Positions 1 through 64,000 of a stretch of DNA of 64,000 nt are shown here, one piece after another. This DNA comes from Escherichia coli 042 (GTDB lineage: Bacteria; Pseudomonadota; Gammaproteobacteria; Enterobacterales; Enterobacteriaceae). The stretch lies in the NCBI RefSeq assembly GCF_000027125.1, contig NC_017626.1; one strand, 5' to 3'. The notes beneath the pieces were generated by a model. The model saw nothing but the letters and a program-made list of their open reading frames with translations. It searched no databases and had not been told where the DNA came from. The position numbers and the translations under genes were made by a program. Numbering within the stretch: position 1 is the stretch's first letter; each line of letters opens with the position of its first letter.

Positions 1-18092: not shown

Positions 18093-18917
18093 TTACTCCA
18101 GCGGCATTACCAGCGGATCGGGATACTGGTATTCAAATCCCAGTTCATTACAAATCCGACTGCCATCAATAATCTTACCTTTGCCGCTGTCCAGACTATT
18201 TCTGAACTGCGGAGGTTCCAGCCCCAGTAAACGGGCCATCTGCGGATAGAAAACATTACGCGCAGGGTGATCTGGCGCACATATATTATAGATGTGTCCG
18301 CCTTTAGGTGCCTGTAACAACAGAGTGATAGCGCCAATAACATCTTCTAAATGGACTAAATTAACACCATGTTCACCATCAGGGGCGGTTTTTCCGGCAA
18401 AGAAGCGTCCGGGATGACGTCCCGGTCCGACCAGCCCCGCAAGACGCAGAATATCGACCGAAGTACCGGGTAAATTGTGCAGCCAGTCTTCGAGCTCTTC
18501 TAATACTCGTCCACTGTTGGTCACCGGATTACGCGGGGTAGTTTCTTTCACCGTGCCTTGCGCATCGCCATAGACAGATGTTGAGCTGGTGAAAATAATG
18601 CGGGGAATACGATGGGCCAGCGCGCTATCCACTAACTCTTGTACCGCTTGTAAATAGAACTCATCGCCGGGGCCGCTACGACGTGCCGGAAGCGTAATGA
18701 CCAGCGCATCGGTATCCATCAGGGCATCCAGATCGTCAGAATCGCAAACTAACTCAGGCTCCATGCGAAGCAGATAACTATCAATGCCACTCATTCGGGC
18801 CGCTTCGACACCATCTTGCGTGGTTTTACTCCCGGTGACTTGCCAGCCTCGCGCTGAAAGTGACATCGCCAGCGGCATGCCTAACCACCCTAACCCGACA
18901 ATTGCGACCTTTTTCAT
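18093..18917 (-). CDS. yeeZ: NAD-dependent epimerase/dehydratase-family protein YeeZ, 274 aa
   Basis: N-terminal Rossmann motif VAIVGLGWLG; length matches K-12 YeeZ. Confidence 0.85.
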   Translation of the reverse strand: MKKVAIVGLGWLGMPLAMSLSARGWQVTGSKTTQDGVEAARMSGIDSYLLRMEPELVCDSDDLDALMDTDALVITLPARRSGPGDEFYLQAVQELVDSALAHRIPRIIFTSSTSVYGDAQGTVKETTPRNPVTNSGRVLEELEDWLHNLPGTSVDILRLAGLVGPGRHPGRFFAGKTAPDGEHGVNLVHLEDVIGAITLLLQAPKGGHIYNICAPDHPARNVFYPQMARLLGLEPPQFRNSLDSGKGKIIDGSRICNELGFEYQYPDPLVMPLE

Positions 18918-18999
18918 CCGTTATCTCCTGATACACCTTAGATCTATAAGGCTACGCTAGCGTATCAAAACTGACAATTCATTCTATGAATGAATCTGT

Positions 19000-19254
19000 T
19001 CAATAATGATAACGACATGCTGCAATGAGCAGTGAATCGTCGGTAACCGCGTATACCAGACGGTGCTCCTCTGTAATGCGTCGGGACCAGAAGCCTGACA
19101 AATTATGCTTCAGGGGTTCTGGCTTCCCCTTACCTTCAAATGGTGTTCTGCGGGTATCTTTGATAAGTTCAATGATCTTTTTAACAATTCGCTTATCTGT
19201 TTCCTGCCAGTACAGATAATCATCCCATGACTCCTCAGACCAGATTAGTTTCAC
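19000..19254 (-). CDS. yoeB: Type II toxin YoeB (ribosome-dependent mRNA interferase), 84 aa
   Basis: Length; overlaps the yefM stop by 4 nt; position next to hisL. Confidence 0.9.
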
Positions 19255-19502
19255 TCAATAATGTCCTTTTCCGTTCCTTTGCCTGATTTCAGGCTATCGA
19301 TTGAGTCCATCAATCTCCGGGCGTTAGCGGGGGAGCGCAGTAGATAAGCCGTCTCTTCCAGCGAGTTGTATTCTTCGAGTGACATCAGAACACAAGCCTC
19401 TCCATTCTGACGAGTAATAAGGATCGGGGCATGATCTTCAACGGCTTTCATCATTGTTGCCGACAAATTCTGGCGCGCTTCGCTGTAGCTAATTGTACGC
19501 AT
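19251..19502 (-). CDS. yefM: Type II antitoxin YefM, 83 aa
   Basis: Start set at [13 protein letters not shown] with AAGAGGAG RBS; overlaps yoeB. Confidence 0.9.
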
Positions 19503-19517
19503 TTCAATCTCCTCTTT

Positions 19518-19535
19518 TGTACAGTTCATTGTACA
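19518..19535. promoter_or_regulatory. yefM-yoeB operator: TGTACA-N6-TGTACA
   Basis: Two TGTACA hexamers at 19518-19523 and 19530-19535 just upstream of the yefM RBS; this core hexamer is the reported YefM-YoeB binding site. Confidence 0.6.
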
Positions 19536-19717
19536 ATGATAGGCGTTAATTAACTATTTATTAATTAGTCTGTAGATCAAGACATTGTCAGTGAGACGAA
19601 AAATCCAGGTTTCGCTATTTTGGGTGCCGTCAGGTTAGGGGACACTCCTCTTAGCCCCCTCCTTTCCCCGCTCATTCATTAAACAAATCCATCGCCATAA
19701 AATATATAAAAAAGCCC

Positions 19718-19747
19718 TTGCTTTCTAACGTGAAAGTGGTTTAGGTT
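19718..19747 (+). promoter_or_regulatory. Candidate his operon promoter (-35 TTGCTT, 17-bp spacer, -10 TTAGGT/TAGGTT) with AT-rich upstream tract
   Basis: Hexamers about 40 bp upstream of the hisL ATG. Confidence 0.45.
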
Positions 19748-19785
19748 AAAAGACATCAGTTGAATAAACATTCACAGAGACTTTT

Positions 19786-19836
19786 ATGACACGCGTTCAA
19801 TTTAAACACCACCATCATCACCATCATCCTGACTAG
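19786..19836 (+). CDS. hisL: his operon leader peptide, 16 aa with seven consecutive His codons
   Basis: ATG ACA CGC GTT CAA TTT AAA CAC CAC CAT CAT CAC CAT CAT CCT GAC TAG. Confidence 0.95.
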   Translation: MTRVQFKHHHHHHHPD

Positions 19837-19900
19837 TCTTTCAGGCGATGTGTGCTGGAAGACATTCAGATCTTCCAGTGGTGCATGAACGCATGAGAAA

Positions 19901-19933
19901 GCCCCCGGAAGATCACCTTCCGGGGGCTTTTTT
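19901..19933 (+). terminator. his attenuator terminator
   Basis: gcccccggaag (19901-19911) / cttccgggggc (19917-19927) stem followed by TTTTTT at 19928-19933. Confidence 0.85.
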
Positions 19934-19981
19934 ATTGCGCGGTTGATAACGGTTCAGACAGGTTTAAAGAGGAATAAGAAA

Positions 19982-20881
19982 ATGACAGACAACACTCGTT
20001 TACGCATAGCTATGCAGAAATCCGGCCGTTTAAGTGATGACTCACGCGAATTGCTGGCGCGCTGTGGCATTAAAATCAATCTTCACACCCAGCGCCTGAT
20101 CGCGATGGCAGAAAACATGCCGATTGATATTCTGCGCGTACGTGATGACGACATTCCCGGTCTGGTAATGGACGGCGTGGTAGACCTTGGGATTATCGGC
20201 GAAAACGTGCTGGAAGAAGAGCTGCTTAACCGCCGCGCCCAGGGTGAAGATCCGCGCTACTTTACCCTGCGTCGACTGGATTTCGGCGGCTGCCGCCTTT
20301 CGCTGGCAACGCCGGTTGATGAAGCCTGGGACGGTCCGCTCTCCTTAAACGGTAAACGTATCGCCACCTCTTATCCTCACCTGCTCAAGCGTTATCTCGA
20401 CCAGAAAGGCATCTCTTTTAAATCCTGCTTACTGAACGGTTCTGTCGAAGTCGCCCCGCGTGCCGGACTGGCAGATGCGATTTGCGATCTGGTTTCCACC
20501 GGTGCCACGCTGGAAGCTAACGGCCTGCGCGAAGTCGAAGTTATCTACCGCTCGAAAGCCTGCCTGATCCAACGCGATGGCGAAATGGAAGGATCCAAAC
20601 AGCAACTGATCGACAAACTGCTGACCCGTATTCAGGGTGTGATCCAGGCGCGCGAATCAAAATACATCATGATGCACGCACCGACCGAACGCCTGGATGA
20701 AGTCATCGCCCTGCTGCCAGGTGCCGAACGCCCAACTATTCTGCCGCTGGCAGGTGATCAACAGCGCGTAGCGATGCACATGGTCAGTAGCGAAACCCTG
20801 TTCTGGGAAACGATGGAAAAACTGAAAGCGCTGGGTGCCAGTTCAATCCTGGTGCTGCCGATTGAGAAGATGATGGAGTGA
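19982..20881 (+). CDS. hisG: ATP phosphoribosyltransferase, 299 aa
   Basis: Start set at [17 protein letters not shown]; first structural gene after the attenuator. Confidence 0.95.
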
Positions 20882-20886
20882 TCGCC

Positions 20887-23257
<2,371 letters not shown>

Positions 23258-23258
<1 letters not shown>

Positions 23259-24324
23259 TGAGTCAGAAGTATCTTTTTATCGATCGCGATGGAACCCTGA
23301 TTAGCGAACCGCCGAGTGATTTTCAGGTGGACCGTTTTGACAAACTCGCCTTTGAACCTGGCGTGATCCCGGAGCTGCTGAAGCTGCAAAAAGCGGGCTA
23401 CAAGCTGGTGATGATCACTAATCAGGATGGTCTGGGAACACAAAGTTTCCCGCAGGCGGATTTTGATGGCCCGCACAACCTGATGATGCAGATCTTCACC
23501 TCACAAGGCGTGCAGTTTGATGAAGTGCTGATTTGTCCGCACCTGCCCGCCGATGAGTGCGACTGCCGTAAGCCGAAAGTAAAACTGGTGGAGCTTTATC
23601 TCGCTGAGCAAGCGATGGATCGCGCCAACAGTTATGTGATTGGCGATCGCGCGACCGATATTCAACTGGCTGAAAACATGGGTATTAATGGTTTACGCTA
23701 CGACCGCGAAACCCTGAACTGGCCAATGATTGGCGAGCAACTCACTAAACGAGACCGTTACGCCCATGTAGTGCGCAACACCAAAGAGACGCAAATTGAC
23801 GTCCAGGTGTGGCTGGATCGCGAAGGTGGCAGCAAGATTAACACCGGTGTTGGCTTCTTTGATCACATGCTGGATCAGATCGCTACTCACGGCGGTTTCC
23901 GGATGGAAATCAACGTCAAAGGCGACCTCTATATCGACGATCACCACACCGTCGAAGATACCGGCCTGGCGCTGGGCGAAGCGTTAAAAATTGCTCTTGG
24001 CGACAAACGCGGTATTTGCCGCTTCGGTTTTGTGCTGCCGATGGACGAATGCCTTGCCCGCTGCGCACTGGATATCTCTGGTCGCCCGCACCTGGAATAT
24101 AAAGCCGAGTTTACCTACCAGCGCGTGGGCGATCTCAGCACCGAGATGATCGAGCACTTCTTCCGTTCGCTCTCTTACACCATGGGCGTGACGCTCCACC
24201 TGAAAACCAAAGGTAAAAACGATCACCACCGTGTAGAGAGTCTGTTCAAAGCCTTTGGTCGGACCCTGCGCCAGGCCATCCGCGTGGAAGGCGATACCCT
24301 GCCCTCGTCGAAAGGAGTGCTGTA

Positions 24325-24325
<1 letters not shown>
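23258..24325 (+). CDS. hisB: Bifunctional histidinol-phosphatase / imidazoleglycerol-phosphate dehydratase, 355 aa
   Basis: N-terminal HAD motif FIDRDGT; length; operon position. Confidence 0.95.
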
Positions 24326-26403
<2,078 letters not shown>

Positions 26404-26410
<7 letters not shown>

Positions 26411-27015
26411 CAGAACAACAACGTCACGAACTGGACTGGGAAAAAACCGACGGACTGATGCCGGTGATTGTACAACACGCGGTATCTGGCGAAGTGTTAA
26501 TGCTGGGCTATATGAACCCGGAAGCTCTGGACAAAACCATCGAAAGTGGCAAAGTTACCTTCTTCTCGCGCACTAAACAGCGACTGTGGACCAAAGGCGA
26601 AACGTCGGGTAATTTCCTCAACGTAGTGAGTATTGCGTCGGACTGCGACAACGACACTTTATTAGTGCTGGCGAATCCCATCGGCCCGACCTGCCACAAA
26701 GGCACCAGCAGTTGCTTCGGCAACACCGCTCACCAGTGGCTGTTCCTGTATCAACTGGAACAACTGCTCGCCGAACGTAAATCTGCCGACCCGGAAACCT
26801 CTTACACAGCCAAACTGTATGCCAGCGGCACCAAACGCATCGCGCAGAAAGTGGGCGAAGAAGGGGTGGAAACTGCGCTGGCAGCAACGGTACATGACCG
26901 CTTTGAGCTGACCAACGAGGCATCTGACTTGATGTATCACCTGCTGGTGCTGTTGCAGGATCAGGGGCTGGATTTAACGACGGTGATTGAGAACCTGCGC
27001 AAACGGCATCAGTGA
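26404..27015 (+). CDS. hisI: Bifunctional phosphoribosyl-AMP cyclohydrolase / phosphoribosyl-ATP pyrophosphatase, 203 aa
   Basis: Last gene of the operon; length; overlaps the hisF end. Confidence 0.95.
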
Positions 27016-27025
27016 GTTGCGGACT

Positions 27026-27143
27026 GACCGGATGCGATGTTGTAGTCGCATCCGTAGCCATTGCCCGATGCGCAAGCTTATCGGGCCTACTATTCGCTCT
27101 GCACATTTTGGCTGGATAAGATGCGCCAGCATCGCATCCGGCA
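27026..27143. repeat. Cluster of REP-type palindromic units downstream of hisI
   Basis: Units such as ccggatgcgat...tcgcatccg, gcccgatgcgcaagcttatcgggcctac and ggctggataagatgcgccagcatcgcatccggc match the REP consensus. Confidence 0.55.
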
Positions 27144-27184
27144 AAAAAAACGGGCAAGGTGTCACCACCCTGCCCATTTTCTTT
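27143..27184. terminator. Bidirectional terminator between hisI and wzzB
   Basis: A8 run, stem gggcaaggtg (27152-27161) / caccctgccc (27166-27175) with one mismatch, then a T-rich run. Confidence 0.6.
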
Positions 27185-27197
27185 AAAACTGCAAAGA

Positions 27198-28175
27198 TTA
27201 TTTCGCGTTGTAATTGCGTAGAGCGTTACGCCCCAGCACAATCCCCGCGCCAACCATGCCACCCAGTAGCACTGCCAGAATCAAGGTAATTGCCTTTTTC
27301 GGGCTATCGCGACGAATAGGTAACGTCGGTTTCATCACATAACGGTAAGCATGAATATCAAGATCATCAACCTTTAAGCTTTCGATATCCAGCAGGTTTT
27401 GACGAGTCTGATAGTAGTTTGGTGAGAACACCAACGGACGGGTCGCCTCATGCTTAATCATCGACTCCAGTGCTTCGCTCCCAAGAAGGAACAACGTATC
27501 TTGCGTCACATCTTCAGTCTGCTGAACCTGTGGTTTTGTCACCTGCGCCTGATTCGCATACTGCAATGCTTCCTGAATCTGACGGATACGCAGATCTTTC
27601 TGCTCCTGCGCGACCACTTCCTGCGTTCTTAAAGAGTCCTGCAAGTTTTTCCGTCCCAGAGCAATGTTGTCTTTGAGATCCTTTTCTAGCTCTTGATTCA
27701 CTTTATCGTCAACTTGCTGAATGTATTGGGCCAACTTCATTTGTGCGCCCTCTGCAGTTTGCCCAACATAAGAAACAGTCAATGGTAATTGCTGGTTCTT
27801 AACAGAAGGTTCGATGGTAAGTTTTTCTGGTTCTTCCTGATTATCCAGCGTTTCTGCTAATGCAGAGAAGGCAGAACTGAAGCGACCAATCAACGTCTCC
27901 TGCAAATCTGACACTTTCGGTGCAGCCTGACCATAGATAACATTCATGGCATTGTTATAGCCAGCGATTTGCCCCACATCAGGTTGAGTAACGATAGCTG
28001 TGGAAGTCCACTTTTCTTTGGCAACGGCCAGATACCCTATAGCCAGGGCAATAGCAACAATGACAGAGATGATGATTGTCATCTTGCCACGCCACAACTG
28101 CATTAGTAAATCAATCAAATCAATCTGTTCCGGGTCATGGTTTTGCCCAGAAACATTATTATTTTCTACTCTCAT
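27198..28175 (-). CDS. wzzB: O-antigen chain-length determinant WzzB (Cld)
   Basis: Start set at MRVENNNVSGQNHDPEQIDLIDL; N- and C-terminal membrane helices flanking a coiled-coil periplasmic domain. Confidence 0.9.
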   Translation of the reverse strand: MRVENNNVSGQNHDPEQIDLIDLLMQLWRGKMTIIISVIVAIALAIGYLAVAKEKWTSTAIVTQPDVGQIAGYNNAMNVIYGQAAPKVSDLQETLIGRFSSAFSALAETLDNQEEPEKLTIEPSVKNQQLPLTVSYVGQTAEGAQMKLAQYIQQVDDKVNQELEKDLKDNIALGRKNLQDSLRTQEVVAQEQKDLRIRQIQEALQYANQAQVTKPQVQQTEDVTQDTLFLLGSEALESMIKHEATRPLVFSPNYYQTRQNLLDIESLKVDDLDIHAYRYVMKPTLPIRRDSPKKAITLILAVLLGGMVGAGIVLGRNALRNYNAK

Positions 28176-28320
28176 CATTACCCTAACTGACGGAAATTTC
28201 CAAGTCCGCATAGTTTAGCGATAATCCTCGTGAATGCTATAGGATAAGTGATAAAAATAATGAATTATTGAGGAAGTAACAAAAGACAATCAGGGCGTAA
28301 ATAGCCCTGATAACAAGATG

Positions 28321-29496
<1,176 letters not shown>

Positions 29497-29677
29497 TCAG
29501 AATTAACTTAACTGTGAATCATGATGTTTTTAGCATCCTGATAAGAGTTAAAAGTTTTAACGCTACGTTGTAAGATGGTCAACGCAACGAAAAACAATTC
29601 AGAATTTCTTTATAAGAATAGCTGATATTTATTAAGTTAATATTAAGCAGTGAAATTTAGTCTATAAGATAATTGGC

Positions 29678-29710
29678 AAAAAAAAAGCCCGGTGCAATAT
29701 ACGCCGGGCC
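29678..29710 (-). terminator. gnd rho-independent terminator
   Basis: On the minus strand: stem gcccgg / ccgggc (29687-29692, 29704-29709) followed by a U9 run (A9 at 29678-29686 on the plus strand). Confidence 0.6.
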
Positions 29711-29736
29711 TCAATTTTATTGTTGGTTAAATCAGA

Positions 29737-31143
29737 TTAATCCAGCCATTCAGTATGGAACACACCTTCTTTATCAATGCGCTTATAAGTATGTGCACCG
29801 AAATAGTCACGCTGTGCCTGGATCAGGTTCGCAGGCAGAACAGCGGCACGGTAGCTATCGTAATAGGCAACCGCAGCGGCGAAGGTCGGAACCGGGATAC
29901 CGTTTTGTACTGCATAAGCAACGACATCACGCAGCGCCTGCTGGTAGTCATCAGCAATTTGCTTGAAGTACGGAGCCAGCAGCAGGTTAGCGATCTGCGG
30001 ATCTTCGGCATAAGCATCGGTGATTTTCTGCAGGAACTGCGCACGGATGATGCAGCCAGCACGGAAAATCTTCGCGATTTCGCCGTAGTTCAGATCCCAG
30101 TTGTACTCTTCAGACGCGGCGCGTAGCTGAGAGAAGCCCTGAGCGTAAGAAACGATTTTGCCCAGATACAGCGCACGGCGAACTTTTTCGATGAACTCAG
30201 CCTTGTCGCCTGCTGGCTGCGCTTGCGGGCCAGAGAGAACTTTAGACGCGGCAACGCGCTGATCTTTCAGAGAAGAGATATAACGTGCAAACACAGACTC
30301 GGTTATCAGCGACAGCGGTTCGCCGAGATCCAGCGCACTCTGGCTGGTCCATTTGCCCGTACCTTTGTTTGCTGCTTCATCCAGAATCACATCAACCAGG
30401 TAGTTACCGTCTTCATCTTTTTTGGTGAAGATATCTTTGGTGATGTCGATCAGGTAGCTGCTCAGTTCACCGTTATTCCACTCGGTAAAAGTCTGCGCCA
30501 GTTCTTCGTTGGTGAGGTTCAGGCCACCTTTTAGCAGAGAATAGGCTTCAGCAATCAGCTGCATATCGCCGTATTCAATACCGTTGTGAACCATCTTCAC
30601 ATAGTGACCTGCGCCATCGGCACCAATATAGGTAACGCATGGCTCACCGTCTTCAGCTACTGCGGCGATTTTGGTCAGGATCGGTGCAACCAGTTCATAG
30701 GCTTCTTTCTGCCCACCAGGCATGATGGAAGGTCCTTTCAACGCCCCCTCTTCACCGCCGGAAACACCGGTACCGATGAAGTTAAAGCCCTCTGCTGAAA
30801 GCTCACGATTACGACGAATAGTGTCCTGGAAGAAGGTGTTACCACCATCAATGATGATGTCACCTTTATCGAGATATGGTTTGAGGGAATCAATAGCAGC
30901 ATCCGTGCCTGCACCTGCTTTCACCATTAACAGGATGCGACGAGGGGTTTCAAGAGACTCGACAAACTCTTTCACCGTGTAATAAGGAACCAGTTTCTTA
31001 CCCGGGTTCTCGGCAACAACTTCTTCAGTTTTTTCGCGGGAGCGGTTGAAGACGGAGACGGTATAACCACGGCTTTCGATGTTGAGCGCCAGGTTGCGCC
31101 CCATCACTGCCATACCGACGACGCCGATCTGTTGCTTGGACAT
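29737..31143 (-). CDS. gnd: 6-phosphogluconate dehydrogenase (decarboxylating), 468 aa
   Basis: N-terminus [30 protein letters not shown]; length. Confidence 0.95.
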
Positions 31144-31295
31144 TACATACTCCTGTCAGGTGTGGTCACCGCGACATACGCGGTTATGCTTGTAAAGCAG
31201 ATAGTATCAAACAATTAGTAATCTATGTTAGAACTTACTCAAGCTAAGTGTTCATAAATAGAACAAACTAATTCTATTCAAAGAGGACTCATTGA

Positions 31296-32531
31296 TTACA
31301 TTTCGAATGTTTTTTTAGGACGCATCTTTTTTATCATAAAAAAGCTGCAGAGAAGTAATATGAAACTAATACACTCTACAAGCAGAATCGTCATAGCAGC
31401 ACCTTTAACACCGTACTTCATTATTAAGAAATACATAGTTGGTATCGATGTCAAAATGCAAACATACGAAACATACAAACCCACTTTATAAAACCCCTGT
31501 GACTGAATTATTGCAGTTGTACCACCATTGATACATTTCACACATGCAACAATCAAGAACATCATTATCAAGAAATCATTATTAACATTAGAAATCAATA
31601 CAAAATGACCCAGGTATTTTATTATAAAGAAATAAACTAATGAACTCAGCACGCCATATGCCACAATACATAACAGGAACTGAAACACCTTAGTAAAAGC
31701 ATTTTTTTCTTGTAAGTTAATTCGGCAAAATCTTGCATAGGCAACTGTAGAAAATACAGAAGAAACCATAACCAGTGGATCAACCATCCTAAATATCTGG
31801 CCATATGCTGCAAGATCCCCTGGGGCAAATGTCTTGAGATAAAAATTATCTATACGGCTATAAATAATTACAACAACAGCTGTAAGACCTATACTTAATG
31901 TATATTTATATAAAGAAAGAATTGACATTAGCACATCAAAAGCTGACGTTCTAATAAACCTAAACTTGACACTAACGAATAGTTTTAGTGTAACCAGCGA
32001 TACGAATAATAGTTCAACACACAGGTAATCCCATGCGTTAAATTTAACGTTTAAAAAATACTGAATAGCGAAGATCGTACACGTTGCAATAGATGCAATT
32101 GCGATCGGAACCGTGAGAGATTTATTGGAATTGAGAGATTGAAAATAGCTATTTGAGAAATTAAAAAATAAAGCAACAGGTAAGGCTAACACAATAGGAA
32201 TATAGACATTATATTGATAACCCTGAACAAAAGAATACAAACAAAACAGTAGTAAAACAATTACTCCAGAAAGAATTTTTTGTGCAAACGTTACATTTAA
32301 TAGTTTTATTTTATCTGTAGAATCATTATATTTTTTTATAACAAACAGATCCACACCAAAATCAGTAACCACCCGAAGGACTTCGAGAAAACCAACTAAA
32401 AAAATGAACTCTCCGCCTACATCTTCTCCTAAGGAACGAGTAATCAGAATTATTGCAAGTGTTTTAAAACCGAAGTAACATATTTTATTAAATAGCGAAA
32501 AAATGCCATCGGAGAAAATTTCTTTGATCAT
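31296..32531 (-). CDS. wzx: Candidate O-antigen flippase Wzx, 411 aa
   Basis: AT-rich multi-pass membrane protein; N-terminal pattern ...TLAIILITRSLGEDVGGEF typical of Wzx; last gene of the cluster before gnd. Confidence 0.6.
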   Translation of the reverse strand: MIKEIFSDGIFSLFNKICYFGFKTLAIILITRSLGEDVGGEFIFLVGFLEVLRVVTDFGVDLFVIKKYNDSTDKIKLLNVTFAQKILSGVIVLLLFCLYSFVQGYQYNVYIPIVLALPVALFFNFSNSYFQSLNSNKSLTVPIAIASIATCTIFAIQYFLNVKFNAWDYLCVELLFVSLVTLKLFVSVKFRFIRTSAFDVLMSILSLYKYTLSIGLTAVVVIIYSRIDNFYLKTFAPGDLAAYGQIFRMVDPLVMVSSVFSTVAYARFCRINLQEKNAFTKVFQFLLCIVAYGVLSSLVYFFIIKYLGHFVLISNVNNDFLIMMFLIVACVKCINGGTTAIIQSQGFYKVGLYVSYVCILTSIPTMYFLIMKYGVKGAAMTILLVECISFILLLCSFFMIKKMRPKKTFEM

Positions 32532-32572
32532 GTCATGCCTACTGGTGAGATCCTGGTCGAAAAATAAACCAC

Positions 32573-33904
32573 TTACTGACCATGATAAATTTTATTTTTA
32601 ACAAGTAATGGAGATATAAGAACAATCGGCAATGATTTTAGAAGAAAAGCCAATGGCAAAATCAGTTCACCACGAACAGCATAAAAAAATCCAGATATCA
32701 TGGAGATGGCAACAAAGTTTATTATTATCCGTTGATTATTTAGTCCCCATTTAATAAAAAGCATCACCCCTGATAAATACAGTAAATAAATAATCACTCC
32801 CAAGTTTAGACTCAGCAACGATGACTCTAACAATCCTGAAGATGACAACGCAATACCAGAGGATACATCACCTAAAACAATTATTGAAAAATCTTTTGCG
32901 ATTTGTTGATCATCAAGAAAACCAAGACCGCTTAGCGGTAATACTTGTGTGAATACCACAGCGGGATGAAGTTGATCCCATCCTGATGATTGCATATCAA
33001 ACAAATTCTGCATCCCCCCAAGAGTAGAGGATAGCGAATCTAAAACAATGCCAATATAAATCATAAAATCGATTTGGTACCCTTCACGGAAATACGATAC
33101 CATCGAGAAGCATAAAAAACCGGCGATGAGAAATATTGGTTTTGAGAGTTGCTTAAATAAATTTCTTACTCTATACTCATTAGAGTACATATATAGTATA
33201 AAAATACAAATCACTGAAAAGAAAAACTTATTACGTATTCCAATAGCTAAATCAGATGCAAGTAAAACAAATGCAATAACTTTAATGTAGGTCGGTGTTT
33301 TAAAATAAAAAGTGGACAATGACATTACAACTGCAAAACCACTAATAGCACGAATAAAAAATGGAACTTGGGATAGCAATTCTTCGCTTTCAGTATAAAT
33401 TGCTAAATGCCCTTCTCCTGAATTCAATATAAACATAAGATAAATTAATATTTTGTATAATTGACACAGTGCAACAATAGAAAACAAAATATAAAATAAA
33501 CTAGTTAAATATCTTTTTTCTTCTTTTATGACAGTCTCTGTTGTTTGCAAGTAAAGGATGGAATTGATCAACATCCCCCAGATACAAATTATTTCAAACC
33601 CATGATTTGCGTTTTTAAAATAGTAAAGATAAATCGATGGCAAACCAATAATCAAAGAAAAAACGAATGCAAAAAGTAAGGTTAGTGATAAATAGCGAAC
33701 TCTATTAATATAATAATAGAACATCAAAACAACTAATAGCGCTGTAGATATAGTGGCTAAAATATCAATATACACTTGCGATACAAATGTATCCGCCCCT
33801 CCCCACAAGAAACATGAGGATAGTGAAAGAAATACAGAAAAATATATAGCCAGATGTTTAAACTGTATTTTATTGCACAATAATGAATAATATTGCTTAT
33901 GCAT
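32573..33904 (-). CDS. wzy: Candidate O-antigen polymerase Wzy, 443 aa
   Basis: Very AT-rich, highly hydrophobic multi-pass protein with no soluble domains; adjacent to wzx. Confidence 0.5.
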   Translation of the reverse strand: MHKQYYSLLCNKIQFKHLAIYFSVFLSLSSCFLWGGADTFVSQVYIDILATISTALLVVLMFYYYINRVRYLSLTLLFAFVFSLIIGLPSIYLYYFKNANHGFEIICIWGMLINSILYLQTTETVIKEEKRYLTSLFYILFSIVALCQLYKILIYLMFILNSGEGHLAIYTESEELLSQVPFFIRAISGFAVVMSLSTFYFKTPTYIKVIAFVLLASDLAIGIRNKFFFSVICIFILYMYSNEYRVRNLFKQLSKPIFLIAGFLCFSMVSYFREGYQIDFMIYIGIVLDSLSSTLGGMQNLFDMQSSGWDQLHPAVVFTQVLPLSGLGFLDDQQIAKDFSIIVLGDVSSGIALSSSGLLESSLLSLNLGVIIYLLYLSGVMLFIKWGLNNQRIIINFVAISMISGFFYAVRGELILPLAFLLKSLPIVLISPLLVKNKIYHGQ

Positions 33905-34087
33905 AGTAATTAGCTTTACTAGTGAAGTAACTCATTTGAAAAATAAGAAACAGTTAATTTTACAATCTCTTATTCGGGATGAACGCAAATAAAAACACCA
34001 ATGCTAAATATAAACAATTTATAAACAATCTATTACTGAGCGGTTAAATGACAAACCGCTCAAGAGTAGAAAAAAGTTTATATTTTT

Positions 34088-35509
34088 TTACAAAAGAGTA
34101 ACTTTATGCAAAACTTCTAACACTAATTTTTCAGCTTTTATTATGTTATCTGCTTCTGCATAGCATCGCAATTCAGGTGCGTTGCCTGACGGTCGCAAAT
34201 GGATTATTGAACCATCACTTAGTGTCAATCTTAACCCGTCAATTGTATCCACCGATTGTACATGAAGATCGACAAAGCCTATTCTTTCGATAAATTCTTG
34301 AGGATTTTCTTGAGCTGACGCGATAATGCTTTTGCTTTTGCTTGTTGCAAAATTTTGAACTCTATTTGAGTAGGTAAATCGTGGTGGCAACTCCGCCAAG
34401 AGTTTTGAAATAGTCACATTATTTTTTATAGCCAGTGCCAGTACCATTAAAGCAGGCAAAACAGCATCTCTTGTTGGAAGCGCTTTAATCATACCGCTGT
34501 TATAATTTACATCGCTACCTAAAAGATACCCACCGTTAGCCTCAAACCCTGCAACCCTATCAAAACTATTATTCAGAGAATCAAACGCTGAAATGACGTA
34601 TGGTGAACCAATTTTAGTCAGCGTTACATGATTAAACCACCCGCAAGTCTGAATAACCGTATTACAACTTACAGGTACAGCTACCGCTTCAATATTCATT
34701 GCCTTTGAGCAAAATAGTCCTAATATATCACCCCGTAACCAAACGCCATTTTCGTCAGCAACCAAAGGACGATCGCCATCACCATCGGTAGAAAAAATCA
34801 TATCGAGGTCATACTCAGATGACCAGTGTAAAGCTTTTTCTTCATCTTCTTTTGATACTGCTTCAGTATCAATAGGCACAAACTCATCACTTCTACCAAT
34901 ACTTACAACTTCAGCACCAAGCTTACTGAATATTTCTGAATAAAGATCCCGTCCCGCACTTGAATGTTCATAAATCCCGATACGTTTACCTTTAAATATA
35001 TTTGAAAAAATTGAAGTGTTTCTCTCGATATAAGTATCAGCGGCACGCTTTGAACATTGTAATTCTGGCAATACAGTTACATCAGGATACTCTTTTTCAG
35101 CATGTATAATGCTGTTCTCATTTTCTTTTGAAATTTCCCCGTCTGGACGATAGAATTTCAAACCATTTCTATCAAATGGAATATGACTTCCAGTAACCAT
35201 TATTGCAGGAATCCCATCGGCAATCGCTTGATTTGCCAAAGCTGGAGTTGGAATTACACCGTAGTAAATAGGTTTAATACTACATTCCAACAATGCTGCT
35301 GCGCAAGCTTGTGCCATAGCATAGCTGCTTGGGCGATTATCTATTGCGAGCGCAACCTCTTTAAAAGAAAAATCCTTCATCATTACATCGATAAAAGCAT
35401 AAGTGAATGCAGCACACACGTTGGGTGTAAAATCTTTCACTAATCCACGAGCACCACTTGTACCAAATGCAATTCCGCTATTTTTAATTACATCATTGGT
35501 AATATTCAT
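34088..35509 (-). CDS. manB: Phosphohexomutase, ManB-like (start at M13 of the ORF preferred, 5 nt after the manC stop; the ORF could extend to 35545)
   Basis: Phosphoserine-loop motif [11 protein letters not shown] (variant of TASHNP); tightly coupled to manC; GAGGA upstream of ATG 35509. Confidence 0.65.
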
Positions 35510-35513
35510 ATAA

Positions 35514-36929
35514 TTATTTATCCTCAACACGACCATATTTATCACTTAGGCGCACAATATCATCATCACCTAGATATACACCCGACTGAATCTCAATTAC
35601 TTCTAATGGTATCTTTCCTGGATTTTCCAAGGTATGAACTGTGCCAATTGGTATGAAAGTTGACTCATTTTCAGTGACGAAAAAAGTGCGTTCGCCGCAA
35701 GTCACCTTTGCAGTACCAGCGACAACCACCCAATGCTCAGCTCGATGATGATGCATTTGTGTTGAGAGACATTCACCAGGCTTAACGGTAATACGCTTTA
35801 CCTGATAACGGTCGCCACGTTCTACAGAATCATAACGTCCCCAAGGACGATAGACTTCGCGATGGGATATATGTTCGCTACGTTTTTGCTTTTTAAGAAT
35901 TTCGACAATCTTCTTTATGTCTTGTACGTTGTCTTGCTGTGCTACCAGGAGCGCATCTTTAGTTTGAACTATAATAAGGTTATTAACTCCTACAGTGCTG
36001 ATCAGTGAACCTTCAGAGTAAATGTAGTTGTTCCTGCTGTCATAGTTAATTACATCGCCATGCGATACGTTTTCATGTTCATCTTTCTCTGATATTTCCC
36101 AAAGTGATGTCCATGAACCGATGTCACTCCAGTCAGCATCAAGTGGAATAACTACACAATCCTGAGTTTTTTCCATTACCGCATAATCAATTGACTCATC
36201 GGGACATTCTGCAAAGACATCAGAATTTAATCTGATAAAATCTAGATCAGTACTAGCACTGGAAAGCGACTCTTTACACGCTGCTAAAATATCAGGGCGA
36301 AATTTTTTCAATTCATCTAAATATACGCTCGCCTTGAACATGAACATACCACTATTCCACAAATAGCATTTTTGTTCGAGATAATTTTTAGCCGTTTCTA
36401 AATCAGGTTTTTCGACGAAAGAATTTACTTTAAATACAGAGTTTTTAACTTGTTCGCCCTTTTTAATATAGCCATACCCAGTTTCAGGTTTGGTCGGGAC
36501 GATGCCAAAAGTCACTAACTTATTGTCAACGGACTCTTGTTCTGCAGCTAAAACAGCTGCATGGAAGGCTTCAATATCCTGAATAGCATGGTCAGCAGCA
36601 AGAACCAGCATATGATGATCGCCATGGAGTTCTAGAGACTTTAGAGCAGCCAGCGCAACGGCGGGCGCAGTATTTCTACCTACAGGTTCTAGAATAATCT
36701 GGAAGTCATCCACACCGAACTGTCGCAATTGTTCAGCAACAATAAATCTATGCTCATTATTGCTAACAATGACAGGAGGCAAACAATTTAATCCATCAAG
36801 TCTCTTCAACGTTTCCTGGAGCAAACTATTTTCATTAATCAATGATAAAAATTGTTTCGGGTATAACGAACGCGAAAGAGGCCATAAGCGAGTACCAGAA
36901 CCACCGGCCATAATAATTGGGATAATCAT
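35514..36929 (-). CDS. manC: Mannose-1-phosphate guanylyltransferase / mannose-6-phosphate isomerase, 471 aa
   Basis: N-terminus [28 protein letters not shown]; C-terminal cupin region; roughly 60 percent identical by eye to the cpsB product in the same window. Confidence 0.85.
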
Positions 36930-36930
36930 T

Positions 36931-38133
36931 TTATTTAACAGACTCCTTAATTTTCTGGATATATGGGCTCAATTTAGCTTCCCATGAAAAATTCTCACCG
37001 ATAAACTTTTTCGCAACTAATGCTGTTTCGGTATATTTATCCAGATTTGTTATAAAATAATTTAATACACGTAAATATTCTTCTTTTGTATTGGCAACAT
37101 AAATCTCCTTACCCTCCTCTGCTCCCAAGCCTTCAAAGCCTACAGTAGAAGAGATACAAGGTAATCCCAACGCCATATATTCAAGTACCTTATTTTGGAT
37201 ACCTGCCCCTAATCTAATAGGACATACACCAATATGCCCATCAGCTGCTGCATAAGTTATGCTATCAACTTCACCTGTGACAACAACGCCAGGCTGGCTT
37301 TCTAACCAACTCTTATCTTTATCTGTAATACGTCCGATGACCTTAAATTCAAAATTACCATGCTTGTTAAGAAATGGTAAAACTTCCTTGGTGAACCATC
37401 TCACACCATCCATATTTTGCAAAGAATATAAATTACCTATAAATACAAGGGTTATCTTTTTATCTTTAGCTATTTTTCGTTCTGAAAAAGGTAAGCTAAC
37501 GGCATCAACACCATTTCCACAGACTAATACATTATTCGGACGGTCTGGATATAAATAATCGGAGTCAACCTGTGATACCAAAGTAGTCAAGCTGAACTTG
37601 TTATTTATAGTTCGCTCATATCGTTCGAGTCTTTTTTGTTCAAAAGAATATACAAATGTTTTTAAACTCAATAAAGATGCTTTTTCCTTTACTCGTTTAT
37701 AATTAAGTGAAATGGCATCGGTCATCTCTAAAAAATTTATATCTTTATTCTCTTTCACATAATCACCAACCCTTATCAAATGTGAAAGAGTTGCAGAATG
37801 TTCAGGTAATAACTGCTTAAGTTTATCTTCAAATTCTTTAGATTTATAATACCCAATCTGTAGGGGAGTATTTGAAAACAAAGAGAATATGACATTTAAA
37901 ATAGATTTTTTCTTTGAAAGATATACTCTGTGAACACTACTAAAAACTTCACGATCATATTCATAGTTGAGCTCTTCGCGTTTATCACACAGACTCAGCA
38001 ACGTAAGATCATAATGCTTAGACAGTTCTTTACAGATCTTATAGATACGTAATCGATCCCCACCAATGACAGGAAACGGGAACCGTGGAGTCAAAACTAA
38101 TATCTGTTTCTTATTTATATCAATATTACTCAT
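36931..38133 (-). CDS. Glycosyltransferase, GT4 (family 1) type, 400 aa
   Basis: C-terminal motif [26 protein letters not shown] (E-x7-E-like); AT-rich. Confidence 0.75.
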
Positions 38134-39163
38134 AAATCTTTCTCAATTCATTTTCAAATAAAATATGTTCATGCAGAGCTTTCCTTTCGACACTGGGTGA
38201 ATTATCTACCAAGTATGAATAGACTTCATAATACTCAGAATAGTAAGTATAAAAGAAAATATTCGAATCCTTTTGTTCGCGGAAAGCAGAGATCCGTGTG
38301 CATATAACATTTTTGCATGTGAGTTTTGCTTCAGCTAAAGTCCTTCCATACCCCTCGGCAAGCGAATGAGCCCAAACAATTTTAGAATTACAATATAGTT
38401 TGACGACTTCCTCTAAAGAAACAAAACCAATAATTTCAATTTCTTTATCTGTATCCCGCCCATCAATTAAGTCGTTAACCTTGCTAATACCATTCCCACA
38501 ACCTAATATTTTTAATGGTATTCTTTCTTCCCTTGGGATTGAAAAATAATAGTCCAGAGCTGTGCCTAGATCCTTATTATCCCCTAAACCTGAAACTAGA
38601 AGTAAATATCCAAGATCTTTTATTTCGGTAACATTAGCAATTTTCTCAAATGAGAAAAATGGATTTGGGAGCAGGATAGATTCTATACACTTAAATAGCG
38701 ATATTCTCTTAGATACTCGCTGAGTGCTTTGAGAAATAAATATTACTTTCTTTGCTAAAAAAGATGAAAAATAAATACAGACTTTCACATAAATGGCAGC
38801 AAGATTTCGTTTATTTTTCTTAAGACTAATGAAGTCATGAATTATAACAATTGCCTTACCTAATAACAAGTCAATGATGGAACTACTATTATAGGGATAT
38901 ATATTATACTTAGTTCTATAAAATATACCCATAATTGGTATTAAAAGCTGCTCTACTATTATAAAAAGAACATTCAGAAACCATGAAGGCAGCTTATGGA
39001 ATGCTTTTGGACATGCAACATAAATAACCTGAACATTATTGTCTCTTAACTTTTGCACAAGTTCAGAAGTATAGATCGGTATTCCTCTTTTCAAAATACC
39101 ATCAAAAAAATTATTTACAATTACTTTCATGTTTGCTCTTAAGTTTATTTCAGATATTATCAA
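38126..39163 (-). CDS. Glycosyltransferase, GT4-like, 345 aa; first gene of the O-antigen operon
   Basis: C-terminal SLAEGYGRTLAEAKLTCKNVI motif; overlaps the downstream glycosyltransferase by 8 nt. Confidence 0.65.
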   Translation of the reverse strand: MIISEINLRANMKVIVNNFFDGILKRGIPIYTSELVQKLRDNNVQVIYVACPKAFHKLPSWFLNVLFIIVEQLLIPIMGIFYRTKYNIYPYNSSSIIDLLLGKAIVIIHDFISLKKNKRNLAAIYVKVCIYFSSFLAKKVIFISQSTQRVSKRISLFKCIESILLPNPFFSFEKIANVTEIKDLGYLLLVSGLGDNKDLGTALDYYFSIPREERIPLKILGCGNGISKVNDLIDGRDTDKEIEIIGFVSLEEVVKLYCNSKIVWAHSLAEGYGRTLAEAKLTCKNVICTRISAFREQKDSNIFFYTYYSEYYEVYSYLVDNSPSVERKALHEHILFENELRKIYE

Positions 39164-39229
39164 TAGTATAAAAATAGTCAGGATTATTATTTCTTATTTT
39201 GAGAACGCATCATATAAACACAATCTTAC

Positions 39230-39268
39230 CACGCTACCGCCCCTGGCTTAACAGCTACCAGTGCACTA
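39230..39268 (-). promoter_or_regulatory. JUMPstart element with ops (GGCGGTAGCGTG on the transcribed strand) in the O-antigen operon leader
   Basis: Plus strand cacgctaccgcccctggcttaacagctaccagtgcacta; ops reverse complement at 39230-39241; near-identical copy upstream of wza. Confidence 0.7.
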
Positions 39269-39523
39269 GCAAAATGCCAAAGATGTACCCCGCCCCGCTA
39301 GCTATCGCAAAGCTATCTTAAATTCAAACGCCAATTGTCTTACCAAATGCTGTCAGAAACAAGGATAAATCCAACAAAAAATAGATTAAACTTAGTAGGT
39401 TAACTCGTTGTTATTCTTTGTTTTAAAAAGAAAAACGACAGTAACATTCCTTTGTTTAAAGCATAGACGCCGGGATGTTAGCTGCCGCTATTTATCTAAA
39501 TTATTGTTACATTGGCTTGGGAT

Positions 39524-40417
39524 CTATTCCCCGAGCAACTTCTCAATGCTCTTACGGAACTTTGGCCCTTCCTTCAGGTTGCGCAGTCCATACTTCACAA
39601 ACGCCTGCATATAGCCCATTTTTTTACCGCAGTCGTAGCTGTCGCCGGTCATCAGCATGGCATCAACGGACTGTTTTTTCGCCAGTTCGGCAATAGCATC
39701 AGTCAGCTGAATACGCCCCCATGCACCAGGTTGCGTGCGTTCAAGTTCCGGCCAAATATCGGCAGAAAGCACATAGCGACCAACGGCCATGATGTCTGAG
39801 TCCAGCGTCTGCGGCTGATCCGGTTTTTCGATAAATTCGACGATGCGGCTGACTTTACCTTCACGATCCAGTGGTTCTTTGGTCTGAATGACGGAGTATT
39901 CAGAGAGGTCACCCGGCATACGTTTTGCCAGCACCTGGCTGCGGCCCGTTTCGTTGAAGCGCGCAATCATGGCAGCAAGGTTATAGCGTAGCGGATCGGC
40001 GCTGGCGTCATCGATAACAACGTCTGGCAGTACCACGACAAATGGGTTGTCACCAATGGCAGGTCGTGCACATAAAATGGAGTGGCCCAAACCTAAAGGT
40101 TCGCCCTGACGCACGTTCATAATGGTCACGCCCGGCGGACAGATGGACTGCACTTCCGCCAGTAGTTGACGCTTCACGCGCTGTTCAAGGAGAGATTCTA
40201 ATTCATAAGAGGTGTCGAAGTGGTTTTCGACCGCGTTCTTGGACGCGTGAGTTACCAGGAGGATTTCTTTGATCCCTGCAGCCACAATCTCGTCAACAAT
40301 GTACTGAATCATTGGCTTGTCGACGATCGGTAGCATCTCTTTGGGAATCGCCTTAGTGGCAGGCAACATATGCATCCCAAGACCCGCTACAGGAATAACT
40401 GCTTTTAAATTCGTCAT
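39524..40417 (-). CDS. galF: UTP-glucose-1-phosphate uridylyltransferase paralogue GalF, 297 aa
   Basis: Start set at [14 protein letters not shown]; position between the O-antigen and colanic acid clusters. Confidence 0.9.
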
Positions 40418-40591
40418 TATTTCATCCACCTGTAAAATGGTTGCTGAATTATAGCTTGTTCGATTTTTTTCGCCAGCATCAATTACCCTGAATTGATTAC
40501 TGAATTACTTGTGATGTTACGCCGCTTCGTTGTGGATTGCAGTAGCATTGTTCCTAAGTATGGCTCCATTTTTCCAGGAATGGTCGCAAAT

Positions 40592-41986
40592 CTACTCTCT
40601 CCGTTCTGGCAATCTAAAGTTAATCTTTTCCACATTAACAATATGGTGATTAACCCTGTCGATATCGACGGAGCTTTGCCCTCTTTCATTCACCGCATGA
40701 ACATTTGCAAGAGACAGCAGTGTTTCTTTTTTCGCCATAAAGACGCCGCGAACGTCTTTGCGCATGTCGAAGTTCATGCTCAATGCGGGTCCAACAGAGG
40801 ATTCCTGCATCACTTTGATATTTCGTATAAAAAGATGTTGCGGTTTGTTGTGTAACTCCAACGAGGCACGCTTCATCTCAATGTTAGTCAGTGCAACAAA
40901 GGAGACAGCATTCCCGGCAGAGATTTGGATACCGCGCAATTTGTAAGCAAGGTGGGTGTTATCCAGCTGAATATTATTCACTCGGAAATTTTGCGGTATC
41001 GAGAGATATTTGCCTTTAATTACCCCATAACCGATTAACATCCCGGCGCTATTAATCATTTCAATATTATCAATCACGAAATTGTCACAACCGTAAATAG
41101 CGACCGTGGCGTTATCAATACCTGCTTTCTTACTGAAATCCGGCGTGATATTGCGGGCTTTGATATTACGAATAACAAAATGTTTACCATTTTCAACATG
41201 GATCAGTTGTCGACAATCCGATCCCGTGATATTCGCCACGACAAAGTTTTTCACTGCCTGGTCTTCCGGGTAGTTATTATCATAAGTACTCCCCGCAAGG
41301 CCTATGCCGATTCCCCAGTTGATTTTGCCGTTGGTACAGTTGATGCGCTCGATGATGTGGTCGGAGATCAAAATATCACTGTCGTTAATCGCCACGTTCC
41401 ATTCAATGGCGTCCCCCTGTAAGTCGCTGAACTTACAATTGGTGATGTTGGCACCGATAATCTGGTTATGAAATCCCTGACGTAAGATGGCGTAATTAGC
41501 GTGGCTGACAGTGAGGTTATCGATGGTCAGGTTGCGCATGACCCGTTTGTTTTTGCCGCCGATATAAATCTGCGTTACTGGGCCAAAGCCGCTCATCGCC
41601 AGCCCTTTGATGGTGCAGTCAGAGCCGCGCACATCCAGGGTGATGTTATGCATACTGCCGCCCTCCTCCCCTGTCACCTGGCTGCCGTCTTGTAAGACAA
41701 AACGCCCTCTGCCGTTGCCGCGCAGGCTTCCAAGGATGTGTAACGTTTTGCCAGGAGGAATGAAGATGCCGGTGTTGATATTTTCACAAACCAATCCGGC
41801 AGGCACGACGACCGTTTGCCCTTCGCTGAAGGCTTGTTTAAATGAAGCAATCCAGTCGTGTGGGTTGTAGTCGTTAATGTTAACGCTTTGCCGGGCAGGA
41901 AGTGCTCGGGCGAAAGGCGTATGAAGGAAGGCAAGCGCCGAGCTTACCGTCAGGAAAGTGCGTCGGGAGAGTTTTTTAAATGGCAT
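40592..41986 (-). CDS. wcaM: Colanic acid biosynthesis protein WcaM, 464 aa
   Basis: Length identical to K-12; Tat-like signal (SRRTFL); last gene of the cluster. Confidence 0.9.
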
Positions 41987-41996
41987 ACGTTCTCCT

Positions 41997-43217
41997 CTAT
42001 AAAGCTTGCAGCAAGCTGGCGAGTTCTCGATTAATCACCTGCTGGTTAAAATCATGTTCGACTTTTTCGCGCGCACGTTTGATAACCGGAGCCAGTTCGT
42101 CGGTGTCCAGTTGGCTAAACGCCGCCAGTCGTTGCGCCAGTGCACGGGCATCGTTCTCAGGCACCAGCCAGCCGGATTTGTCAGCCTCCACCAGTTCCGG
42201 TATTCCGCTATGCAGAGTAGAAACCACCGGAATGCCGACCGCCATCGCTTCCATTAGCGCCACCGGAATGCCTTCCATATCACCATCCGCACCTGTAACC
42301 GATGGCAACAGGAAGACATCCGCGTCGTCGAGCATCGCTTTCACTTCGTGGCTCGGTTTAAAGCCCGGCATCTCCACCACATCTTCCAGTTGATATTGTT
42401 CGATGAGGGTGCGCAGGCGTCGTTCCCACGGGCCAATGCCGAGGATGCGATAGCGAAATGCCACGCCCTGCTCTTTCAACTGACGGCAGGATTCGATCGC
42501 CACATGCAGGCCTTTTTTCTCGGTTAAGCGTGCGACGGAGATGATTTCCAGCGGTATTGCGGGCGCTTTCACCGGACGCGGGCTAAAACGCGTCATGTCC
42601 ACGCCCATGCGCGATACGGCAATTTTTTCCCTCGGGCAGCCCATTTTTTGCAGCCTTCCGGCCCAGAGATCGCTGATCGGTAGCATCAAATCGCCACGGC
42701 GAAACAGTTGCTGATATTCGGGGGTGTAGTGGTTGAGCACTTCCCGACTGGAGATATCAATGCCGTGGAAGATAGTAGCGATTTTGCCGCGAATGACACC
42801 CAGTTCCCGTAGTTTTGCTGCGGTTACCCCCGCCGGGCCAAAATGAGCGATGAACACATCGGCATAAAATGGTGTTGCGACCTGGCCGCAAATGGCAGAC
42901 AAAATCAGGTTCCGCGACTCGGCACCATAGCGTTTGAGGTTGAGCGCCTGCCAGGTATTTTTGCGATGAATGCCGCGTAAGGTCTGGCTGGCGCGGTGGC
43001 GCAGCTTCGCCACTTTGCCCGTAGGTTCGTCCTGTAACCAGCGGGTTCTGGCGGCAAGGTTGTATTTCGTCCATGCCGCGTGGGTGTTTTGTGTGTCGCC
43101 TTTTTGCAGCGCGACAATCTCCACCTCAAATCCCATATCAATAAACGCAGTGATTTGGTTGAGAACGAAGGTTTCCGACGACAGCGGAAATTTCAGTAAA
43201 AAGAAGCCGACCTTCAT
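41997..43217 (-). CDS. wcaL: Colanic acid glycosyltransferase WcaL, 406 aa
   Basis: Length and order as in K-12. Confidence 0.9.
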
Positions 43218-44494
43218 TTCACCTCCCCGATGCGTTCAAGCACAGATTGCACCATCTGCATTCCCGTCTGACGTTCGCGACTGACGGCTTCGTTAAGTCG
43301 CGCGTTCAGCGCCGGAAGTTGGCCTAAGGTATCCGCAACCATCGCTTGCAGGCTGCCGTCCAGTAAATGACGGATATCAATTGCCATCTCTGGCAGCCCC
43401 AGCTGCTGCATAATCCCGGCGGATTTATGTTCATAGTTGATGGCAATCGCCGGAGTGGCAAAGTTCATCGAGATAATGGCTGAGTGCAGGCGCGTACCGA
43501 CGGTGAGTTCACTGGCACCGAGAATTTTGCCCATTTCCAGATCATTGAGTTCATCCATCACTACGTGGTAACGGGCAGGATCGCAGATGTGCTGGCGCAG
43601 ATTGAGCGCCACCATGCGGTCGTCTTTGTTATAGCTGTCGATGCCCGTACAGGTGGAGAGCGCAATGACCTGATAGCCTTCGTCGAGAATGCGATTGACC
43701 ACCCCGGCAAAGGCTTTTTCATACGCTTGTTGGGTGGTGCCGAGACGTTTGTCGAACGGTGCCAGTTCGCGCAGGGTAATTGCCACCGTTTTCTGTTGTG
43801 CGGCAACGTCCAGCCAGTGTTGAACGGCATAGCTGGCGGTGAAGTCTTCTGTGTGGTGATCGACCAGCCACGCGGTATCGACGCCATGTTCAACTTTTGC
43901 AGTGGAGATATTGCTGCGTTTCATCAAATCAAGGCTGACCGATTCGCGCAGGATCAGCGCATCGCAGTGACCAAAAACGTAGTTCGCCAGTTGGTTAAAT
44001 TGCTCATCCTGGAAGGGGCCGACGCTGTGACCAATCATAAACAGCGGCTTTTTCGCCATAAATGTGCAAAGCGCATGTTCAAACTGTGGCACGCCGTAGA
44101 GATCGACAAAAAACGATCCGCCGACCTGAATAATGGCGTCGTAACCTGACAGCAGGCGCACGAAGTCAGTGAATCCCTGGGCGATGGCGATATTACGCAA
44201 CTTGCCAGTGTCGGTGACGCGTGAGAGCAATACCTGATGCTGGTAGCGGCGACGGAGGACTTTTTTAACGCGCCCGACAACGCCCGCCACGCTGTTGTGT
44301 TGTTTCATTTGCAGGAACAGTGGATCGCCCATTACCGGGCGGTTGAGCAGCCAGGAAGAACTGACCGGATAGCGGCTCATCACGTCCACTTCGGCATGTG
44401 GATTGAGGATGTTGATGGCATCAAGTAAGCCGCGCAGGATGGCGCTGTCGCCACGATTGCCGCAAGTGTGGTTGCCCAGAATAAGTAATTTCAT
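43214..44494 (-). CDS. wcaK: Colanic acid pyruvyl transferase WcaK, 426 aa
   Basis: Length and order as in K-12. Confidence 0.9.
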   Translation of the reverse strand: MKLLILGNHTCGNRGDSAILRGLLDAINILNPHAEVDVMSRYPVSSSWLLNRPVMGDPLFLQMKQHNSVAGVVGRVKKVLRRRYQHQVLLSRVTDTGKLRNIAIAQGFTDFVRLLSGYDAIIQVGGSFFVDLYGVPQFEHALCTFMAKKPLFMIGHSVGPFQDEQFNQLANYVFGHCDALILRESVSLDLMKRSNISTAKVEHGVDTAWLVDHHTEDFTASYAVQHWLDVAAQQKTVAITLRELAPFDKRLGTTQQAYEKAFAGVVNRILDEGYQVIALSTCTGIDSYNKDDRMVALNLRQHICDPARYHVVMDELNDLEMGKILGASELTVGTRLHSAIISMNFATPAIAINYEHKSAGIMQQLGLPEMAIDIRHLLDGSLQAMVADTLGQLPALNARLNEAVSRERQTGMQMVQSVLERIGEVK

Positions 44495-44555
44495 TTTTTC
44501 CTCATAAATTTGATGCCAGGTGAAGCTGCGTTTGTTTTGTTCGTTGCCGCTTTTT

Positions 44556-44742
44556 GCCTGATGCGACGCTGGCGCGTCTTATCAGGCCTACAAGACCCGA
44601 GCACAGAACCGTAGGCCGGATAAGGCGTTCACGCCGCATCCGGCATTCAGTGCCTGATGCGACGCTGACGCGTCTTATCAGGCCTACAGGTCCCGAGCAC
44701 AGAACCGTAGGACGGATAAGGCGTTTTACGCCGCATCCGGCA
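44556..44742. repeat. Tandem pair of BIME units (each a REP pair) between wcaK and wzxC
   Basis: gcctgatgcgacgctg[g/a]cgcgtcttatcaggcctaca...gtagg[c/a]cggataaggcgtt...cgccgcatccggca present twice, about 96 bp apart. Confidence 0.7.
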
Positions 44743-44769
44743 ACCATTGCCGGAACCGAAAACAACAAC

Positions 44770-46248
44770 TCACCCCGCCCGTAAAAGCATTTTCATTTTT
44801 TCGCTGCGACAAAACTGACGCTTCACTTCCACCACCAGCGGATGGCGCGACAGCACAATCATCACTACAAACGCCAGCACGCCTGCGGCTATTTGCACCG
44901 CCAGCAGCATCCCCAGCGCCAGTTGCCCTTTCAGCACAATGCCCAGCGCATAACTGACCACCAGCGTCGGCAGCGAGAGATAAAACGGCAGCCATAAACT
45001 CAGGATGTACTGGCGATAACTGGAACCGAGCACCGGTTTAATCATCACGAAGTAACTCAGAATGGTGTTGATAATCTGCACCAGCAGGAAGCCGAGCGTG
45101 ACGCCGATTGCGCCCGCCATTTGCCCACCTATAACAATCGCCGGAATAAACAGAAAGGTTTTGAATACGTTGAATTTAAAGCTGATATCGACCCGCGCTT
45201 TCGCCATCAGCAGCGAACCAATCGGGTTCCCCACTGAGCGCAGCAGCCCCACCACACACAGTAAATGCAGCACCGGAATAATGCTGTTCCACTTCTCACC
45301 AAAGACCAGCGGTACAAAGTTATTCGACACCACCATCAGCCCCAGCAGCGCCGGAAAGTTGATAATCCCCACCACCGACAGCAGCTTGTAGAAGTTGACG
45401 CGCAGCTTTTCGGTGTCGTCCTGAATTTTGGCAAATGCCGGAAACAACACGCGGGTGATGATCGGGTTCAGCTTCATCGGCGGCACAACGGCCACGTTGT
45501 ACGCCAGGTTGTATCCCCCTGCCACGCCCGCGCCAAGAATACGCGCCAGCACCAGCGTTGAAAGGTTGGTGTTGAGATAGTTGATGATGCTGTCCGCCGT
45601 CAGCCAGGCACCAAAACGTAAGTTCGGTGCTACCGACGCCAGCGAGAAGTGCAGACCGGGACGATAAATTTTGCGGCCAAAGTAGCCAAACAGCAGCGTT
45701 CTTACCGTACTATTGACCAGATAACCGAGGATCGCGGTCATCGCCAGCGGCCAGAAATGGGCGCTAACCACAGTAAAAGTGAAGCCCGCCAGCACCGCGC
45801 TGGTTTCGATCATGCCGATTTTGTTGAACTCCAGCTCCTTCTGCATCAACGCGCGGAACTGTTGCCCGTGGGGGATCACCACAAACGCCAGCGACAATGT
45901 TTTAATCAACGGTGCCAGGTCCGGGTTATTCAGCACGTCGCCGATGAGATCACTCAACAAAAACACCGCCACGCACACCACGATCCCCAGCCCGACGTTC
46001 AGCCAGTACAGCGTGGTGAGTTCAAGGTGGCTGATTTCTTTTCGCTGAATAATCGAGTTAGCGATACCGAAGTCAGAAAGCGTATCTGCCAGCGCGATAA
46101 TCACCAGCGACACAGTCAGCAGGCCGAACTGGTGGTTGTCGATAATCCGCGCCAGCACGGTCATCTGTACCAGCCCGAGGCCGATGATGATCACCGTGGC
46201 AATCGCCGACCACTTCGCGCCGCTGATGGTTTTTTCACGTAAGCTCAT
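44770..46248 (-). CDS. wzxC: Colanic acid repeat-unit flippase WzxC, 492 aa
   Basis: Length and order as in K-12; multi-pass membrane protein. Confidence 0.9.
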   Translation of the reverse strand: MSLREKTISGAKWSAIATVIIIGLGLVQMTVLARIIDNHQFGLLTVSLVIIALADTLSDFGIANSIIQRKEISHLELTTLYWLNVGLGIVVCVAVFLLSDLIGDVLNNPDLAPLIKTLSLAFVVIPHGQQFRALMQKELEFNKIGMIETSAVLAGFTFTVVSAHFWPLAMTAILGYLVNSTVRTLLFGYFGRKIYRPGLHFSLASVAPNLRFGAWLTADSIINYLNTNLSTLVLARILGAGVAGGYNLAYNVAVVPPMKLNPIITRVLFPAFAKIQDDTEKLRVNFYKLLSVVGIINFPALLGLMVVSNNFVPLVFGEKWNSIIPVLHLLCVVGLLRSVGNPIGSLLMAKARVDISFKFNVFKTFLFIPAIVIGGQMAGAIGVTLGFLLVQIINTILSYFVMIKPVLGSSYRQYILSLWLPFYLSLPTLVVSYALGIVLKGQLALGMLLAVQIAAGVLAFVVMIVLSRHPLVVEVKRQFCRSEKMKMLLRAG

Positions 46249-46249
46249 A

Positions 46250-47644
46250 TCAATATGCCGCTTTGTTAACGAAGCCTTTGAATACCGTCAGGAAAACGAT
46301 TTTGATATCGAACCAGACGCTCCATTCGCGGATGTACTCAAGGTCGAACTCGACGCGTTTTTCCATTTTCTCCAGCGTGTCGGTTTCGCCGCGCCAGCCA
46401 TTAATCTGCGCCCAGCCGGTAATGCCCGGTTTCACTTTATGGCGCAGCATGTAGCCTTCAATGAGCTGGCGATACTGTTCGTTATGCGCCACCGCGTGCG
46501 GACGTGGACCCACAATCGACATCCCCCCGGTCAGCACATTGATAAACTGCGGCAGTTCATCCAGCGAGGTGCGGCGCAGAAAGTTCCCCACTTTGGTGAC
46601 GCGCGGATCGTTCTGCGTCGCCTGGGTCACCACTTTGTCGTTCTCCATCACTTTCATGGAACGGAACTTCCACACTTTGATCGGCTTGCCATCCATGCCG
46701 TAGCGAGTCTGGCGGAAAATAACCGGCCCAGGTGAGCTCAGTTTCACCGCCAGCGCAATGCAGCACAGCACCGGGGAGATCAGCAGCAGGATAAGCGTCG
46801 CCAGCACAATGTCTTCCGCACGTTTGAGCAGGCGGTTAACCCCGGAAAGCGGCGTGTCGTAAAGCGGCACCACCGGAACGCCGTTCATCTCTTCAAGACG
46901 TGAATGAAGAATGTTGAAGGTAAAAACATCGGGGATCAGCAGCACCGAACAGGTGGTGTCCGCCAGTTGATGGACCAGTTTTTTCACTCGCGCGCCGTCG
47001 CACATCTGCATCGCGATATAGACGTTATGAATCTTGCCCGCTTTTGCATCCTCTACCAGCTGTTGCAGATTGCCCGCCCAGTCGTTAGAAACGCCGCCCG
47101 GTTTTGGGTCGTGGTATACGCCCACCACTTCAAACCCTAACCACGGCTGATTACGGAAGCTCTCCATCAGCATTTGTCCGGCGGCTAAATCCCCCGCCAC
47201 CGCGACCATCCGCTTGTTATAGCCATGATTACGCAGCCAGCCCGCCCCAATGCGAATACATGAACGGCAAACCACCAGTCCGATGCTGGTCAGCCCATAC
47301 AACGCCAGCCAGATTTTCAGTTGCGTGTCGAAATCATTGTTGAACGCCACCAGTCCGGCGCTGAAAATCACGCTTAAGGTCCAGTTTTGTAGCAACAGAG
47401 CAAATTCTGTCGCTGCCCGAACACCGCGCCATGAGCGATAAAAATCGGTGATGCCGCCCAGCATCTGGAACACCACCAGCGTAATCAGCGCCACCAACAG
47501 GTGCATGTAGAGGAATGACAGTCCGCTGACTTCGCAAACCAGCCATAGTCCGGCAAACATGATGGTGATATCTGAAAAGCGTTGCACCATAGAGATTAAC
47601 GATGCATTGGTTTTCGCTCGCTCGCGCTTTTTTAGATTTGTCAT
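46250..47644 (-). CDS. wcaJ: UDP-glucose:undecaprenyl-phosphate glucose-1-phosphate transferase WcaJ, 464 aa
   Basis: Length and order as in K-12. Confidence 0.9.
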   Translation of the reverse strand: MTNLKKRERAKTNASLISMVQRFSDITIMFAGLWLVCEVSGLSFLYMHLLVALITLVVFQMLGGITDFYRSWRGVRAATEFALLLQNWTLSVIFSAGLVAFNNDFDTQLKIWLALYGLTSIGLVVCRSCIRIGAGWLRNHGYNKRMVAVAGDLAAGQMLMESFRNQPWLGFEVVGVYHDPKPGGVSNDWAGNLQQLVEDAKAGKIHNVYIAMQMCDGARVKKLVHQLADTTCSVLLIPDVFTFNILHSRLEEMNGVPVVPLYDTPLSGVNRLLKRAEDIVLATLILLLISPVLCCIALAVKLSSPGPVIFRQTRYGMDGKPIKVWKFRSMKVMENDKVVTQATQNDPRVTKVGNFLRRTSLDELPQFINVLTGGMSIVGPRPHAVAHNEQYRQLIEGYMLRHKVKPGITGWAQINGWRGETDTLEKMEKRVEFDLEYIREWSVWFDIKIVFLTVFKGFVNKAAY

Positions 47645-47698
47645 CGTTGTTCCTGTTATTAGCCCCTTACCCGCAGTGGGGTAAGGGAAGATCCGACA

Positions 47699-49069
47699 TT
47701 ACTCGTTCAGCAACGTCAGCAGAGTTCGCGTTCTCGCTTCCATCAGCGGCACATCACCGCGTGATTCCACATTCAACCGCACCACCGGTTCGGTGTTGGA
47801 GGAGCGCAGGTTAAAGCGCCAGTCGGCAAAGGTCATACTGATGCCATCGGTGCGATCCACCGCCAGCGCCTCGCGGCTAAAATGCTGTTCCACGCGATTA
47901 ATTGCCTCAACGGGTTGCGCCAGTTTGCTGTTGATCTCACCGCTTGCCGGAAACGCTGCCATCCGGTCGCGCACCAGTTCGCCCAGCGTTTTCCCTTTCA
48001 GGCACACCAGTTCGGCGACCAGCAGCCACGGGATCATGCCGCTGTCGCAGTAGGCAAAATCACGGAAGTAATGGTGGGCGCTCATTTCGCCACCGTAGAT
48101 GGCGTCTTCCTTGCGCATCCGTTCTTTAATAAAGGCGTGTCCGGTTTTCGACATTACCGGGGTGCCGCCTGCGGCCGTCACCACATCAACGGTGTTCCAG
48201 GAGAGACGCGGATCGTGGATGATCTTCGCGCCGGGATTTTTTTCGAGGAACGCTTCTGCCAGCAGGCCGACAATGTAGTAGCCCTCGATAAACTGCCCTT
48301 TTTCGTCAAACAGAAAACAGCGGTCAAAATCGCCATCAAAGGCAATGCCCATATCCGCGCCGTGTTTGATGACCGCATTGCGGGTGTCGTCGCGGCATTC
48401 CGGCAGCAATGGATTAGGAATACCGTTGGGGAAATTGCCGTCCGGCGTGTTGTGTACTTTGATGAATTCCACCGGTGCGCCGAGGGCGTTAAAGCGGGCT
48501 TCGATGGCGTCCACCACCGGACCCGCCGCGCCGTTCCCGGAGTTAATCACCAGCTTGAGCGGCGTGAGGTTTTTGACGTTGATATAACCGAACAGGTGAT
48601 CAACGTAAGCGTCACGCAGATTGATTTGCTGATAGCGACCGCGTTTGGTTTCATCGACAGGAGGGAAGTCATTGGCTTCTGCCAGGCGCTGGACGTCGCG
48701 CAGTCCGGTATCACCGCTGATCGGGCGAGCCCCTTCGCGCACCAGCTTCATGCCGTTGTAATCCATCGGGTTATGGCTGGCGGTAACTTCGATGCCGCCA
48801 TCCACGCCGAGATGGAACGTGGCGAAATAAATCTCTTCGGTGCCGGACATGCCAATATCCAGCACATCGACGCCCGCATCCTGTAAACCTTTCGCCAGCG
48901 CCAGTTTTAAGGTTTCGCTGGTGAGGCGGACATCACCGCCTAACACAATAGTTTTCGGTTTGAGAAATTCGCCATAGGCGCGACCAATGCGCCAGGCAAT
49001 ATTTTCATTCAGTTCTTCGCCTAATTTCCCGCGAATATCATAGGCTTTAAAGCAGGTTAATTTTTTCAT
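47699..49069 (-). CDS. cpsG: Phosphomannomutase CpsG (ManB), 456 aa
   Basis: Start set at [14 protein letters not shown]; active-site loop TASHNP. Confidence 0.9.
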
Positions 49070-49170
49070 ATCGTTACCCTTTTTCAGGCAATAGTTGGCC
49101 CTGACCGAAACGGCCAATTTTGTTTTTGTCGTTATTTACCGGAGAATTAATCCGGTTGATTATTCAACTG

Positions 49171-50607
49171 CTACACCCGTCCGTAGCGATCCGCGAAGCG
49201 CACCACATCATCCTCTTCGAGGTAAGACCCGGAGCGCACTTCAATTAAATCGAGTGGAATTTTCCCCGGGTTTTCCAGGCAGTGCGTCGCCCCCAGCGGA
49301 ATATAAATCGACTCGTTTTCACCAAGCAGTTTGATATCACCGTCAATAGTGACTTTTGCCGTTCCTGCGACAACCACCCAGTGTTCCGCGCGGTGATGGT
49401 GCATCTGTACCGACAAACCCTCGCCCGGTTTCACGGTGATGCGTTTCACCTGGTAGCGGTCGCCCGCGTCGATAGAGTCATATTTGCCCCACGGGCGATA
49501 CACTTCGCGATGCACCCGATGCTCATGGCGACCGTCGGCTTTGATCTGCTCGACCACTTTTTTCACATCCTGCACCGCGTTACGGTCGGCAATCAGCACC
49601 GCATCTTTGGTCTGCACCACTACCAGATCTTTCACCCCGACGGTGGTGACCAGGCCAGATTCGGCGTACACATAGCTGTTTTCAGTTTTGTGATTAATCA
49701 CATCGCCGTGGCAAACGTTGCCCTCGGCGGTGTGGGCGCTGATCTCCCATAATGAAGACCAGGAACCGACATCGCTCCAGCCCGCATCCATCGGCACCAC
49801 AACGGCATCTGCCGTACGTTCCATGACCGCGTAATCCACAGACTCTTCCGGGCAGGCGAGAAACGCTTCTTCATCCACACGAATAAAATCGAGATCCGGA
49901 TCGACGGCGCTCATCGCTTTTTCACAGGCGTCGAGAATATCCGGGCGATATTTTTTCAGCTCTTCTAGATAGCGTCCGGCGCGGAACAGGAACATACCGC
50001 TGTTCCAGTAATATTCGCCGCTTGCCACATAGGCCTGAGCGGTTTCCAGATTCGGTTTTTCGACAAACTGCGCCACTTCAAAGGCCACCGTATCCTGCTC
50101 ACCCGCCGACACTTCACCGCGACGAATATAGCCATATCCGGTTTCAGGTAGATCCGGCACAATGCCGAAGGTCACCAGCTTGCCTGCTTCGGCATACGGC
50201 ATGGCGTTACGCACGGCGGCACGGAACGCGTCTTCGTCGGCAATCACATGATCCGCTGCCAGCACCAGCATTAATGGGTCGCTCTCCGGGCTATGACGTT
50301 TTGCCGCCAGCGCCGCCAGCGCAATGGCAGGTGCAGTGTTACGCCCTGCCGGTTCGAGAATAATGTTCTCGGTGAGTTTGTTCAGTTGACGCAGCTGTTC
50401 CGCGACAATAAAGCGGTGCTGCTCATTGCAAATCACCACCGGGCTTTCGCACTCCACGCCGTTCAGGCGGCAGATGGTGGTTTGCAGCATGGTGAGATCG
50501 CCTTTCAGGCATAAAAACTGCTTGGGGTAAAGTACGCGGGAAAGCGGCCATAAGCGGCTCCCGGAGCCACCTGCCATCACAACTGGATAGAGTTTCGACT
50601 GCGCCAT
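49171..50607 (-). CDS. cpsB: Mannose-1-phosphate guanylyltransferase CpsB (ManC), 478 aa
   Basis: N-terminus ...[18 protein letters not shown]; length as in K-12. Confidence 0.9.
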
Positions 50608-50609
50608 AA

Positions 50610-51833
50610 TTATCCCCGAATATCATTTATAAATTGACGTAACACGTTCTCTTTATCGAGCGTGCGTTCGGCATATTCACGTGCCACCGTGTTGTGTTTG
50701 GGCAGCAGGAGCGCCTGACGAATCCCCGCCACCAGCGCCTCGACCGATTCCGGTTCAACGCAAACCGCAATGCCCGGAAAGGTTTCGCAAAGGTGTCCCA
50801 GTTCGGTGTGAGCTTCTGCGGTAATCACCGCGTTGCCGCCTACCGCCAGAATATTGGTCAGTTTCGACGGCAATACGGCATCCGCCGCGCCGCGTTTTTG
50901 CACCACCAGATGGCAATCGCCCATCTTCAGCAGTGCGGGTAAAGCGTCATACGATTGCAGCGGGAAGAATTGCATGTTGCGCAGTCCACGCTGTTGCGCC
51001 ATTTTTTCCAGTCGCGCTTTGCCGCCGCCCTGCCCGACAATGGCAAAAATCAGCGGTTCATCACGCAGGCGTTCGGCAGCTTCAATAACGTTTTCCAGCC
51101 CCTGCTTTTCACCAATATTGCCGGAGTAAAGAATGATTTTTTTGTTATCCGGCAGGCCAAGCTGGTTACGAAGGGCATCAACATCGGCCTCTGCGACATG
51201 CTGAAAACGGGTAATTTCTGACCAGTTGGGGAAGAAGATGACGTTTTCTGCCGCCACGCCTTTTTCGATGGCTTTATTCATCATCGAACGCGAAATCGTG
51301 GAGACGTTATCGACGTTATGCAGTCCGCTACGTTCGAACGCCGTTGCCAGCTGTGCCACTTTGCCGCCTTTGCCTTTTCCGGCAAGGCCCAGCCCCAGCA
51401 TGGCGTCCACTTCGTAATCCTGAATATGCAGCACGGTACGCGCGCCAGAGAGTTTCGCCAGCAGGCGCATTCCCGGCGTGCAAAACAGCGTTGGCACTAC
51501 GCCGATAATGCGATCCGGCTTCCAGCGACGTTGCGCCATCAACGGGAAAAAACTGCTGGCGGCAAAACTGCCGAGATGCAACAGGCGTTTCAGGGTGCTC
51601 GGCTGTTTTGGCACGTACAGCGGGCAGCGCCACACCGTGGCGGCCCCCTCTTCTCGTTTGTACCGCCAGGCGGAATAGTTCTCGCCCACCTGCCATTGCG
51701 GGTAGTAAGGCGGTGCGGTAATAACCCGCACCTCATGACCTTGTGCCGCCAGCCATTCCACCATCTCTCCGGTGTATTTGCCGATACCGGTTAACTCCGG
51801 CGAGTAGTTAATGCCGTAGACCAGTATTTTCAT
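50610..51833 (-). CDS. wcaI: Colanic acid glycosyltransferase WcaI, 407 aa
   Basis: Length and order as in K-12. Confidence 0.9.
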
Positions 51834-52312
51834 AATCCGGGTACTCCGGCACGCTTCTCAGCGAGAAAATAGGCGCGGCTGTTAGCGTGAACATTGTCAC
51901 TGGCGAGCAGTGCATCCGGCGTCAGCCAGCGGTAATCGTCATGCTGCTCATCCGGCAGTAACAGCTCTTCTTCCGATACTCTGAAGCGAAAACCGAGCAC
52001 CACATAGTGAGTGGTGAAATCCGTGCCGGAGAAGTTATCGTCATAAAAGTGCTGCCAGACACCGTAAAACTGGCCTGCTGTTATCGGCAGACGCAGCCCC
52101 AGTTCCGCCATCGTCAGCCGCTCAAATGCGGCTTCCAGCGTTTCGTCTTTCTGCACGCGCCCTCCCGGCACAAACCAGTAACCCTGCGCCGGGCGGTTGG
52201 TTCTTTTGCCAAGCAGAAACTCGCCGCGACTGTTCTCGACAATAAAATCGAGAGAGACAAGCGGAGTGGAGCGCACTACCGTGGCAAAGTCTTCCTGACG
52301 TAAAAACATCAT
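51830..52312 (-). CDS. gmm: GDP-mannose mannosyl hydrolase (Nudix); start at 52312 or 52309
   Basis: Nudix-size ORF between fcl and wcaI; TAATG coupling with the fcl stop. Confidence 0.85.
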
Positions 52313-53277
52313 TACCCCCGAAAGCGGTCTTGATTCTCAAGGAACCACTGGTAAGTGCTGGCAAGCCCCGCTTCCAGTGAGATTTCGTGATACCAGCCAA
52401 GCTGATGCAGGCGCGTCACATCCAGCAGTTTGCGCGGTGTGCCATCTGGTTTGCTGGCATCAAAAACCACCCGACCTTTGTAACCCACCACTTTGGCGAT
52501 GGTTTGCGCCAGCTCGCGGATAGTGCAGTCAACGCCCGTGCCGACGTTAATGTGCGACAGCATCGGCTGGGTGTTCTCCAGCCAGACTTCGTGCGCCAGC
52601 TCCATGACATGAATGCTCGCCGCCGCCATATCATCGACATGCAGAAATTCGCGCATCGGTGTACCGCTGCCCCACACCACCACGTCCGGCGCATTCTGTG
52701 CCGTCGCCTCGTGGAAGCGACGCAGCAATGCAGGGATCACATGCGAATTACTCGGGTGGAAGTTGTCGTGTGGCCCGTACAGGTTGGTCGGCATGACCGA
52801 GCGGTAATCGCGTCCGTACTGACGGTTGTAAGATTCGCACAGTTTGATCCCGGCGATTTTGGCAATGGCATAAGGCTCGTTGGTCGGCTCCAGCGTACCC
52901 TGCAACAACTCGCTTTCTGCCATCGGCTGTTTTGCCAGTTTCGGGTAGATACAGGACGATCCGAGAAACAGCAGTTTGTTCACGTCGTTCTGATGCGCGG
53001 CGTGAATGATGTTGCTCTCAATCATCATGTTCTGATAGATGAAATCCGCCGGATACGTGTTGTTGGCGACAATGCCGCCCACTTTCGCCGCCGCCAGATA
53101 GACCTGGTCAATGCTTTCGCTGGCAAAGAAATCATGCACCGCCCGGCTGTCCAGCAGGTTCAGCTCGTCGCGGGTGCGTAATACCAGTTCCACATCACCG
53201 CGCTGTTCGAGCTGCCGCCTGATGGCAGAACCGACCATCCCGCGATGGCCAGCGATAAAAATGCGTTGTCTACTCAT
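52312..53277 (-). CDS. fcl: GDP-L-fucose synthase, 321 aa
   Basis: N-terminus [19 protein letters not shown]; length. Confidence 0.9.
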
Positions 53278-53279
53278 GC

Positions 53280-54401
53280 TTATGACTCCAGCGCGATCGC
53301 CACGTCGTAGCCGTGAGATTTCAGCAGAGAGTGTTTTTTCGCCGCTTCGAGGTCATTAGCCACCATTTCAGACACCATCTCTCTGAGGGTGATTTCCGGT
53401 TTCCAGCCCAGTTTTTCGTGCGCTTTGGTCGGGTCACCGAGCAGCGTTTCAACTTCTGCCGGACGGAAGTAACGCGGATCAACGGCGATAATCACATCAC
53501 CCGGTTTAACGCCCGGCGCGTCATGCCCGGTGACGGAAACCACAATGCCCTTCTCTTCAACACCCGTGCCTTCAAAGCGCAGTTTGATGCCCAGCTGTGC
53601 TGCCGCCATTTCCACGAACTGACGTACGGAGTACTGAACGCCGGTCGCGATAACGAAATCTTCCGGCTGTTCCTGTTGCAGCATCATCCACTGCATTTTT
53701 ACGTAGTCTTTGGCGTGGCCCCAGTCACGCAGGGAATCCATATTGCCGAGGTACAGGCACGACTCCAGCCCCTGGGCGATGTTGGCGATTGCGCGGGTGA
53801 TTTTGCGGGTAACGAAGGTTTCGCCGCGGCGCGGGGATTCATGGTTGAAGAGAATACCGTTACAGGCATACATGCCGTAGGATTCGCGGTAGTTAACGGT
53901 GATCCAGTAGGCATACAGTTTGGCGACCGCATACGGAGAGCGTGGATAGAACGGCGTGGTTTCTTTCTGCGGAATTTCCTGCACCAGACCATACAGTTCA
54001 GAGGTGGAAGCCTGATAGAAACGGGTTTTCTTTTCCAGACCGAGGAAGCGGATCGCCTCCAGCAGGCGCAGCGTACCCATCGCATCGACGTCTGCGGTAT
54101 ATTCCGGTGACTCAAAAGAAACCGCAACGTGGCTCATTGCGCCCAGGTTGTACACTTCATCCGGCTGCACTTCACGCAAAATGCGCGTCAGGTTGGAGGT
54201 ATCACTCAGGTCGCCATAATGCAGATGGAATTTCGGGTTGCAGGTGTGCGGATCCTGATAAATGTGATCCACGCGCTCGGTGTTGAATGACGATGCACGA
54301 CGCTTAATACCATGCACCTCGTAACCTTTTTCCAGCAGAAACTCTGCCAGGTAAGAACCGTCTTGTCCGGTTACACCGGTGATGAGAGCGACTTTTGACA
54401 T
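53280..54401 (-). CDS. gmd: GDP-mannose 4,6-dehydratase, 373 aa
   Basis: N-terminus [23 protein letters not shown]; length. Confidence 0.95.
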
Positions 54402-54427
54402 GTCTTATTCCTCTGTATTTTTTGAAT

Positions 54428-54976
54428 TTATTCAGTTTCAACGCGTTCGCGTATCACCACTGCGGGATTCCCCCGGCAAACCACATTTGCCGGAAGCGAT
54501 TTAAAAACACTGCTTCGCGCACCCACGACGGTGCCGTCGCCAATCGTGACGCCAGGCGCGACAAAGACATCGGTTGCCAGCCAGCATTTCTCGCCAATCA
54601 CAATAGGCGTGGCGTTAATGGTGAAATGTTGACTTGCATGGTCGTGGCTCCCGGTGCATAAATAACTTTTTTGCGATATCACCGAATGTGCGCCAATGGT
54701 TATTTCACCGAGGGTATATAAATTGACGTCATCGCCGACCCACGCGTAATCACCTAAGGTTAATTTCCACGGATAGGTAATTTTTACTGACGGACGAATA
54801 ACTACGTTTTTTCCTATTTTTGCGCCGAATAAACGTAATAAAAATGCCCGCCAGCGATACAATACTTGTGGCGACCAGGCAAATATTGTTGCCTGTACTG
54901 CCCACCACAATTGCACTTTAATAGCGTTGCCACCCCGGAACCCTTTCGGCACCGAGAATCCACTTAAATCCTGCAT
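54428..54976 (-). CDS. wcaF: Colanic acid acetyltransferase WcaF, 182 aa
   Basis: Length and order as in K-12. Confidence 0.85.
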   Translation of the reverse strand: MQDLSGFSVPKGFRGGNAIKVQLWWAVQATIFAWSPQVLYRWRAFLLRLFGAKIGKNVVIRPSVKITYPWKLTLGDYAWVGDDVNLYTLGEITIGAHSVISQKSYLCTGSHDHASQHFTINATPIVIGEKCWLATDVFVAPGVTIGDGTVVGARSSVFKSLPANVVCRGNPAVVIRERVETE

Positions 54977-54991
54977 CGTTTTCCCTTATAT

Positions 54992-55738
54992 TCAGCTTTT
55001 GTTATATAAGGCTTTCGTCTTTGAGGTAGTACGTTGGCGTAAATGCCAGGATAATTCTGCCCAGAAGCCAGGCACATGTAATATCTGCCGTTGGACTTTT
55101 TTGGCGTCAGCACATAATTCCATATTATTGGTGGTAGATACTCCACCCATAGAAAATTCAGACACCAGGCCATTGAGTTTTCTAAATGCATAACCAGCTT
55201 TATACATTTTGGCTGCCAGCGCGTAATCGGAAGAAACTTTATATTCCAGGTCATAACGCCATTTTTTCAAGCCGGATACCGGAAAAAATATCGCCTGATG
55301 ACTGGCGGGCAGGCTGTGATAAATATACCAGCCCGGTTTGGCGCTACGTTTAATTTTATGCCCGTCGCCAAAATCCAGCAGCGCATCGCCGGTGATCATC
55401 ACGTTATCTTTTTGCACTTTTAACTTACGGACAAAATTTGCGGCATCCTGATGAAAAATATCGCCTGAATTGAGAAACAGCGCGAACTTGCCTTGCGCCA
55501 TTTCAATACCTTTGTTCATGGCGTCGTAGATACCGTTATCTGGTTCGCTGACAAAGCGTAGGTTATAGATACCATTGAGATTTTCCAGATACTCACGGGT
55601 ACCGTCGTTGGAACCGCCATCGACAACAATCCATTCGAAGCTGATATCGTCCGCCTGCGCCAGATGCGCCAGAGAGGCGTGTGTTTTGACTATCCCTTCG
55701 AGGTTACGAAACGCGACAGTGATTATGCTAAGCAACAT
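54992..55738 (-). CDS. wcaE: Colanic acid glycosyltransferase WcaE (GT2), 248 aa
   Basis: Length and order as in K-12. Confidence 0.85.
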
Positions 55739-55748
55739 GTTCTTATTC

Positions 55749-56966
55749 TTACCTCGTAATATTTAACGCTTTTCGCAAAATAAACGGACAGACGATTAAA
55801 AATGCATATTCCGGGCTAAATATCGAACCGGTAAAAAACAGCGATACCGGAGTAAAAAGATATAATTGCACGCGAAAATTGCGGTTATCACCAAAAGCGT
55901 TGATCATCATTTTTATCACTTTCCCCATGTACCACAGTGATAAAAACACCGCGAACCAGGAAAAATAAATAATCAGCAGATACAAACCATTGTCTATGGT
56001 TTTTCCGACATCCGCACCGTTAAATATTCCGAATGATGCGACATATTCATAAAGTGAGCCAAATCTGACTACACCGTCAATATGGGTCAAAGAATAACCG
56101 ACCATCACCAGCGGACCGACAATACGATAATATGATGACGATCCTTCCGTACCTAAATCGCCCAGACGGGTGGAAATATAAGGAAATGCAATTACCACAC
56201 CAACCAGGAATACAGCCAGAGAAATCAATGCTAACGGTAACTTTTTCTTAATCGCCTCTTTATTCAGATATTGAAATGCCCACTCCAGCAAATAAAACAG
56301 GATAAAGGTCATAACCCCTGAAAACGATCCGGATAATATTATCCCTGCGAGAATCATAGCATCGGTTTTAGGCGTTTTGATACCAAACTGTTTGATGCTG
56401 AGCCAAATTGAGATTAATGCCAGAGCGAAAAATGCCGGTTCGAAATAAAGTGCTGTCGTGCGCTTGCCGCCGAATTTAATGAAATTCAGCACATAGCTGT
56501 TGCTGTAAATCAGATATTTCGAAATCGACTCCATAATACTGCTGCCACCGGTGAGGATAATTTGCGCCATCTCCACCGCCGCCAGCGCCACCACCAGCCC
56601 GACCACCAGATAAAAGAAACGTAATATCTTGCGATGGTTGTGTGGCGAAATTGTTTTAAAGCGAATACTCCACACCATGCCAATAATGATCACAATATAG
56701 ACAAACAGCATGGTTGAAGTGACGTATTTACTGGCATCCAACGACTGACCAAACAGGTAGTTAAACGCCGTGAGTCCCGCACCAATCCCTAAGGCAATCA
56801 TCAATTTTTTAACGCTGATGCGCTCTAAAAACAGCAGTAACAAGACAGGTAAAAAAGTGACGATGGTGATGGGAAAACTTTCGCCAAGCTGGGCGATTTT
56901 GACGTTAACCAACAGGTAAATCAGCGGCAGCAGCAGGTAGCTACAGATTCTGATAGAAGTTGACAT
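55749..56966 (-). CDS. wcaD: Colanic acid polymerase WcaD, 405 aa
   Basis: Start set at [19 protein letters not shown]; multi-pass membrane protein; overlaps the wcaC end by 26 nt. Confidence 0.85.

Positions 56967-64000: not shown

Follow-up and report, generated by a model that had tools for sequence, protein, structure and literature searches.

The stretch of the Escherichia coli 042 chromosome analysed here (64,000 nt, referred to below as the window) carries the toxin-antitoxin genes yefM and yoeB on its minus strand, in the order yeeZ-yoeB-yefM and then hisL; hisL and the His leader are divergent from 19787 onward, and the Rfam family His_leader matches 19812-19935. The two genes were assigned as follows.

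19251..19502, minus strand: yefM, antitoxin and autorepressor, 83 aa (PF02604 PhdYeFM_antitox, E 6e-28, 96.8 bits, cutoff 29.8)
19000..19254, minus strand: yoeB, toxin and corepressor, 84 aa (PF06769 YoeB_toxin, E 3e-42, 142.9 bits, cutoff 27)

The antitoxin gene comes first, the toxin gene overlaps its stop by 4 nt, and both products are small and score above their HMM cutoffs, as is characteristic of a type II toxin-antitoxin module (Phd/YefM with YoeB, of the RelE superfamily). YefM is 100% identical to the protein of K-12 MG1655 and matches PDB 2a6q, and YoeB agrees with its K-12 counterpart at 83 of 84 residues (99%), the single change being N28I at codon 28 (19171-19173), where KKIIELIKD is found here and KKINELIKD in K-12. 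The 851 bases around the site treated below are 100% identical to those of E. coli strain 2013C-4991, for which RefSeq annotates yoeB, yefM and hisL.

Several other elements of the window were recorded, the following at the Rfam gathering threshold.

16998-17072, minus strand: STnc240 sRNA
44614-44684, plus strand: naRNA4
49074-49123, minus strand: algC RNA motif
39230-39268 and 63546-63584, minus strand: two JUMPstart elements, lying ahead of the O-antigen and colanic acid clusters

Annotation transferred from the identical strain places a lambdoid prophage at the left end of the window (about 1-12366), beside sbcB, with genes for an integrase (about 11188-12366), N, CII, CIII, Kil, a Rad52-like recombinase and an anti-RecBCD protein, and an O80-type O-antigen cluster (wzx/wzy of the O80 family) downstream of the his operon, over about 27000-50000 and flanked by gnd and galF.

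Paired TGTACA boxes in the yefM-yoeB promoter

Direct reading of the plus strand upstream of yefM gives TGTACA at 19518-19523, GTTCAT at 19524-19529 and TGTACA at 19530-19535; the motif TGTACA-N6-TGTACA that the first-pass annotation had placed at 19518-19535 is present exactly as it described, in the reading and in a pattern search alike. Read in the direction of transcription, the minus strand has TGTACA (19535..19530), ATGAAC, TGTACA (19523..19518), A (19517), AAGAGGAG (19516..19509), ATTGAA (19508..19503) and the ATG of yefM (19502..19500). The elements of this region are listed below, with positions relative to the transcription start in brackets.

19551..19556, minus strand: -35 hexamer TAGTTA of pyy, the yefM-yoeB promoter, separated from TACAAT by 17 bp and the same in K-12 (PMC7730913)
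19526..19539, no strand: long palindrome L, TCATTGTACAATGA, the primary YefM site (-17 to -4), with core TGTACA at 19530-19535; a 14-mer named in PMC1802561
19528..19533, minus strand: -10 hexamer TACAAT (-11 to -6), inside L (PMC7730913)
19524..19529, minus strand: 6-bp spacer ATGAAC, which holds an unused in-frame ATG (19529..19527; -7 to -5) and, at -3 (19525), the 5' end seen in vitro
19518..19523, no strand: short palindrome S, TGTACA, the secondary, cooperative site of YefM and YefM-YoeB (-1 to +5; PMC1802561, PMC7730913)
19522, minus strand: transcription start, G (+1), transferred from K-12 primer extension and lying inside S
19509..19516, minus strand: Shine-Dalgarno sequence AAGAGGAG (+7 to +14), set off from S by one base and from the ATG by 6 nt

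The promoter-distal and promoter-proximal boxes are not equivalent. Positions 19526-19539 form a perfect 14-bp palindrome equal to the L sequence quoted in PMC1802561, and S is bare, its flanking bases C (19524) and A (19517) not being complementary, so that the extended distal box and the bare proximal box have the form of an L/S paired-palindrome operator. S ends 16 nt before the yefM ATG, well within the 80 bp upstream of the start codon of the bicistron where an operator of this kind is looked for.

Boss et al. (2020; PMC7730913) described pyy with the -10 box TAcAAT, the -35 box TaGttA, a 17-bp spacer and G at +1, L covering the entire -10 box and S surrounding the transcription start site. 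Primer extension in K-12 gave an in vivo start relative to which the yefM ATG begins at +21 and a second ATG, not used, occupies -7 to -5 (Kedzierska, Lian & Hayes 2007; PMC1802561); strain 042 has these two ATGs at 19502 and 19529, so that +1 corresponds to 19522, and the minus-strand base at this position is G, in agreement with PMC7730913. The 5' end obtained earlier in vitro at -3 (PMC1802561) corresponds to 19525. Placed solely by this transfer of coordinates from K-12, L of strain 042 encloses the -10 box and S the transcription start. The leader is 20 nt long (GUACAAAAGAGGAGAUUGAA-AUG), begins at the second base of S and includes the ribosome binding site at +7 to +14. The first-pass annotation had also stated that the second hexamer sits immediately upstream of the minus-strand Shine-Dalgarno sequence and leaves very little 5' leader; the single base A (19517) separates S from AAGAGGAG, and the short leader, with its mapped start inside S, agrees with what is already documented. 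A consensus promoter scan picked TTAATA-17-TATCAT (19564..19536) instead, and we rejected this candidate, the mapped start at 19522 and the published TAGTTA-17-TACAAT being located 8 bp downstream of it; the scan missed TAGTTA because it needs at least 4 of 6 matches per hexamer and TAGTTA matches TTGACA at 3 of 6.

The paired motif occurs once in the 64-kb window, even when one mismatch is tolerated. With the same tolerance shuffled sequences gave a mean of 0.08 paired matches, and 8 of 100 shuffles had any match, and for the exact motif the expectation is about 0.002, as calculated from the observed density of TGTACA (12 copies in 64 kb). Those 12 single copies show no enrichment over the 11.9 expected. 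Since the single hexamers occur at the chance rate and the pair is rare, the non-randomness lies in pairing and position.

The operator mapped in K-12 consists of a long palindrome, 5'-TCATTGTACAATGA-3', and a short TGTACA repeat, the centres of which are 12 bp apart (PMC1802561). The two boxes here are these published L and S sites (PMC1802561, PMC7730913), as was implied when the first-pass annotation called the hexamers the recognition pair of YefM/YoeB autoregulation. It had proposed comparison with the mapped K-12 operator and start as the check on this assignment and a mapped operator elsewhere as the finding that would speak against it; the K-12 operator maps exactly here. DNase I protection in K-12 extends from -17 to +12 (19539..19511 here) and is divided into a primary YefM footprint on the upper strand from -17 to -3 (19539..19525), which is L, and an extended footprint from -2 to +12 (19524..19511), which covers S and enters the ribosome binding site (PMC1802561). 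YefM occupies L first and S at higher concentration, and the YefM-YoeB complex protects both at an approximately 100-fold lower concentration; in promoter-lacZ fusions, YefM alone represses about 5.5-fold and YefM with YoeB reduces expression to background, and mutation of S impairs repression (PMC1802561). According to a review (PMC3920265), changing the spacing between L and S abolishes cooperative binding to S.

This K-12 evidence for binding and repression by YefM and YefM-YoeB, consisting of EMSA, DNase I footprinting and lacZ fusions (PMC1802561), was obtained on DNA identical to that of strain 042 across both boxes. In an alignment from the -35 box to the ATG, the two strains differ at three bases, all outside the boxes: CT here and TC in K-12 at 19542/19541, directly 5' of L, and A here and C in K-12 at 19503, the base before the ATG. 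We infer that these three flanking differences would leave the behaviour of the operator in strain 042 unchanged.

Conservation, decay and variation of the locus

The 61-nt promoter-operator from the -35 box to the ATG is present in 4,217 of 5,426 complete E. coli genomes. The allele of strain 042 is a minority one, matched exactly in 64 of these 4,217 genomes, and it departs from the common alleles at 19541-19542, abutting L, and at 19503. The 37-mer at 19540..19504, starting one base 5' of L and including the ribosome binding site, was found mismatch-free in 3,476 genomes, a number that includes matches over the first 35 bases as well as over all 37, as sampled, and is therefore not a count of full-length exact copies alone. 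When we aligned seven E. coli alleles picked across the identity range, both TGTACA boxes were invariant in all seven, and the L 14-mer in six, strain LHM10-1 altering only its last G. The variable positions were in the -35 box (TAGTTA to TAGTGA), the four bases 5' of L, the spacer, which is ATAAGC instead of ATGAAC in LHM10-1 with loss of the upstream ATG, and the interval between ribosome binding site and ATG. The two boxes are fixed within E. coli while their surroundings drift, even in one lineage with decayed toxin-antitoxin genes.

The yefM-yoeB locus itself is a presence/absence polymorphism: about 4,211-4,217 of the 5,426 complete genomes have it between yeeZ and hisL, and in about 1,200 of the 5,426 it is decayed or deleted and the genes are not intact. 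In O157:H7 strain 493/89 (L002), about 650 bp comprising genes and operator (window 18996-19647) is replaced by about 210-245 bp (a range because two comparisons gave different lengths) with REP-like GCCGCATCCGGCAG, and this filler aligns with a longer remnant in strain HH97 (L021). The HH97 remnant is a decayed yefM-yoeB, 75% identical to window 19797..19186 and bearing deletions and in-frame stops. Because the filler matches this decayed copy, the alleles without the module look, as judged from alignment, like products of decay or deletion rather than an empty site. HH97 nevertheless has an intact -35 TAGTTA, L and S (TCATTGTACAATGAACTGTACAAAAGTGG; L021 1461-1560, corresponding to window 19560-19510), an orphan operator beside a pseudogene. 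Such an orphan operator is probably rare: among the matches listed, HH97 is the lowest-ranked record of the 61-nt search and the sole one without yefM annotated under the match.

The junctions of this indel have features of their own. A perfect AT-rich hairpin at 18977-18995, ATTCATTC-TAT-GAATGAAT, lies 5 nt past the yoeB stop, is followed on the minus strand by TGTCAGTTTTGA, and coincides exactly with the left junction; possibly it acts as a weak terminator or marks a recombination boundary. Beside the right junction, in the yefM-hisL intergenic region, substitutions relative to K-12 cluster at 19610-19650 in a G-rich stretch, GGGGACACTCCTCTTAGCCCCCTCC, which is overlapped by a 32-aa ORF on the minus strand (19577-19675) that is probably spurious.

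Beyond E. coli, we examined the upstream regions of 14 plasmid-borne YefM homologues found by tblastn, with 32-84% protein identity. The TGTACA pair was found with at most one mismatch in 5 of the 14 and with at most two in 8, as against 0.06% and 0.7% of shuffled upstream regions, and the core pattern GTAC-N8-GTAC in 8 of 14 homologues (9 of 15 loci when the window is counted), as against 0.15% of shuffles. In the majority of these loci, 13-19 nt lie between the end of the proximal box and the ATG, so that abutment on the ribosome binding site is a trait of the family. A survey of homologue operators has already been published (Figure 8 of PMC1802561), and our plasmid sample reproduces it.

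Within the plasmid sample, two Pantoea agglomerans plasmids (L004 and L005, upstream of position 401) have yefM homologues 71-75% identical, and yoeB is absent from their entries in the PLSDB gene table, which is incomplete; only about 170 bp lies between the end of yefM and the next annotated gene, uvrA, too short for a full yoeB. Their boxes are degenerate (TGTAAA-N6-TGTAAT, without GTAC), and the related plasmid L003, which has both genes, retains TGTACA in L; possibly the operator decays after loss of the toxin. In the plasmids of Spartinivicinus ruber (L007) and Piscirickettsia salmonis (L016), four GTAC boxes in two 12-bp-spaced pairs are found upstream of yefM, the pairs of L007 being offset by 6 bp with three xGTACA boxes at a 12-bp period, and this suggests larger operator arrays in some family members.

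Interpretation and competing explanations

On the basis of these observations, the TGTACA pair almost certainly marks the promoter-operator of yefM-yoeB, a type II toxin-antitoxin operon of the E. coli chromosome. One YefM dimer would bind L (TCATTGTACAATGA, 19526-19539), which contains the -10 hexamer TACAAT, and a second dimer would bind S (19518-19523), 12 bp away from centre to centre and spanning the start at 19522. YoeB would bridge or stabilise the two YefM dimers, with cooperative occupancy of both boxes at an approximately 100-fold lower protein concentration. The occupied operator would then exclude RNA polymerase sterically, since the -10 box lies within L and +1 within S (PMC7730913), giving negative autoregulation; on degradation of YefM the promoter would fire and yield a transcript with the 20-nt leader, in which the ribosome binding site starts two bases past S. 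The operator is already published, and our assignment is a correct identification of a known feature, not a discovery. Its significance is mostly one of annotation, a well-characterised autoregulatory site having been placed correctly, and what we add is an independent check of its conservation.

A third box with a GTAC core follows this operator. CGTACA at 19499..19494 (+24 to +29), within ATG CGT ACA, that is, yefM codons 1-3, matches TGTACA at 5 of 6 positions with GTAC intact, and its centre is located exactly 24 bp (2 x 12) from that of S, in 12-bp phase; it is identical in every intact E. coli allele aligned. This box in codons 1-3 is shared by none of the 14 plasmid homologues, and in E. 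coli it lies outside the published footprint, which ends at +12 (PMC1802561). On these two grounds we rejected it as part of the operator, and the presence of CGTACA in codons 1-3 is probably due to chance. It is very improbable that this box is a weak, in-phase, E. coli-specific auxiliary YefM site extending the array over the start codon or, as a separate matter, that the orphan operator of HH97 is still used, for example by a paralogous antitoxin.

In a competing reading, yefM begins at the upstream in-frame ATG (19529) and encodes 92 aa, which would make S and the apparent Shine-Dalgarno sequence part of the coding region rather than of the leader. A mechanical ORF call does start yefM there, and a start at the upstream ATG was suggested earlier, as recounted in PMC1802561. 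Both mapped 5' ends, however, are downstream of that ATG, and yefM overexpressed with the upstream ATG included gave a product that starts at +21 (PMC1802561). The region upstream of 19529 lacks a ribosome binding site, in LHM10-1 the upstream ATG is replaced by ATA and yet RefSeq gives the same 83-aa YefM record (WP_001259255.1), and the RefSeq start in the identical strain 2013C-4991 corresponds to 19502. The longer reading frame is thus extremely unlikely to be the one translated, and the assignment of the site confirms ATG 19502, rather than the upstream ATG chosen by ORF finders, as the true start of yefM.

Two self-complementary hexamers could also pair as a 6-bp stem with a 6-nt loop, and the repeats might then work through RNA or DNA structure, with a leader hairpin regulating translation or termination, and not as a protein operator. 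The mapped 5' ends (19522, and 19525 in vitro) are located downstream of L (PMC1802561), however, and a transcript that lacks L and has only part of S cannot form this hairpin. Folding of the 5' 60 nt of the mRNA gives -5.8 kcal/mol, no more stable than shuffled sequences (z = +1.3), and the homologues retain the GTAC cores and their spacing but differ in the spacer sequence, which is the pattern expected of a protein site. We therefore give hardly any credence to control by such a hairpin.

That the two hexamers are a functionless chance co-occurrence could be argued from the occurrence of single TGTACA hexamers in the window at the chance rate (12 against 11.9), but two copies exactly 6 bp apart would be expected about 0.08 times or fewer in the window even if one mismatch is tolerated, and this pair stays unchanged in E. 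coli alleles whose flanks vary, recurs before distant homologues far above shuffles, and has been footprinted experimentally in K-12 (PMC1802561); conservation and the published footprint effectively refute this explanation, whose probability is negligible. An operator primarily for another regulator of LexA or CRP type, overlapping the yefM promoter, was considered since toxin-antitoxin promoters sometimes bear extra sites, and has next to no probability, no support for it having been found: inspection of 19500-19560 by eye showed neither LexA CTGT-N8-ACAG nor CRP TGTGA-N6-TCACA, and the literature on the site consulted here names only YefM and YefM-YoeB as acting there (PMC1802561, PMC7730913, PMC3920265).

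Comparison with known systems

The closest system is K-12 yefM-yoeB (PMC1802561): the window has the same L 14-mer, S, 6-bp spacer, -10 and -35 boxes and ribosome binding site, at the same distance from the ATG. The differences amount to the three single-base changes outside the boxes and N28I in YoeB, and no functional difference would be expected.

The axe-txe promoter (pat) of Enterococcus faecium plasmid pRUM shares paired TGTACA cores, the 12-bp distance between centres and the -10 box TACAAT (PMC7730913, PMC3760812). In pat, L is located in the spacer between the -35 and -10 boxes and S lies only partly over the -10 box, so that RNA polymerase and the repressor can bind together and repression is weaker; in yefM-yoeB, by contrast, the -10 box lies under L and +1 under S, with steric exclusion of RNA polymerase (PMC7730913).

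The yefM-yoeB operator of Staphylococcus aureus shares the GTAC-N8-GTAC core with the window (PMC7544224). In its complex, a YoeB-YefM2-YefM2-YoeB heterohexamer is bound to GTAC-N8-GTAC DNA with two YefM dimers in adjacent major grooves, and in the crystal structure Arg10 and Gln11 read the GTAC core and Tyr6 and Ser7 contact flanking thymines (PMC7544224). YefM of the window, which has PDB 7bwf among its structure matches, carries the same DNA-reading residues Y6, S7, R10 and Q11, and the roles of these residues may carry over to the E. coli protein. The two operators differ in that both boxes of S. aureus have extended flanks (TTGTACA and its mirror) and are located at the -35 and -10 regions (PMC7544224), whereas in E. 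coli L alone is extended and S is bare; structural evidence of conditional cooperativity exists for S. aureus (PMC7544224), not for E. coli.

The more distant phd-doc system of phage P1 has an antitoxin of the same Phd/YefM fold, GTAC-containing palindromes and a toxin that acts as corepressor (PMC7544224). Its GTAC boxes are separated by 9 bp, as against 8 in yefM-yoeB (PMC7544224), and its toxin is Doc, not a YoeB/RelE-like protein.

Follow-up and report, generated by a model that had tools for sequence, protein, structure and literature searches.

The trp, leu, thr, pheA and ilv attenuators of enterobacteria follow the same logic as that of the his operon, in that a leader peptide with regulatory codons and a pause hairpin are combined with mutually exclusive antiterminator and terminator helices, between which the decision is kinetic. 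The regulatory codons and the sequences of those leaders are unrelated to those of his, and the his leader comprises six segments (A to F) as opposed to four in trp. To our knowledge, its run of seven regulatory codons is the longest uninterrupted one among these enterobacterial attenuators. For Escherichia coli K-12 and Salmonella, it is established that expression of the operon rises as charged tRNA-His falls, and the Salmonella mechanism has been probed experimentally by deletion of E-F, a block of translation and a stop codon at His5 (PMC4046918). Both the hairpin dependence and the NusA dependence of the hisL pause have likewise been documented by experiment (PMC9291695).

Here we analysed a stretch of 64,000 nucleotides from E. 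coli 042 (contig NC_017626.1; hereafter the window), in which positions 19786-19933 correspond, with very little room for doubt, to the ribosome-mediated transcription attenuator of the E. coli hisLGDCBHAFI operon, an already known textbook element that is intact but ordinary. The full RF00514 (His_leader) covariance model of Rfam, positions 1-126, aligned at 19812-19935 on the plus strand and scored 131.6 bits (E = 1.4e-21; gathering score 49). The segment 19694-19977, covering promoter, leader and attenuator, is 100% identical to E. coli K-12 MG1655, and the 311 nt compared hold 2 substitutions. One is C for T at 19693, which precedes the promoter, and the other is G for C at 19978, with the hisG ATG following 4 nt later; neither is expected to alter function. 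The K-12 counterpart (b2018 and its leader) has the same promoter, hisL, pause signal, segments A-F and U-tract as the window, and both share yefM as the upstream and hisG as the downstream flank. A 311-nt query around the element was found in 5,423 of 5,426 complete E. coli genomes, at least 99% identity over the 148-nt element being retained in 5,085 of the 5,423, and RefSeq labels the matching genomes 'hisL: his operon leader peptide' and 'His leader region'. The name 'his attenuator', given to this stretch in an earlier sequence-only reading, is thus borne out by the covariance-model score, by the RefSeq annotation of identical DNA and by the identity with K-12. The same reading held the operon to be normally regulated, which agrees with the identity to the studied K-12 and Salmonella element but goes beyond what a sequence can show; we infer the histidine response in the window from the published K-12 and Salmonella work, by way of the 100% identity with K-12.

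The his attenuator of Salmonella enterica has the same 16-aa peptide, architecture and mechanism as that of the window. In the two subspecies sampled (L028 and L049), segments A-E and the stem part of F do not differ from the window, whereas the terminator loop reads ATCAT rather than ATCAC and the T-run is T8 rather than T6-A-TT; in one of the two (L028), segment C has the substitution A19859G, with which both pairings can still form.

The features of the leader and its promoter are as follows.

19718-19747, plus strand: probable his promoter, hexamers read by eye
19718-19723, plus strand: -35-like TTGCTT, with an 18-nt spacer to the -10
19742-19747, plus strand: -10-like TAGGTT, at a position that fits a start at 19755
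19755, plus strand: probable transcription start (+1) of the his leader RNA
19786-19836, plus strand: hisL leader peptide gene, ATG 19786 and TAG 19834-19836, 16 codons (MTRVQFKHHHHHHHPD) plus stop
19807-19827, plus strand: seven consecutive His codons (the sensor), CAC CAC CAT CAT CAC CAT CAT, codons 8-14
19828-19857, plus strand: his pause signal, with hairpin 19828-19845, 11-nt spacer, pause U19856 and next G19857
19896-19933, plus strand: E:F intrinsic terminator (attenuator), core stem 19901-19911 / 19917-19927

The hexamers TTGCTT and TAGGTT are likely the -35 and -10 of the his promoter, and an A/T-rich tract (19700-19714) precedes the former. This promoter was absent from the output of a consensus promoter scan because its hexamers match the consensus at only 3/6 and 3/6 positions. 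We place +1 at 19755 because all coordinates of PMC10989985 then map exactly: the boxes at +46-54, +48-56, +126-134 and +187-195 and the nucleotides U49, G127, U128 and G129 described there all fit, and the end of the leader RNA and U-tract falls at about +179. The hisL peptide is identical to that of K-12 b2018, and RefSeq annotates hisL on identical DNA; the start, the stop and the peptide with its seven His residues were all found where the sequence-only reading had put them. The His run is invariably His in 55 related leaders.

Between the hisL stop codon and the terminator stem lie 64 nt (19837-19900), and the earlier description of a GC-rich terminator with T6 at this distance proved exact to the base. 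The hairpin consists of GCCCCCGGAAG (19901-19911), the loop ATCAC (19912-19916) and CTTCCGGGGGC (19917-19927), followed by TTTTTT (19928-19933), which gives a core stem of 11 bp with 9 G:C pairs, a loop of 5 and then T6; A:U and G:U pairs between 19896-19900 and 19928-19932 extend the stem. It is located 5' of hisG (ATG 19982), on the same strand as hisL. The 155-nt leader folds at -68.4 kcal/mol, compared with -37.4 +/- 3.8 in 200 dinucleotide shuffles (z = -8.2; 0/200 as good), and the terminator hairpin alone at -30.8 kcal/mol (z = -7.6). At first pass, a simple consensus terminator scan did not return this hairpin, most likely because the stem extends through AGAAAG/CUUUUU pairs and thereby uses up the T-run; when started at 19901, the scan gave 11 pairs, 9 of them G-C, a loop of 5 and the tail TTTTTTATTG.

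The six classical segments A-F were placed by direct complementarity and form the following helices.

19819-19832 with 19841-19854, plus strand: A:B helix, 12 pairs, -11.8 kcal/mol in isolation
19836-19844 (GUCUUUCAG) with 19855-19863 (CUGGAAGAC), plus strand: B:C helix, 9 pairs (one G-U), -12.1 kcal/mol in isolation
19855-19862 with 19871-19878, plus G19854:U19879, plus strand: C:D helix, 8-9 pairs, -12.7 kcal/mol
19869-19876 (GAUCUUCC) with 19907-19914 (GGAAGAUC), plus strand: D:E antiterminator helix, 8 perfect pairs, -16.7 kcal/mol, z = -3.8
19896-19911 with 19917-19932, plus strand: E:F helix, 16 pairs including the A:U extension, about -29 to -31 kcal/mol

Since B, C, D and E each take part in two helices, the set A:B + C:D + E:F excludes the set B:C + D:E. 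The A:B helix, which forms when the leader is untranslated, and B:C, the first half of the antiterminator conformation, are each paired in 100% of cells across the 55 sequences. D:E, paired in 99.1% of cells in the same sequences, occupies the inner 5 nt (19907-19911) of the terminator 5' arm together with 3 nt of the loop. The inner part of A:B is the pause hairpin (19828-19845), with CCUGA and UCAGG closing an 8-nt loop, CUAGUCUU, in which the hisL stop codon sits; it is followed by CGAUGUGUGCU, and the G-10/Y-1/G+1 consensus falls at 19847/19856/19857. We take U19856 to be the pause nucleotide, following the work of the Landick laboratory on the his pause. The experiments that established pausing were done on a sequence identical to this one (PMC9291695).

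The comparative set came from a pattern scan for seven His codons followed by Pro-Asp-stop with one genome per species, which returned 76 loci and 55 distinct leaders; the pattern itself confined the set to leaders ending HHHHHHHPD-stop, all of them from Enterobacteriaceae. For each of the two conformations, 99.6-99.7% of pair cells across the 55 leaders can still pair. Mean column entropy is 0.093 in the 71 paired columns as opposed to 0.46 in the 26 unpaired ones (Mann-Whitney p = 3.5e-5, a value that ignores phylogeny), with variation concentrated in the loops and the D-E spacer. A19859G, the only common substitution in a dual-use segment (C), is found in 16 of the 55 leaders and keeps pairing in both C:D (A-U to G-U) and B:C (U-A to U-G), and the often-varying third position of His codon 7 (19827) falls in the internal bulge of A:B. 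RNAalifold, run on the alignment, independently recovers A:B, C:D and E:F. No double-sided compensatory change was found in any pair among the 55 Enterobacteriaceae leaders, and shuffle controls were flat; these leaders are too conserved for covariation to speak at this depth, so that no support was counted from it.

Natural variants of the sensor were also observed. In E. coli 14EC017 (NZ_CP024134.1; L079:2420-2625), the His run has lost 9 nt in frame, which leaves four His codons, Arg3 is changed to His, and RefSeq annotates a His leader but no hisL; this may reflect either an error of assembly or a natural variant that arose by slippage and differs in sensitivity. Trabulsiella odontotermitis TbOT1.10 (L060:1191-1345) has ten consecutive His codons by way of a 9-nt insertion. 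The four-His and ten-His leaders indicate that the length of the run varies by three-codon units in both directions. In Enterobacter sp. EA-1 (L056:525-679), it is the U-tract after the terminator that differs, being shortened to T5. A 32-aa ATG open reading frame on the plus strand (19848-19946), lying over segments C-F, was considered as a candidate gene and rejected, as indels of 1 or 2 nt in the D-E spacer of relatives break its frame; it is almost certainly not a gene.

The switch was followed by staged folding of the transcript from 19755 at four transcript lengths, with each codon in turn covered by a ribosome footprint of 30 nt, assumed to reach from -15 to +14 nt around the A-site codon. 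The minimum-energy helices, as C, D, E and F in turn had left the polymerase, were these.

No ribosome: C out, A:B; D out, A:B + C:D; E out, A:B + C:D; F out, A:B + C:D + E:F
Ribosome on His codons 2, 4 or 6: C out, B:C (8-9 pairs); D out, C:D (8); E out, B:C + D:E, about -30 to -31 kcal/mol; F out, C:D + E:F
Ribosome at the stop codon: C out, none; D out, C:D (8); E out, D:E; F out, C:D + E:F

In this model, folding shows that the alternative structures exist and that the position of the ribosome flips A:B to B:C. The combination B:C + D:E was the minimum-energy fold only with a ribosome over the His codons and F untranscribed, a stage at which 12 pairs were counted in the D and E segments of that fold. 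For the complete leader with ribosome footprints, C:D + E:F was the minimum at every ribosome position under equilibrium folding, and at the E-out stage D:E belonged to the equilibrium minimum in both the stop-codon and the stalled states, which were therefore not separated. The RNA folding that the sequence-only reading had proposed as a way to look for antiterminator pairing thus revealed the antiterminator, and the full-length equilibrium fold never picks it.

That full-length folding always gives the terminator is the only point in favour of regarding the hairpin as a plain, unregulated terminator, or as a chance hairpin after a chance small open reading frame, with a His run that senses nothing. 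The hairpin precedes hisG by 48 nt on the same strand, at a place where no gene ends that would need a terminator, and the seven His codons precede genes of histidine biosynthesis. B:C and D:E sit exactly where they would keep it from forming; across the 55 leaders, the peptide, the terminator and every stem stay conserved while the loops drift; and the covariance-model score reaches 131.6 bits. In Salmonella, moreover, deletion of E-F abolishes attenuation (PMC4046918). With the placement of D:E and B:C, the conservation and the RF00514 score all speaking against it, we regard this scarcely credible reading as refuted.

The attenuator reading instead takes the dominance of the terminator at full length to mean that the switch must be read as a kinetic, co-transcriptional one. 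B:C and C:D are nearly isoenergetic, so that whichever forms first would persist until the polymerase has passed the U-tract, and folding order would decide. The final choice must depend on this order, with the kinetic step itself taken from the published model (PMC4046918).

In our reading of the attenuator, transcription would start near 19755. With the hairpin 19828-19845 formed, RNA polymerase would pause at about 19856 and wait for a ribosome to start on hisL. If charged tRNA-His is plentiful, the ribosome would pass the seven His codons, reach the stop codon at 19834-19836 and cover B; C would then pair with D, leaving E free to pair with F once F is made, and the 11-bp G+C-rich hairpin and the U-tract would end transcription at about +179, before hisG. 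If charged tRNA-His is scarce, the ribosome would stall on the His codons and cover only segment A, the emerging B and C would pair, and D would be left free to pair with E; with the terminator 5' arm occupied by D:E, the polymerase would continue into hisG-hisI. With no translation at all, A:B, C:D and E:F would all form and termination would be maximal. How the operon responds to histidine in vivo, that the polymerase pauses and in what order the helices form are carried over to the window from published work on the K-12 and Salmonella element, whose sequence is the same or nearly so.

A long-range helix (19793-19798 / 19887-19892 plus 19807-19810 / 19880-19883) is also predicted, which links codons near the start of hisL with the D-E spacer, so that A:B and C:D lie within it. 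In a 56-sequence alignment, 9/9 one-sided changes in this helix keep a G-U pair and 0 break it. We know of no such helix in the classical A-F model.

A further layer has been put forward by Yao et al. (2023; PMC10989985) as a 'DnaA-dependent riboswitch', in which DnaA binds rDnaA boxes in the leader RNA and strengthens termination on top of the classical mechanism. The proposed boxes map to the window as follows (PMC10989985).

19800-19810 (+46-56), plus strand: proposed rDnaA boxes
19880-19888 (+126-134), plus strand: proposed rDnaA box
19941-19949 (+187-195), plus strand: proposed rDnaA box

All four boxes are present in the window, where their sequence equals that of K-12. Every one of them, in turn, has two mismatches to the 9-mer consensus TTWTNCACA, and sites with two mismatches occur 1,209 times in the 64-kb window (one per 53 nt) compared with 1,114 +/- 31 in shuffles. 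In the leader there are 7 of these sites, where the density of the window predicts 3.7, and 11% of equal-sized tiles hold as many, so that enrichment of DnaA boxes in the leader was indistinguishable from chance against both shuffles and window tiles. The leader was recovered by RNA immunoprecipitation with DnaA-FLAG, and expression was about 4-fold higher in a dnaA(A345S) strain, whereas binding in vitro was not found by the authors (PMC10989985). The deletions +48-54 and +128-134 led to 3-5-fold de-attenuation (PMC10989985). According to our mapping, the former drops 7 nt (TTAAACA, 19802-19808) inside the hisL reading frame, and the resulting frameshift takes translation out of the frame of the His codons and extends it to the TGA at 19886-19888, through B, C and D; this alone could disturb attenuation, which would confound the interpretation of that deletion. 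The latter removes 19882-19888, part of the predicted long-range helix, and alters the predicted AB and CD folds, as the authors note (PMC10989985). On balance, we consider a contribution of DnaA unlikely, and a second, protein-dependent input to the leader besides ribosome stalling, be it DnaA binding or a role of the long-range helix, improbable to a similar degree.

More doubtful still is that the terminated leader of about 179 nt acts in trans as a small RNA, or that the 16-aa peptide is functional in its own right. The terminated leader is stable and highly structured, the long-range helix is predicted both in the single sequence and in the alignment with all one-sided changes keeping the pairing, and the N-terminal half of the peptide (VQFK) is conserved. 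The conservation of the VQFK codons is, however, equally explained by constraints from RNA pairing and attenuator spacing; this analysis found no evidence of a target, and no other Rfam small RNA matched at the leader in the window. We consider either function very improbable beside attenuation.

Downstream of the attenuator, the operon comprises eight genes.

19982-20881, plus strand: hisG, 299 aa
20887-22191, plus strand: hisD, 434 aa
22188-23258, plus strand: hisC, 356 aa
23258-24325, plus strand: hisB, 355 aa
24325-24915, plus strand: hisH, 196 aa
24915-25652, plus strand: hisA, 245 aa
25634-26410, plus strand: hisF, 258 aa
26404-27015, plus strand: hisI, 203 aa

All genes of hisGDCBHAFI (19982-27015) have their K-12 length and no internal stops, and their proteins share 98.6-100% amino-acid identity with those of K-12 (0-6 differences each). 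The stretch 19680-27015 (7,336 nt) aligns to K-12 with no indels, at 96.6% identity. The attenuator had been read earlier as confirming that the operon is intact; the operon is indeed intact, but this was established by checking the eight genes separately and does not follow from the attenuator. The hisI-wzzB intergenic region (27016-27197) contains REP-like palindromes and, as seen by eye, a hairpin with an A-run on one side and a T-run on the other (~27143-27184), which has the look of a bidirectional terminator serving his and wzzB, whose transcripts converge here.

Upstream of the leader, the neighbours on the minus strand are yeeY, yeeZ and yoeB-yefM, and from hisG onward the gene order is the standard one of E. 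coli. The toxin-antitoxin genes yoeB-yefM occupy 19000-19254 and 19251-19529 of the minus strand, and the TGTACA...TGTACA repeat (~19519-19536) and promoter-like site (19564-19536) in the region upstream of the pair are presumably the YefM-YoeB operator and promoter. Farther upstream, sbcB (which ends at 15418) is followed after ~75 nt by plaP (15493-16857, minus strand), with the junction at 15416-15493; E. coli E2863 has ~1.5 kb with tsuB/tsuA (yeeD/yeeE) between the two genes, absent in the window. This direct sbcB-plaP junction is shared by 782 of 5,426 E. coli genomes, which makes it a common lineage polymorphism. From plaP to hisI (15491-27024), identity with E2863 is 91.3%, yet the 311 nt around hisL are 100% identical; this mosaic, together with the 96.6% identity of the operon to K-12, fits recombination around the neighbouring O-antigen locus. 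The O-antigen cluster (31200-39300) lies between gnd (29737-31143, minus strand) and galF, and is 100% identical to strains annotated with O17/O44/O73/O77/O106-family wzx and wzy, such as O17_K12a and CFSAN061770. Other elements recognized by Rfam in the window, the last four above the gathering score, are listed here.

39230-39268: JUMPstart element
16998-17072, minus strand: STnc240 small RNA, between plaP and yeeY
44614-44684, plus strand: naRNA4, a REP-type repeat
49074-49123, minus strand: algC RNA motif, inside the colanic acid region
63546-63584, minus strand: second JUMPstart, presumably ahead of the colanic acid (wca) cluster

Were a second input to the leader to exist, it would tie histidine biosynthesis to the state of replication initiation, and a layer of this kind would be common to E. 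coli as a whole, with nothing peculiar to this window. For the strain itself, the finding means that a standard, undamaged control region is joined to a complete histidine operon, and its value is one of annotation only. With an O17/O44/O73/O77/O106-family O-antigen cluster carried next to a standard his region, the his-gnd-O-antigen region of the window can be read as ordinary E. coli chromosome.

Follow-up and report, generated by a model that had tools for sequence, protein, structure and literature searches.

Two intergenic gaps of the Escherichia coli 042 chromosome, one between hisI and wzzB and the other between wzc and wcaA, raise the question of whether the palindromes that they contain belong to the REP (palindromic unit) family and, if they do, what such elements might contribute at these two positions. 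REPs are dispersed, non-coding imperfect palindromes confined to 3' untranslated regions (3' UTRs) and intercistronic gaps. Here, we describe the units found in both gaps of a 64,000-nt stretch of the chromosome (NC_017626.1, assembly GCF_000027125.1), referred to as the window, before then covering their alleles in other strains and the roles that they may have. Taken as a whole, both sites are very probably ordinary E. coli REP elements, which may have the roles proposed for them below, and the finding itself is real, ordinary and already known.

The window runs from an agn43/CP4-44-like island through sbcB, yeeZ, the his operon, wzzB-ugd-gnd, an O-antigen cluster of the O17/O44/O73/O77/O106 family and galF into the colanic acid cluster as far as wza, upstream of which lies a JUMPstart element (63546-63584). 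The first gap, of 182 nt, separates two convergent genes, namely hisI (hisIE), on the plus strand at 26404-27015 according to the RefSeq annotation of CFSAN061770, which is identical over this stretch, with its TGA stop at 27013-27015, and wzzB, on the minus strand at 27198-28211 according to the open reading frame (ORF) list and annotation, with its TAA stop at 27198-27200. The second (59486-59613, 128 nt) is an intercistronic gap on the minus strand, bounded by the TAA stop of wzc at 59614-59616, as placed by the annotation of homologous loci, and by the wcaA start codon at 59483-59485. By ORF list and annotation, all units in both gaps are extragenic. Small ORFs within the his gap (e.g. 27061-27186) cross the repeats and the terminator and were discarded as spurious, and sub-threshold Rfam matches in the gaps to STnc40 and to miRNA families were put down to a resemblance to hairpins or terminators. 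The RefSeq annotation of K-12 lists no REP features for either the hisI-wzzB or the wzc-wcaA gap, a silence that carries no weight as evidence.

Membership of the REP family was assessed with a profile (nhmmer) trained solely on four canonical units (Y, Z, Y, Z) at 44555-44743, which lie between wzxC and wcaK, correspond to REP144 wzxC/wcaK of K-12 and score 79.7 bits, above the gathering score, against the Rfam family naRNA4, the model of a REP pair. This third cluster of the window is not cited in the original prediction. In a scan of the whole 64 kb the training units scored at E of about 1e-10 and, besides them, the profile returned two full-length matches, at 27110-27143 (E=2.8e-5) and at 59569-59602 (E=4.1e-5), together with two weaker ones, at 59547-59566 (E=0.036, covering the first half of the model only) and at 27062-27090 (E=0.06); nothing else in the 64 kb was significant by this profile. 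A REP core pattern gave four matches against 0.05 expected from shuffles, well above chance, and naRNA4 matched both gaps below threshold, at 44.3 bits in the his gap and 32.3 bits between wzc and wcaA, with the Y-type half of the alignment near perfect in each. REP hallmark words in the window are confined to the three clusters, and the folding z-scores of the hairpins range from -3.5 to -5.8, the exception being a half unit in the wzc-wcaA gap. REP-family sequence had been predicted at 27026-27143 and 59549-59603, coordinates that bracket the units correctly by profile, core pattern and naRNA4, and the REP/BIME pattern search that had been suggested as a check finds matches at both sites, those to naRNA4 being sub-threshold.

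Within the hisI-wzzB gap, which had been described as occupied by REP units together with the terminator, three hairpins can be told apart (U1, U2 and U3), and the description fits U3, fits U2 marginally and does not fit U1. U1 (27029-27054, plus strand) is an inverted repeat, a perfect 9-bp palindrome composed of CGGATGCGA, an 8-nt loop and TCGCATCCG, which folds at -17.4 kcal/mol (z -4.95) into a perfect 9-10-bp stem without mismatch. It is composed of a REP 'head' and the complement of that head, and resembles two joined REP heads. Its match to the REP profile is not significant (E=5.3) and a sensitive search places it once per genome, at this locus only; on these grounds U1 falls outside a strict definition of the REP. 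It was found in every Escherichia allele aligned (12 sequences), with 96% of cells paired and compensatory change at two pairs, and its loop is inverted in one strain. We regard this pairing as weak evidence for selection on RNA structure, because palindromes can stay complementary through conversion of one arm by the other.

U2 (27062-27090, plus strand, in iREP orientation) is a short-centre REP, TGCCCGATGCGCAAGCTTATCGGGCCTAC, in which the CTAC foot is preserved (27087-27090). Its profile match spans model positions 2-37 and its fold is predicted at -13.5 kcal/mol; the same subtype recurs directly after yggR in K-12-type genomes, where it heads another REP cluster. A 19-nt linker (27091-27109) joins it tail to tail to U3 (27110-27143, minus strand), which is oppositely oriented and a Y-like REP of full length, reads TGCCGGATGCGATGCTGGCGCATCTTATCCAGCC on the minus strand, matches the core pattern, provides the Y-half of the 44.3-bit naRNA4 alignment, folds at -19.8 kcal/mol and has near-identical (97%) copies at unrelated loci. 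The GTAG foot of U3 has become TTTTGG in the window and reads GTAGG in NU14, FDAARGOS_1264, E1V33 and MOD1-EC7003, which comprise B2 strains and two cryptic-clade species.

The units can be compared with the E. coli REPs of types Y, Z1 and Z2 described by Gilson, by Bachellier and by Ton-Hoang 2012 (PMC3333891), with which they share a length of 29-34 nt, an extragenic location, an imperfect palindrome, multiple copies and, in U2, the GTAG/CTAC foot. Measured against a palindrome of 30-40 nt with an internal mismatch or bulge, U2, U3 and the REP after wzc all fold with internal loops, U2 being just 29 nt long. They differ from the published types in that the foot is no longer present in the window's copies of U3 and the wzc REP, U2 is of a short-centre subtype and U1 is a perfect palindrome of a single locus. 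The foot is kept at the homologous positions in NU14, FDAARGOS_1264, E1V33, MOD1-EC7003 and NT1N31, and U3 and the wzc REP are to be read as mutated members of the family.

Together, U2 and U3 are best called a single atypical BIME, and one that looks to be decaying. In common with BIMEs (PMC3333891), the two units alternate in orientation, are separated by a short linker and vary in copy number between strains; set beside BIME-2 and atypical BIMEs, they stand tail to tail across a 17-19-nt linker comparable to the 19-nt linkers of the 44.5-kb cluster and are polymorphic for presence and absence, but they exist as a single copy and their types are not those of the Y/Z2 pair. The doublet is not a BIME-1, because its 19-nt linker has no IHF consensus (WATCARNNNNTTR as a regular expression, searched on both strands), which is absent from all three gaps, so that the IHF-bearing L linker of BIME-1 is lacking; unlike a typical BIME-2, it shows no tandem amplification.

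U3 abuts a bidirectional intrinsic terminator (27143-27184), which consists of A8, the hairpin GGGCAAGGTG-TCAC-CACCCTGCCC (27152-27175, with a 10-bp stem) and then AUUUUCUUU, and which would end the his operon on the plus strand and wzzB on the minus strand. It has the features by which bidirectional terminators are recognized, namely a GC-rich hairpin with an A-tract upstream and a U-tract downstream between convergent genes, folds on both strands (RNAfold, -15.6 kcal/mol on the plus and -26.3 kcal/mol on the minus strand) and is conserved in 12 of the 12 Escherichia sequences. A terminator scanner called it on the minus strand only, since the plus-strand stem contains an A.C mismatch that is a G.U pair on the minus strand. 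Its K-12 counterpart, at 2097269-2097303, is bidirectional terminator no. 173 in a table reused in the supplement of bioRxiv 10.64898/2026.03.23.713779, where it is detected during log as well as stationary phase, with the his genes, wzzB and ugd given as the genes affected and no REP overlapping it. The K-12 hairpin, GGGCAAGGUGUCACCACCCUGCCC, is identical to that of the window and has the same A-tract, U-tract and convergent genes; K-12 differs in one flank base (CCCA versus CCCU) and in having, upstream, a U1-like hairpin only. That the REP units share the gap with a bidirectional terminator, as had been proposed, is borne out by the folds on both strands and by the listing of the K-12 hairpin as bidirectional. 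Because the terminator separates the REPs from wzzB, they belong to the 3' UTR of his, and wzzB transcription reaches them by read-through only. The proposal that the clusters mark operon-internal processing or stability points is consequently right in position for wzc-wcaA, inside the wza-wzb-wzc-wcaA... operon, but not for the hisI cluster, which lies where the his operon ends.

In the wzc-wcaA gap, where a further pair of REPs had been claimed, REP sequence is indeed present, but as one intact unit and one truncated half and not as an intact pair. The intact unit is a full Y-like REP (59570-59603, minus strand; TGTCGGATGCGATGCTGACGCATCTTATCCGACC on the mRNA strand), with no mismatch to the core pattern, a naRNA4 match of 32.3 bits, 97% copies at other loci and a fold of -19.4 kcal/mol (z -5.8). 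Its CTAC foot has changed to CTCC, and the unit is absent from K-12. No U-tract follows it, and for this reason it is not a canonical intrinsic terminator. The half-REP beside it (59547-59568, plus strand; TTGCCGGATGCGGCGTGAACGG) matches model positions 1-21 only, folds weakly (-7.6 kcal/mol, z -1.97) and is the distal half, in mRNA order (59568-59547), of a Z-type unit, of which it appears to be a remnant and which is intact in K-12 and in a longer allele. By sequence criteria, then, U3 and the wzc REP are members of the family, U2 and the half unit are marginal and U1 falls outside it, and by copy number the picture is similar, with U3 and the wzc REP present in 97% copies elsewhere, the U2 subtype recurring after yggR and U1 confined to its locus.

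Alignment of alleles separates three forms of the wzc-wcaA gap. Besides that of the window there is a long form (e.g. NT1N31), in which the Y-like REP is joined by an extra half unit and an intact Z unit, and a K-12 form, shared with O157:H7, in which a 92-nt gap holds an intact Z-type unit only, starting about 28 nt from the wzc stop. The form in the window looks like the long form minus 49 nt between two repeats that end in ACGCCGCATCCGGCAA, and the half-REP would on this account be a deletion scar. Very rough allele shares, taken from evenly spaced rows, are about one-sixth for the window form, about one-quarter for the long form and about one-half for the K-12 form. The comparison with K-12 by which the clusters were to have been confirmed accordingly yields no match, the 95-nt his gap of K-12 consisting of one U1-like hairpin and then the terminator and its wzc-wcaA gap holding a different, single REP; the K-12 reference is unfit to predict the REP content of other E. 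coli strains.

What these elements do, as distinct from their sequence identity, hairpin potential, terminator, polymorphism and publication history, we infer from REPs studied at other loci. The REP325 element in yjdM-yjdN is both a partial Rho-dependent terminator and an mRNA stabilizer, and those of malE-malF and hisJ-hisQ are classic REP stabilizers. In each, as in wzc-wcaA, the REP occupies the 3' UTR or intercistronic site of a tandem pair, an arrangement in which an upstream bias of expression is expected; REP325 differs in having twelve units to the one and a half of wzc-wcaA. The wider literature (including bioRxiv 10.64898/2026.03.23.713779) describes RNA hairpins formed by REPs as obstacles to 3' exonucleases and as attenuators of transcription, partly via Rho, with expression biased upstream in tandem pairs and elevated in convergent pairs, and with wide context dependence and no general effect on half-life.

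At the his site, the plus-strand transcript would cross U1, U2 and U3 before reaching the shared bidirectional terminator, and the wzzB transcript would meet the terminator first and normally never reach the REPs. The hairpins may be extra barriers to 3'-to-5' exonucleases and may also reinforce a terminator that is less strong for his transcripts, and by analogy with published REPs a role as 3' exonuclease barrier and terminator backstop is the most likely one. The net effect at this site is probably small, because most E. coli, K-12 included, have neither U2 nor U3.

In the wzc-wcaA gap, the REP may partly stop or stall transcription and protect the upstream wza-wzb-wzc RNA, and would in this way tilt expression towards the export genes within the RfaH/JUMPstart-controlled colanic acid operon. 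Most likely it acts like the stem-loop transcriptional attenuator reported immediately after wzc in the colanic acid operon (PMC2516531), a similar post-wzc feature having been described in Klebsiella cps clusters (PMC3438125). The two resemble each other in having a hairpin at the same position of an RfaH/JUMPstart-controlled operon. They differ in that the published attenuator is described as a stem-loop and not explicitly as a REP, and in that the hairpin of the window has no U-tract and varies between E. coli alleles. That about four-fifths of E. coli are without U2-U3 and about half have a different REP at wzc-wcaA argues that any effects of the units are dispensable.

It is conceivable, though unlikely, that the stop-proximal hairpins, in a rival or additional role, chiefly affect translation, by stalling the ribosome, with ensuing mRNA cleavage and tmRNA action and a lower output of HisI and Wzc in carriers. 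According to PMC12306157, which summarizes Liang, Rudd and Deutscher 2015, terminating ribosomes stall where a REP lies within 15 nt of the stop codon, and cleavage of the mRNA and action of tmRNA follow; both sites fall inside that distance, the U1 stem beginning 13 nt downstream of the hisI TGA and the stem of the wzc REP 11 nt after the TAA. The alleles also differ in this respect, with K-12 lacking the stop-proximal REP of wzc and its remaining REP lying about 28 nt from the stop codon. U1, however, is not a canonical REP, and neither hisI nor wzc is mentioned in those RepRanger supplements that are searchable, and we continue to favour roles for the hairpins in transcript protection and attenuation of transcription.

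A different view of these sites, and a distinctly unlikely one as an account of their main significance, is that they matter chiefly as DNA, as recombination junctions at which lineages more readily swap the O-antigen region, which was proposed by Iguchi et al. 2011. These authors described REP-containing indels in hisI-wzz, wcaA-wzc and wcaK-wzxC (PMC3158064), that is, the same gaps with the same strain-to-strain REP indels as found here; their comparison was of O157 strains, and the window carries an O17/O44/O73/O77/O106-family cluster. REPs that they report in some strains in yeeZ-hisL and cpsG-cpsB (PMC3158064) are absent from the window as judged by REP hallmark words. In their data similarity junctions are located at the REP indels of hisI-wzz and wcaK-wzxC (PMC3158064), and the window is a mosaic when set against CFSAN061770, one of its breakpoints (about 45,052) being some 300 nt away from the REPs of wcaK-wzxC. 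In the same comparison, however, the hisI-wzzB REP gap lies within a 15-kb near-identical block (25,555-40,790) and the other breakpoints (at about 25.5, 40.8 and 42.8 kb) fall inside genes, away from REPs, leaving a single breakpoint of the four close to REPs in this one pairwise comparison; few such cases were found by the authors of the proposal themselves (PMC3158064). Preferring the reading of ordinary REPs acting at the RNA level, we note that the original prediction was right to call the clusters ordinary for E. coli, in that the same gaps have been published (PMC3158064), variation of BIMEs between strains is textbook knowledge (PMC3333891) and three REP clusters in 64 kb approximate the genome-wide density of 355 annotated REP elements per 4.64 Mb given in PMC4550694.

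The his gap exists in a long and a short form, and the 86-nt block by which K-12 is shorter takes in U2, the linker, most of U3 and the sequence that flanks U1 on its 3' side. Two plus-strand direct repeats of TCGCATCCG, at 27046-27054 and 27132-27140, with a spacing of 86 nt, enclose the block, which would have been gained or lost between them, most simply through deletion by slippage or recombination. Coverage thresholds lump the alleles together, and their proportions were taken from an insert-specific query and from rough counts of evenly spaced rows; the query is covered to at least 80% in 1,163 of 5,426 complete E. coli genomes (about one-fifth), and the share of roughly one-quarter among evenly spaced rows of another search agrees with this. 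Carriers of the long allele include the B2 strains NU14, UTI89, Nissle and E2348/69 as well as Escherichia sp. E1V33 and MOD1-EC7003, and carriers of the short allele include K-12, O157:H7, E. whittamii and others, both alleles occurring in cryptic Escherichia clades. Closely similar U1 haplotypes are found in both forms, with 11PC long and KE47 short. We infer that the U2-U3 doublet may have arisen once and then been deleted recurrently at the direct repeats, a direction made less certain by recombination at this hot spot and by an outgroup scan by terminator pattern that yielded five Escherichia loci and none from E. albertii, E. fergusonii or Salmonella.

The reverse history, in which U2-U3 is a recently inserted and still mobile REPIN/BIME doublet, moved by the REP-associated transposase, with the long allele derived and the K-12 state ancestral, is very doubtful. 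Such a history would suit a discrete 86-nt block of two inverted REPs that is present or absent between strains, the more so as BIME copy number varies by strain and BIMEs are cut and recombined by TnpA-REP in vitro (PMC3333891). TnpA-REP, however, requires GTAG for binding and cleavage (PMC3333891), and U3 has lost this motif in the present strain; the doublet as a whole is not repeated in the genome, as a REPIN would be, with full-coverage matches at the his locus only (near 2 Mb). Homologous long alleles are moreover shared by phylogroup B2 and two cryptic Escherichia species, the flanking direct repeats of 9-10 nt are reduced to one copy in the short alleles, and the occurrence of short and long alleles with the same U1 variants (11PC versus KE47) fits the recurrent deletion that we prefer.

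That the hairpins are chance palindromes or just parts of the terminator region, outside the REP family, is scarcely credible, for although U1 alone is a non-significant match (E=5.3) with a single copy per genome, and a Stern-type 37-nt REP consensus matched nothing in the window at up to three mismatches, that consensus overlooked the canonical 44.5-kb units as well and is itself at fault, and the independent profile and naRNA4 both match U3 and the wzc REP, and U2 less strongly, with core-pattern matches far above the shuffled expectation and near-identical copies at unrelated loci. For U1 it stays correct that it is no dispersed repeat; for U2, U3 and the wzc unit this explanation is refuted.

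The significance of the REP assignment is small, in that the annotation of two gaps is tidied and existing knowledge stands unchallenged. A more far-reaching idea, to which we give little credence, is that gain and loss, from strain to strain, of REP hairpins no more than 15 nt from the hisI and wzc stop codons and in the cps operon constitutes a heritable expression dial, the three wzc-wcaA and two his alleles setting the translation of HisI and Wzc and the ratio of wza-wzb-wzc to downstream cps transcripts. If true, this would tie REP indels to differences in capsule or colanic acid phenotype around the O-antigen recombination hot spot. The same two his and three wzc-wcaA alleles form a natural allelic series for ideas on REPs as tunable regulators in 3' UTRs.

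Relative to Escherichia coli CFSAN061770, with which a single pairwise comparison was made, the window is a mosaic. The two are near-identical across 25,555-40,790, a stretch running through hisF-hisI-wzzB-ugd-gnd, the O-antigen genes and galF, and again across wcaK at 42,808-45,051, with 2-4% divergence in hisG-hisA, in wcaM/wcaL and in all sequence from wzxC onward; the wzc-wcaA gap of CFSAN061770 is of the K-12 type. The O-antigen gene cluster itself (window 30500-39000) is 100% identical to that of strains annotated with wzx and wzy of the O17/O44/O73/O77/O106 family, an example being O17_K12a.

At the left end, positions 1-9990 are occupied by a CP4-44-like island carrying agn43 (Ag43), yeeS, antirestriction and DUF932 genes, which is multi-copy, with a median of 5 places per genome; on the corresponding side CFSAN061770 has a pdu (propanediol) operon in place of the agn43 island. 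Two small ORFs lie back-to-back on the minus strand of the yeeZ-hisL interval, at approximately 19000-19500, and from their sequence look like a candidate yefM-yoeB antitoxin-toxin pair. The segment of approximately 440 nt that holds this putative pair is missing in CFSAN061770.

A third REP cluster, fully canonical and absent from the note, is located within the colanic acid operon, in the wzxC-wcaK gap (44555-44743). Its units are ordered Y-Z-Y-Z with 19-nt linkers, it is scored by the Rfam naRNA4 model, which describes a REP pair, at 79.7 bits against a gathering score of 59.5, and its K-12 counterpart is REP144. Additional Rfam matches in the window, each exceeding its own gathering score, comprise the STnc240 sRNA (16998-17072, minus strand), the His leader (19812-19935, plus strand), an algC RNA motif between cpsB and cpsG (49074-49123, minus strand) and two minus-strand JUMPstart elements, one upstream of the O-antigen operon (39230-39268) and the other upstream of the colanic acid operon (63546-63584).

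At the 3' end of wzc, the last codons, which encode …KSDAK*, share the 11 nt TCGCATCCGAC (59619-59629) with the head of the adjacent REP (59592-59602). These copies form a direct repeat with a 27-nt spacing that straddles the border between coding and non-coding DNA, and could serve as microhomology for gain or loss of the REP.

The hisI-wzzB gap also varies in other strains. In E. coli SCPM-O-B-8794 (locus L014), the loop of U1, the first hairpin of the gap, reads CAACAACA, the exact reverse complement of the usual TGTTGTTG, on an unchanged stem; an inverted loop of this kind is characteristic of template switching inside a palindrome. In NCTC10973 (locus L010, 1667-3164), hisI ends in TAA, not TGA, and the DNA immediately after it is replaced by pieces of transposase genes from the IS200/IS605 and IS3 families, with no REPs, terminator or wzzB beyond. 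The wild boar isolate J31 (locus L009, 560-920) carries a divergent (81%) long allele, the form with the U2-U3 block, and an additional 13-nt insertion after U1. The 3' end of its hisI is truncated and pseudogenised, and the sequence ahead of it is unrelated, pointing to a possible rearrangement upstream of the gap.

What the first reader, a model, noticed from the sequence alone, without database searches (positions are those of the whole stretch)
31296..39268. Compact AT-rich six-gene O-antigen cluster (two GTs, manC, manB-like, wzy, wzx) of undetermined serogroup
Between galF and gnd lie only six genes behind a JUMPstart: two GT4 glycosyltransferases, manC, a manB-like mutase, and two very AT-rich polytopic membrane proteins assigned as Wzy (443 aa) and Wzx (411 aa). 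The content predicts a short, mannose-containing repeat unit initiated by WecA. Base composition is visibly much more AT-rich than the flanking gnd and colanic acid genes, consistent with horizontal acquisition. The serogroup cannot be named without a database, and the wzx/wzy pair is the part most likely to be new or rare.
Basis: partly seen in the sequence, partly recalled or inferred. Interest (0 to 1): 0.5.

Follow-up and report, generated by a model that had tools for sequence, protein, structure and literature searches.

The report
Known E. coli O77-group O-antigen cluster
This is the well-described six-gene O-antigen cluster shared by E. coli serogroups O17, O44, O73, O77 and O106, found almost unchanged in about 1.7% of complete E. 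coli genomes, so it is ordinary and not a new serogroup.

Summary
Six intact minus-strand genes (GT, GT, manC, manB, wzy, wzx) lie between galF and gnd behind an Rfam-confirmed JUMPstart, at 30-40% GC against about 50% in the flanks. The functional reading (Wzx/Wzy-dependent, mannose-containing, WecA-initiated) is right. The hope that wzx/wzy are new or rare is refuted by the finding's own criterion. The 7,973-bp region differs by only 2 bases from the O17 reference strain K12a. The full cluster occurs in 93 of 5,426 complete E. coli genomes, where RefSeq names the genes 'O17/O44/O73/O77/O106 family' polymerase and flippase. This is the published O77 group (Gp9, 'O77g'). Its backbone is ->6)-a-Man-(1->2)-a-Man-(1->2)-b-Man-(1->3)-a-GlcNAc-(1->. 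The five serogroups differ only by glucose side-branches added by gtr genes elsewhere, and the window holds none, so the exact serogroup cannot be read from it. The window's alleles and flanks match public assemblies LR134238.1 and GCA_036599305.1, and share accessions that I recall as EAEC 042 (O44:H18), which makes O44 a plausible lead only. Horizontal acquisition is supported: a Citrobacter portucalensis assembly has the same cassette at about 98% identity with flanks at 73-87%. Verdict: already known, low interest.

The parts
39230..39268 (-). JUMPstart element containing the ops octamer GGCGGTAG (39234-39241). It is the RfaH-dependent antitermination signal in the leader of the O-antigen operon.
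   Evidence: Rfam RF01707, 59.2 bits, E = 4.6e-11; sequence read directly
38126..39130 (-). Glycosyltransferase, 334 aa (WP_000864846.1). It has a GT-B 'group 1' C-terminal domain and an EX7E motif at residues 259-267. It is a putative mannosyltransferase.
   Evidence: Pfam PF00534 at 1.9e-10 and PF13692 at 1.4e-6; nucleotide-identical to O17 K12a; RefSeq annotation; motif
36931..38133 (-). Glycosyltransferase family 4 protein, 400 aa (WP_000065081.1). It overlaps the upstream GT by 8 nt and is a putative mannosyltransferase.
   Evidence: Pfam PF13692 at 9.9e-19; NCBIfam TIGR03087 full-length match at 9.4e-62, below the cut-off; identical to O17 K12a
35514..36929 (-). manC: bifunctional mannose-1-phosphate guanylyltransferase / mannose-6-phosphate isomerase, 471 aa. 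It carries D297 where O17 K12a has N.
   Evidence: NCBIfam TIGR01479, 755 bits against a cut-off of 373; 60% aa identity to the colanic-acid CpsB in the same window; SNP at window 36041
34088..35509 (-). manB: phosphomannomutase of a divergent class, 473 aa (WP_001027885.1). The catalytic motifs GSHIP, DGDGDR, GFEANGG and RPSGNAPE are present.
   Evidence: PDB 4hjh 'Phosphomannomutase' at E = 1.1e-95; all four PGM_PMM Pfam domains on the identical protein; only 24% identical to CpsG
34037..34062 (-). Stable hairpin (9-bp stem, 8-nt loop) just downstream of the manB stop codon, inside the 183-nt manB-wzy spacer. Its function was not established.
   Evidence: RNA fold of 34020-34087 (-): -21.5 kcal/mol, z = -6.9 against shuffles; coordinates
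32573..33904 (-). wzy: O17/O44/O73/O77/O106-family O-antigen polymerase, 443 aa (WP_000549530.1)
   Evidence: Nucleotide-identical to O17 K12a; RefSeq name; polytopic by hydropathy, with a stretch of about 117 aa (residues 240-356) below the hydrophobicity threshold; NCBIfam TIGR04370 at 30.4 bits, below the cut-off of 40; no Pfam hit
31296..32531 (-). wzx: O17/O44/O73/O77/O106-family O-antigen flippase, 411 aa. It carries V141 where O17 K12a has F.
   Evidence: Pfam Polysacc_synt PF01943 at 1.1e-7; RefSeq name; this exact variant is on record on 82 contigs; SNP at window 32111
27198..28211 (-). wzzB: O-antigen chain-length regulator. It lies outside the cassette, downstream of gnd and ugd, and is a functional partner of Wzy.
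   Evidence: Collinear with annotated wzzB in L001 and L002

Best explanation
The region is the published O-antigen gene cluster of the E. coli O77 group (Iguchi group Gp9, 'O77g': serogroups O17, O44, O73, O77, O106). The first three steps below are inferred from established knowledge of the Wzx/Wzy pathway; the repeat-unit structure is from the literature. RfaH, recruited at the ops site of the JUMPstart, lets transcription run through the six genes. ManB and ManC convert mannose-6-phosphate to GDP-mannose. WecA, encoded elsewhere, puts GlcNAc-1-P on undecaprenyl phosphate. The two cluster glycosyltransferases then add three mannoses, with one enzyme adding two of them, to give Man-(a1->2)-Man-(a1->2)-Man-(b1->3)-GlcNAc-PP-Und. 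Wzx flips the unit, Wzy polymerises it through an a-GlcNAc-(1->6)-Man linkage, WzzB sets the chain length and WaaL ligates the chain to lipid A-core. The cluster encodes only the common backbone. Whether the strain types as O77 (bare backbone) or as O17, O44, O73 or O106 depends on prophage-borne gtr glucosylation genes elsewhere in the chromosome, which are not in this window. The alleles and flanks match a public lineage that is probably the O44:H18 EAEC 042 lineage. That would make O44 the most likely serogroup, but this sub-claim carries only about 0.5-0.6 confidence.
For: The 7,973-bp region matches 93 complete E. coli genomes over its full length, and the best matches differ by 2 bases. 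RefSeq names the genes 'O17/O44/O73/O77/O106 family O-antigen polymerase/flippase'. Against the O17 reference strain K12a, both GTs, manB, wzy, gnd and galF are nucleotide-identical, and manC and wzx each differ by one base. Literature: the five clusters are more than 99% identical, the backbone structure is given, the side-branch Glc is added by gtr genes, and one GT transfers two Man (PMC7685785). The group is called Gp9 with 100% identical GTs in O17, O44, O73 and O77 (PMC4379981). 'O77g' cannot be resolved by genoserotyping (PMC13188871). Family tests: ManC equivalog above the cut-off; PMM close to 4hjh; Wzx Polysacc_synt; both GTs group 1; JUMPstart in Rfam. No gtr in the window: it is collinear with annotated loci from agn43 to wza. 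O44 lead: the exact Wzx and ManC variants carry accessions CBG35107.1 and CBG35110.1, three apart as expected for wzx-wzy-manB-manC in one record. The 042 genome paper assigns Ec042-2270-99 to the O44 O-antigen and places gtrAB plus Ec042-0853 on prophage 042p1 (PMC2808357).
Against: Nothing found here contradicts membership of the O77 group. Caveats follow. No serology or polysaccharide chemistry can be done here. Wzy has no Pfam match and is below the NCBIfam cut-off, so its role rests on identity to the annotated, literature-assigned protein and on hydropathy. The assignment of linkages to the two GTs has not been shown biochemically as far as I could find. The link between the CBG accessions and strain 042 is from memory and was not verified with tools. 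NC_017626 and LR134238 are absent from the annotated collection, and no paper in the library names LR134238.
Confidence: 0.97

Rival explanations
1. The cluster encodes a new or rare O serogroup whose wzx/wzy pair is not in reference sets.
For: Wzy has no Pfam hit and Wzx has no NCBIfam hit, so generic profile libraries alone make the pair look orphan-like.
Against: wzy and wzx are at least 98.8% identical in 93 of 5,426 complete genomes. wzy is nucleotide-identical to the O17 reference strain. The exact proteins are on record on about 82 to more than 1,000 contigs. They are named in RefSeq and described in three papers.
Confidence: 0.01
2. The cluster is present but non-functional (a rough strain or decaying locus), so no O antigen is made.
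For: Two non-synonymous differences from O17 K12a (ManC N297D, Wzx F141V). The closely related assembly LR134238.1 shows split wzy, ugd and wzz gene calls.
Against: All six ORFs in the window are full length. The two variant proteins recur on 82-88 independent contigs, so they are a lineage allele and not a lesion. The splits in LR134238.1 coincide with 4 single-base gaps against the window and no mismatches, a pattern I interpret as assembly indel errors. The JUMPstart is intact.
Confidence: 0.03
3. The mannose polymer is made by an ABC-transporter (Wzm/Wzt) pathway like the E. coli O8/O9 polymannans, and the two membrane proteins are something else.
For: The content is mannose-only, with manC and manB next to mannosyltransferase-like GTs, as in O8/O9.
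Against: The cluster has no wzm/wzt or any ABC ATPase gene. The 411-aa protein matches Polysacc_synt, the Wzx family. The 443-aa protein gives a weak polymerase-family hit. The published structure is a heteropolymer repeat with GlcNAc in every unit, which requires Wzy-type polymerisation.
Confidence: 0.01

Closest known systems
E. coli O17/O44/O73/O77/O106 O-antigen gene cluster (O77 group; Gp9 of Iguchi et al. 2015; 'O77g')
   Same: Same locus (galF-gnd), same six genes in the same order, and 2 mismatches in 7,973 bp against the O17 reference strain K12a. Both GTs, manB and wzy are nucleotide-identical.
   Different: There are two non-synonymous SNPs (ManC D297, Wzx V141). They mark a sub-lineage that is itself common in public data, on 82-88 contigs.
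Citrobacter portucalensis GCA_023910405.1 galF-gnd cluster (locus L010)
   Same: Same six genes in the same order and at the same locus, with 97.5-98.2% nucleotide identity per gene.
   Different: The host genus differs. Flanking wcaM, galF and gnd are only 73%, 80% and 87% identical, and the high-identity block ends at about window 31,000 and 39,400.
Salmonella enterica O6,14 (group H) O antigen, which shares this backbone (Wang et al. 2007, cited in PMC7685785). The details here are from my own knowledge; the primary paper is not in the searchable library.
   Same: Same four-sugar backbone and the same kind of gene set, according to the title and discussion cited in the review.
   Different: Not tested here, because no Salmonella collection was searched. 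From memory the Salmonella cluster is much more divergent in sequence.
E. coli O8/O9/O9a polymannan clusters
   Same: They contain manC and manB plus GT4-type mannosyltransferases, one of which adds more than one mannose (review).
   Different: Those clusters use the Wzm/Wzt ABC-transporter pathway and make homopolymers. This one has wzx and wzy and a GlcNAc-containing repeat.

Membership tests
E. coli O77-group (Gp9) O-antigen gene cluster | Located between galF and gnd, downstream of a JUMPstart | tested here: met
   ORF map and annotated homologous loci; Rfam JUMPstart at 39230-39268
E. coli O77-group (Gp9) O-antigen gene cluster | Gene content and order: GT, GT, manC, manB, wzy, wzx, and nothing else | tested here: met
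E. coli O77-group (Gp9) O-antigen gene cluster | More than 99% DNA identity to reference clusters of the group (criterion stated in PMC7685785) | tested here: met
   2 mismatches in 7,973 bp (99.97%) against O17 strain K12a and against ECA64
E. coli O77-group (Gp9) O-antigen gene cluster | Group-specific wzx and wzy alleles, the targets of genoserotyping | tested here: met
   wzy is nucleotide-identical to K12a and wzx differs by 1 nt; 93 genomes carry both at 98.8% identity or more
E. coli O77-group (Gp9) O-antigen gene cluster | O polysaccharide with the Man-Man-Man-GlcNAc backbone, and agglutination with O17, O44, O73, O77 or O106 antiserum | not testable with these tools
   Needs NMR or serology of the source strain
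Individual serogroup within the group (O17 vs O44 vs O73 vs O77 vs O106) | Presence and type of gtr glucosylation genes outside the cluster | not testable with these tools
   The window is collinear with annotated loci from agn43 to wza and holds no gtr genes. The rest of the source genome is not available. The O44 lead rests plus memory.
Wzx/Wzy-dependent O-antigen pathway | A Wzx flippase of the MOP / Polysacc_synt family | tested here: met
   Pfam PF01943, E = 1.1e-7, residues 17-263; highly hydrophobic polytopic profile
Wzx/Wzy-dependent O-antigen pathway | A Wzy polymerase: a polytopic membrane protein with a large periplasmic loop | tested here: inconclusive
   Crude Kyte-Doolittle analysis gives about 9-11 hydrophobic segments and a 117-aa stretch below threshold. 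NCBIfam TIGR04370 scores 30.4 bits against a cut-off of 40. There is no Pfam hit. The assignment rests on identity to the curated RefSeq 'O-antigen polymerase'.
Wzx/Wzy-dependent O-antigen pathway | No wzm/wzt ABC transporter in the cluster, and wzz nearby | tested here: met
CAZy GT4 (retaining GT-B glycosyltransferases) | GT-B 'group 1' domain with an EX7E-type motif; retaining chemistry | tested here: inconclusive
   Both GTs hit Pfam group 1 families. The 334-aa GT has EX7E at 259-267, and the 400-aa GT has A-x7-E at the equivalent site. RefSeq names only the 400-aa protein as family 4. PDB sequence searches were uninformative. One of the three mannosyl linkages is beta and so needs inversion, and the chemistry of each enzyme was not tested.
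JUMPstart / ops RfaH-dependent leader | The 39-nt conserved element containing GGCGGTAG upstream of the first gene | tested here: met
   Rfam RF01707, 59.2 bits against a gathering score of 35; sequence

The most novel reading that the evidence does not exclude
One of the two Pfam 'group 1' glycosyltransferases must make the beta-Man-(1->3)-GlcNAc linkage by inversion, while the other adds two alpha-1,2 mannoses. If both are true GT4-family proteins, one would be an inverting enzyme in a family defined as retaining. Otherwise the 334-aa or the 400-aa protein belongs to an unclassified GT-B beta-mannosyltransferase family. Neither enzyme seems to have been characterised biochemically. Separately, the cassette is shared at about 98% identity with Citrobacter portucalensis, and that transfer is not reported in the library I searched.
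Probability: 0.3. Interest if true: 0.25.

Novelty: already known. Interest (0 to 1): 0.07.

Why it matters
It matters little as a discovery, because the cluster, its polysaccharide backbone and its typing ambiguity were published years ago and are built into RefSeq naming. It has some practical relevance. O77g strains include the uropathogenic ST69 lineage and a 2025 STEC O77g:H18 HUS outbreak (PMC13188871), and the O44:H18 EAEC prototype 042 carries this cluster. The case also shows that the O-antigen locus alone cannot name the serogroup when gtr prophages modify the backbone.

Tried and rejected
(1) A PDB sequence search with the two GTs, meant to type them as retaining or inverting, gave only E > 0.09 hits and was uninformative. 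(2) I tried to read strain 042 (NC_017626.1) and NZ_LR134238.1 from the annotated collection, but neither is held. A literature search for LR134238, GCA_900636225, CBG35107 and GCA_036599305 found nothing; only FN554766 is cited, in EAEC papers. The 042/O44 link therefore stays a lead. (3) The primary paper (Wang et al. 2007, Microbiology) is not in the library, so its conclusions are taken second-hand from the review. One paper search failed on a formatting limit. (4) I considered that the window's colanic-acid flank, at best 97.8% identical to any of 5,426 complete genomes, might mark an unusual Escherichia lineage. I rejected this as a novelty because it is 100% identical over 17,060 nt to public assemblies that are simply absent from that collection, and its substitutions fall mainly at third codon positions. 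(5) A search for a published Citrobacter/O77 link found nothing relevant.
Full report
OBSERVATION. All are on the minus strand between galF (39524-40417) and gnd (29737-31143). They are a 334-aa glycosyltransferase (38126-39130), a 400-aa glycosyltransferase (36931-38133, overlapping the first by 8 nt), manC (35514-36929), manB (34088-35509), a 443-aa membrane protein (32573-33904) and a 411-aa membrane protein (31296-32531). Rfam RF01707 matches 39230-39268 (-) at 59.2 bits against a gathering score of 35, and the ops octamer GGCGGTAG is visible at 39234-39241. The compositional contrast is real. The six genes have 31.5-40.1% GC (GC3 26-32%), against 51% GC (GC3 55-57%) for gnd and galF.

IDENTITY. 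A megablast of 31296-39268 against 5,426 complete E. coli genomes finds the whole region in 93 of them. The best hits differ by two bases. RefSeq annotates the two membrane proteins as 'O17/O44/O73/O77/O106 family O-antigen polymerase' (wzy) and 'flippase' (wzx). The wzy-wzx segment alone occurs in the same 93 genomes at 98.8% identity or more. Against the O17 reference strain K12a, both GTs, manB, wzy, gnd and galF are identical at the nucleotide level. The only differences are one base in manC (D297 here, N in K12a) and one in wzx (V141 here, F in K12a). The finding's own refutation criterion, 'high-identity wzx/wzy hits to a defined O-group', is therefore met.

LITERATURE. The review of E. 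coli O antigens (PMC7685785) states that the O17, O44, O73, O77 and O106 clusters are more than 99% identical. It gives the shared backbone as ->6)-D-Manp-(a1->2)-D-Manp-(a1->2)-D-Manp-(b1->3)-D-GlcpNAc-(a1->. O77 is the bare backbone, and the other four carry D-Glc side-branches proposed to be added by gtr genes elsewhere. [quoted passage not shown] The review also notes that one glycosyltransferase of this cluster transfers two mannoses, which explains two GTs for three mannosyl linkages. Iguchi et al. (PMC4379981) call the group Gp9 and report 100% identical GT proteins in O17, O44, O73 and O77. A 2026 paper (PMC13188871) calls it 'O77g', states that the five serogroups cannot be separated by genoserotyping, and is the source of several of the best-matching genomes (ECA64, O17_K12a).

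PROTEIN-LEVEL TESTS. ManC passes the NCBIfam equivalog model TIGR01479 (755 bits, cut-off 373). The mutase is a divergent phosphomannomutase. It is only 24% identical to the colanic-acid CpsG encoded 13 kb away but matches the solved 'Phosphomannomutase' 4hjh at E = 1e-95. Both GTs match Pfam 'Glycosyl transferases group 1' families (PF00534 at 1.9e-10; PF13692 at 9.9e-19). Wzx matches Polysacc_synt (1.1e-7). Wzy has no Pfam match and a sub-threshold NCBIfam polymerase hit (30.4 bits against 40). Crude hydropathy shows a polytopic protein with a stretch of about 117 aa below threshold, which is compatible with Wzy but not proof. Its assignment rests on identity to the curated protein.

MECHANISM. 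The steps are inferred from established Wzx/Wzy-pathway knowledge, and the repeat-unit structure comes from the literature. RfaH acting at ops lets transcription read through the operon. ManB and ManC supply GDP-mannose. WecA, which is not in the window, starts the unit with GlcNAc-P. No initiating transferase is encoded in the cluster, and GlcNAc is the reducing-end sugar. The two GTs add three mannoses. Wzx flips the unit, Wzy polymerises it, the nearby WzzB (27198-28211) sets chain length, and WaaL ligates the chain. One detail is unresolved. The first mannose is beta-linked, which requires inversion from GDP-alpha-mannose, whereas GT4 enzymes retain configuration. The 334-aa GT has an EX7E motif (residues 259-267), and the 400-aa GT has A-x7-E at the equivalent site. 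PDB sequence searches were uninformative, so I cannot assign the linkages.

WHICH SEROGROUP. The window runs collinearly from agn43 to just upstream of wza, with no inserted genes relative to annotated loci. It therefore contains no gtr operon, and the serogroup within the group cannot be read from it. There is a lead. The exact Wzx(V141) and ManC(D297) proteins are on record on 82 and 88 contigs, with accessions CBG35107.1 and CBG35110.1. These are three apart, as expected for wzx-wzy-manB-manC in one record. From memory the CBG series belongs to EAEC strain 042 (O44:H18). The 042 genome paper assigns Ec042-2270-99 to the O44 O-antigen and places gtrAB plus Ec042-0853 on prophage 042p1 at 0.88-0.92 Mb (PMC2808357). 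The window matches public assemblies almost perfectly. Window 21296-42531 matches GCA_036599305.1 with one mismatch, and matches LR134238.1 with no mismatches and 4 single-base gaps. Window 46941-64000 matches GCA_036599305.1 at 100%. These genomes and 042 are not in the annotated collection. O44 is thus plausible, at about 0.5-0.6, but not shown.

HORIZONTAL ACQUISITION. This is supported on three levels. (i) There is the GC and GC3 trough. (ii) There is mosaicism within E. coli. Against strain ECA64 the window is nearly identical from about 14.9 kb to 41.5 kb (6 mismatches, his operon to wcaM) but 2-3.5% divergent outside that block. The divergent stretches differ mostly at third codon positions, so the divergence is natural. 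(iii) There is sharing between genera. A Citrobacter portucalensis assembly (named by its source) has the same six genes between galF and gnd at 97.5-98.2% nucleotide identity, while wcaM, galF and gnd are 73%, 80% and 87% identical. The high-identity block spans about window 31,000 to 39,400, which is the low-GC cassette plus the JUMPstart region and the first ~140 nt of gnd.

VERDICT. The novelty claim is refuted, because this is an already known, common and well-annotated O-antigen cluster. Interest is low. The residual open points are the exact serogroup, the division of labour between the two GTs, and the Citrobacter link. These are minor.

Noticed in passing
L010:10001-17835 (Citrobacter portucalensis GCA_023910405.1, contig JAIOGV010000004.1), corresponding to window ~31000-39400: The same six-gene cassette sits between galF and gnd in a Citrobacter assembly at 97.5-98.2% nt identity, while the flanking genes are 73-87% identical. 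This points to relatively recent transfer of the whole cassette between genera, with breakpoints in the galF-GT intergenic region and the 5' end of gnd. A search of the paper library found no report of it.
   Followed up: partly
window 14900-41500 compared with 41500-59177 and 11297-14900: Against strain ECA64 there is a near-identical block of about 26.6 kb (6 mismatches) running from the yefM/his operon through the O-antigen cluster into wcaM. It is bounded by DNA with 2-3.5% divergence, and a second near-identical island lies at about 43000-45000. This is the mosaic recombination pattern expected around the O-antigen locus.
   Followed up: partly
window 45100-63900: The colanic-acid flank is at best 97.8% identical to any of 5,426 complete RefSeq E. 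coli genomes, with a long flat list at 97.7%. It is 100% identical to GCA_036599305.1 and LR134238.1. The source lineage is therefore public but missing from the annotated collection, and it is fairly distant from everything in that collection at this locus.
   Followed up: yes
window 32111 and 36041: The only two differences from the O17 K12a cluster are both non-synonymous (Wzx F141V, ManC N297D). They travel together on about 80 public contigs. This marks a sub-lineage allele of the cluster, and its functional meaning is unknown.
   Followed up: partly
window 34037-34062 (-), in the 183-nt manB-wzy spacer: A strong hairpin (9-bp stem) lies immediately after the manB stop codon. The 68-nt context folds at -21.5 kcal/mol with z = -6.9 against shuffles. 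It has no clear T-run. It could be an mRNA-stabilising or attenuating structure inside the operon.
   Followed up: partly
window 63546-63584 (-): A second JUMPstart element (Rfam 57.3 bits) lies upstream of wza at the head of the colanic-acid operon, as expected for that operon.
   Followed up: no
window 49074-49123 (-), 44614-44684 (+), 16998-17072 (-), 19812-19935 (+): Other Rfam matches above gathering score are the algC RNA motif just upstream of cpsG, naRNA4 (REP-derived) between wzxC and wcaK, STnc240, and the His leader. All look ordinary for this chromosomal region.
   Followed up: no
window ~15416-15491 (between plaP and sbcB): About 1.5 kb carrying tsuA/tsuB (yeeE/yeeD) is present in strain FDAARGOS_1058 (L003:19687-20986). 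It is absent from the window and from ECA64, where plaP is followed directly by sbcB.
   Followed up: no
L006 and L008 (LR134238.1): This chromosome assembly matches the window with no mismatches but has scattered single-base gaps. Its wzy, ugd, wzz, hisD, gmd and yegH gene calls are split or shortened. I interpret these as homopolymer indel errors of the assembly and not real pseudogenes.
   Followed up: partly

Follow-up and report, generated by a model that had tools for sequence, protein, structure and literature searches.

The window, a 64-kb stretch of Escherichia coli 042 DNA analysed here as a whole, carries an O-antigen gene cluster on its minus strand, for which open reading frames and RefSeq annotation give the order galF, two glycosyltransferases, manC, manB, wzy, wzx, gnd, ugd, wzzB; on the far side of galF is the colanic-acid cluster, with cpsB and cpsG among its genes. 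The gene studied here, manB (34088..35509, minus strand), is a complete open reading frame, and its translation of 473 residues, together with the RefSeq protein WP_001027885.1, marks it as a putative 'type-2', ManB/cd03088-like phosphomannomutase. Both the N-terminus and the phosphoserine loop that an earlier note on this DNA had quoted for 34088-35509 are present in the translated reading frame, the loop as residues 106-116 of the 473-aa mutase, and the strand, which the note had not given, is minus. Ahead of manB on the same strand lie manC (35514..36929), which by a TIGR01479 score of 755 bits (cut-off 373) and 60% identity to CpsB is predicted to encode a bifunctional mannose-1-phosphate guanylyltransferase / mannose-6-phosphate isomerase of 471 aa; a glycosyltransferase family 4 gene (36931..38133), read from its reading frame and the RefSeq annotation of an identical cluster; and a further glycosyltransferase gene (38126..39163) that is the first in the O-antigen operon. 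As the RefSeq CDS of this first gene is 1005 bp long, its true start is probably internal to the open reading frame. Beyond manB follow, also from reading frames and RefSeq, the O-antigen polymerase gene wzy (32573..33904, minus strand) and the flippase gene wzx (31296..32531, minus strand), both of the O17/O44/O73/O77/O106 family.

The manB ATG (35509) is located 4 nt past the manC stop codon (TAA 35516-35514), with GAGGA upstream of the ATG in the junction sequence, and this start agrees both with the RefSeq CDS length in the identical cluster and with the N-termini of homologues. Longer starts lie in frame within the 3' end of manC (ATG 35536 and GTG 35545, the mechanically called reading frame being 12 codons longer, 35509-35545, minus strand), and these are unsupported by the alignment of homologues. 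The 4-nt distance from the manC stop to the manB ATG makes translational coupling of the two genes likely. At the DNA level manB is 100% identical to the gene for WP_001027885.1, annotated 'phosphomannomutase', in E. coli strains with the O17/O44/O73/O77/O106 wzx and wzy.

In the spacer between manB and wzy we observed a perfect 8-bp hairpin, GAGCGGTT-N8-AACCGCTC (window 34038-34061, minus strand), 27 nt past the manB stop; a 63-nt stretch with this hairpin folds at -17.5 kcal/mol (z = -4.6 vs shuffles). It is not followed by a run of T, and the corresponding spacer of Salmonella, which is not conserved, lacks it. The hairpin may serve to stabilize or process mRNA, or it may be a small repeat.

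The spacer ahead of O-antigen operons is the usual site of the JUMPstart/RfaH antitermination signal (ops), and between galF and the first glycosyltransferase gene there is an exact match to the ops element, GGCGGTAG (39234..39241, minus strand), which we infer to be this signal for the O-antigen operon. Three exact matches to GGCGGTAG occur in the 64-kb window (39234-39241, 50840-50847 and 63550-63557, all on the minus strand) against 1.2 expected, so the argument rests on position upstream of the operon and not on the count. The match at 50840-50847 falls inside wcaI and is probably due to chance, and that at 63550-63557 may mark a JUMPstart belonging to the colanic-acid operon. Scans with promoter and terminator consensus patterns over 31000-39700 yielded counts no higher than in shuffles and added no sub-structure to the operon.

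Base composition sets the O-antigen cluster apart from the colanic-acid genes. Genes of the O-antigen cluster have 31-40% GC, with manB at 38% and a GC3 of 26%, compared to 54-56% for the colanic-acid genes wcaL to wcaI and to 55.5% (GC3 65%) for cpsG; the genes adjoining the O-antigen cluster have 52% (galF) and 47% (wcaM). The best reading of these sequence data is that manB would have come by lateral transfer with the low-GC O-antigen cluster, not via duplication of cpsG.

The colanic-acid region shows a peculiarity of its own. Among 5426 complete E. coli genomes, none matches the stretch from wcaM to wcaI (window 40400-52000) at more than 97.8% identity, or cpsG alone at more than 98.1%, whereas several carry the O-antigen manB at 100% identity. 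Either the lineage of the window lies outside the 5426-genome collection or this region is a mosaic. The same 40400-52000 query matched 10-57 places per genome, and it must therefore contain a dispersed short repeat.

Family placement and comparison with CpsG

All four Pfam PGM_PMM domains (I-IV) are found above their gathering thresholds in the manB product, which corresponds to the four-domain layout of the alpha-D-phosphohexomutases. The phosphoserine loop, T106-G-S108-H109-I-P111, follows the superfamily pattern (T/S)-x-S-H-x-P; the metal loop, D242-G-D244-G-D246-R247, follows DxDxDR; the sugar loop, G321-F-E323-A-N325-G-G, contains the superfamily sugar-loop Glu; and the phosphate loop, R439-P-S441-G-N-A-P-E-L-R448, follows RxSxxxPxxR. 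These four loops are common to all ten aligned clade members, and Ser108-His109, DGDGDR, the sugar-loop Glu and RxSxxxPxxR are also conserved with CpsG. The Ser, His and Pro of the phosphoserine loop are invariant in the alignment including CpsG, and Ile stands where Asn is usual (SHNP).

The window offers a direct comparison, as it also holds the colanic-acid genes for a phosphomannomutase of the PMM/PGM type, cpsG (47699..49069, minus strand; NF011943 1054 bits vs a cut-off of 801; TASHNP at residue 96), and for a mannose-1-phosphate guanylyltransferase, cpsB (49171..50607, minus strand; NF012004 1116 bits vs a cut-off of 859). BLASTP aligned the manB product with CpsG of the window over 431 residues at 24% identity (E 9e-10), and because all four PGM_PMM domains are found in both mutases, their relation is far beyond chance; ManC and CpsB of the window share 60% identity. 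The earlier note had proposed that the mutase diverges from CpsG in its N-terminus and in the TASHNP loop, and alignment bears this out, in that no close CpsG homology was found at 24% identity. Its description of the adjacent manC as clearly a paralogue of CpsB agrees with the 60% identity and with the TIGR01479 score above cut-off, and its view that the mutase is no recent duplicate of cpsG is upheld by the 24% identity, by a phmmer score of 21 bits and by composition (GC 38% and GC3 26% vs 55.5% and 65%).

None of the curated NCBIfam models reaches its cut-off with the manB product. The best match is archaeal GlmM (TIGR03990, Arch_GlmM; 170 bits, cut-off 439), followed by GlmM (TIGR01455; 110 bits, cut-off 447.6), PMM/PGM (NF007088; 61 bits, cut-off 618) and CpsG (NF011943; 22 bits, cut-off 801); Pgm (NF005737 type) gave no match. 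When the manB product was compared with individual proteins using phmmer, the scores were 21 bits with E. coli CpsG, 74 with E. coli GlmM and 10 with E. coli Pgm, compared to 323 with the Brucella relative and 556-809 with gammaproteobacterial relatives. These scores show that the manB product belongs to a branch of its own, apart from the CpsG type, GlmM and Pgm.

The ranking of GlmM among these scores raises the alternative of a GlmM-like phosphoglucosamine mutase, which would make the GlcN-1-P needed for GlcNAc in the O unit. The two highest NCBIfam scores are both GlmM models (Arch_GlmM 170 and glmM 110 bits), the phmmer score with E. coli GlmM exceeds that with CpsG (74 vs 21 bits), and GlmM structures rank next after 4HJH among the PDB matches. 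Against curated cut-offs of 439 and 447, however, these scores are far too low, the sugar loop reads GFEANGG in place of GAENSGH of E. coli GlmM and the phosphate loop SGNAPE in place of SGTEP, and the conserved partner gene is manC. Moreover, glmM is an essential housekeeping gene of E. coli and UDP-GlcNAc a housekeeping precursor, which also counts against this reading. We consider a phosphoglucosamine mutase exceedingly improbable and retain the assignment to a separate branch.

The closest solved structure is 4HJH, a Brucella protein named 'Phosphomannomutase', which matches residues 10-463 at E 1.1e-95 and shares TGSHIP, GFEANGG and the phosphate loop. A solved structure this close (E 1e-95, full length) settles the question of the fold. 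The motifs TGSHIP, GFEANGG and SGNAPELR are identical in the members from E. coli, Salmonella, Aeromonas and Brucella. Both 4HJH and the manB product presumably fall into subfamily cd03088, a placement that follows the names used in our sources. In a published table of NCBI CDD subfamilies (review), ManB cd03088, 'phosphomannomutase', stands apart from PMM/PGM (cd03089) and from GlmM (cd05802). Judged by these sequence comparisons, the manB product belongs to the 'ManB' branch (Brucella ManBcore / 4HJH type), which appears to have been anciently separated from the CpsG/AlgC branch of PMM/PGM enzymes.

Distribution of the ManB branch and its linkage to manC

A sequence-database search with the manB product scored at least 8000 clusters, and the nearest among the matches listed, which are named 'phosphomannomutase', come from Salmonella (75%) and from Citrobacter, Aeromonas, Photobacterium and Vibrio (62-66%). 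Using the 4HJH sequence as query, at least 8000 clusters were found at E below 1e-60, mostly alphaproteobacterial among the matches listed. In 93 of 5426 complete E. coli genomes manB was present at >=99% identity, chromosomal in every case, and a less stringent DNA search added 239 complete genomes that carry the manB type at a nucleotide identity of 60-80%, for a ManB-type total of 332 out of 5426, each of them annotated phosphomannomutase. CpsG-type sequences were found at 6538 places in 5183 genomes, which includes roughly 1350 second copies, such as those of O157:H7 and the O9 rfbK. In E. coli the ManB branch is a minority type, yet common.

The mutases are bimodal in their similarity to the manB product, with the gammaproteobacterial members of the branch 54-75% identical, Brucella 39-40% and CpsG 21-25%. 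With either type of mutase alongside, ManC stays within a single continuous family, at 45-83% identity to ManC of the window.

The ManB-type gene sits beside or near manC in many O-antigen clusters making mannose- or fucose-containing glycans, and in all nine of the additional E. coli loci inspected it lies in an O-antigen-type cluster with manC. It directly adjoins manC in the O17 group, O59, O115, O126 (with gmd-fcl), O179, an untyped chromosomal cluster and a plasmid cluster, and one glycosyltransferase gene stands between the two in a gmd-fcl-gmm-manC-GT2-manB block that is found in O159, in an untyped E. coli cluster and in Aeromonas. Linkage to manC or other GDP-mannose genes was thus seen at 12 of the 13 distinct loci examined, the exception being Catenovulum. 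A published survey counted 56 O-antigen clusters of E. coli with manB and manC.

On the chromosome of Catenovulum adriaticum (our locus L008, 8001-9425) the ManB-branch homologue, 63% identical, is flanked by genes for a beta-CASP/metallo-beta-lactamase and a Y1 transposase, and no manC or polysaccharide genes were found within 8 kb of it. The plasmid cluster lies on the 52-kb E. coli plasmid p21AR0133D (L017, NZ_JBSAOW010000005.1, 8029-19042) and is O-antigen-like, comprising rfbA, a flippase, glycosyltransferases, manC, a ManB-branch manB and an acyltransferase. A block of IS1, IS66, IS5 and ISAs1 adjoins it, and this locus shows the manC-manB module travelling on mobile DNA. Other E. coli O clusters of the ManB type also have IS elements within them or at their borders (an ISAs1 pseudogene and IS1B; L002, 16307-17446, and L003, 7849-8546), and in several ManB-type clusters frameshifts are annotated in wzx, wzy or glycosyltransferase genes (O179 in L011; the O159 wzy in L010).

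Predicted function and known systems

Genetic evidence on the branch comes from Brucella. The Brucella gene of the 4HJH type lies immediately upstream of manC and outside any O-antigen cluster, and its protein has TGSHIP from residue 102, DGDADR at 242, GFEANGG at 320 and the phosphate loop at 436. The published sites of manBcore (BMEII0899) are Gly103, the catalytic residue 104, metal-binding residues 242/244/246 and substrate-binding residues 322/324/326 and 436-445; since the loop positions of the 4HJH-type protein equal these sites, manBcore belongs to the ManB branch. Disruption of manBcore results in deep-rough (R3) LPS, a separate pgm gene being independently required, and the authors of that work concluded that manBcore and the contiguous manC supply mannose for the Brucella core and for the perosamine O-polysaccharide. 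A second Brucella manB (BMEI1396, in the wbk O-polysaccharide region) is dispensable, its disruption producing no rough phenotype.

The large named branch, the solved structure, the Brucella genetics and the linkage to manC together make the substrate of the manB product well predicted, namely mannose phosphates, a substrate range that we infer. The earlier note had treated the protein as a divergent mutase with an uncertain substrate: this holds insofar as no curated equivalog model claims the protein, but the suggestion of an unusual or uncertain enzyme is not sustained given the branch, 4HJH, the Brucella genetics and the manC linkage.

A different activity, mainly that of a phosphoglucomutase or of a bifunctional PMM/PGM with a cellular glucose-phosphate role, could be envisaged, for example as a source of the Glc-1-P behind the glucose side branches in O17/O44/O73/O106. 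Glucose-6-phosphate is present in the 4HJH crystal, one paper names 4HJH a phosphoglucomutase, and PMMs of the superfamily are often bifunctional (e.g., Coxiella CBU0294 and AlgC). On the other hand, E. coli already has a housekeeping pgm, and in all clusters examined but one it is manC, not genes of the galU/galF type, that is found beside or near manB. A Brucella pgm mutant shows an LPS core defect despite an intact manBcore, so that this member of the clade does not replace Pgm in vivo. The O units of the O17 group share the backbone ->6)-Man-(a1->2)-Man-(a1->2)-Man-(b1->3)-GlcNAc-(a1->, also described as common to Salmonella O:6,14, and according to a review the O-antigen gene cluster accounts for this backbone only and does not determine the glucose side branches. 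With three mannoses in the backbone, GDP-mannose is needed, and it is the sole non-housekeeping precursor that the cluster must supply. A principal role in glucose-phosphate metabolism is therefore quite improbable in our estimation, and a phosphomannomutase, perhaps with some phosphoglucomutase activity, remains the preferred assignment.

Selection on the gene bears on whether it is functional at all. Compared with its Salmonella orthologue, manB has a pN of 0.15 and a pS of 0.74; as synonymous sites are saturated, we give no dN/dS number and use the contrast of pN to pS alone. This contrast reflects purifying selection, with strong constraint on manB within the enterobacteria. A decaying or catalytically dead copy, redundant with cpsG of the same genome, might be considered in view of the intact second phosphomannomutase gene 12 kb off, of the dispensability of one of the two Brucella manB genes and of the Asn-to-Ile change in the catalytic loop, which is our caveat on function. 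However, the reading frame is intact and >=99% identical in 93 genomes, clade members from Brucella to E. coli all retain the catalytic and ligand-binding loops, and non-synonymous divergence from the Salmonella orthologue is five-fold below a saturated synonymous divergence. The Ile, moreover, is found throughout the clade, also in the manBcore type of Brucella, the loss of which produces a phenotype. We give next to no credence to a dead copy.

Our best explanation is that, in the E. coli O17/O44/O73/O77/O106 group, manB is very probably the laterally acquired phosphomannomutase gene of the O-antigen cluster, with a product that would feed ManC. Sequence, motifs, family placement, synteny and purifying selection are the observations behind this reading, from which catalytic activity, preference for mannose and regulatory logic would follow. 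The reaction steps proposed for manB draw on established phosphohexomutase chemistry. Phospho-Ser108, with Mg2+ held by Asp242/244/246, would phosphorylate mannose-6-phosphate at O1; the mannose-1,6-bisphosphate intermediate would then reorient, and Ser108 would regain the 6-phosphate as mannose-1-phosphate is released. The adjacent ManC would convert mannose-1-phosphate to GDP-mannose for the mannosyltransferases that build the three-mannose backbone. Placement of the manC-manB pair in an ops-bearing O-antigen operon may free the GDP-mannose supply from the separately regulated colanic-acid genes. In the literature we found no enzyme assay or kinetics for the manB product or for any enterobacterial member of the clade.

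A more far-reaching idea is that the ManB branch is a strictly mannose-specific lineage, characterized by Ile in SHxP and by Asn for Ser in the sugar loop, that has repeatedly displaced the CpsG type in O-antigen clusters, next to one unbroken ManC family, with the possible advantage of being too divergent to recombine with cpsG; we regard this as speculative and unlikely. As it stands, manB is an already annotated, ordinary phosphomannomutase gene of a published O-antigen cluster, from a large named branch with a solved structure, and in this sense it is already known. The result matters mainly for annotation and confirms that two types of phosphomannomutase, of ancient divergence, are used with one family of ManC in the O-antigen clusters of E. 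coli. The minority (ManB) type is without a curated NCBIfam equivalog HMM, and a ManB-type mutase could serve in the glycoengineering of GDP-mannose or GDP-fucose.

Two further proteins were considered in connection with the branch and set aside. The published cloning primer for VC0242, the V. cholerae O1 RfbB/ManB, encodes V-K-E-L-T-C-F, which is the N-terminus of the CpsG type and speaks against membership in the ManB branch. Coxiella CBU0294, an assayed PMM, is AlgC-like, with 55% identity to AlgC, and was not taken as evidence for the ManB branch.

Among known systems, the separation of the ManB subfamily (cd03088) from PMM/PGM and GlmM in the CDD matches the three-way split that we obtained with HMM and phmmer comparisons. 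Brucella ManBcore/4HJH resembles the manB product in its full-length homology (39-40% identity), in TGSHIP, DGDxDR, GFEANGG and the phosphate loop, and in having manC adjoining; it is also alike in role, being needed for mannose-derived LPS, on evidence that is genetic and not enzymatic. It differs in gene order, which is manB-manC in Brucella and manC-manB in E. coli 042, in about 60% sequence divergence, and in its housekeeping-like neighbourhood, whereas the gene of the window lies in an O-antigen cluster. CpsG, O9 RfbK, V. cholerae O1 ManB and P. aeruginosa AlgC (cd03089) share with the manB product the superfamily, the four domains, the predicted reaction, a ManC partner and the supply of GDP-mannose for surface polysaccharides, yet the CpsG type is only 21-25% identical and has TASHNP, GEMSAH and RSSNTEP in place of the TGSHIP, FEANGG and RPSGNAPE of the manB product. 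For the ManB of Salmonella enterica, from a putative O:6,14-type cluster, the spacer between manB and wzy has diverged and is without the E. coli hairpin, but the protein is 75% identical and the cluster has the same gene order, GT-GT-manC-manB-wzy-wzx, between galF and gnd.

Follow-up and report, generated by a model that had tools for sequence, protein, structure and literature searches.

The question raised by this locus is what two similar 39-nt sequences, carried on the minus strand of a 64-kb stretch of Escherichia coli 042 DNA (the whole of which is hereafter called the window), are doing ahead of the O-antigen and colanic acid operons. A first-pass annotation had picked them out as JUMPstart/ops elements, in which the ops site recruits RfaH for antitermination of long operons, and as stretches that could also serve as homology for recombination. 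The answer is a familiar one: the element is already known and occupies its textbook locations, a finding that is real but ordinary, and both copies display each of the defining features open to a test on sequence, i.e. model score, ops, strand, leader position, covarying stem and polysaccharide operon. According to the papers that cite the original work, JUMPstart has been described since 1994 (Hobbs and Reeves 1994) and its use by RfaH since the mid-1990s.

Two JUMPstart elements and the operons they precede

When the whole window was scanned with Rfam, both sites were matched by RF01707 ('JUMPstart RNA'), with 59.2 bits for 39230-39268 (E = 4.6e-11) and 57.3 bits for 63546-63584 (E = 1.6e-10), the gathering score of this family being 35 bits. 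In local re-scans both copies spanned the full model (positions 1-38), and they are thus JUMPstart elements by sequence and structure together.

39230..39268, minus strand: JUMPstart of the O-antigen operon leader, TAGTGCACTGGTAGCTGTTAAGCCAGGGGCGGTAGCGTG (read from 39268 to 39230), RF01707
39230..39241, minus strand: ops site GGCGGTAGCGTG, exact match, non-template strand
63546..63584, minus strand: JUMPstart of the colanic acid (wza-wcaM) operon leader, CAGTGTATTGGTAGCTAAAAAGCCAGGGGCGGTAGCGTG (read from 63584 to 63546), RF01707
63546..63557, minus strand: ops site GGCGGTAGCGTG, exact match

The coordinates and strand first proposed are confirmed by both sequence and Rfam, and the consensus string that accompanied them is correct letter for letter. 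Calling the copies near-identical was an overstatement, since pairwise alignment finds 33 of the 39 positions identical (85%); the 3' 20 nt are exactly shared and contain a perfect ops 12-mer in each copy. Similarity ends abruptly on either side of the elements, their flanks being dissimilar. The copies have the same orientation, i.e. they are direct repeats, and their starts are 24,316 bp apart, in line with the spacing of 24 kb originally given.

Could such a pair have no function of its own, being a chance match or a generic repeat (a REP element, for instance)? The short length of the element is the only point in favour of this possibility, to which we give virtually no credence, because it is refuted by Rfam scores, shuffled sequences and cross-genus conservation alike. 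The Rfam E-values range from 1e-10 to 1e-13, the two ops are exact and in equivalent positions whereas shuffles lead one to expect 0.20 matches even when up to one mismatch is allowed, and the element is conserved among gamma-proteobacterial genera. Exact matches to GGCGGTAGCGTG in the window are confined to the two JUMPstart sites, and a relaxed pattern (GGCGGTAGNNTG, one mismatch) yielded extra matches that are intragenic and at background level only. No exact direct repeat in the 64 kb is longer than the shared 20-mer, which is equalled in length by two REP-element segments.

A gene map of the window was drawn from the ORF list and from the annotation of E. coli GF60, to which positions 38000-41000 are 100% identical (99.9% for many other strains). 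It begins with the his operon on the plus strand, followed on the minus strand by wzzB, ugd, gnd, wzx, wzy, manB, manC and two glycosyltransferase genes, and then by galF and the colanic acid genes from wcaM to wza; yegH lies just past the end of the window. Rfam also placed the sRNA STnc240 at 16998-17072 (minus strand, 68.2 bits) and the His operon leader at 19812-19935 (plus strand, 131.6 bits). The hisIE and wzzB ORFs are separated by 182 bp (27016-27197), lacking the IS621 (IS110-like) transposase found at this place in GF60 (L001, 8003-8983). A REP-like direct repeat of 30 nt (93% identical) is present at 27114-27143, after hisIE, and at 59574-59603, in the wzc/wcaA gap; it is a short dispersed repeat similar in size to the JUMPstart core. 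Two further features lie within the colanic acid operon: tandem repeats of REP/BIME type between wcaK and wzxC (44555-44760; Rfam naRNA4, 79.7 bits), of which GF60 apparently has one extra unit of ~96 bp, its downstream genes being offset by 96 bp, and an algC RNA motif (RF02929, 78.2 bits) in the cpsB/cpsG gap (49074-49123, minus strand).

As first claimed, each JUMPstart precedes the first gene of a polysaccharide operon and lies on the transcribed strand, with ops 99 nt upstream of the glycosyltransferase ATG (39130) in one case and 178 nt upstream of the wza ATG (63367) in the other. The features of the O-antigen locus are as follows.

31296..39130, minus strand: O-antigen cluster (GT, GT4, manC, manB, wzy, wzx) of the O17/O44/O73/O77/O106 family
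38126..39130, minus strand: first O-antigen gene (glycosyltransferase), from the RefSeq annotation of GF60 and the ORF list
39334..39362, minus strand: candidate O-antigen promoter, TTGTTT-17-GACAAT, a conserved spacer block
39524..40417, minus strand: galF, whose stop codon is 255 nt upstream of the O-antigen JUMPstart

The O-antigen copy shows no substantial difference from the JUMPstart of E. coli and Salmonella rfb, with which it shares the 39-nt sequence, the stem-loop, the 3' ops and the location between galF and the first gene; it merely starts with T where the consensus has C. Copies from Superficieibacter, Enterobacter cloacae and E. asburiae are identical to it at 38 of 39 positions, the first base being the one that differs. 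Its conservation is such that it has served as a universal primer site in PCR amplification of O-antigen clusters (PMC3715488). When the window was compared with other E. coli serogroups, homology was found to end at 39230-39233 (query positions 431-434), which are the last bases of ops. A simple promoter scan of the O-antigen leader returned no site on the correct strand. An alignment of the galF-JUMPstart spacer from six genera revealed a conserved block at 39362-39334, ~60 nt upstream of JUMPstart and common to E. albertii, Enterobacter, Citrobacter and Pluralibacter; the TTGTTT-17-GACAAT within it reads like a weak promoter, probably that of the O-antigen genes. A G-rich block upstream of JUMPstart (GGGGCGGGGTAC, ~39283-39294) was considered as a second, degenerate ops and dropped because it is not conserved in other genera.

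No difference was found between the colanic acid (cps) copy and the known cps/wca JUMPstart, which occupies the same position upstream of wza.

40592..63367, minus strand: colanic acid operon, wza to wcaM
62228..63367, minus strand: wza, first colanic acid gene, its ATG (63367) 178 nt downstream of ops
63673..63700, minus strand: candidate cps promoter, TGGAGA-16-CATAAT, from a consensus scan

Its sequence type, with an AAAAA loop and TCTGGA straight after ops, matches that of another E. coli and resembles that of Citrobacter. The candidate cps promoter, a weak sigma-70-like site, lies ~80-90 nt upstream of JUMPstart, and no RcsAB box was found upstream of wza when TAAGAATATTCCTA was searched at up to three mismatches; a 10/14 match noticed by eye at ~63773, on the plus strand, is not put forward as one. 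Several other features of this leader deserve mention in their own right. Immediately upstream of JUMPstart, a stable hairpin (ACCCUUUCUCA...UGAGAGGGU, then UUUUAAAAAUU; 63590-63646, minus strand) resembles a terminator with a short U run, and a terminator scan gave no call for it; its pairing is kept through changed bases in a divergent E. coli, and it is absent in Citrobacter. Conservation among Escherichia, Citrobacter and Kluyvera is far higher in the wza 5' UTR (63368-63545, minus strand) than upstream of JUMPstart, with stretches such as CTGAATTATTCTGTCAATAGCCTGCGGATGAA and TTTTTTAGGACTGATGCCAGTTAAATT, which suggests that the leader may have more regulatory content. On the opposite strand, the 49-codon 'hypothetical protein' annotated in many RefSeq genomes at 63676-63825 (plus strand), antisense over the cps promoter region, is taken as an annotation artefact.

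A covarying stem-loop next to ops

In the Rfam model, positions 8-12 pair with positions 21-25 to form a stem, which is followed by a single-stranded ops. All five pairs can form in both copies.

39243..39261, minus strand: stem-loop CUGGU/GCCAG of the O-antigen copy, 5 bp (C-G, U-A, G-C, G-C, U-G), from the Rfam consensus structure and covariation
63559..63577, minus strand: stem-loop UUGGU/GCCAG of the cps copy, in which a C-to-U change makes the closing pair a U-G wobble

This change is the only difference between the two stems, while the loop of the cps copy is A-rich.

Other JUMPstart sequences were collected by scanning one genome per species with the pattern AGCT-N(8-11)-GGGCGGTAGCGTG, which returned at least 120 stretches. 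Among the matches listed, those with an upstream CAG[TC]-type motif were kept, giving 73 distinct sequences, or 75 with both window copies; this filter, which is independent of pairing, was preferred to pairing itself in order not to bias the covariation count. Since AGCT and GGGCGGTAGCGTG were fixed during collection, the corresponding columns are uninformative for covariation. The matches listed come from Enterobacterales, e.g. Escherichia, Citrobacter, Enterobacter, Kluyvera, Kosakonia, Pantoea, Erwinia, Serratia and Yersinia, and beyond this order from Aeromonas, Vibrio/Photobacterium, Shewanella, Idiomarina and Pseudoalteromonas. The listed matches from other phyla are a minority; most of them have neither the stem nor the upstream CAG[TC], and they were treated as chance. 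JUMPstart stands out as an island of conservation, with divergence setting in directly on both sides of it in the leaders of other genera.

In the alignment of 75 sequences, 94.4% of the stem cells are paired, against 77.6% after column shuffling and 22-61% when the partner is slid by one to three columns. Each of the five pairs shows double-sided changes (50 cells in total, against 13.6 expected), and none of 500 shuffles reached the covariation score. Variants among the matches listed include CUGGU/GCCAG, CAGGU/GCCUG, CGGGU/GCCCG, UUGGA/UCCAG, UUGGG/CCCAA and UUAGA/UCUAA, and the frequent G-U pairs are compatible with the sense strand only. Alignment gaps are confined to the loop, whose length varies, and in 73 of the 75 sequences a single base separates the stem from ops, which puts the end of the stem 12 nt from the pause at U11 and 10 nt from that at C9. 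JUMPstart therefore has a conserved stem-loop supported by covariation, which is not new and confirms the one reported by Weinberg et al. 2010 (PMC2864571).

Folding energies offer no such support. The hairpin is weak (-5.7 kcal/mol in the O-antigen copy and -2.7 kcal/mol in the cps copy), and the cps hairpin is not the MFE fold of its full 39-mer. Against shuffles, the 39-mers show no gain in folding (z-scores of +0.38 and -0.03), so that a thermodynamic argument was rejected and support for the hairpin comes from covariation only. In the first 26 nt of nascent RNA, the hairpin is the best fold (MFE of -4.6 kcal/mol for the O-antigen copy).

Probable loading of RfaH and a possible role for the leader RNA

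Ops is intact in both copies (12 of 12 positions), with every base that has been named for contact (C3, G4, G5, T6, A7 and G8) or for the pause (T11 and G12). Both copies are read in the sense direction, which places ops on the non-template strand as RfaH requires. Because all of the important bases are there, the interpretation first put forward is taken as right, and Rfam matches, gene context and published ChIP data support it: both sites are very probably JUMPstart/ops elements in the transcribed leaders of long polysaccharide operons, where they would load RfaH for antitermination. E. coli carries rfaH, and the gene lies outside the 64-kb window. Sequences, strand, position, family membership and the conserved stem-loop come from the present analysis, while RfaH binding and its mechanism, carried over from published orthologous sites, should apply here by analogy.

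At these orthologous sites, ops is a strong consensus pause (U11, G12), and the non-template strand of the paused complex folds into a small hairpin (C3:G8) that presents G4, G5, T6 and A7 to RfaH; the C3:G8 pair, G4, G5, A7 and G8 are needed for RfaH recruitment, after which the polymerase is modified (PMC5995543). In the window, polymerase would start upstream of the element, in the galF-JUMPstart gap for the O-antigen genes or upstream of 63584 for wza; ops is on the right strand with respect to both starts, whose positions we infer from candidate promoters (the conserved 39362-39334 block and the weak 63700-63673 site). It would pause on transcribing ops, and the exposed non-template strand would fold into the small hairpin recognised by RfaH, which would bind, leave its autoinhibited form and remain on the polymerase. 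There it would shut out NusG, suppress pausing and Rho-dependent termination, counter H-NS filaments and couple the polymerase to the ribosome. The expected outcome is that the distal genes are expressed in both the AT-rich O-antigen cluster (8 kb) and the colanic acid operon (23 kb). The G+C content is 30-39% in the O-antigen cluster and 52-56% in most of the colanic acid operon, and AT-richness is typical of RfaH targets silenced by H-NS (PMC9765446).

Binding has been mapped in CFT073, where ChIP-seq detected RfaH at eight ops sites in leaders, including those of wzx (O-antigen) and wza, and the signal was lost in an rfaH deletion (PMC9765446). At the wza ops, clear binding was seen only without H-NS and StpA, which silence wza-wcaM at initiation in rich medium, and the authors consider this a 'cryptic' target (PMC9765446). 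It may therefore be only after activation of the promoter by the Rcs system that RfaH control has any bearing on colanic acid. Another paper speaks of a 'JUMPStart-RfaH antitermination mechanism' in colanic acid transcription, citing Stout 1996 and Hobbs and Reeves 1994 (PMC9976346). The window copies share the ops 12-mer, its place in the leader and its non-template placement with other RfaH operons (waaQ/rfaQ, hly, kps and tra), which differ in their downstream genes and, through compensatory changes, in the sequence of the stem. Among the matches listed in the genome scan is a third E. coli JUMPstart type with a CAGGT/GCCTG stem, which we take to be the waaQ leader.

The stem-loop leads to another possibility, which would supplement loading of RfaH by ops and is not exclusive of it, namely that the element works also or mainly as RNA. 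The nascent stem-loop might influence the polymerase, either as a pause hairpin in the exit channel or by hindering backtracking at ops, or short leader transcripts bearing JUMPstart might bind RfaH as decoys. Overall, we regard an RNA role as doubtful. It would account for covariation at all five pairs with many sense-strand G-U wobbles, for the constancy of the distance between stem and pause (12 nt to U11, 10 nt to C9) in spite of a variable loop, and for the ready folding of the 26-nt nascent RNA into the hairpin, and the stem-loop itself was already part of the motif of Weinberg et al. 2010 (PMC2864571). However, the hairpin is weak, with 39-mers that fold like shuffles, the ops pause has been described as a backtracking (class II), hairpin-independent one, and contacts with non-template DNA alone account for RfaH recruitment (PMC5995543). 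Our literature search found no published test of the function of the JUMPstart hairpin. The spacing between stem and ops resembles that of an exit-channel pause hairpin of the kind known from his-type pauses. A precedent for the decoys is RirA, an sRNA from the waaQ 5' UTR that carries JUMPstart and ops with the same motif as the window copies and shows that a JUMPstart leader RNA is able to bind RfaH when RNA polymerase is present (PMC5736990); short stable transcripts from the two window leaders are only a candidate idea. That the stem-loop tunes the ops pause or limits backtracking for RfaH loading, or that the leaders release RirA-like RNAs titrating RfaH, seems to us quite unlikely.

The JUMPstart pair across genomes

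Citrobacter sp. R56, Kluyvera genomosp. 1 and Pluralibacter gergoviae each carry two direct JUMPstart copies ~24.1-24.2 kb apart on one contig. A wza leader resembling that of the window follows the upstream copy in the first two, and the Pluralibacter flank is unalignable. Since the paired arrangement recurs at ~24 kb in three other genera, it is old and stable. Each copy has its own loop and flank signatures, which are lineage-specific and kept in Escherichia and Citrobacter. A different arrangement was noticed in E. coli MB7671 (NZ_CP127848.1), where an O-antigen-type JUMPstart (L002, 8001-8037) lies upstream of wzi in a Klebsiella-type group 1 capsule locus (galF, PAP2 phosphatase, JUMPstart, wzi-wza-wzb-wzc-wcaJ), as described for group 1 capsule strains (PMC6128206). 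This locus replaces colanic acid and adjoins yegH with an IS remnant, and a frameshifted 'hypothetical protein' is annotated over the JUMPstart.

The direct orientation of the copies means that an exchange between them would delete wza-wcaM together with galF and bring the O-antigen genes under the cps promoter. That they serve as homology for such recombination, as the first-pass annotation had suggested, is very improbable. Besides orientation, the exact 20-bp core speaks for it, as does the position of JUMPstart at the very edge of the sequence common to serogroups, which means that the element can bound exchanges between strains. Yet exact identity extends over 20 bp only, short of the ~23-27 bp generally cited as the lower limit for RecA-dependent exchange to be efficient in E. 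coli. The predicted junction (a query made of the O-antigen leader, a hybrid JUMPstart and the cps promoter side) was covered at 80% or more in none of 5,426 complete E. coli genomes, a test that is informative only for the 93 genomes carrying the cluster because the O-antigen arm is serogroup-specific. Of the 4,832 genomes with any match to the kilobase upstream of wza (63000-64000), 4,816 have it intact; a JUMPstart-to-JUMPstart deletion would leave a characteristic partial match of 45%. The sole partial case sampled, E. coli KE51 (NZ_CP141080.1), has lost the region from wza to part of wcaL, replaced by an IS1 adjoining yegH, and retains wcaM, galF, the rfb genes and the O-antigen JUMPstart, so that this deletion was made by IS1 and not via JUMPstart. 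Finally, the copies differ in loop and flanks in Escherichia, Citrobacter, Kluyvera and Pluralibacter while their spacing stays at ~24 kb, which argues that they have been neither homogenised nor lost. The idea thus finds no support, and as a frequent event recombination between the copies is largely refuted. A longer stretch of homology was sought in manC and cpsB, whose 74-77% identity over 57-165 nt makes them no better a substrate.

Loading of RfaH in the leaders thus remains the preferred explanation, under which the two elements mark the regulatory heads of two surface-polysaccharide operons and bring no new biology. The O-antigen JUMPstart coincides exactly with the 5' boundary of the O-antigen region that varies between serogroups, and is useful as such for annotation. 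The point of interest left is the covarying stem-loop next to ops: if leaders of this kind did release RirA-like RNAs, these could titrate RfaH among the operons for O-antigen, colanic acid and core LPS.

Follow-up and report, generated by a model that had tools for sequence, protein, structure and literature searches.

The window analyzed here is a stretch of 64,000 nucleotides from Escherichia coli 042 (NCBI RefSeq assembly GCF_000027125.1, contig NC_017626.1) whose minus strand carries the colanic acid operon. An array of repetitive extragenic palindromes (REPs) occupies the intercistronic gap between two minus-strand genes of this operon, wzxC and wcaK. The gene wcaJ lies directly upstream of wzxC, all open reading frames flanking the array are on the minus strand, and wzxC, wcaK, wcaL, wcaM, and wcaJ each give end-to-end matches to NCBIfam equivalog models. 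The features of the locus are as follows, with positions counted from the first base of the window and with hairpin energies as predicted for each palindrome by itself.

40592-41986, minus strand: wcaM (NCBIfam NF007517, 1022.7 bits)
41997-43217, minus strand: wcaL (NCBIfam TIGR04005, 877.2 bits)
43214-44494, minus strand: wcaK, colanic acid pyruvyl transferase, directly downstream of the array (NCBIfam TIGR04006, 925.5 bits; also named so in the RefSeq annotation of matching genomes)
44495-44555, minus strand: spacer of 61 nt from the array to the wcaK ATG, containing the wcaK Shine-Dalgarno sequence
44556-44591, plus strand: Z2-type REP of unit 1, the last hairpin before wcaK on the mRNA (loop TGGC; -20.5 kcal/mol)
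44592-44610, no strand assigned: tail-to-tail linker of unit 1, 19 nt, AAGACCCGAGCACAGAACC
44611-44644, minus strand: Y-type REP of unit 1 (GGCCGG; loop TTCAC; -21.3 kcal/mol)
44645-44651, no strand assigned: head-to-head linker between the units, 7 nt, ATTCAGT, identical between the internal units of 3- to 5-unit alleles
44652-44687, plus strand: Z2-type REP of unit 2 (loop TGAC; -20.5 kcal/mol)
44688-44706, no strand assigned: tail-to-tail linker of unit 2, 19 nt, plus-strand sequence AGGTCCCGAGCACAGAACC
44707-44741, minus strand: Y-type REP of unit 2, the first on the mRNA (GGACGG variant; longer loop TTTTAC; -15.6 kcal/mol)
44742-44769, minus strand: spacer of 28 nt from the wzxC stop codon to the first REP on the mRNA
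44772-44770, minus strand: wzxC stop codon, TGA
44770-46248, minus strand: wzxC, colanic acid repeat-unit flippase, upstream of the array (NCBIfam NF007773, 832.7 bits, model positions 1-492 of 492; also named so in the RefSeq annotation of matching genomes)
62228-63367, minus strand: wza, in the operon downstream of ops
63550-63557, minus strand: ops element GGCGGTAG (non-template strand) in the leader upstream of wza, the RfaH loading site of the operon that contains the array

Structure of the repeat array

An earlier note on this DNA, made from the sequence alone, described a tandemly duplicated BIME between wcaK and wzxC, and this description is borne out. Tandem Repeats Finder places a repeat at 44555-44742 with a period of 96, 1.9 copies, 93% matches, and a score of 334, while a separate repeat search returned two 75-nt cores, 44555-44629 and 44651-44725, that are 95% identical at an offset of 96 nt. 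The sequence differences that the note quoted between the two units are also present: that between CTGGCGCG and CTGACGCG lies in the Z2 loop, and that between GGCCGG and GGACGG at the Y stem base. The array takes up 188 bp of a gap of 275 bp, which had been called the only sizeable gap in the operon; this is almost correct, with gaps of about 128 bp (wzc-wcaA, where there is a REP too) and about 100 bp (cpsB-cpsG) coming next in size. The wzxC-wcaK gap of K-12 MG1655 is likewise 275 bp long and holds two units.

The array is built from four extragenic imperfect palindromes of 34-36 nt that carry a GTAG/CTAC tail, features which, along with a high genomic copy number, define REPs. On the plus strand, the 36-nt Z2 palindrome reads GCCTGATGCGACGCTG(G/A)CGCGTCTTATCAGGCCTAC (44556-44591 and 44652-44687), and the inverted Y palindrome of 34-35 nt reads GTAGG(C/A)CGGATAAGGCGTT(C/TT)ACGCCGCATCCGGC (44611-44644 and 44707-44741). 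Of six occurrences of the REP tail motif CTTATCMGGCCTAC in the 64-kb window, where 0.45 would be expected, four fall in the array. Downstream of the last palindrome, the wcaK Shine-Dalgarno sequence GAGGA lies about 6 nt 5' of the ATG. Two small open reading frames that run over the array, at 44502-44768 (minus strand, 88 aa) and 44554-44784 (plus strand, 76 aa), were set aside as repeat artefacts, since wcaK and wzxC are the only genes that RefSeq annotates here in any of the fetched alleles.

Assignment to a BIME class

BIME-1 elements combine a Y REP with a Z1 REP across a long L linker that often contains an IHF site, and are single-copy, while BIME-2 elements combine Y with Z2, have short linkers, and occur in tandem with a copy number that varies among strains (PMC3333891). 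The REPs at the wzxC-wcaK junction follow one another on the mRNA as Y, Z2, Y, and Z2 in alternating orientation; the linkers between them are short (19 and 7 nt) and contain neither an L motif nor an IHF site; and the units are in tandem, with 1.9 copies here and 0 to 6 among complete genomes. The longer palindromes are, by their length and in the light of the REP consensus sequences, taken to be Z2 rather than Z1. Given these features, it is nearly certain that the locus holds a two-unit BIME-2 array in which four REP hairpins alternate between Y and Z2.

The earlier note also stated that BIMEs bind IHF. This does not carry over to the present array, since it is the L linker of BIME-1 that carries IHF sites (PMC3333891) whereas the array is BIME-2, formed of Y and Z2 REPs with short linkers. 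The IHF consensus WATCAANNNNTTR has no match in 44495-44769, and the two matches in the whole window are at 31205 and 35221. A BIME-1 of the IHF-binding RIB/RIP kind was thus ruled out by the long Z2 partner, the 7- and 19-nt linkers, the lack of an IHF consensus match, and the tandem arrangement, and the IHF reading is effectively refuted.

The Rfam model RF02564 (naRNA4), which was built on one Y-linker-Z2 unit of the REP325 array (PMC4550694), matches 44614-44684 on the plus strand with 79.7 bits, above its gathering score of 59.5. The matched segment consists of the Y REP of unit 1 and the Z2 REP at 44652-44687, and the match lends support to the Z2 assignment. The plus strand, which lies antisense to the operon, shows no promoter-like site here, and on the mRNA strand the same model reaches 55.4 bits, below the gathering score. 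Searches of both strands found no terminator-like site in 44200-45100 that could represent an intrinsic terminator, and no sigma-70-like promoter at the array that could serve as an internal promoter for wcaK.

Allelic variation and origin of the array

The comparison of copy number across E. coli genomes that the earlier note proposed as a check reveals variation, from 0 to 6 units among complete genomes. A query containing the BIME matched each E. coli genome at a median of 37 places (at least 40 in 4327 records), and because REP-containing queries are swamped in this way by genome-wide REP matches, we searched with the two 500-bp flanks joined to each other and read the size of the insert from the span in each record. 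The flanks are present in 4661 of 5426 complete E. coli genomes. Alleles were counted in an evenly spaced sample of 59 complete genomes, drawn from a collection that is biased to clinical clones, so that the counts are not population frequencies; for genomes that were not fetched, the number of units was inferred from the record span in 96-bp steps. The alleles are given below with the gap length of one fetched example per class for 0 to 5 units.

0 units: 8 of 59 genomes; gap 70 bp
1 unit: 7 of 59 genomes, including every O157:H7 among the matches listed; gap 179 bp
2 units: 18 of 59 genomes, K-12 derivatives included; gap 275 bp
3 units: 6 of 59 genomes; gap 371 bp
4 units: 7 of 59 genomes; gap 467 bp
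5 units: 8 of 59 genomes; gap 563 bp
Damaged single unit: 2 of 59 genomes
Unrelated gap of the BL21 type, with a GC palindrome: 3 of 59 genomes

Two genomes outside this sample have six units, as inferred from a span of 1573. The BL21-type gap is 161 bp long and contains a GC-rich palindrome, which we take to be BoxC-like; it is found in 275 of the 5426 genomes, among them BL21 and the type strain ATCC 11775. Minor variants comprise an allele in which most of a Z2 REP has been deleted between CGA microhomologies, another with a deletion of about 12 bp inside a Z2 REP, and a third with a 9-bp duplication within a linker. Both wzxC and wcaK are intact in all of the 0-unit, unrelated-palindrome, and partly deleted REP alleles.

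Among the fetched alleles with 1 to 5 units, the gaps rise in exact units of 96 bp. The linker of the wcaK-proximal unit is always AAGACCC, and the wzxC-proximal unit always has the linker AGGTCCC and the loop TTTTAC, while the units between them combine a small number of variant sites in mosaic fashion. In O157 strains the single unit is a chimera that joins the 5' half of the first unit to the 3' half of the last. Steps of 96 bp, fixed end units, mosaic internal units, and the O157 chimera are what unequal exchange produces, and the proposal that the array has expanded and contracted in 96-bp steps by unequal recombination between its units is therefore well supported by the allele sequences. 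We have very little doubt that this is a BIME-2 that expands and contracts by exchange of units. The REP-associated transposase TnpA_REP, which recombines BIMEs in vitro (PMC3333891), could aid such recombination.

The pace of this change appears to be slow within clones. Two units are present in all 60 of the best-matching genomes listed for the flanks of the window (99.4-99.7% identical), while among the matches listed with flanks at least 99% identical to those of the five-unit allele, genomes have 1, 2, 5, or 6 units. Variation in copy number thus appears between flank haplotypes that differ by few SNPs. This combination of clonal stability with change over few flanking SNPs points to the behavior of a minisatellite and not to a phase-variable switch. 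The array was also considered as a contingency locus or hypermutable VNTR, and this was rejected on the uniformity of the 60 two-unit relatives and of the listed O157:H7 genomes, all of which have one unit.

Escherichia whittamii and Escherichia sp. MOD1-EC7003 have the wcaK-proximal Z2 REP and the right flank in common with E. coli, and a REP was therefore probably already at the wzxC-wcaK site before E. coli diversified. On either side of the BIME stands a copy of the direct repeat CGGCAA (mRNA sense), and the gap of the 0-unit alleles corresponds to a precise deletion between the two. We infer that the 0-unit alleles are secondary losses, although they could instead be ancestral empty sites.

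Predicted RNA folding and proposed effect on expression

The cps operon is silent under standard laboratory conditions, and when it is expressed the array would be co-transcribed within the wza-wcaM colanic acid mRNA. On the mRNA-sense strand, the array is predicted to fold with an energy of -144.1 kcal/mol (z = -7.7), single REP hairpins with -15.6 to -21.3 kcal/mol, and each extra unit is predicted to contribute about -45 to -75 kcal/mol. Between the wzxC stop codon and the first hairpin lie 28 nt, and 61 nt separate the last hairpin from the wcaK ATG. The minimum free energy structure also contains a predicted outer stem around the array, in which 44778-44753 pairs with 44515-44542 and the wzxC stop codon is included; this stem is weakly conserved, its central part being lost in 0-unit and other alleles with no compensatory changes.

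REPs have been described as forming stable structures that resist digestion by exonucleases, and some of them as taking part in Rho-dependent attenuation (PMC6061677). The REP325 array stabilizes the mRNA upstream of it and attenuates the gene downstream, partly in a Rho-dependent manner (preprint 10.64898/2026.03.23.713779). In that study, the ladder of hairpin-ended RNAs and the response to bicyclomycin were seen only with the full 12-hairpin array, and not with fragments of two or four hairpins. The median log2 ratio of upstream to downstream expression was 0.96 for REP-containing tandem gene pairs versus -0.09 for controls, with a wide spread of effects, and genes with terminal REPs showed no general difference in half-life (10.64898/2026.03.23.713779).

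By analogy, the wzxC-wcaK array most likely acts as REP325 does in the yjdMN operon. Its REP hairpins would block 3'-to-5' exonucleases and in this way stabilize transcripts that end at the array, covering wza to wzxC, and the array would weakly attenuate read-through into wcaK-wcaL-wcaM, in part through Rho. Both the stabilizing and the attenuating effects should rise with the number of hairpins. The presence of ops upstream of wza implies RfaH antitermination through the operon, and an RfaH ChIP signal has been reported over wza-wcaM in CFT073 (PMC9765446). RfaH loaded at ops should suppress the Rho-dependent part of the attenuation, and because this part should be blunted, the net effect on wcaK, wcaL, and wcaM is probably small. 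The array of this strain, with two units and thus four hairpins, matches in size the REP325 fragment that is without Rho dependence. WcaK and WcaL carry out the last two steps in the assembly of the repeat unit (PMC12826051), and strong polarity just before them would be expected to trap undecaprenyl-linked intermediates, which argues against strong attenuation.

Taken jointly, a two-unit BIME-2 identity, an origin by unequal exchange, and a stabilizer and attenuator function like that of REP325 make up the account toward which we lean, although not strongly. The earlier note suggested that copy number could modulate expression of the distal genes wcaK, wcaL, and wcaM; judged by the analogy with REP325, a measurable change of wcaKLM expression with copy number is plausible but somewhat doubtful. 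The suggestion does survive the check on copy number, for the uniformity among strains that would have counted against it is not what the genomes show.

The junction in other species and alternative explanations

A search with WcaK in one genome per species yielded 80 loci, and in 77 of these the wzxC stop and the wcaK start could be placed. In most genera of the Enterobacteriaceae, among them Enterobacter, Leclercia, Lelliottia, Kosakonia, Silvania, Pseudocitrobacter, Trabulsiella, and Buttiauxella, the junction measures 14-40 nt and consists of just the wcaK ribosome-binding site. Junctions of at least 55 bp were found in 27 of the 77 species, and what fills them varies: Citrobacter amalonaticus (109 bp) and Citrobacter sp. 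Awk4 (157 bp) have REP pairs, Salmonella arizonae has one REP, E. whittamii has one Z2 REP, about 12 species of several genera have BoxC-like palindromes, and one species has an ERIC-like element. Neighboring junctions have been invaded far less, with 4 of 75 for wcaJ-wzxC, 1 of 56 for wcaL-wcaM, and 0 of 79 for wcaK-wcaL, which is a 4-nt overlap. Because 0-unit and replaced alleles exist in E. coli and the junctions of other genera are short, the comparison of genomes indicates that the element is dispensable and that colanic acid synthesis does not require the array, which also speaks against a strong effect on expression.

The alternative that best survives these data is that the array is a neutral passenger, a selfish or neutral repeat that has settled at one of the few operon junctions without translational coupling and has no measurable effect on the expression of any colanic acid gene. 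Such a passenger would fit the independent filling, by unrelated repeats, of a junction that is short in most genera, and the contrast between the overlapping wcaK-wcaL junction, never invaded, and wzxC-wcaK, expanded in more than a third of the species. It would also fit the common occurrence in E. coli of 0-unit, damaged, and replaced alleles and the broad spread of copy numbers, from 0 to 5 without a sharp optimum. However, 4 to 12 hairpins of about -20 kcal/mol each within an mRNA are unlikely to be wholly inert, REP325 as the closest tested analog has clear local effects, and tandem gene pairs with REPs are biased genome-wide. We regard effective neutrality as a serious contender, yet one that probably does not hold.

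A role at the level of DNA is less probable, and we consider it unlikely. In that case, the array would act as a topological barrier or a strong site for gyrase and, lying some two-thirds into a 20-kb operon, would absorb the positive supercoils that transcription generates when the Rcs system turns the operon on. BIME-2 elements are enriched in gyrase cleavage sites, with a preference for Y REPs, and the sites remain after treatment with rifampicin, but cleavage has been documented for only a subset of BIME-2 elements, and neither wcaK nor wzxC is named in two supplementary files of that study (PMC6379681). The existence of 0-unit alleles and of short junctions in other genera shows, moreover, that such a site is not needed.

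The array might instead matter chiefly as a recombination substrate, a patch of homology that favors deletions as well as exchange between strains of the neighboring O-antigen and wca segments. Sequence similarity among O157 strains changes abruptly at wcaK-wzxC, and many of the indels there involve REPs (Iguchi et al. 2011, PMC3158064). A second example is offered by MOD1-EC7003, in which a BIME of at least seven REPs before wcaK directly follows a wza'-'wzc remnant; wcaA through wzxC are absent from this junction, which lies in REPs. Such cases are nevertheless few, a 35-nt REP is a short substrate for RecA, and recombination of this kind would be a side effect and not a selected function. 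As the explanation of the array we hold this to be improbable.

Also improbable, in our estimate, is a more ambitious form of the stabilizer and attenuator account, in which the junction is a selected joint where palindromic elements (REP/BIME, BoxC-like, and ERIC-like) have been installed independently and where the 0 to 6 BIME-2 units, with their 0 to 12 hairpins, serve as a heritable dial. If this were true, the dial would set the level of the wcaK-wcaL-wcaM message, and with it pyruvylation and the last sugar transfer, relative to the 17 kb upstream, in concert with RfaH and Rho.

Least probable by far is an IHF site of BIME-1 type or a gene for a nucleoid-associated, naRNA4-like RNA that organizes the chromosome, as the general statement that BIMEs bind IHF is countered here by the lack of a Z1 REP, an L linker, or an IHF consensus at the array, the Rfam match, although above the gathering score, describes nothing beyond a Y-Z2 pair on the antisense strand, and the chromosome compaction ascribed to REP325/naRNA4 was not reproduced (preprint 10.64898/2026.03.23.713779).

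Comparison with known systems

The account of the array as a two-unit BIME-2 that changes by unequal exchange, and that may act as a weak stabilizer and attenuator, describes an element already known in kind and largely in particular, since it is BIME-2 by all of the features tested, is present in K-12, lies at a site where REP indels have been described (PMC3158064), and belongs to a class whose copy number is known to vary (PMC3333891). As it stands, it is a textbook BIME-2 of little consequence. What the present analysis adds is the range of 0 to 6 units, the non-BIME allele, the clonal stability of unit number, and the repeated invasion of this junction across genera. Together with the damaged and replaced alleles, the 0- to 6-unit forms make a natural allelic series of a Y-Z2 array within a long operon that RfaH controls and whose three distal genes complete the colanic acid repeat unit, and the locus is therefore a convenient place to test the relation of REP copy number to operon polarity. 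The 96-bp repeat and its variants are also a source of length polymorphism, of assembly collapse, and of recombination or deletion junctions beside the O-antigen locus, and the polymorphism and junctions are relevant to analyses of serotype switches.

The same wcaK-wzxC region was treated by Iguchi et al. (2011, PMC3158064), who compared six O157 strains and found that two or four REPs had been inserted or were missing. In that study the REPs were unclassified and the units uncounted, whereas the present analysis covers 0 to 6 units, a non-BIME allele, and 77 species. Relative to BIME-2 arrays in general (Gilson/Bachellier classification; Ton-Hoang et al. 2012, PMC3333891), the array has the same inverted, alternating Y and Z2 REPs, short linkers, and tandem units, and, as elsewhere in the family, the unit sequence is well conserved within the locus while copy number varies among strains. 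There is no structural difference, and the wzxC-wcaK array is one locus of that family. The likeness to BIME-1 (RIB/RIP) is limited to the presence of a Y REP in a REP pair; the Z1 partner, the long IHF-bearing L linker, and the single copy that mark BIME-1 are all absent at wzxC-wcaK.

Intercistronic REPs in malE-malF and hisJ-hisQ are the classical cases in which the mRNA of the upstream cistron is more stable than that of the downstream one (Newbury et al. 1987; Stern et al. 1988; as reported in PMC3158064 and PMC6061677). Those effects were measured, as these later accounts describe them, whereas that of the wzxC-wcaK array is inferred, and the operon here has an antitermination system. 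The closest counterpart is REP325, also designated naRNA1-6, between yjdM and yjdN (Qian et al. 2015, PMC4550694; Harris et al. 2026), which is likewise a co-transcribed Y-Z2 BIME-2 between tandem genes and provides the only direct test of how such an array acts (10.64898/2026.03.23.713779). Unlike REP325, which has six 77-nt units and a U motif, the wzxC-wcaK array has two units of 96 nt with other linkers, and the naRNA4 model derived from REP325 finds its best match here on the strand antisense to the operon. REP325 also sits in a two-gene operon, whereas the wzxC-wcaK array lies deep inside a 20-kb operon under the control of ops and RfaH.

The wzxC-wcaK junction across Enterobacteriaceae

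In a comparison of 77 Enterobacteriaceae species (loci L013-L090, bases just upstream of position 2501 in each), the wzxC-wcaK junction was usually 14-40 nt long. Junctions of at least 55 bp were present in 27 of the 77 species, and these are filled by REP pairs, BoxC-like palindromes or, in locus L034, an ERIC-like element. Expansion was almost never seen at the neighbouring junctions in the same comparison.

Within E. coli, an unrelated gap takes the place of the BIME gap in approximately 5% of complete genomes (275/5426), among them BL21 and ATCC 11775, the type strain:

L009 441-601, E. coli BL21(DE3): unrelated 161-bp gap, at the site equivalent to window 44495-44769

This gap contains a GC-rich CCCCTCGCCCCCTGGGGAGAGGGTTAGGGTGAGGGGG palindrome, which we take to be BoxC-like, and its ribosome-binding region is similar to that of other genera.

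Decay and apparent loss of colanic-acid genes

The wcaK/wzxC flanks were unmatched in 765 of the 5426 complete E. coli genomes. Decay among these was examined in one example, E. coli 23CRST049 (L091, NZ_AP045822.1 4526329-4544538), in which the colanic-acid cluster is decayed, with wcaK, the flippase gene and wzc present as pseudogenes and an IS3 element inserted; an ABC-transporter polysaccharide cluster adjoins it. A different arrangement was found in Escherichia sp. MOD1-EC7003:

L087 2100-2500, NZ_PTRE01000090.1: BIME of at least seven REPs before wcaK

Here wzxC is absent upstream of the wcaK BIME, which is directly preceded by part of wza and by the wzc C-terminal end. This strain appears to have undergone a deletion of wcaA through wzxC, at a junction that appears to join the REP following wzc to the BIME next to wcaK.

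Other repeats and ops elements in the window

Additional REPs or REP-like palindromes are located in two other gaps of the window:

59530-59610, minus strand: one REP (GTCGGATGCGATGCTGACGCATCTTATCCGACCTCC), wzc-wcaA gap
27029-27145: three REP-like palindromes, between the ORFs at 26404-27015 and 27198-28211

The first is followed by half of a Y-type REP (GTTCACGCCGCATCCGGC), in a gap of about 128 bp as compared to 92 bp in K-12. The second gap appears to be that between hisI and wzz, where REPs were also reported by Iguchi et al. 2011 (PMC3158064).

Exact ops elements (GGCGGTAG) are found in two leaders:

63550-63557, minus strand: leader upstream of wza
39234-39241, minus strand: O-antigen cluster leader, downstream of galF

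The remaining match, at 50840, falls within a coding region and is probably due to chance.

Coding potential, folding and naRNA4 similarity of the array

Two ORFs run through the array:

44502-44768, minus strand: 88 codons
44554-44784, plus strand: 76 codons

No RefSeq record annotates a gene at this position, and both ORFs are most likely repeat artefacts. Folding predicts a long-range stem pairing 44515-44542 with 44753-44778, which would surround the entire array and take in the wzxC stop codon. This predicted stem recurs in folds of the 0- to 5-unit E. coli alleles, across which its middle shows neither conservation nor compensatory changes.

The nucleoid role of naRNA4 RNA has been disputed in a 2026 preprint (10.64898/2026.03.23.713779). 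The segment 44614-44684 exceeds the gathering threshold of the Rfam naRNA4 model, although this locus is not REP325. In effect the model recognises any Y-Z2 REP pair, and "naRNA4" genome annotations should therefore be read as "BIME-2 unit".
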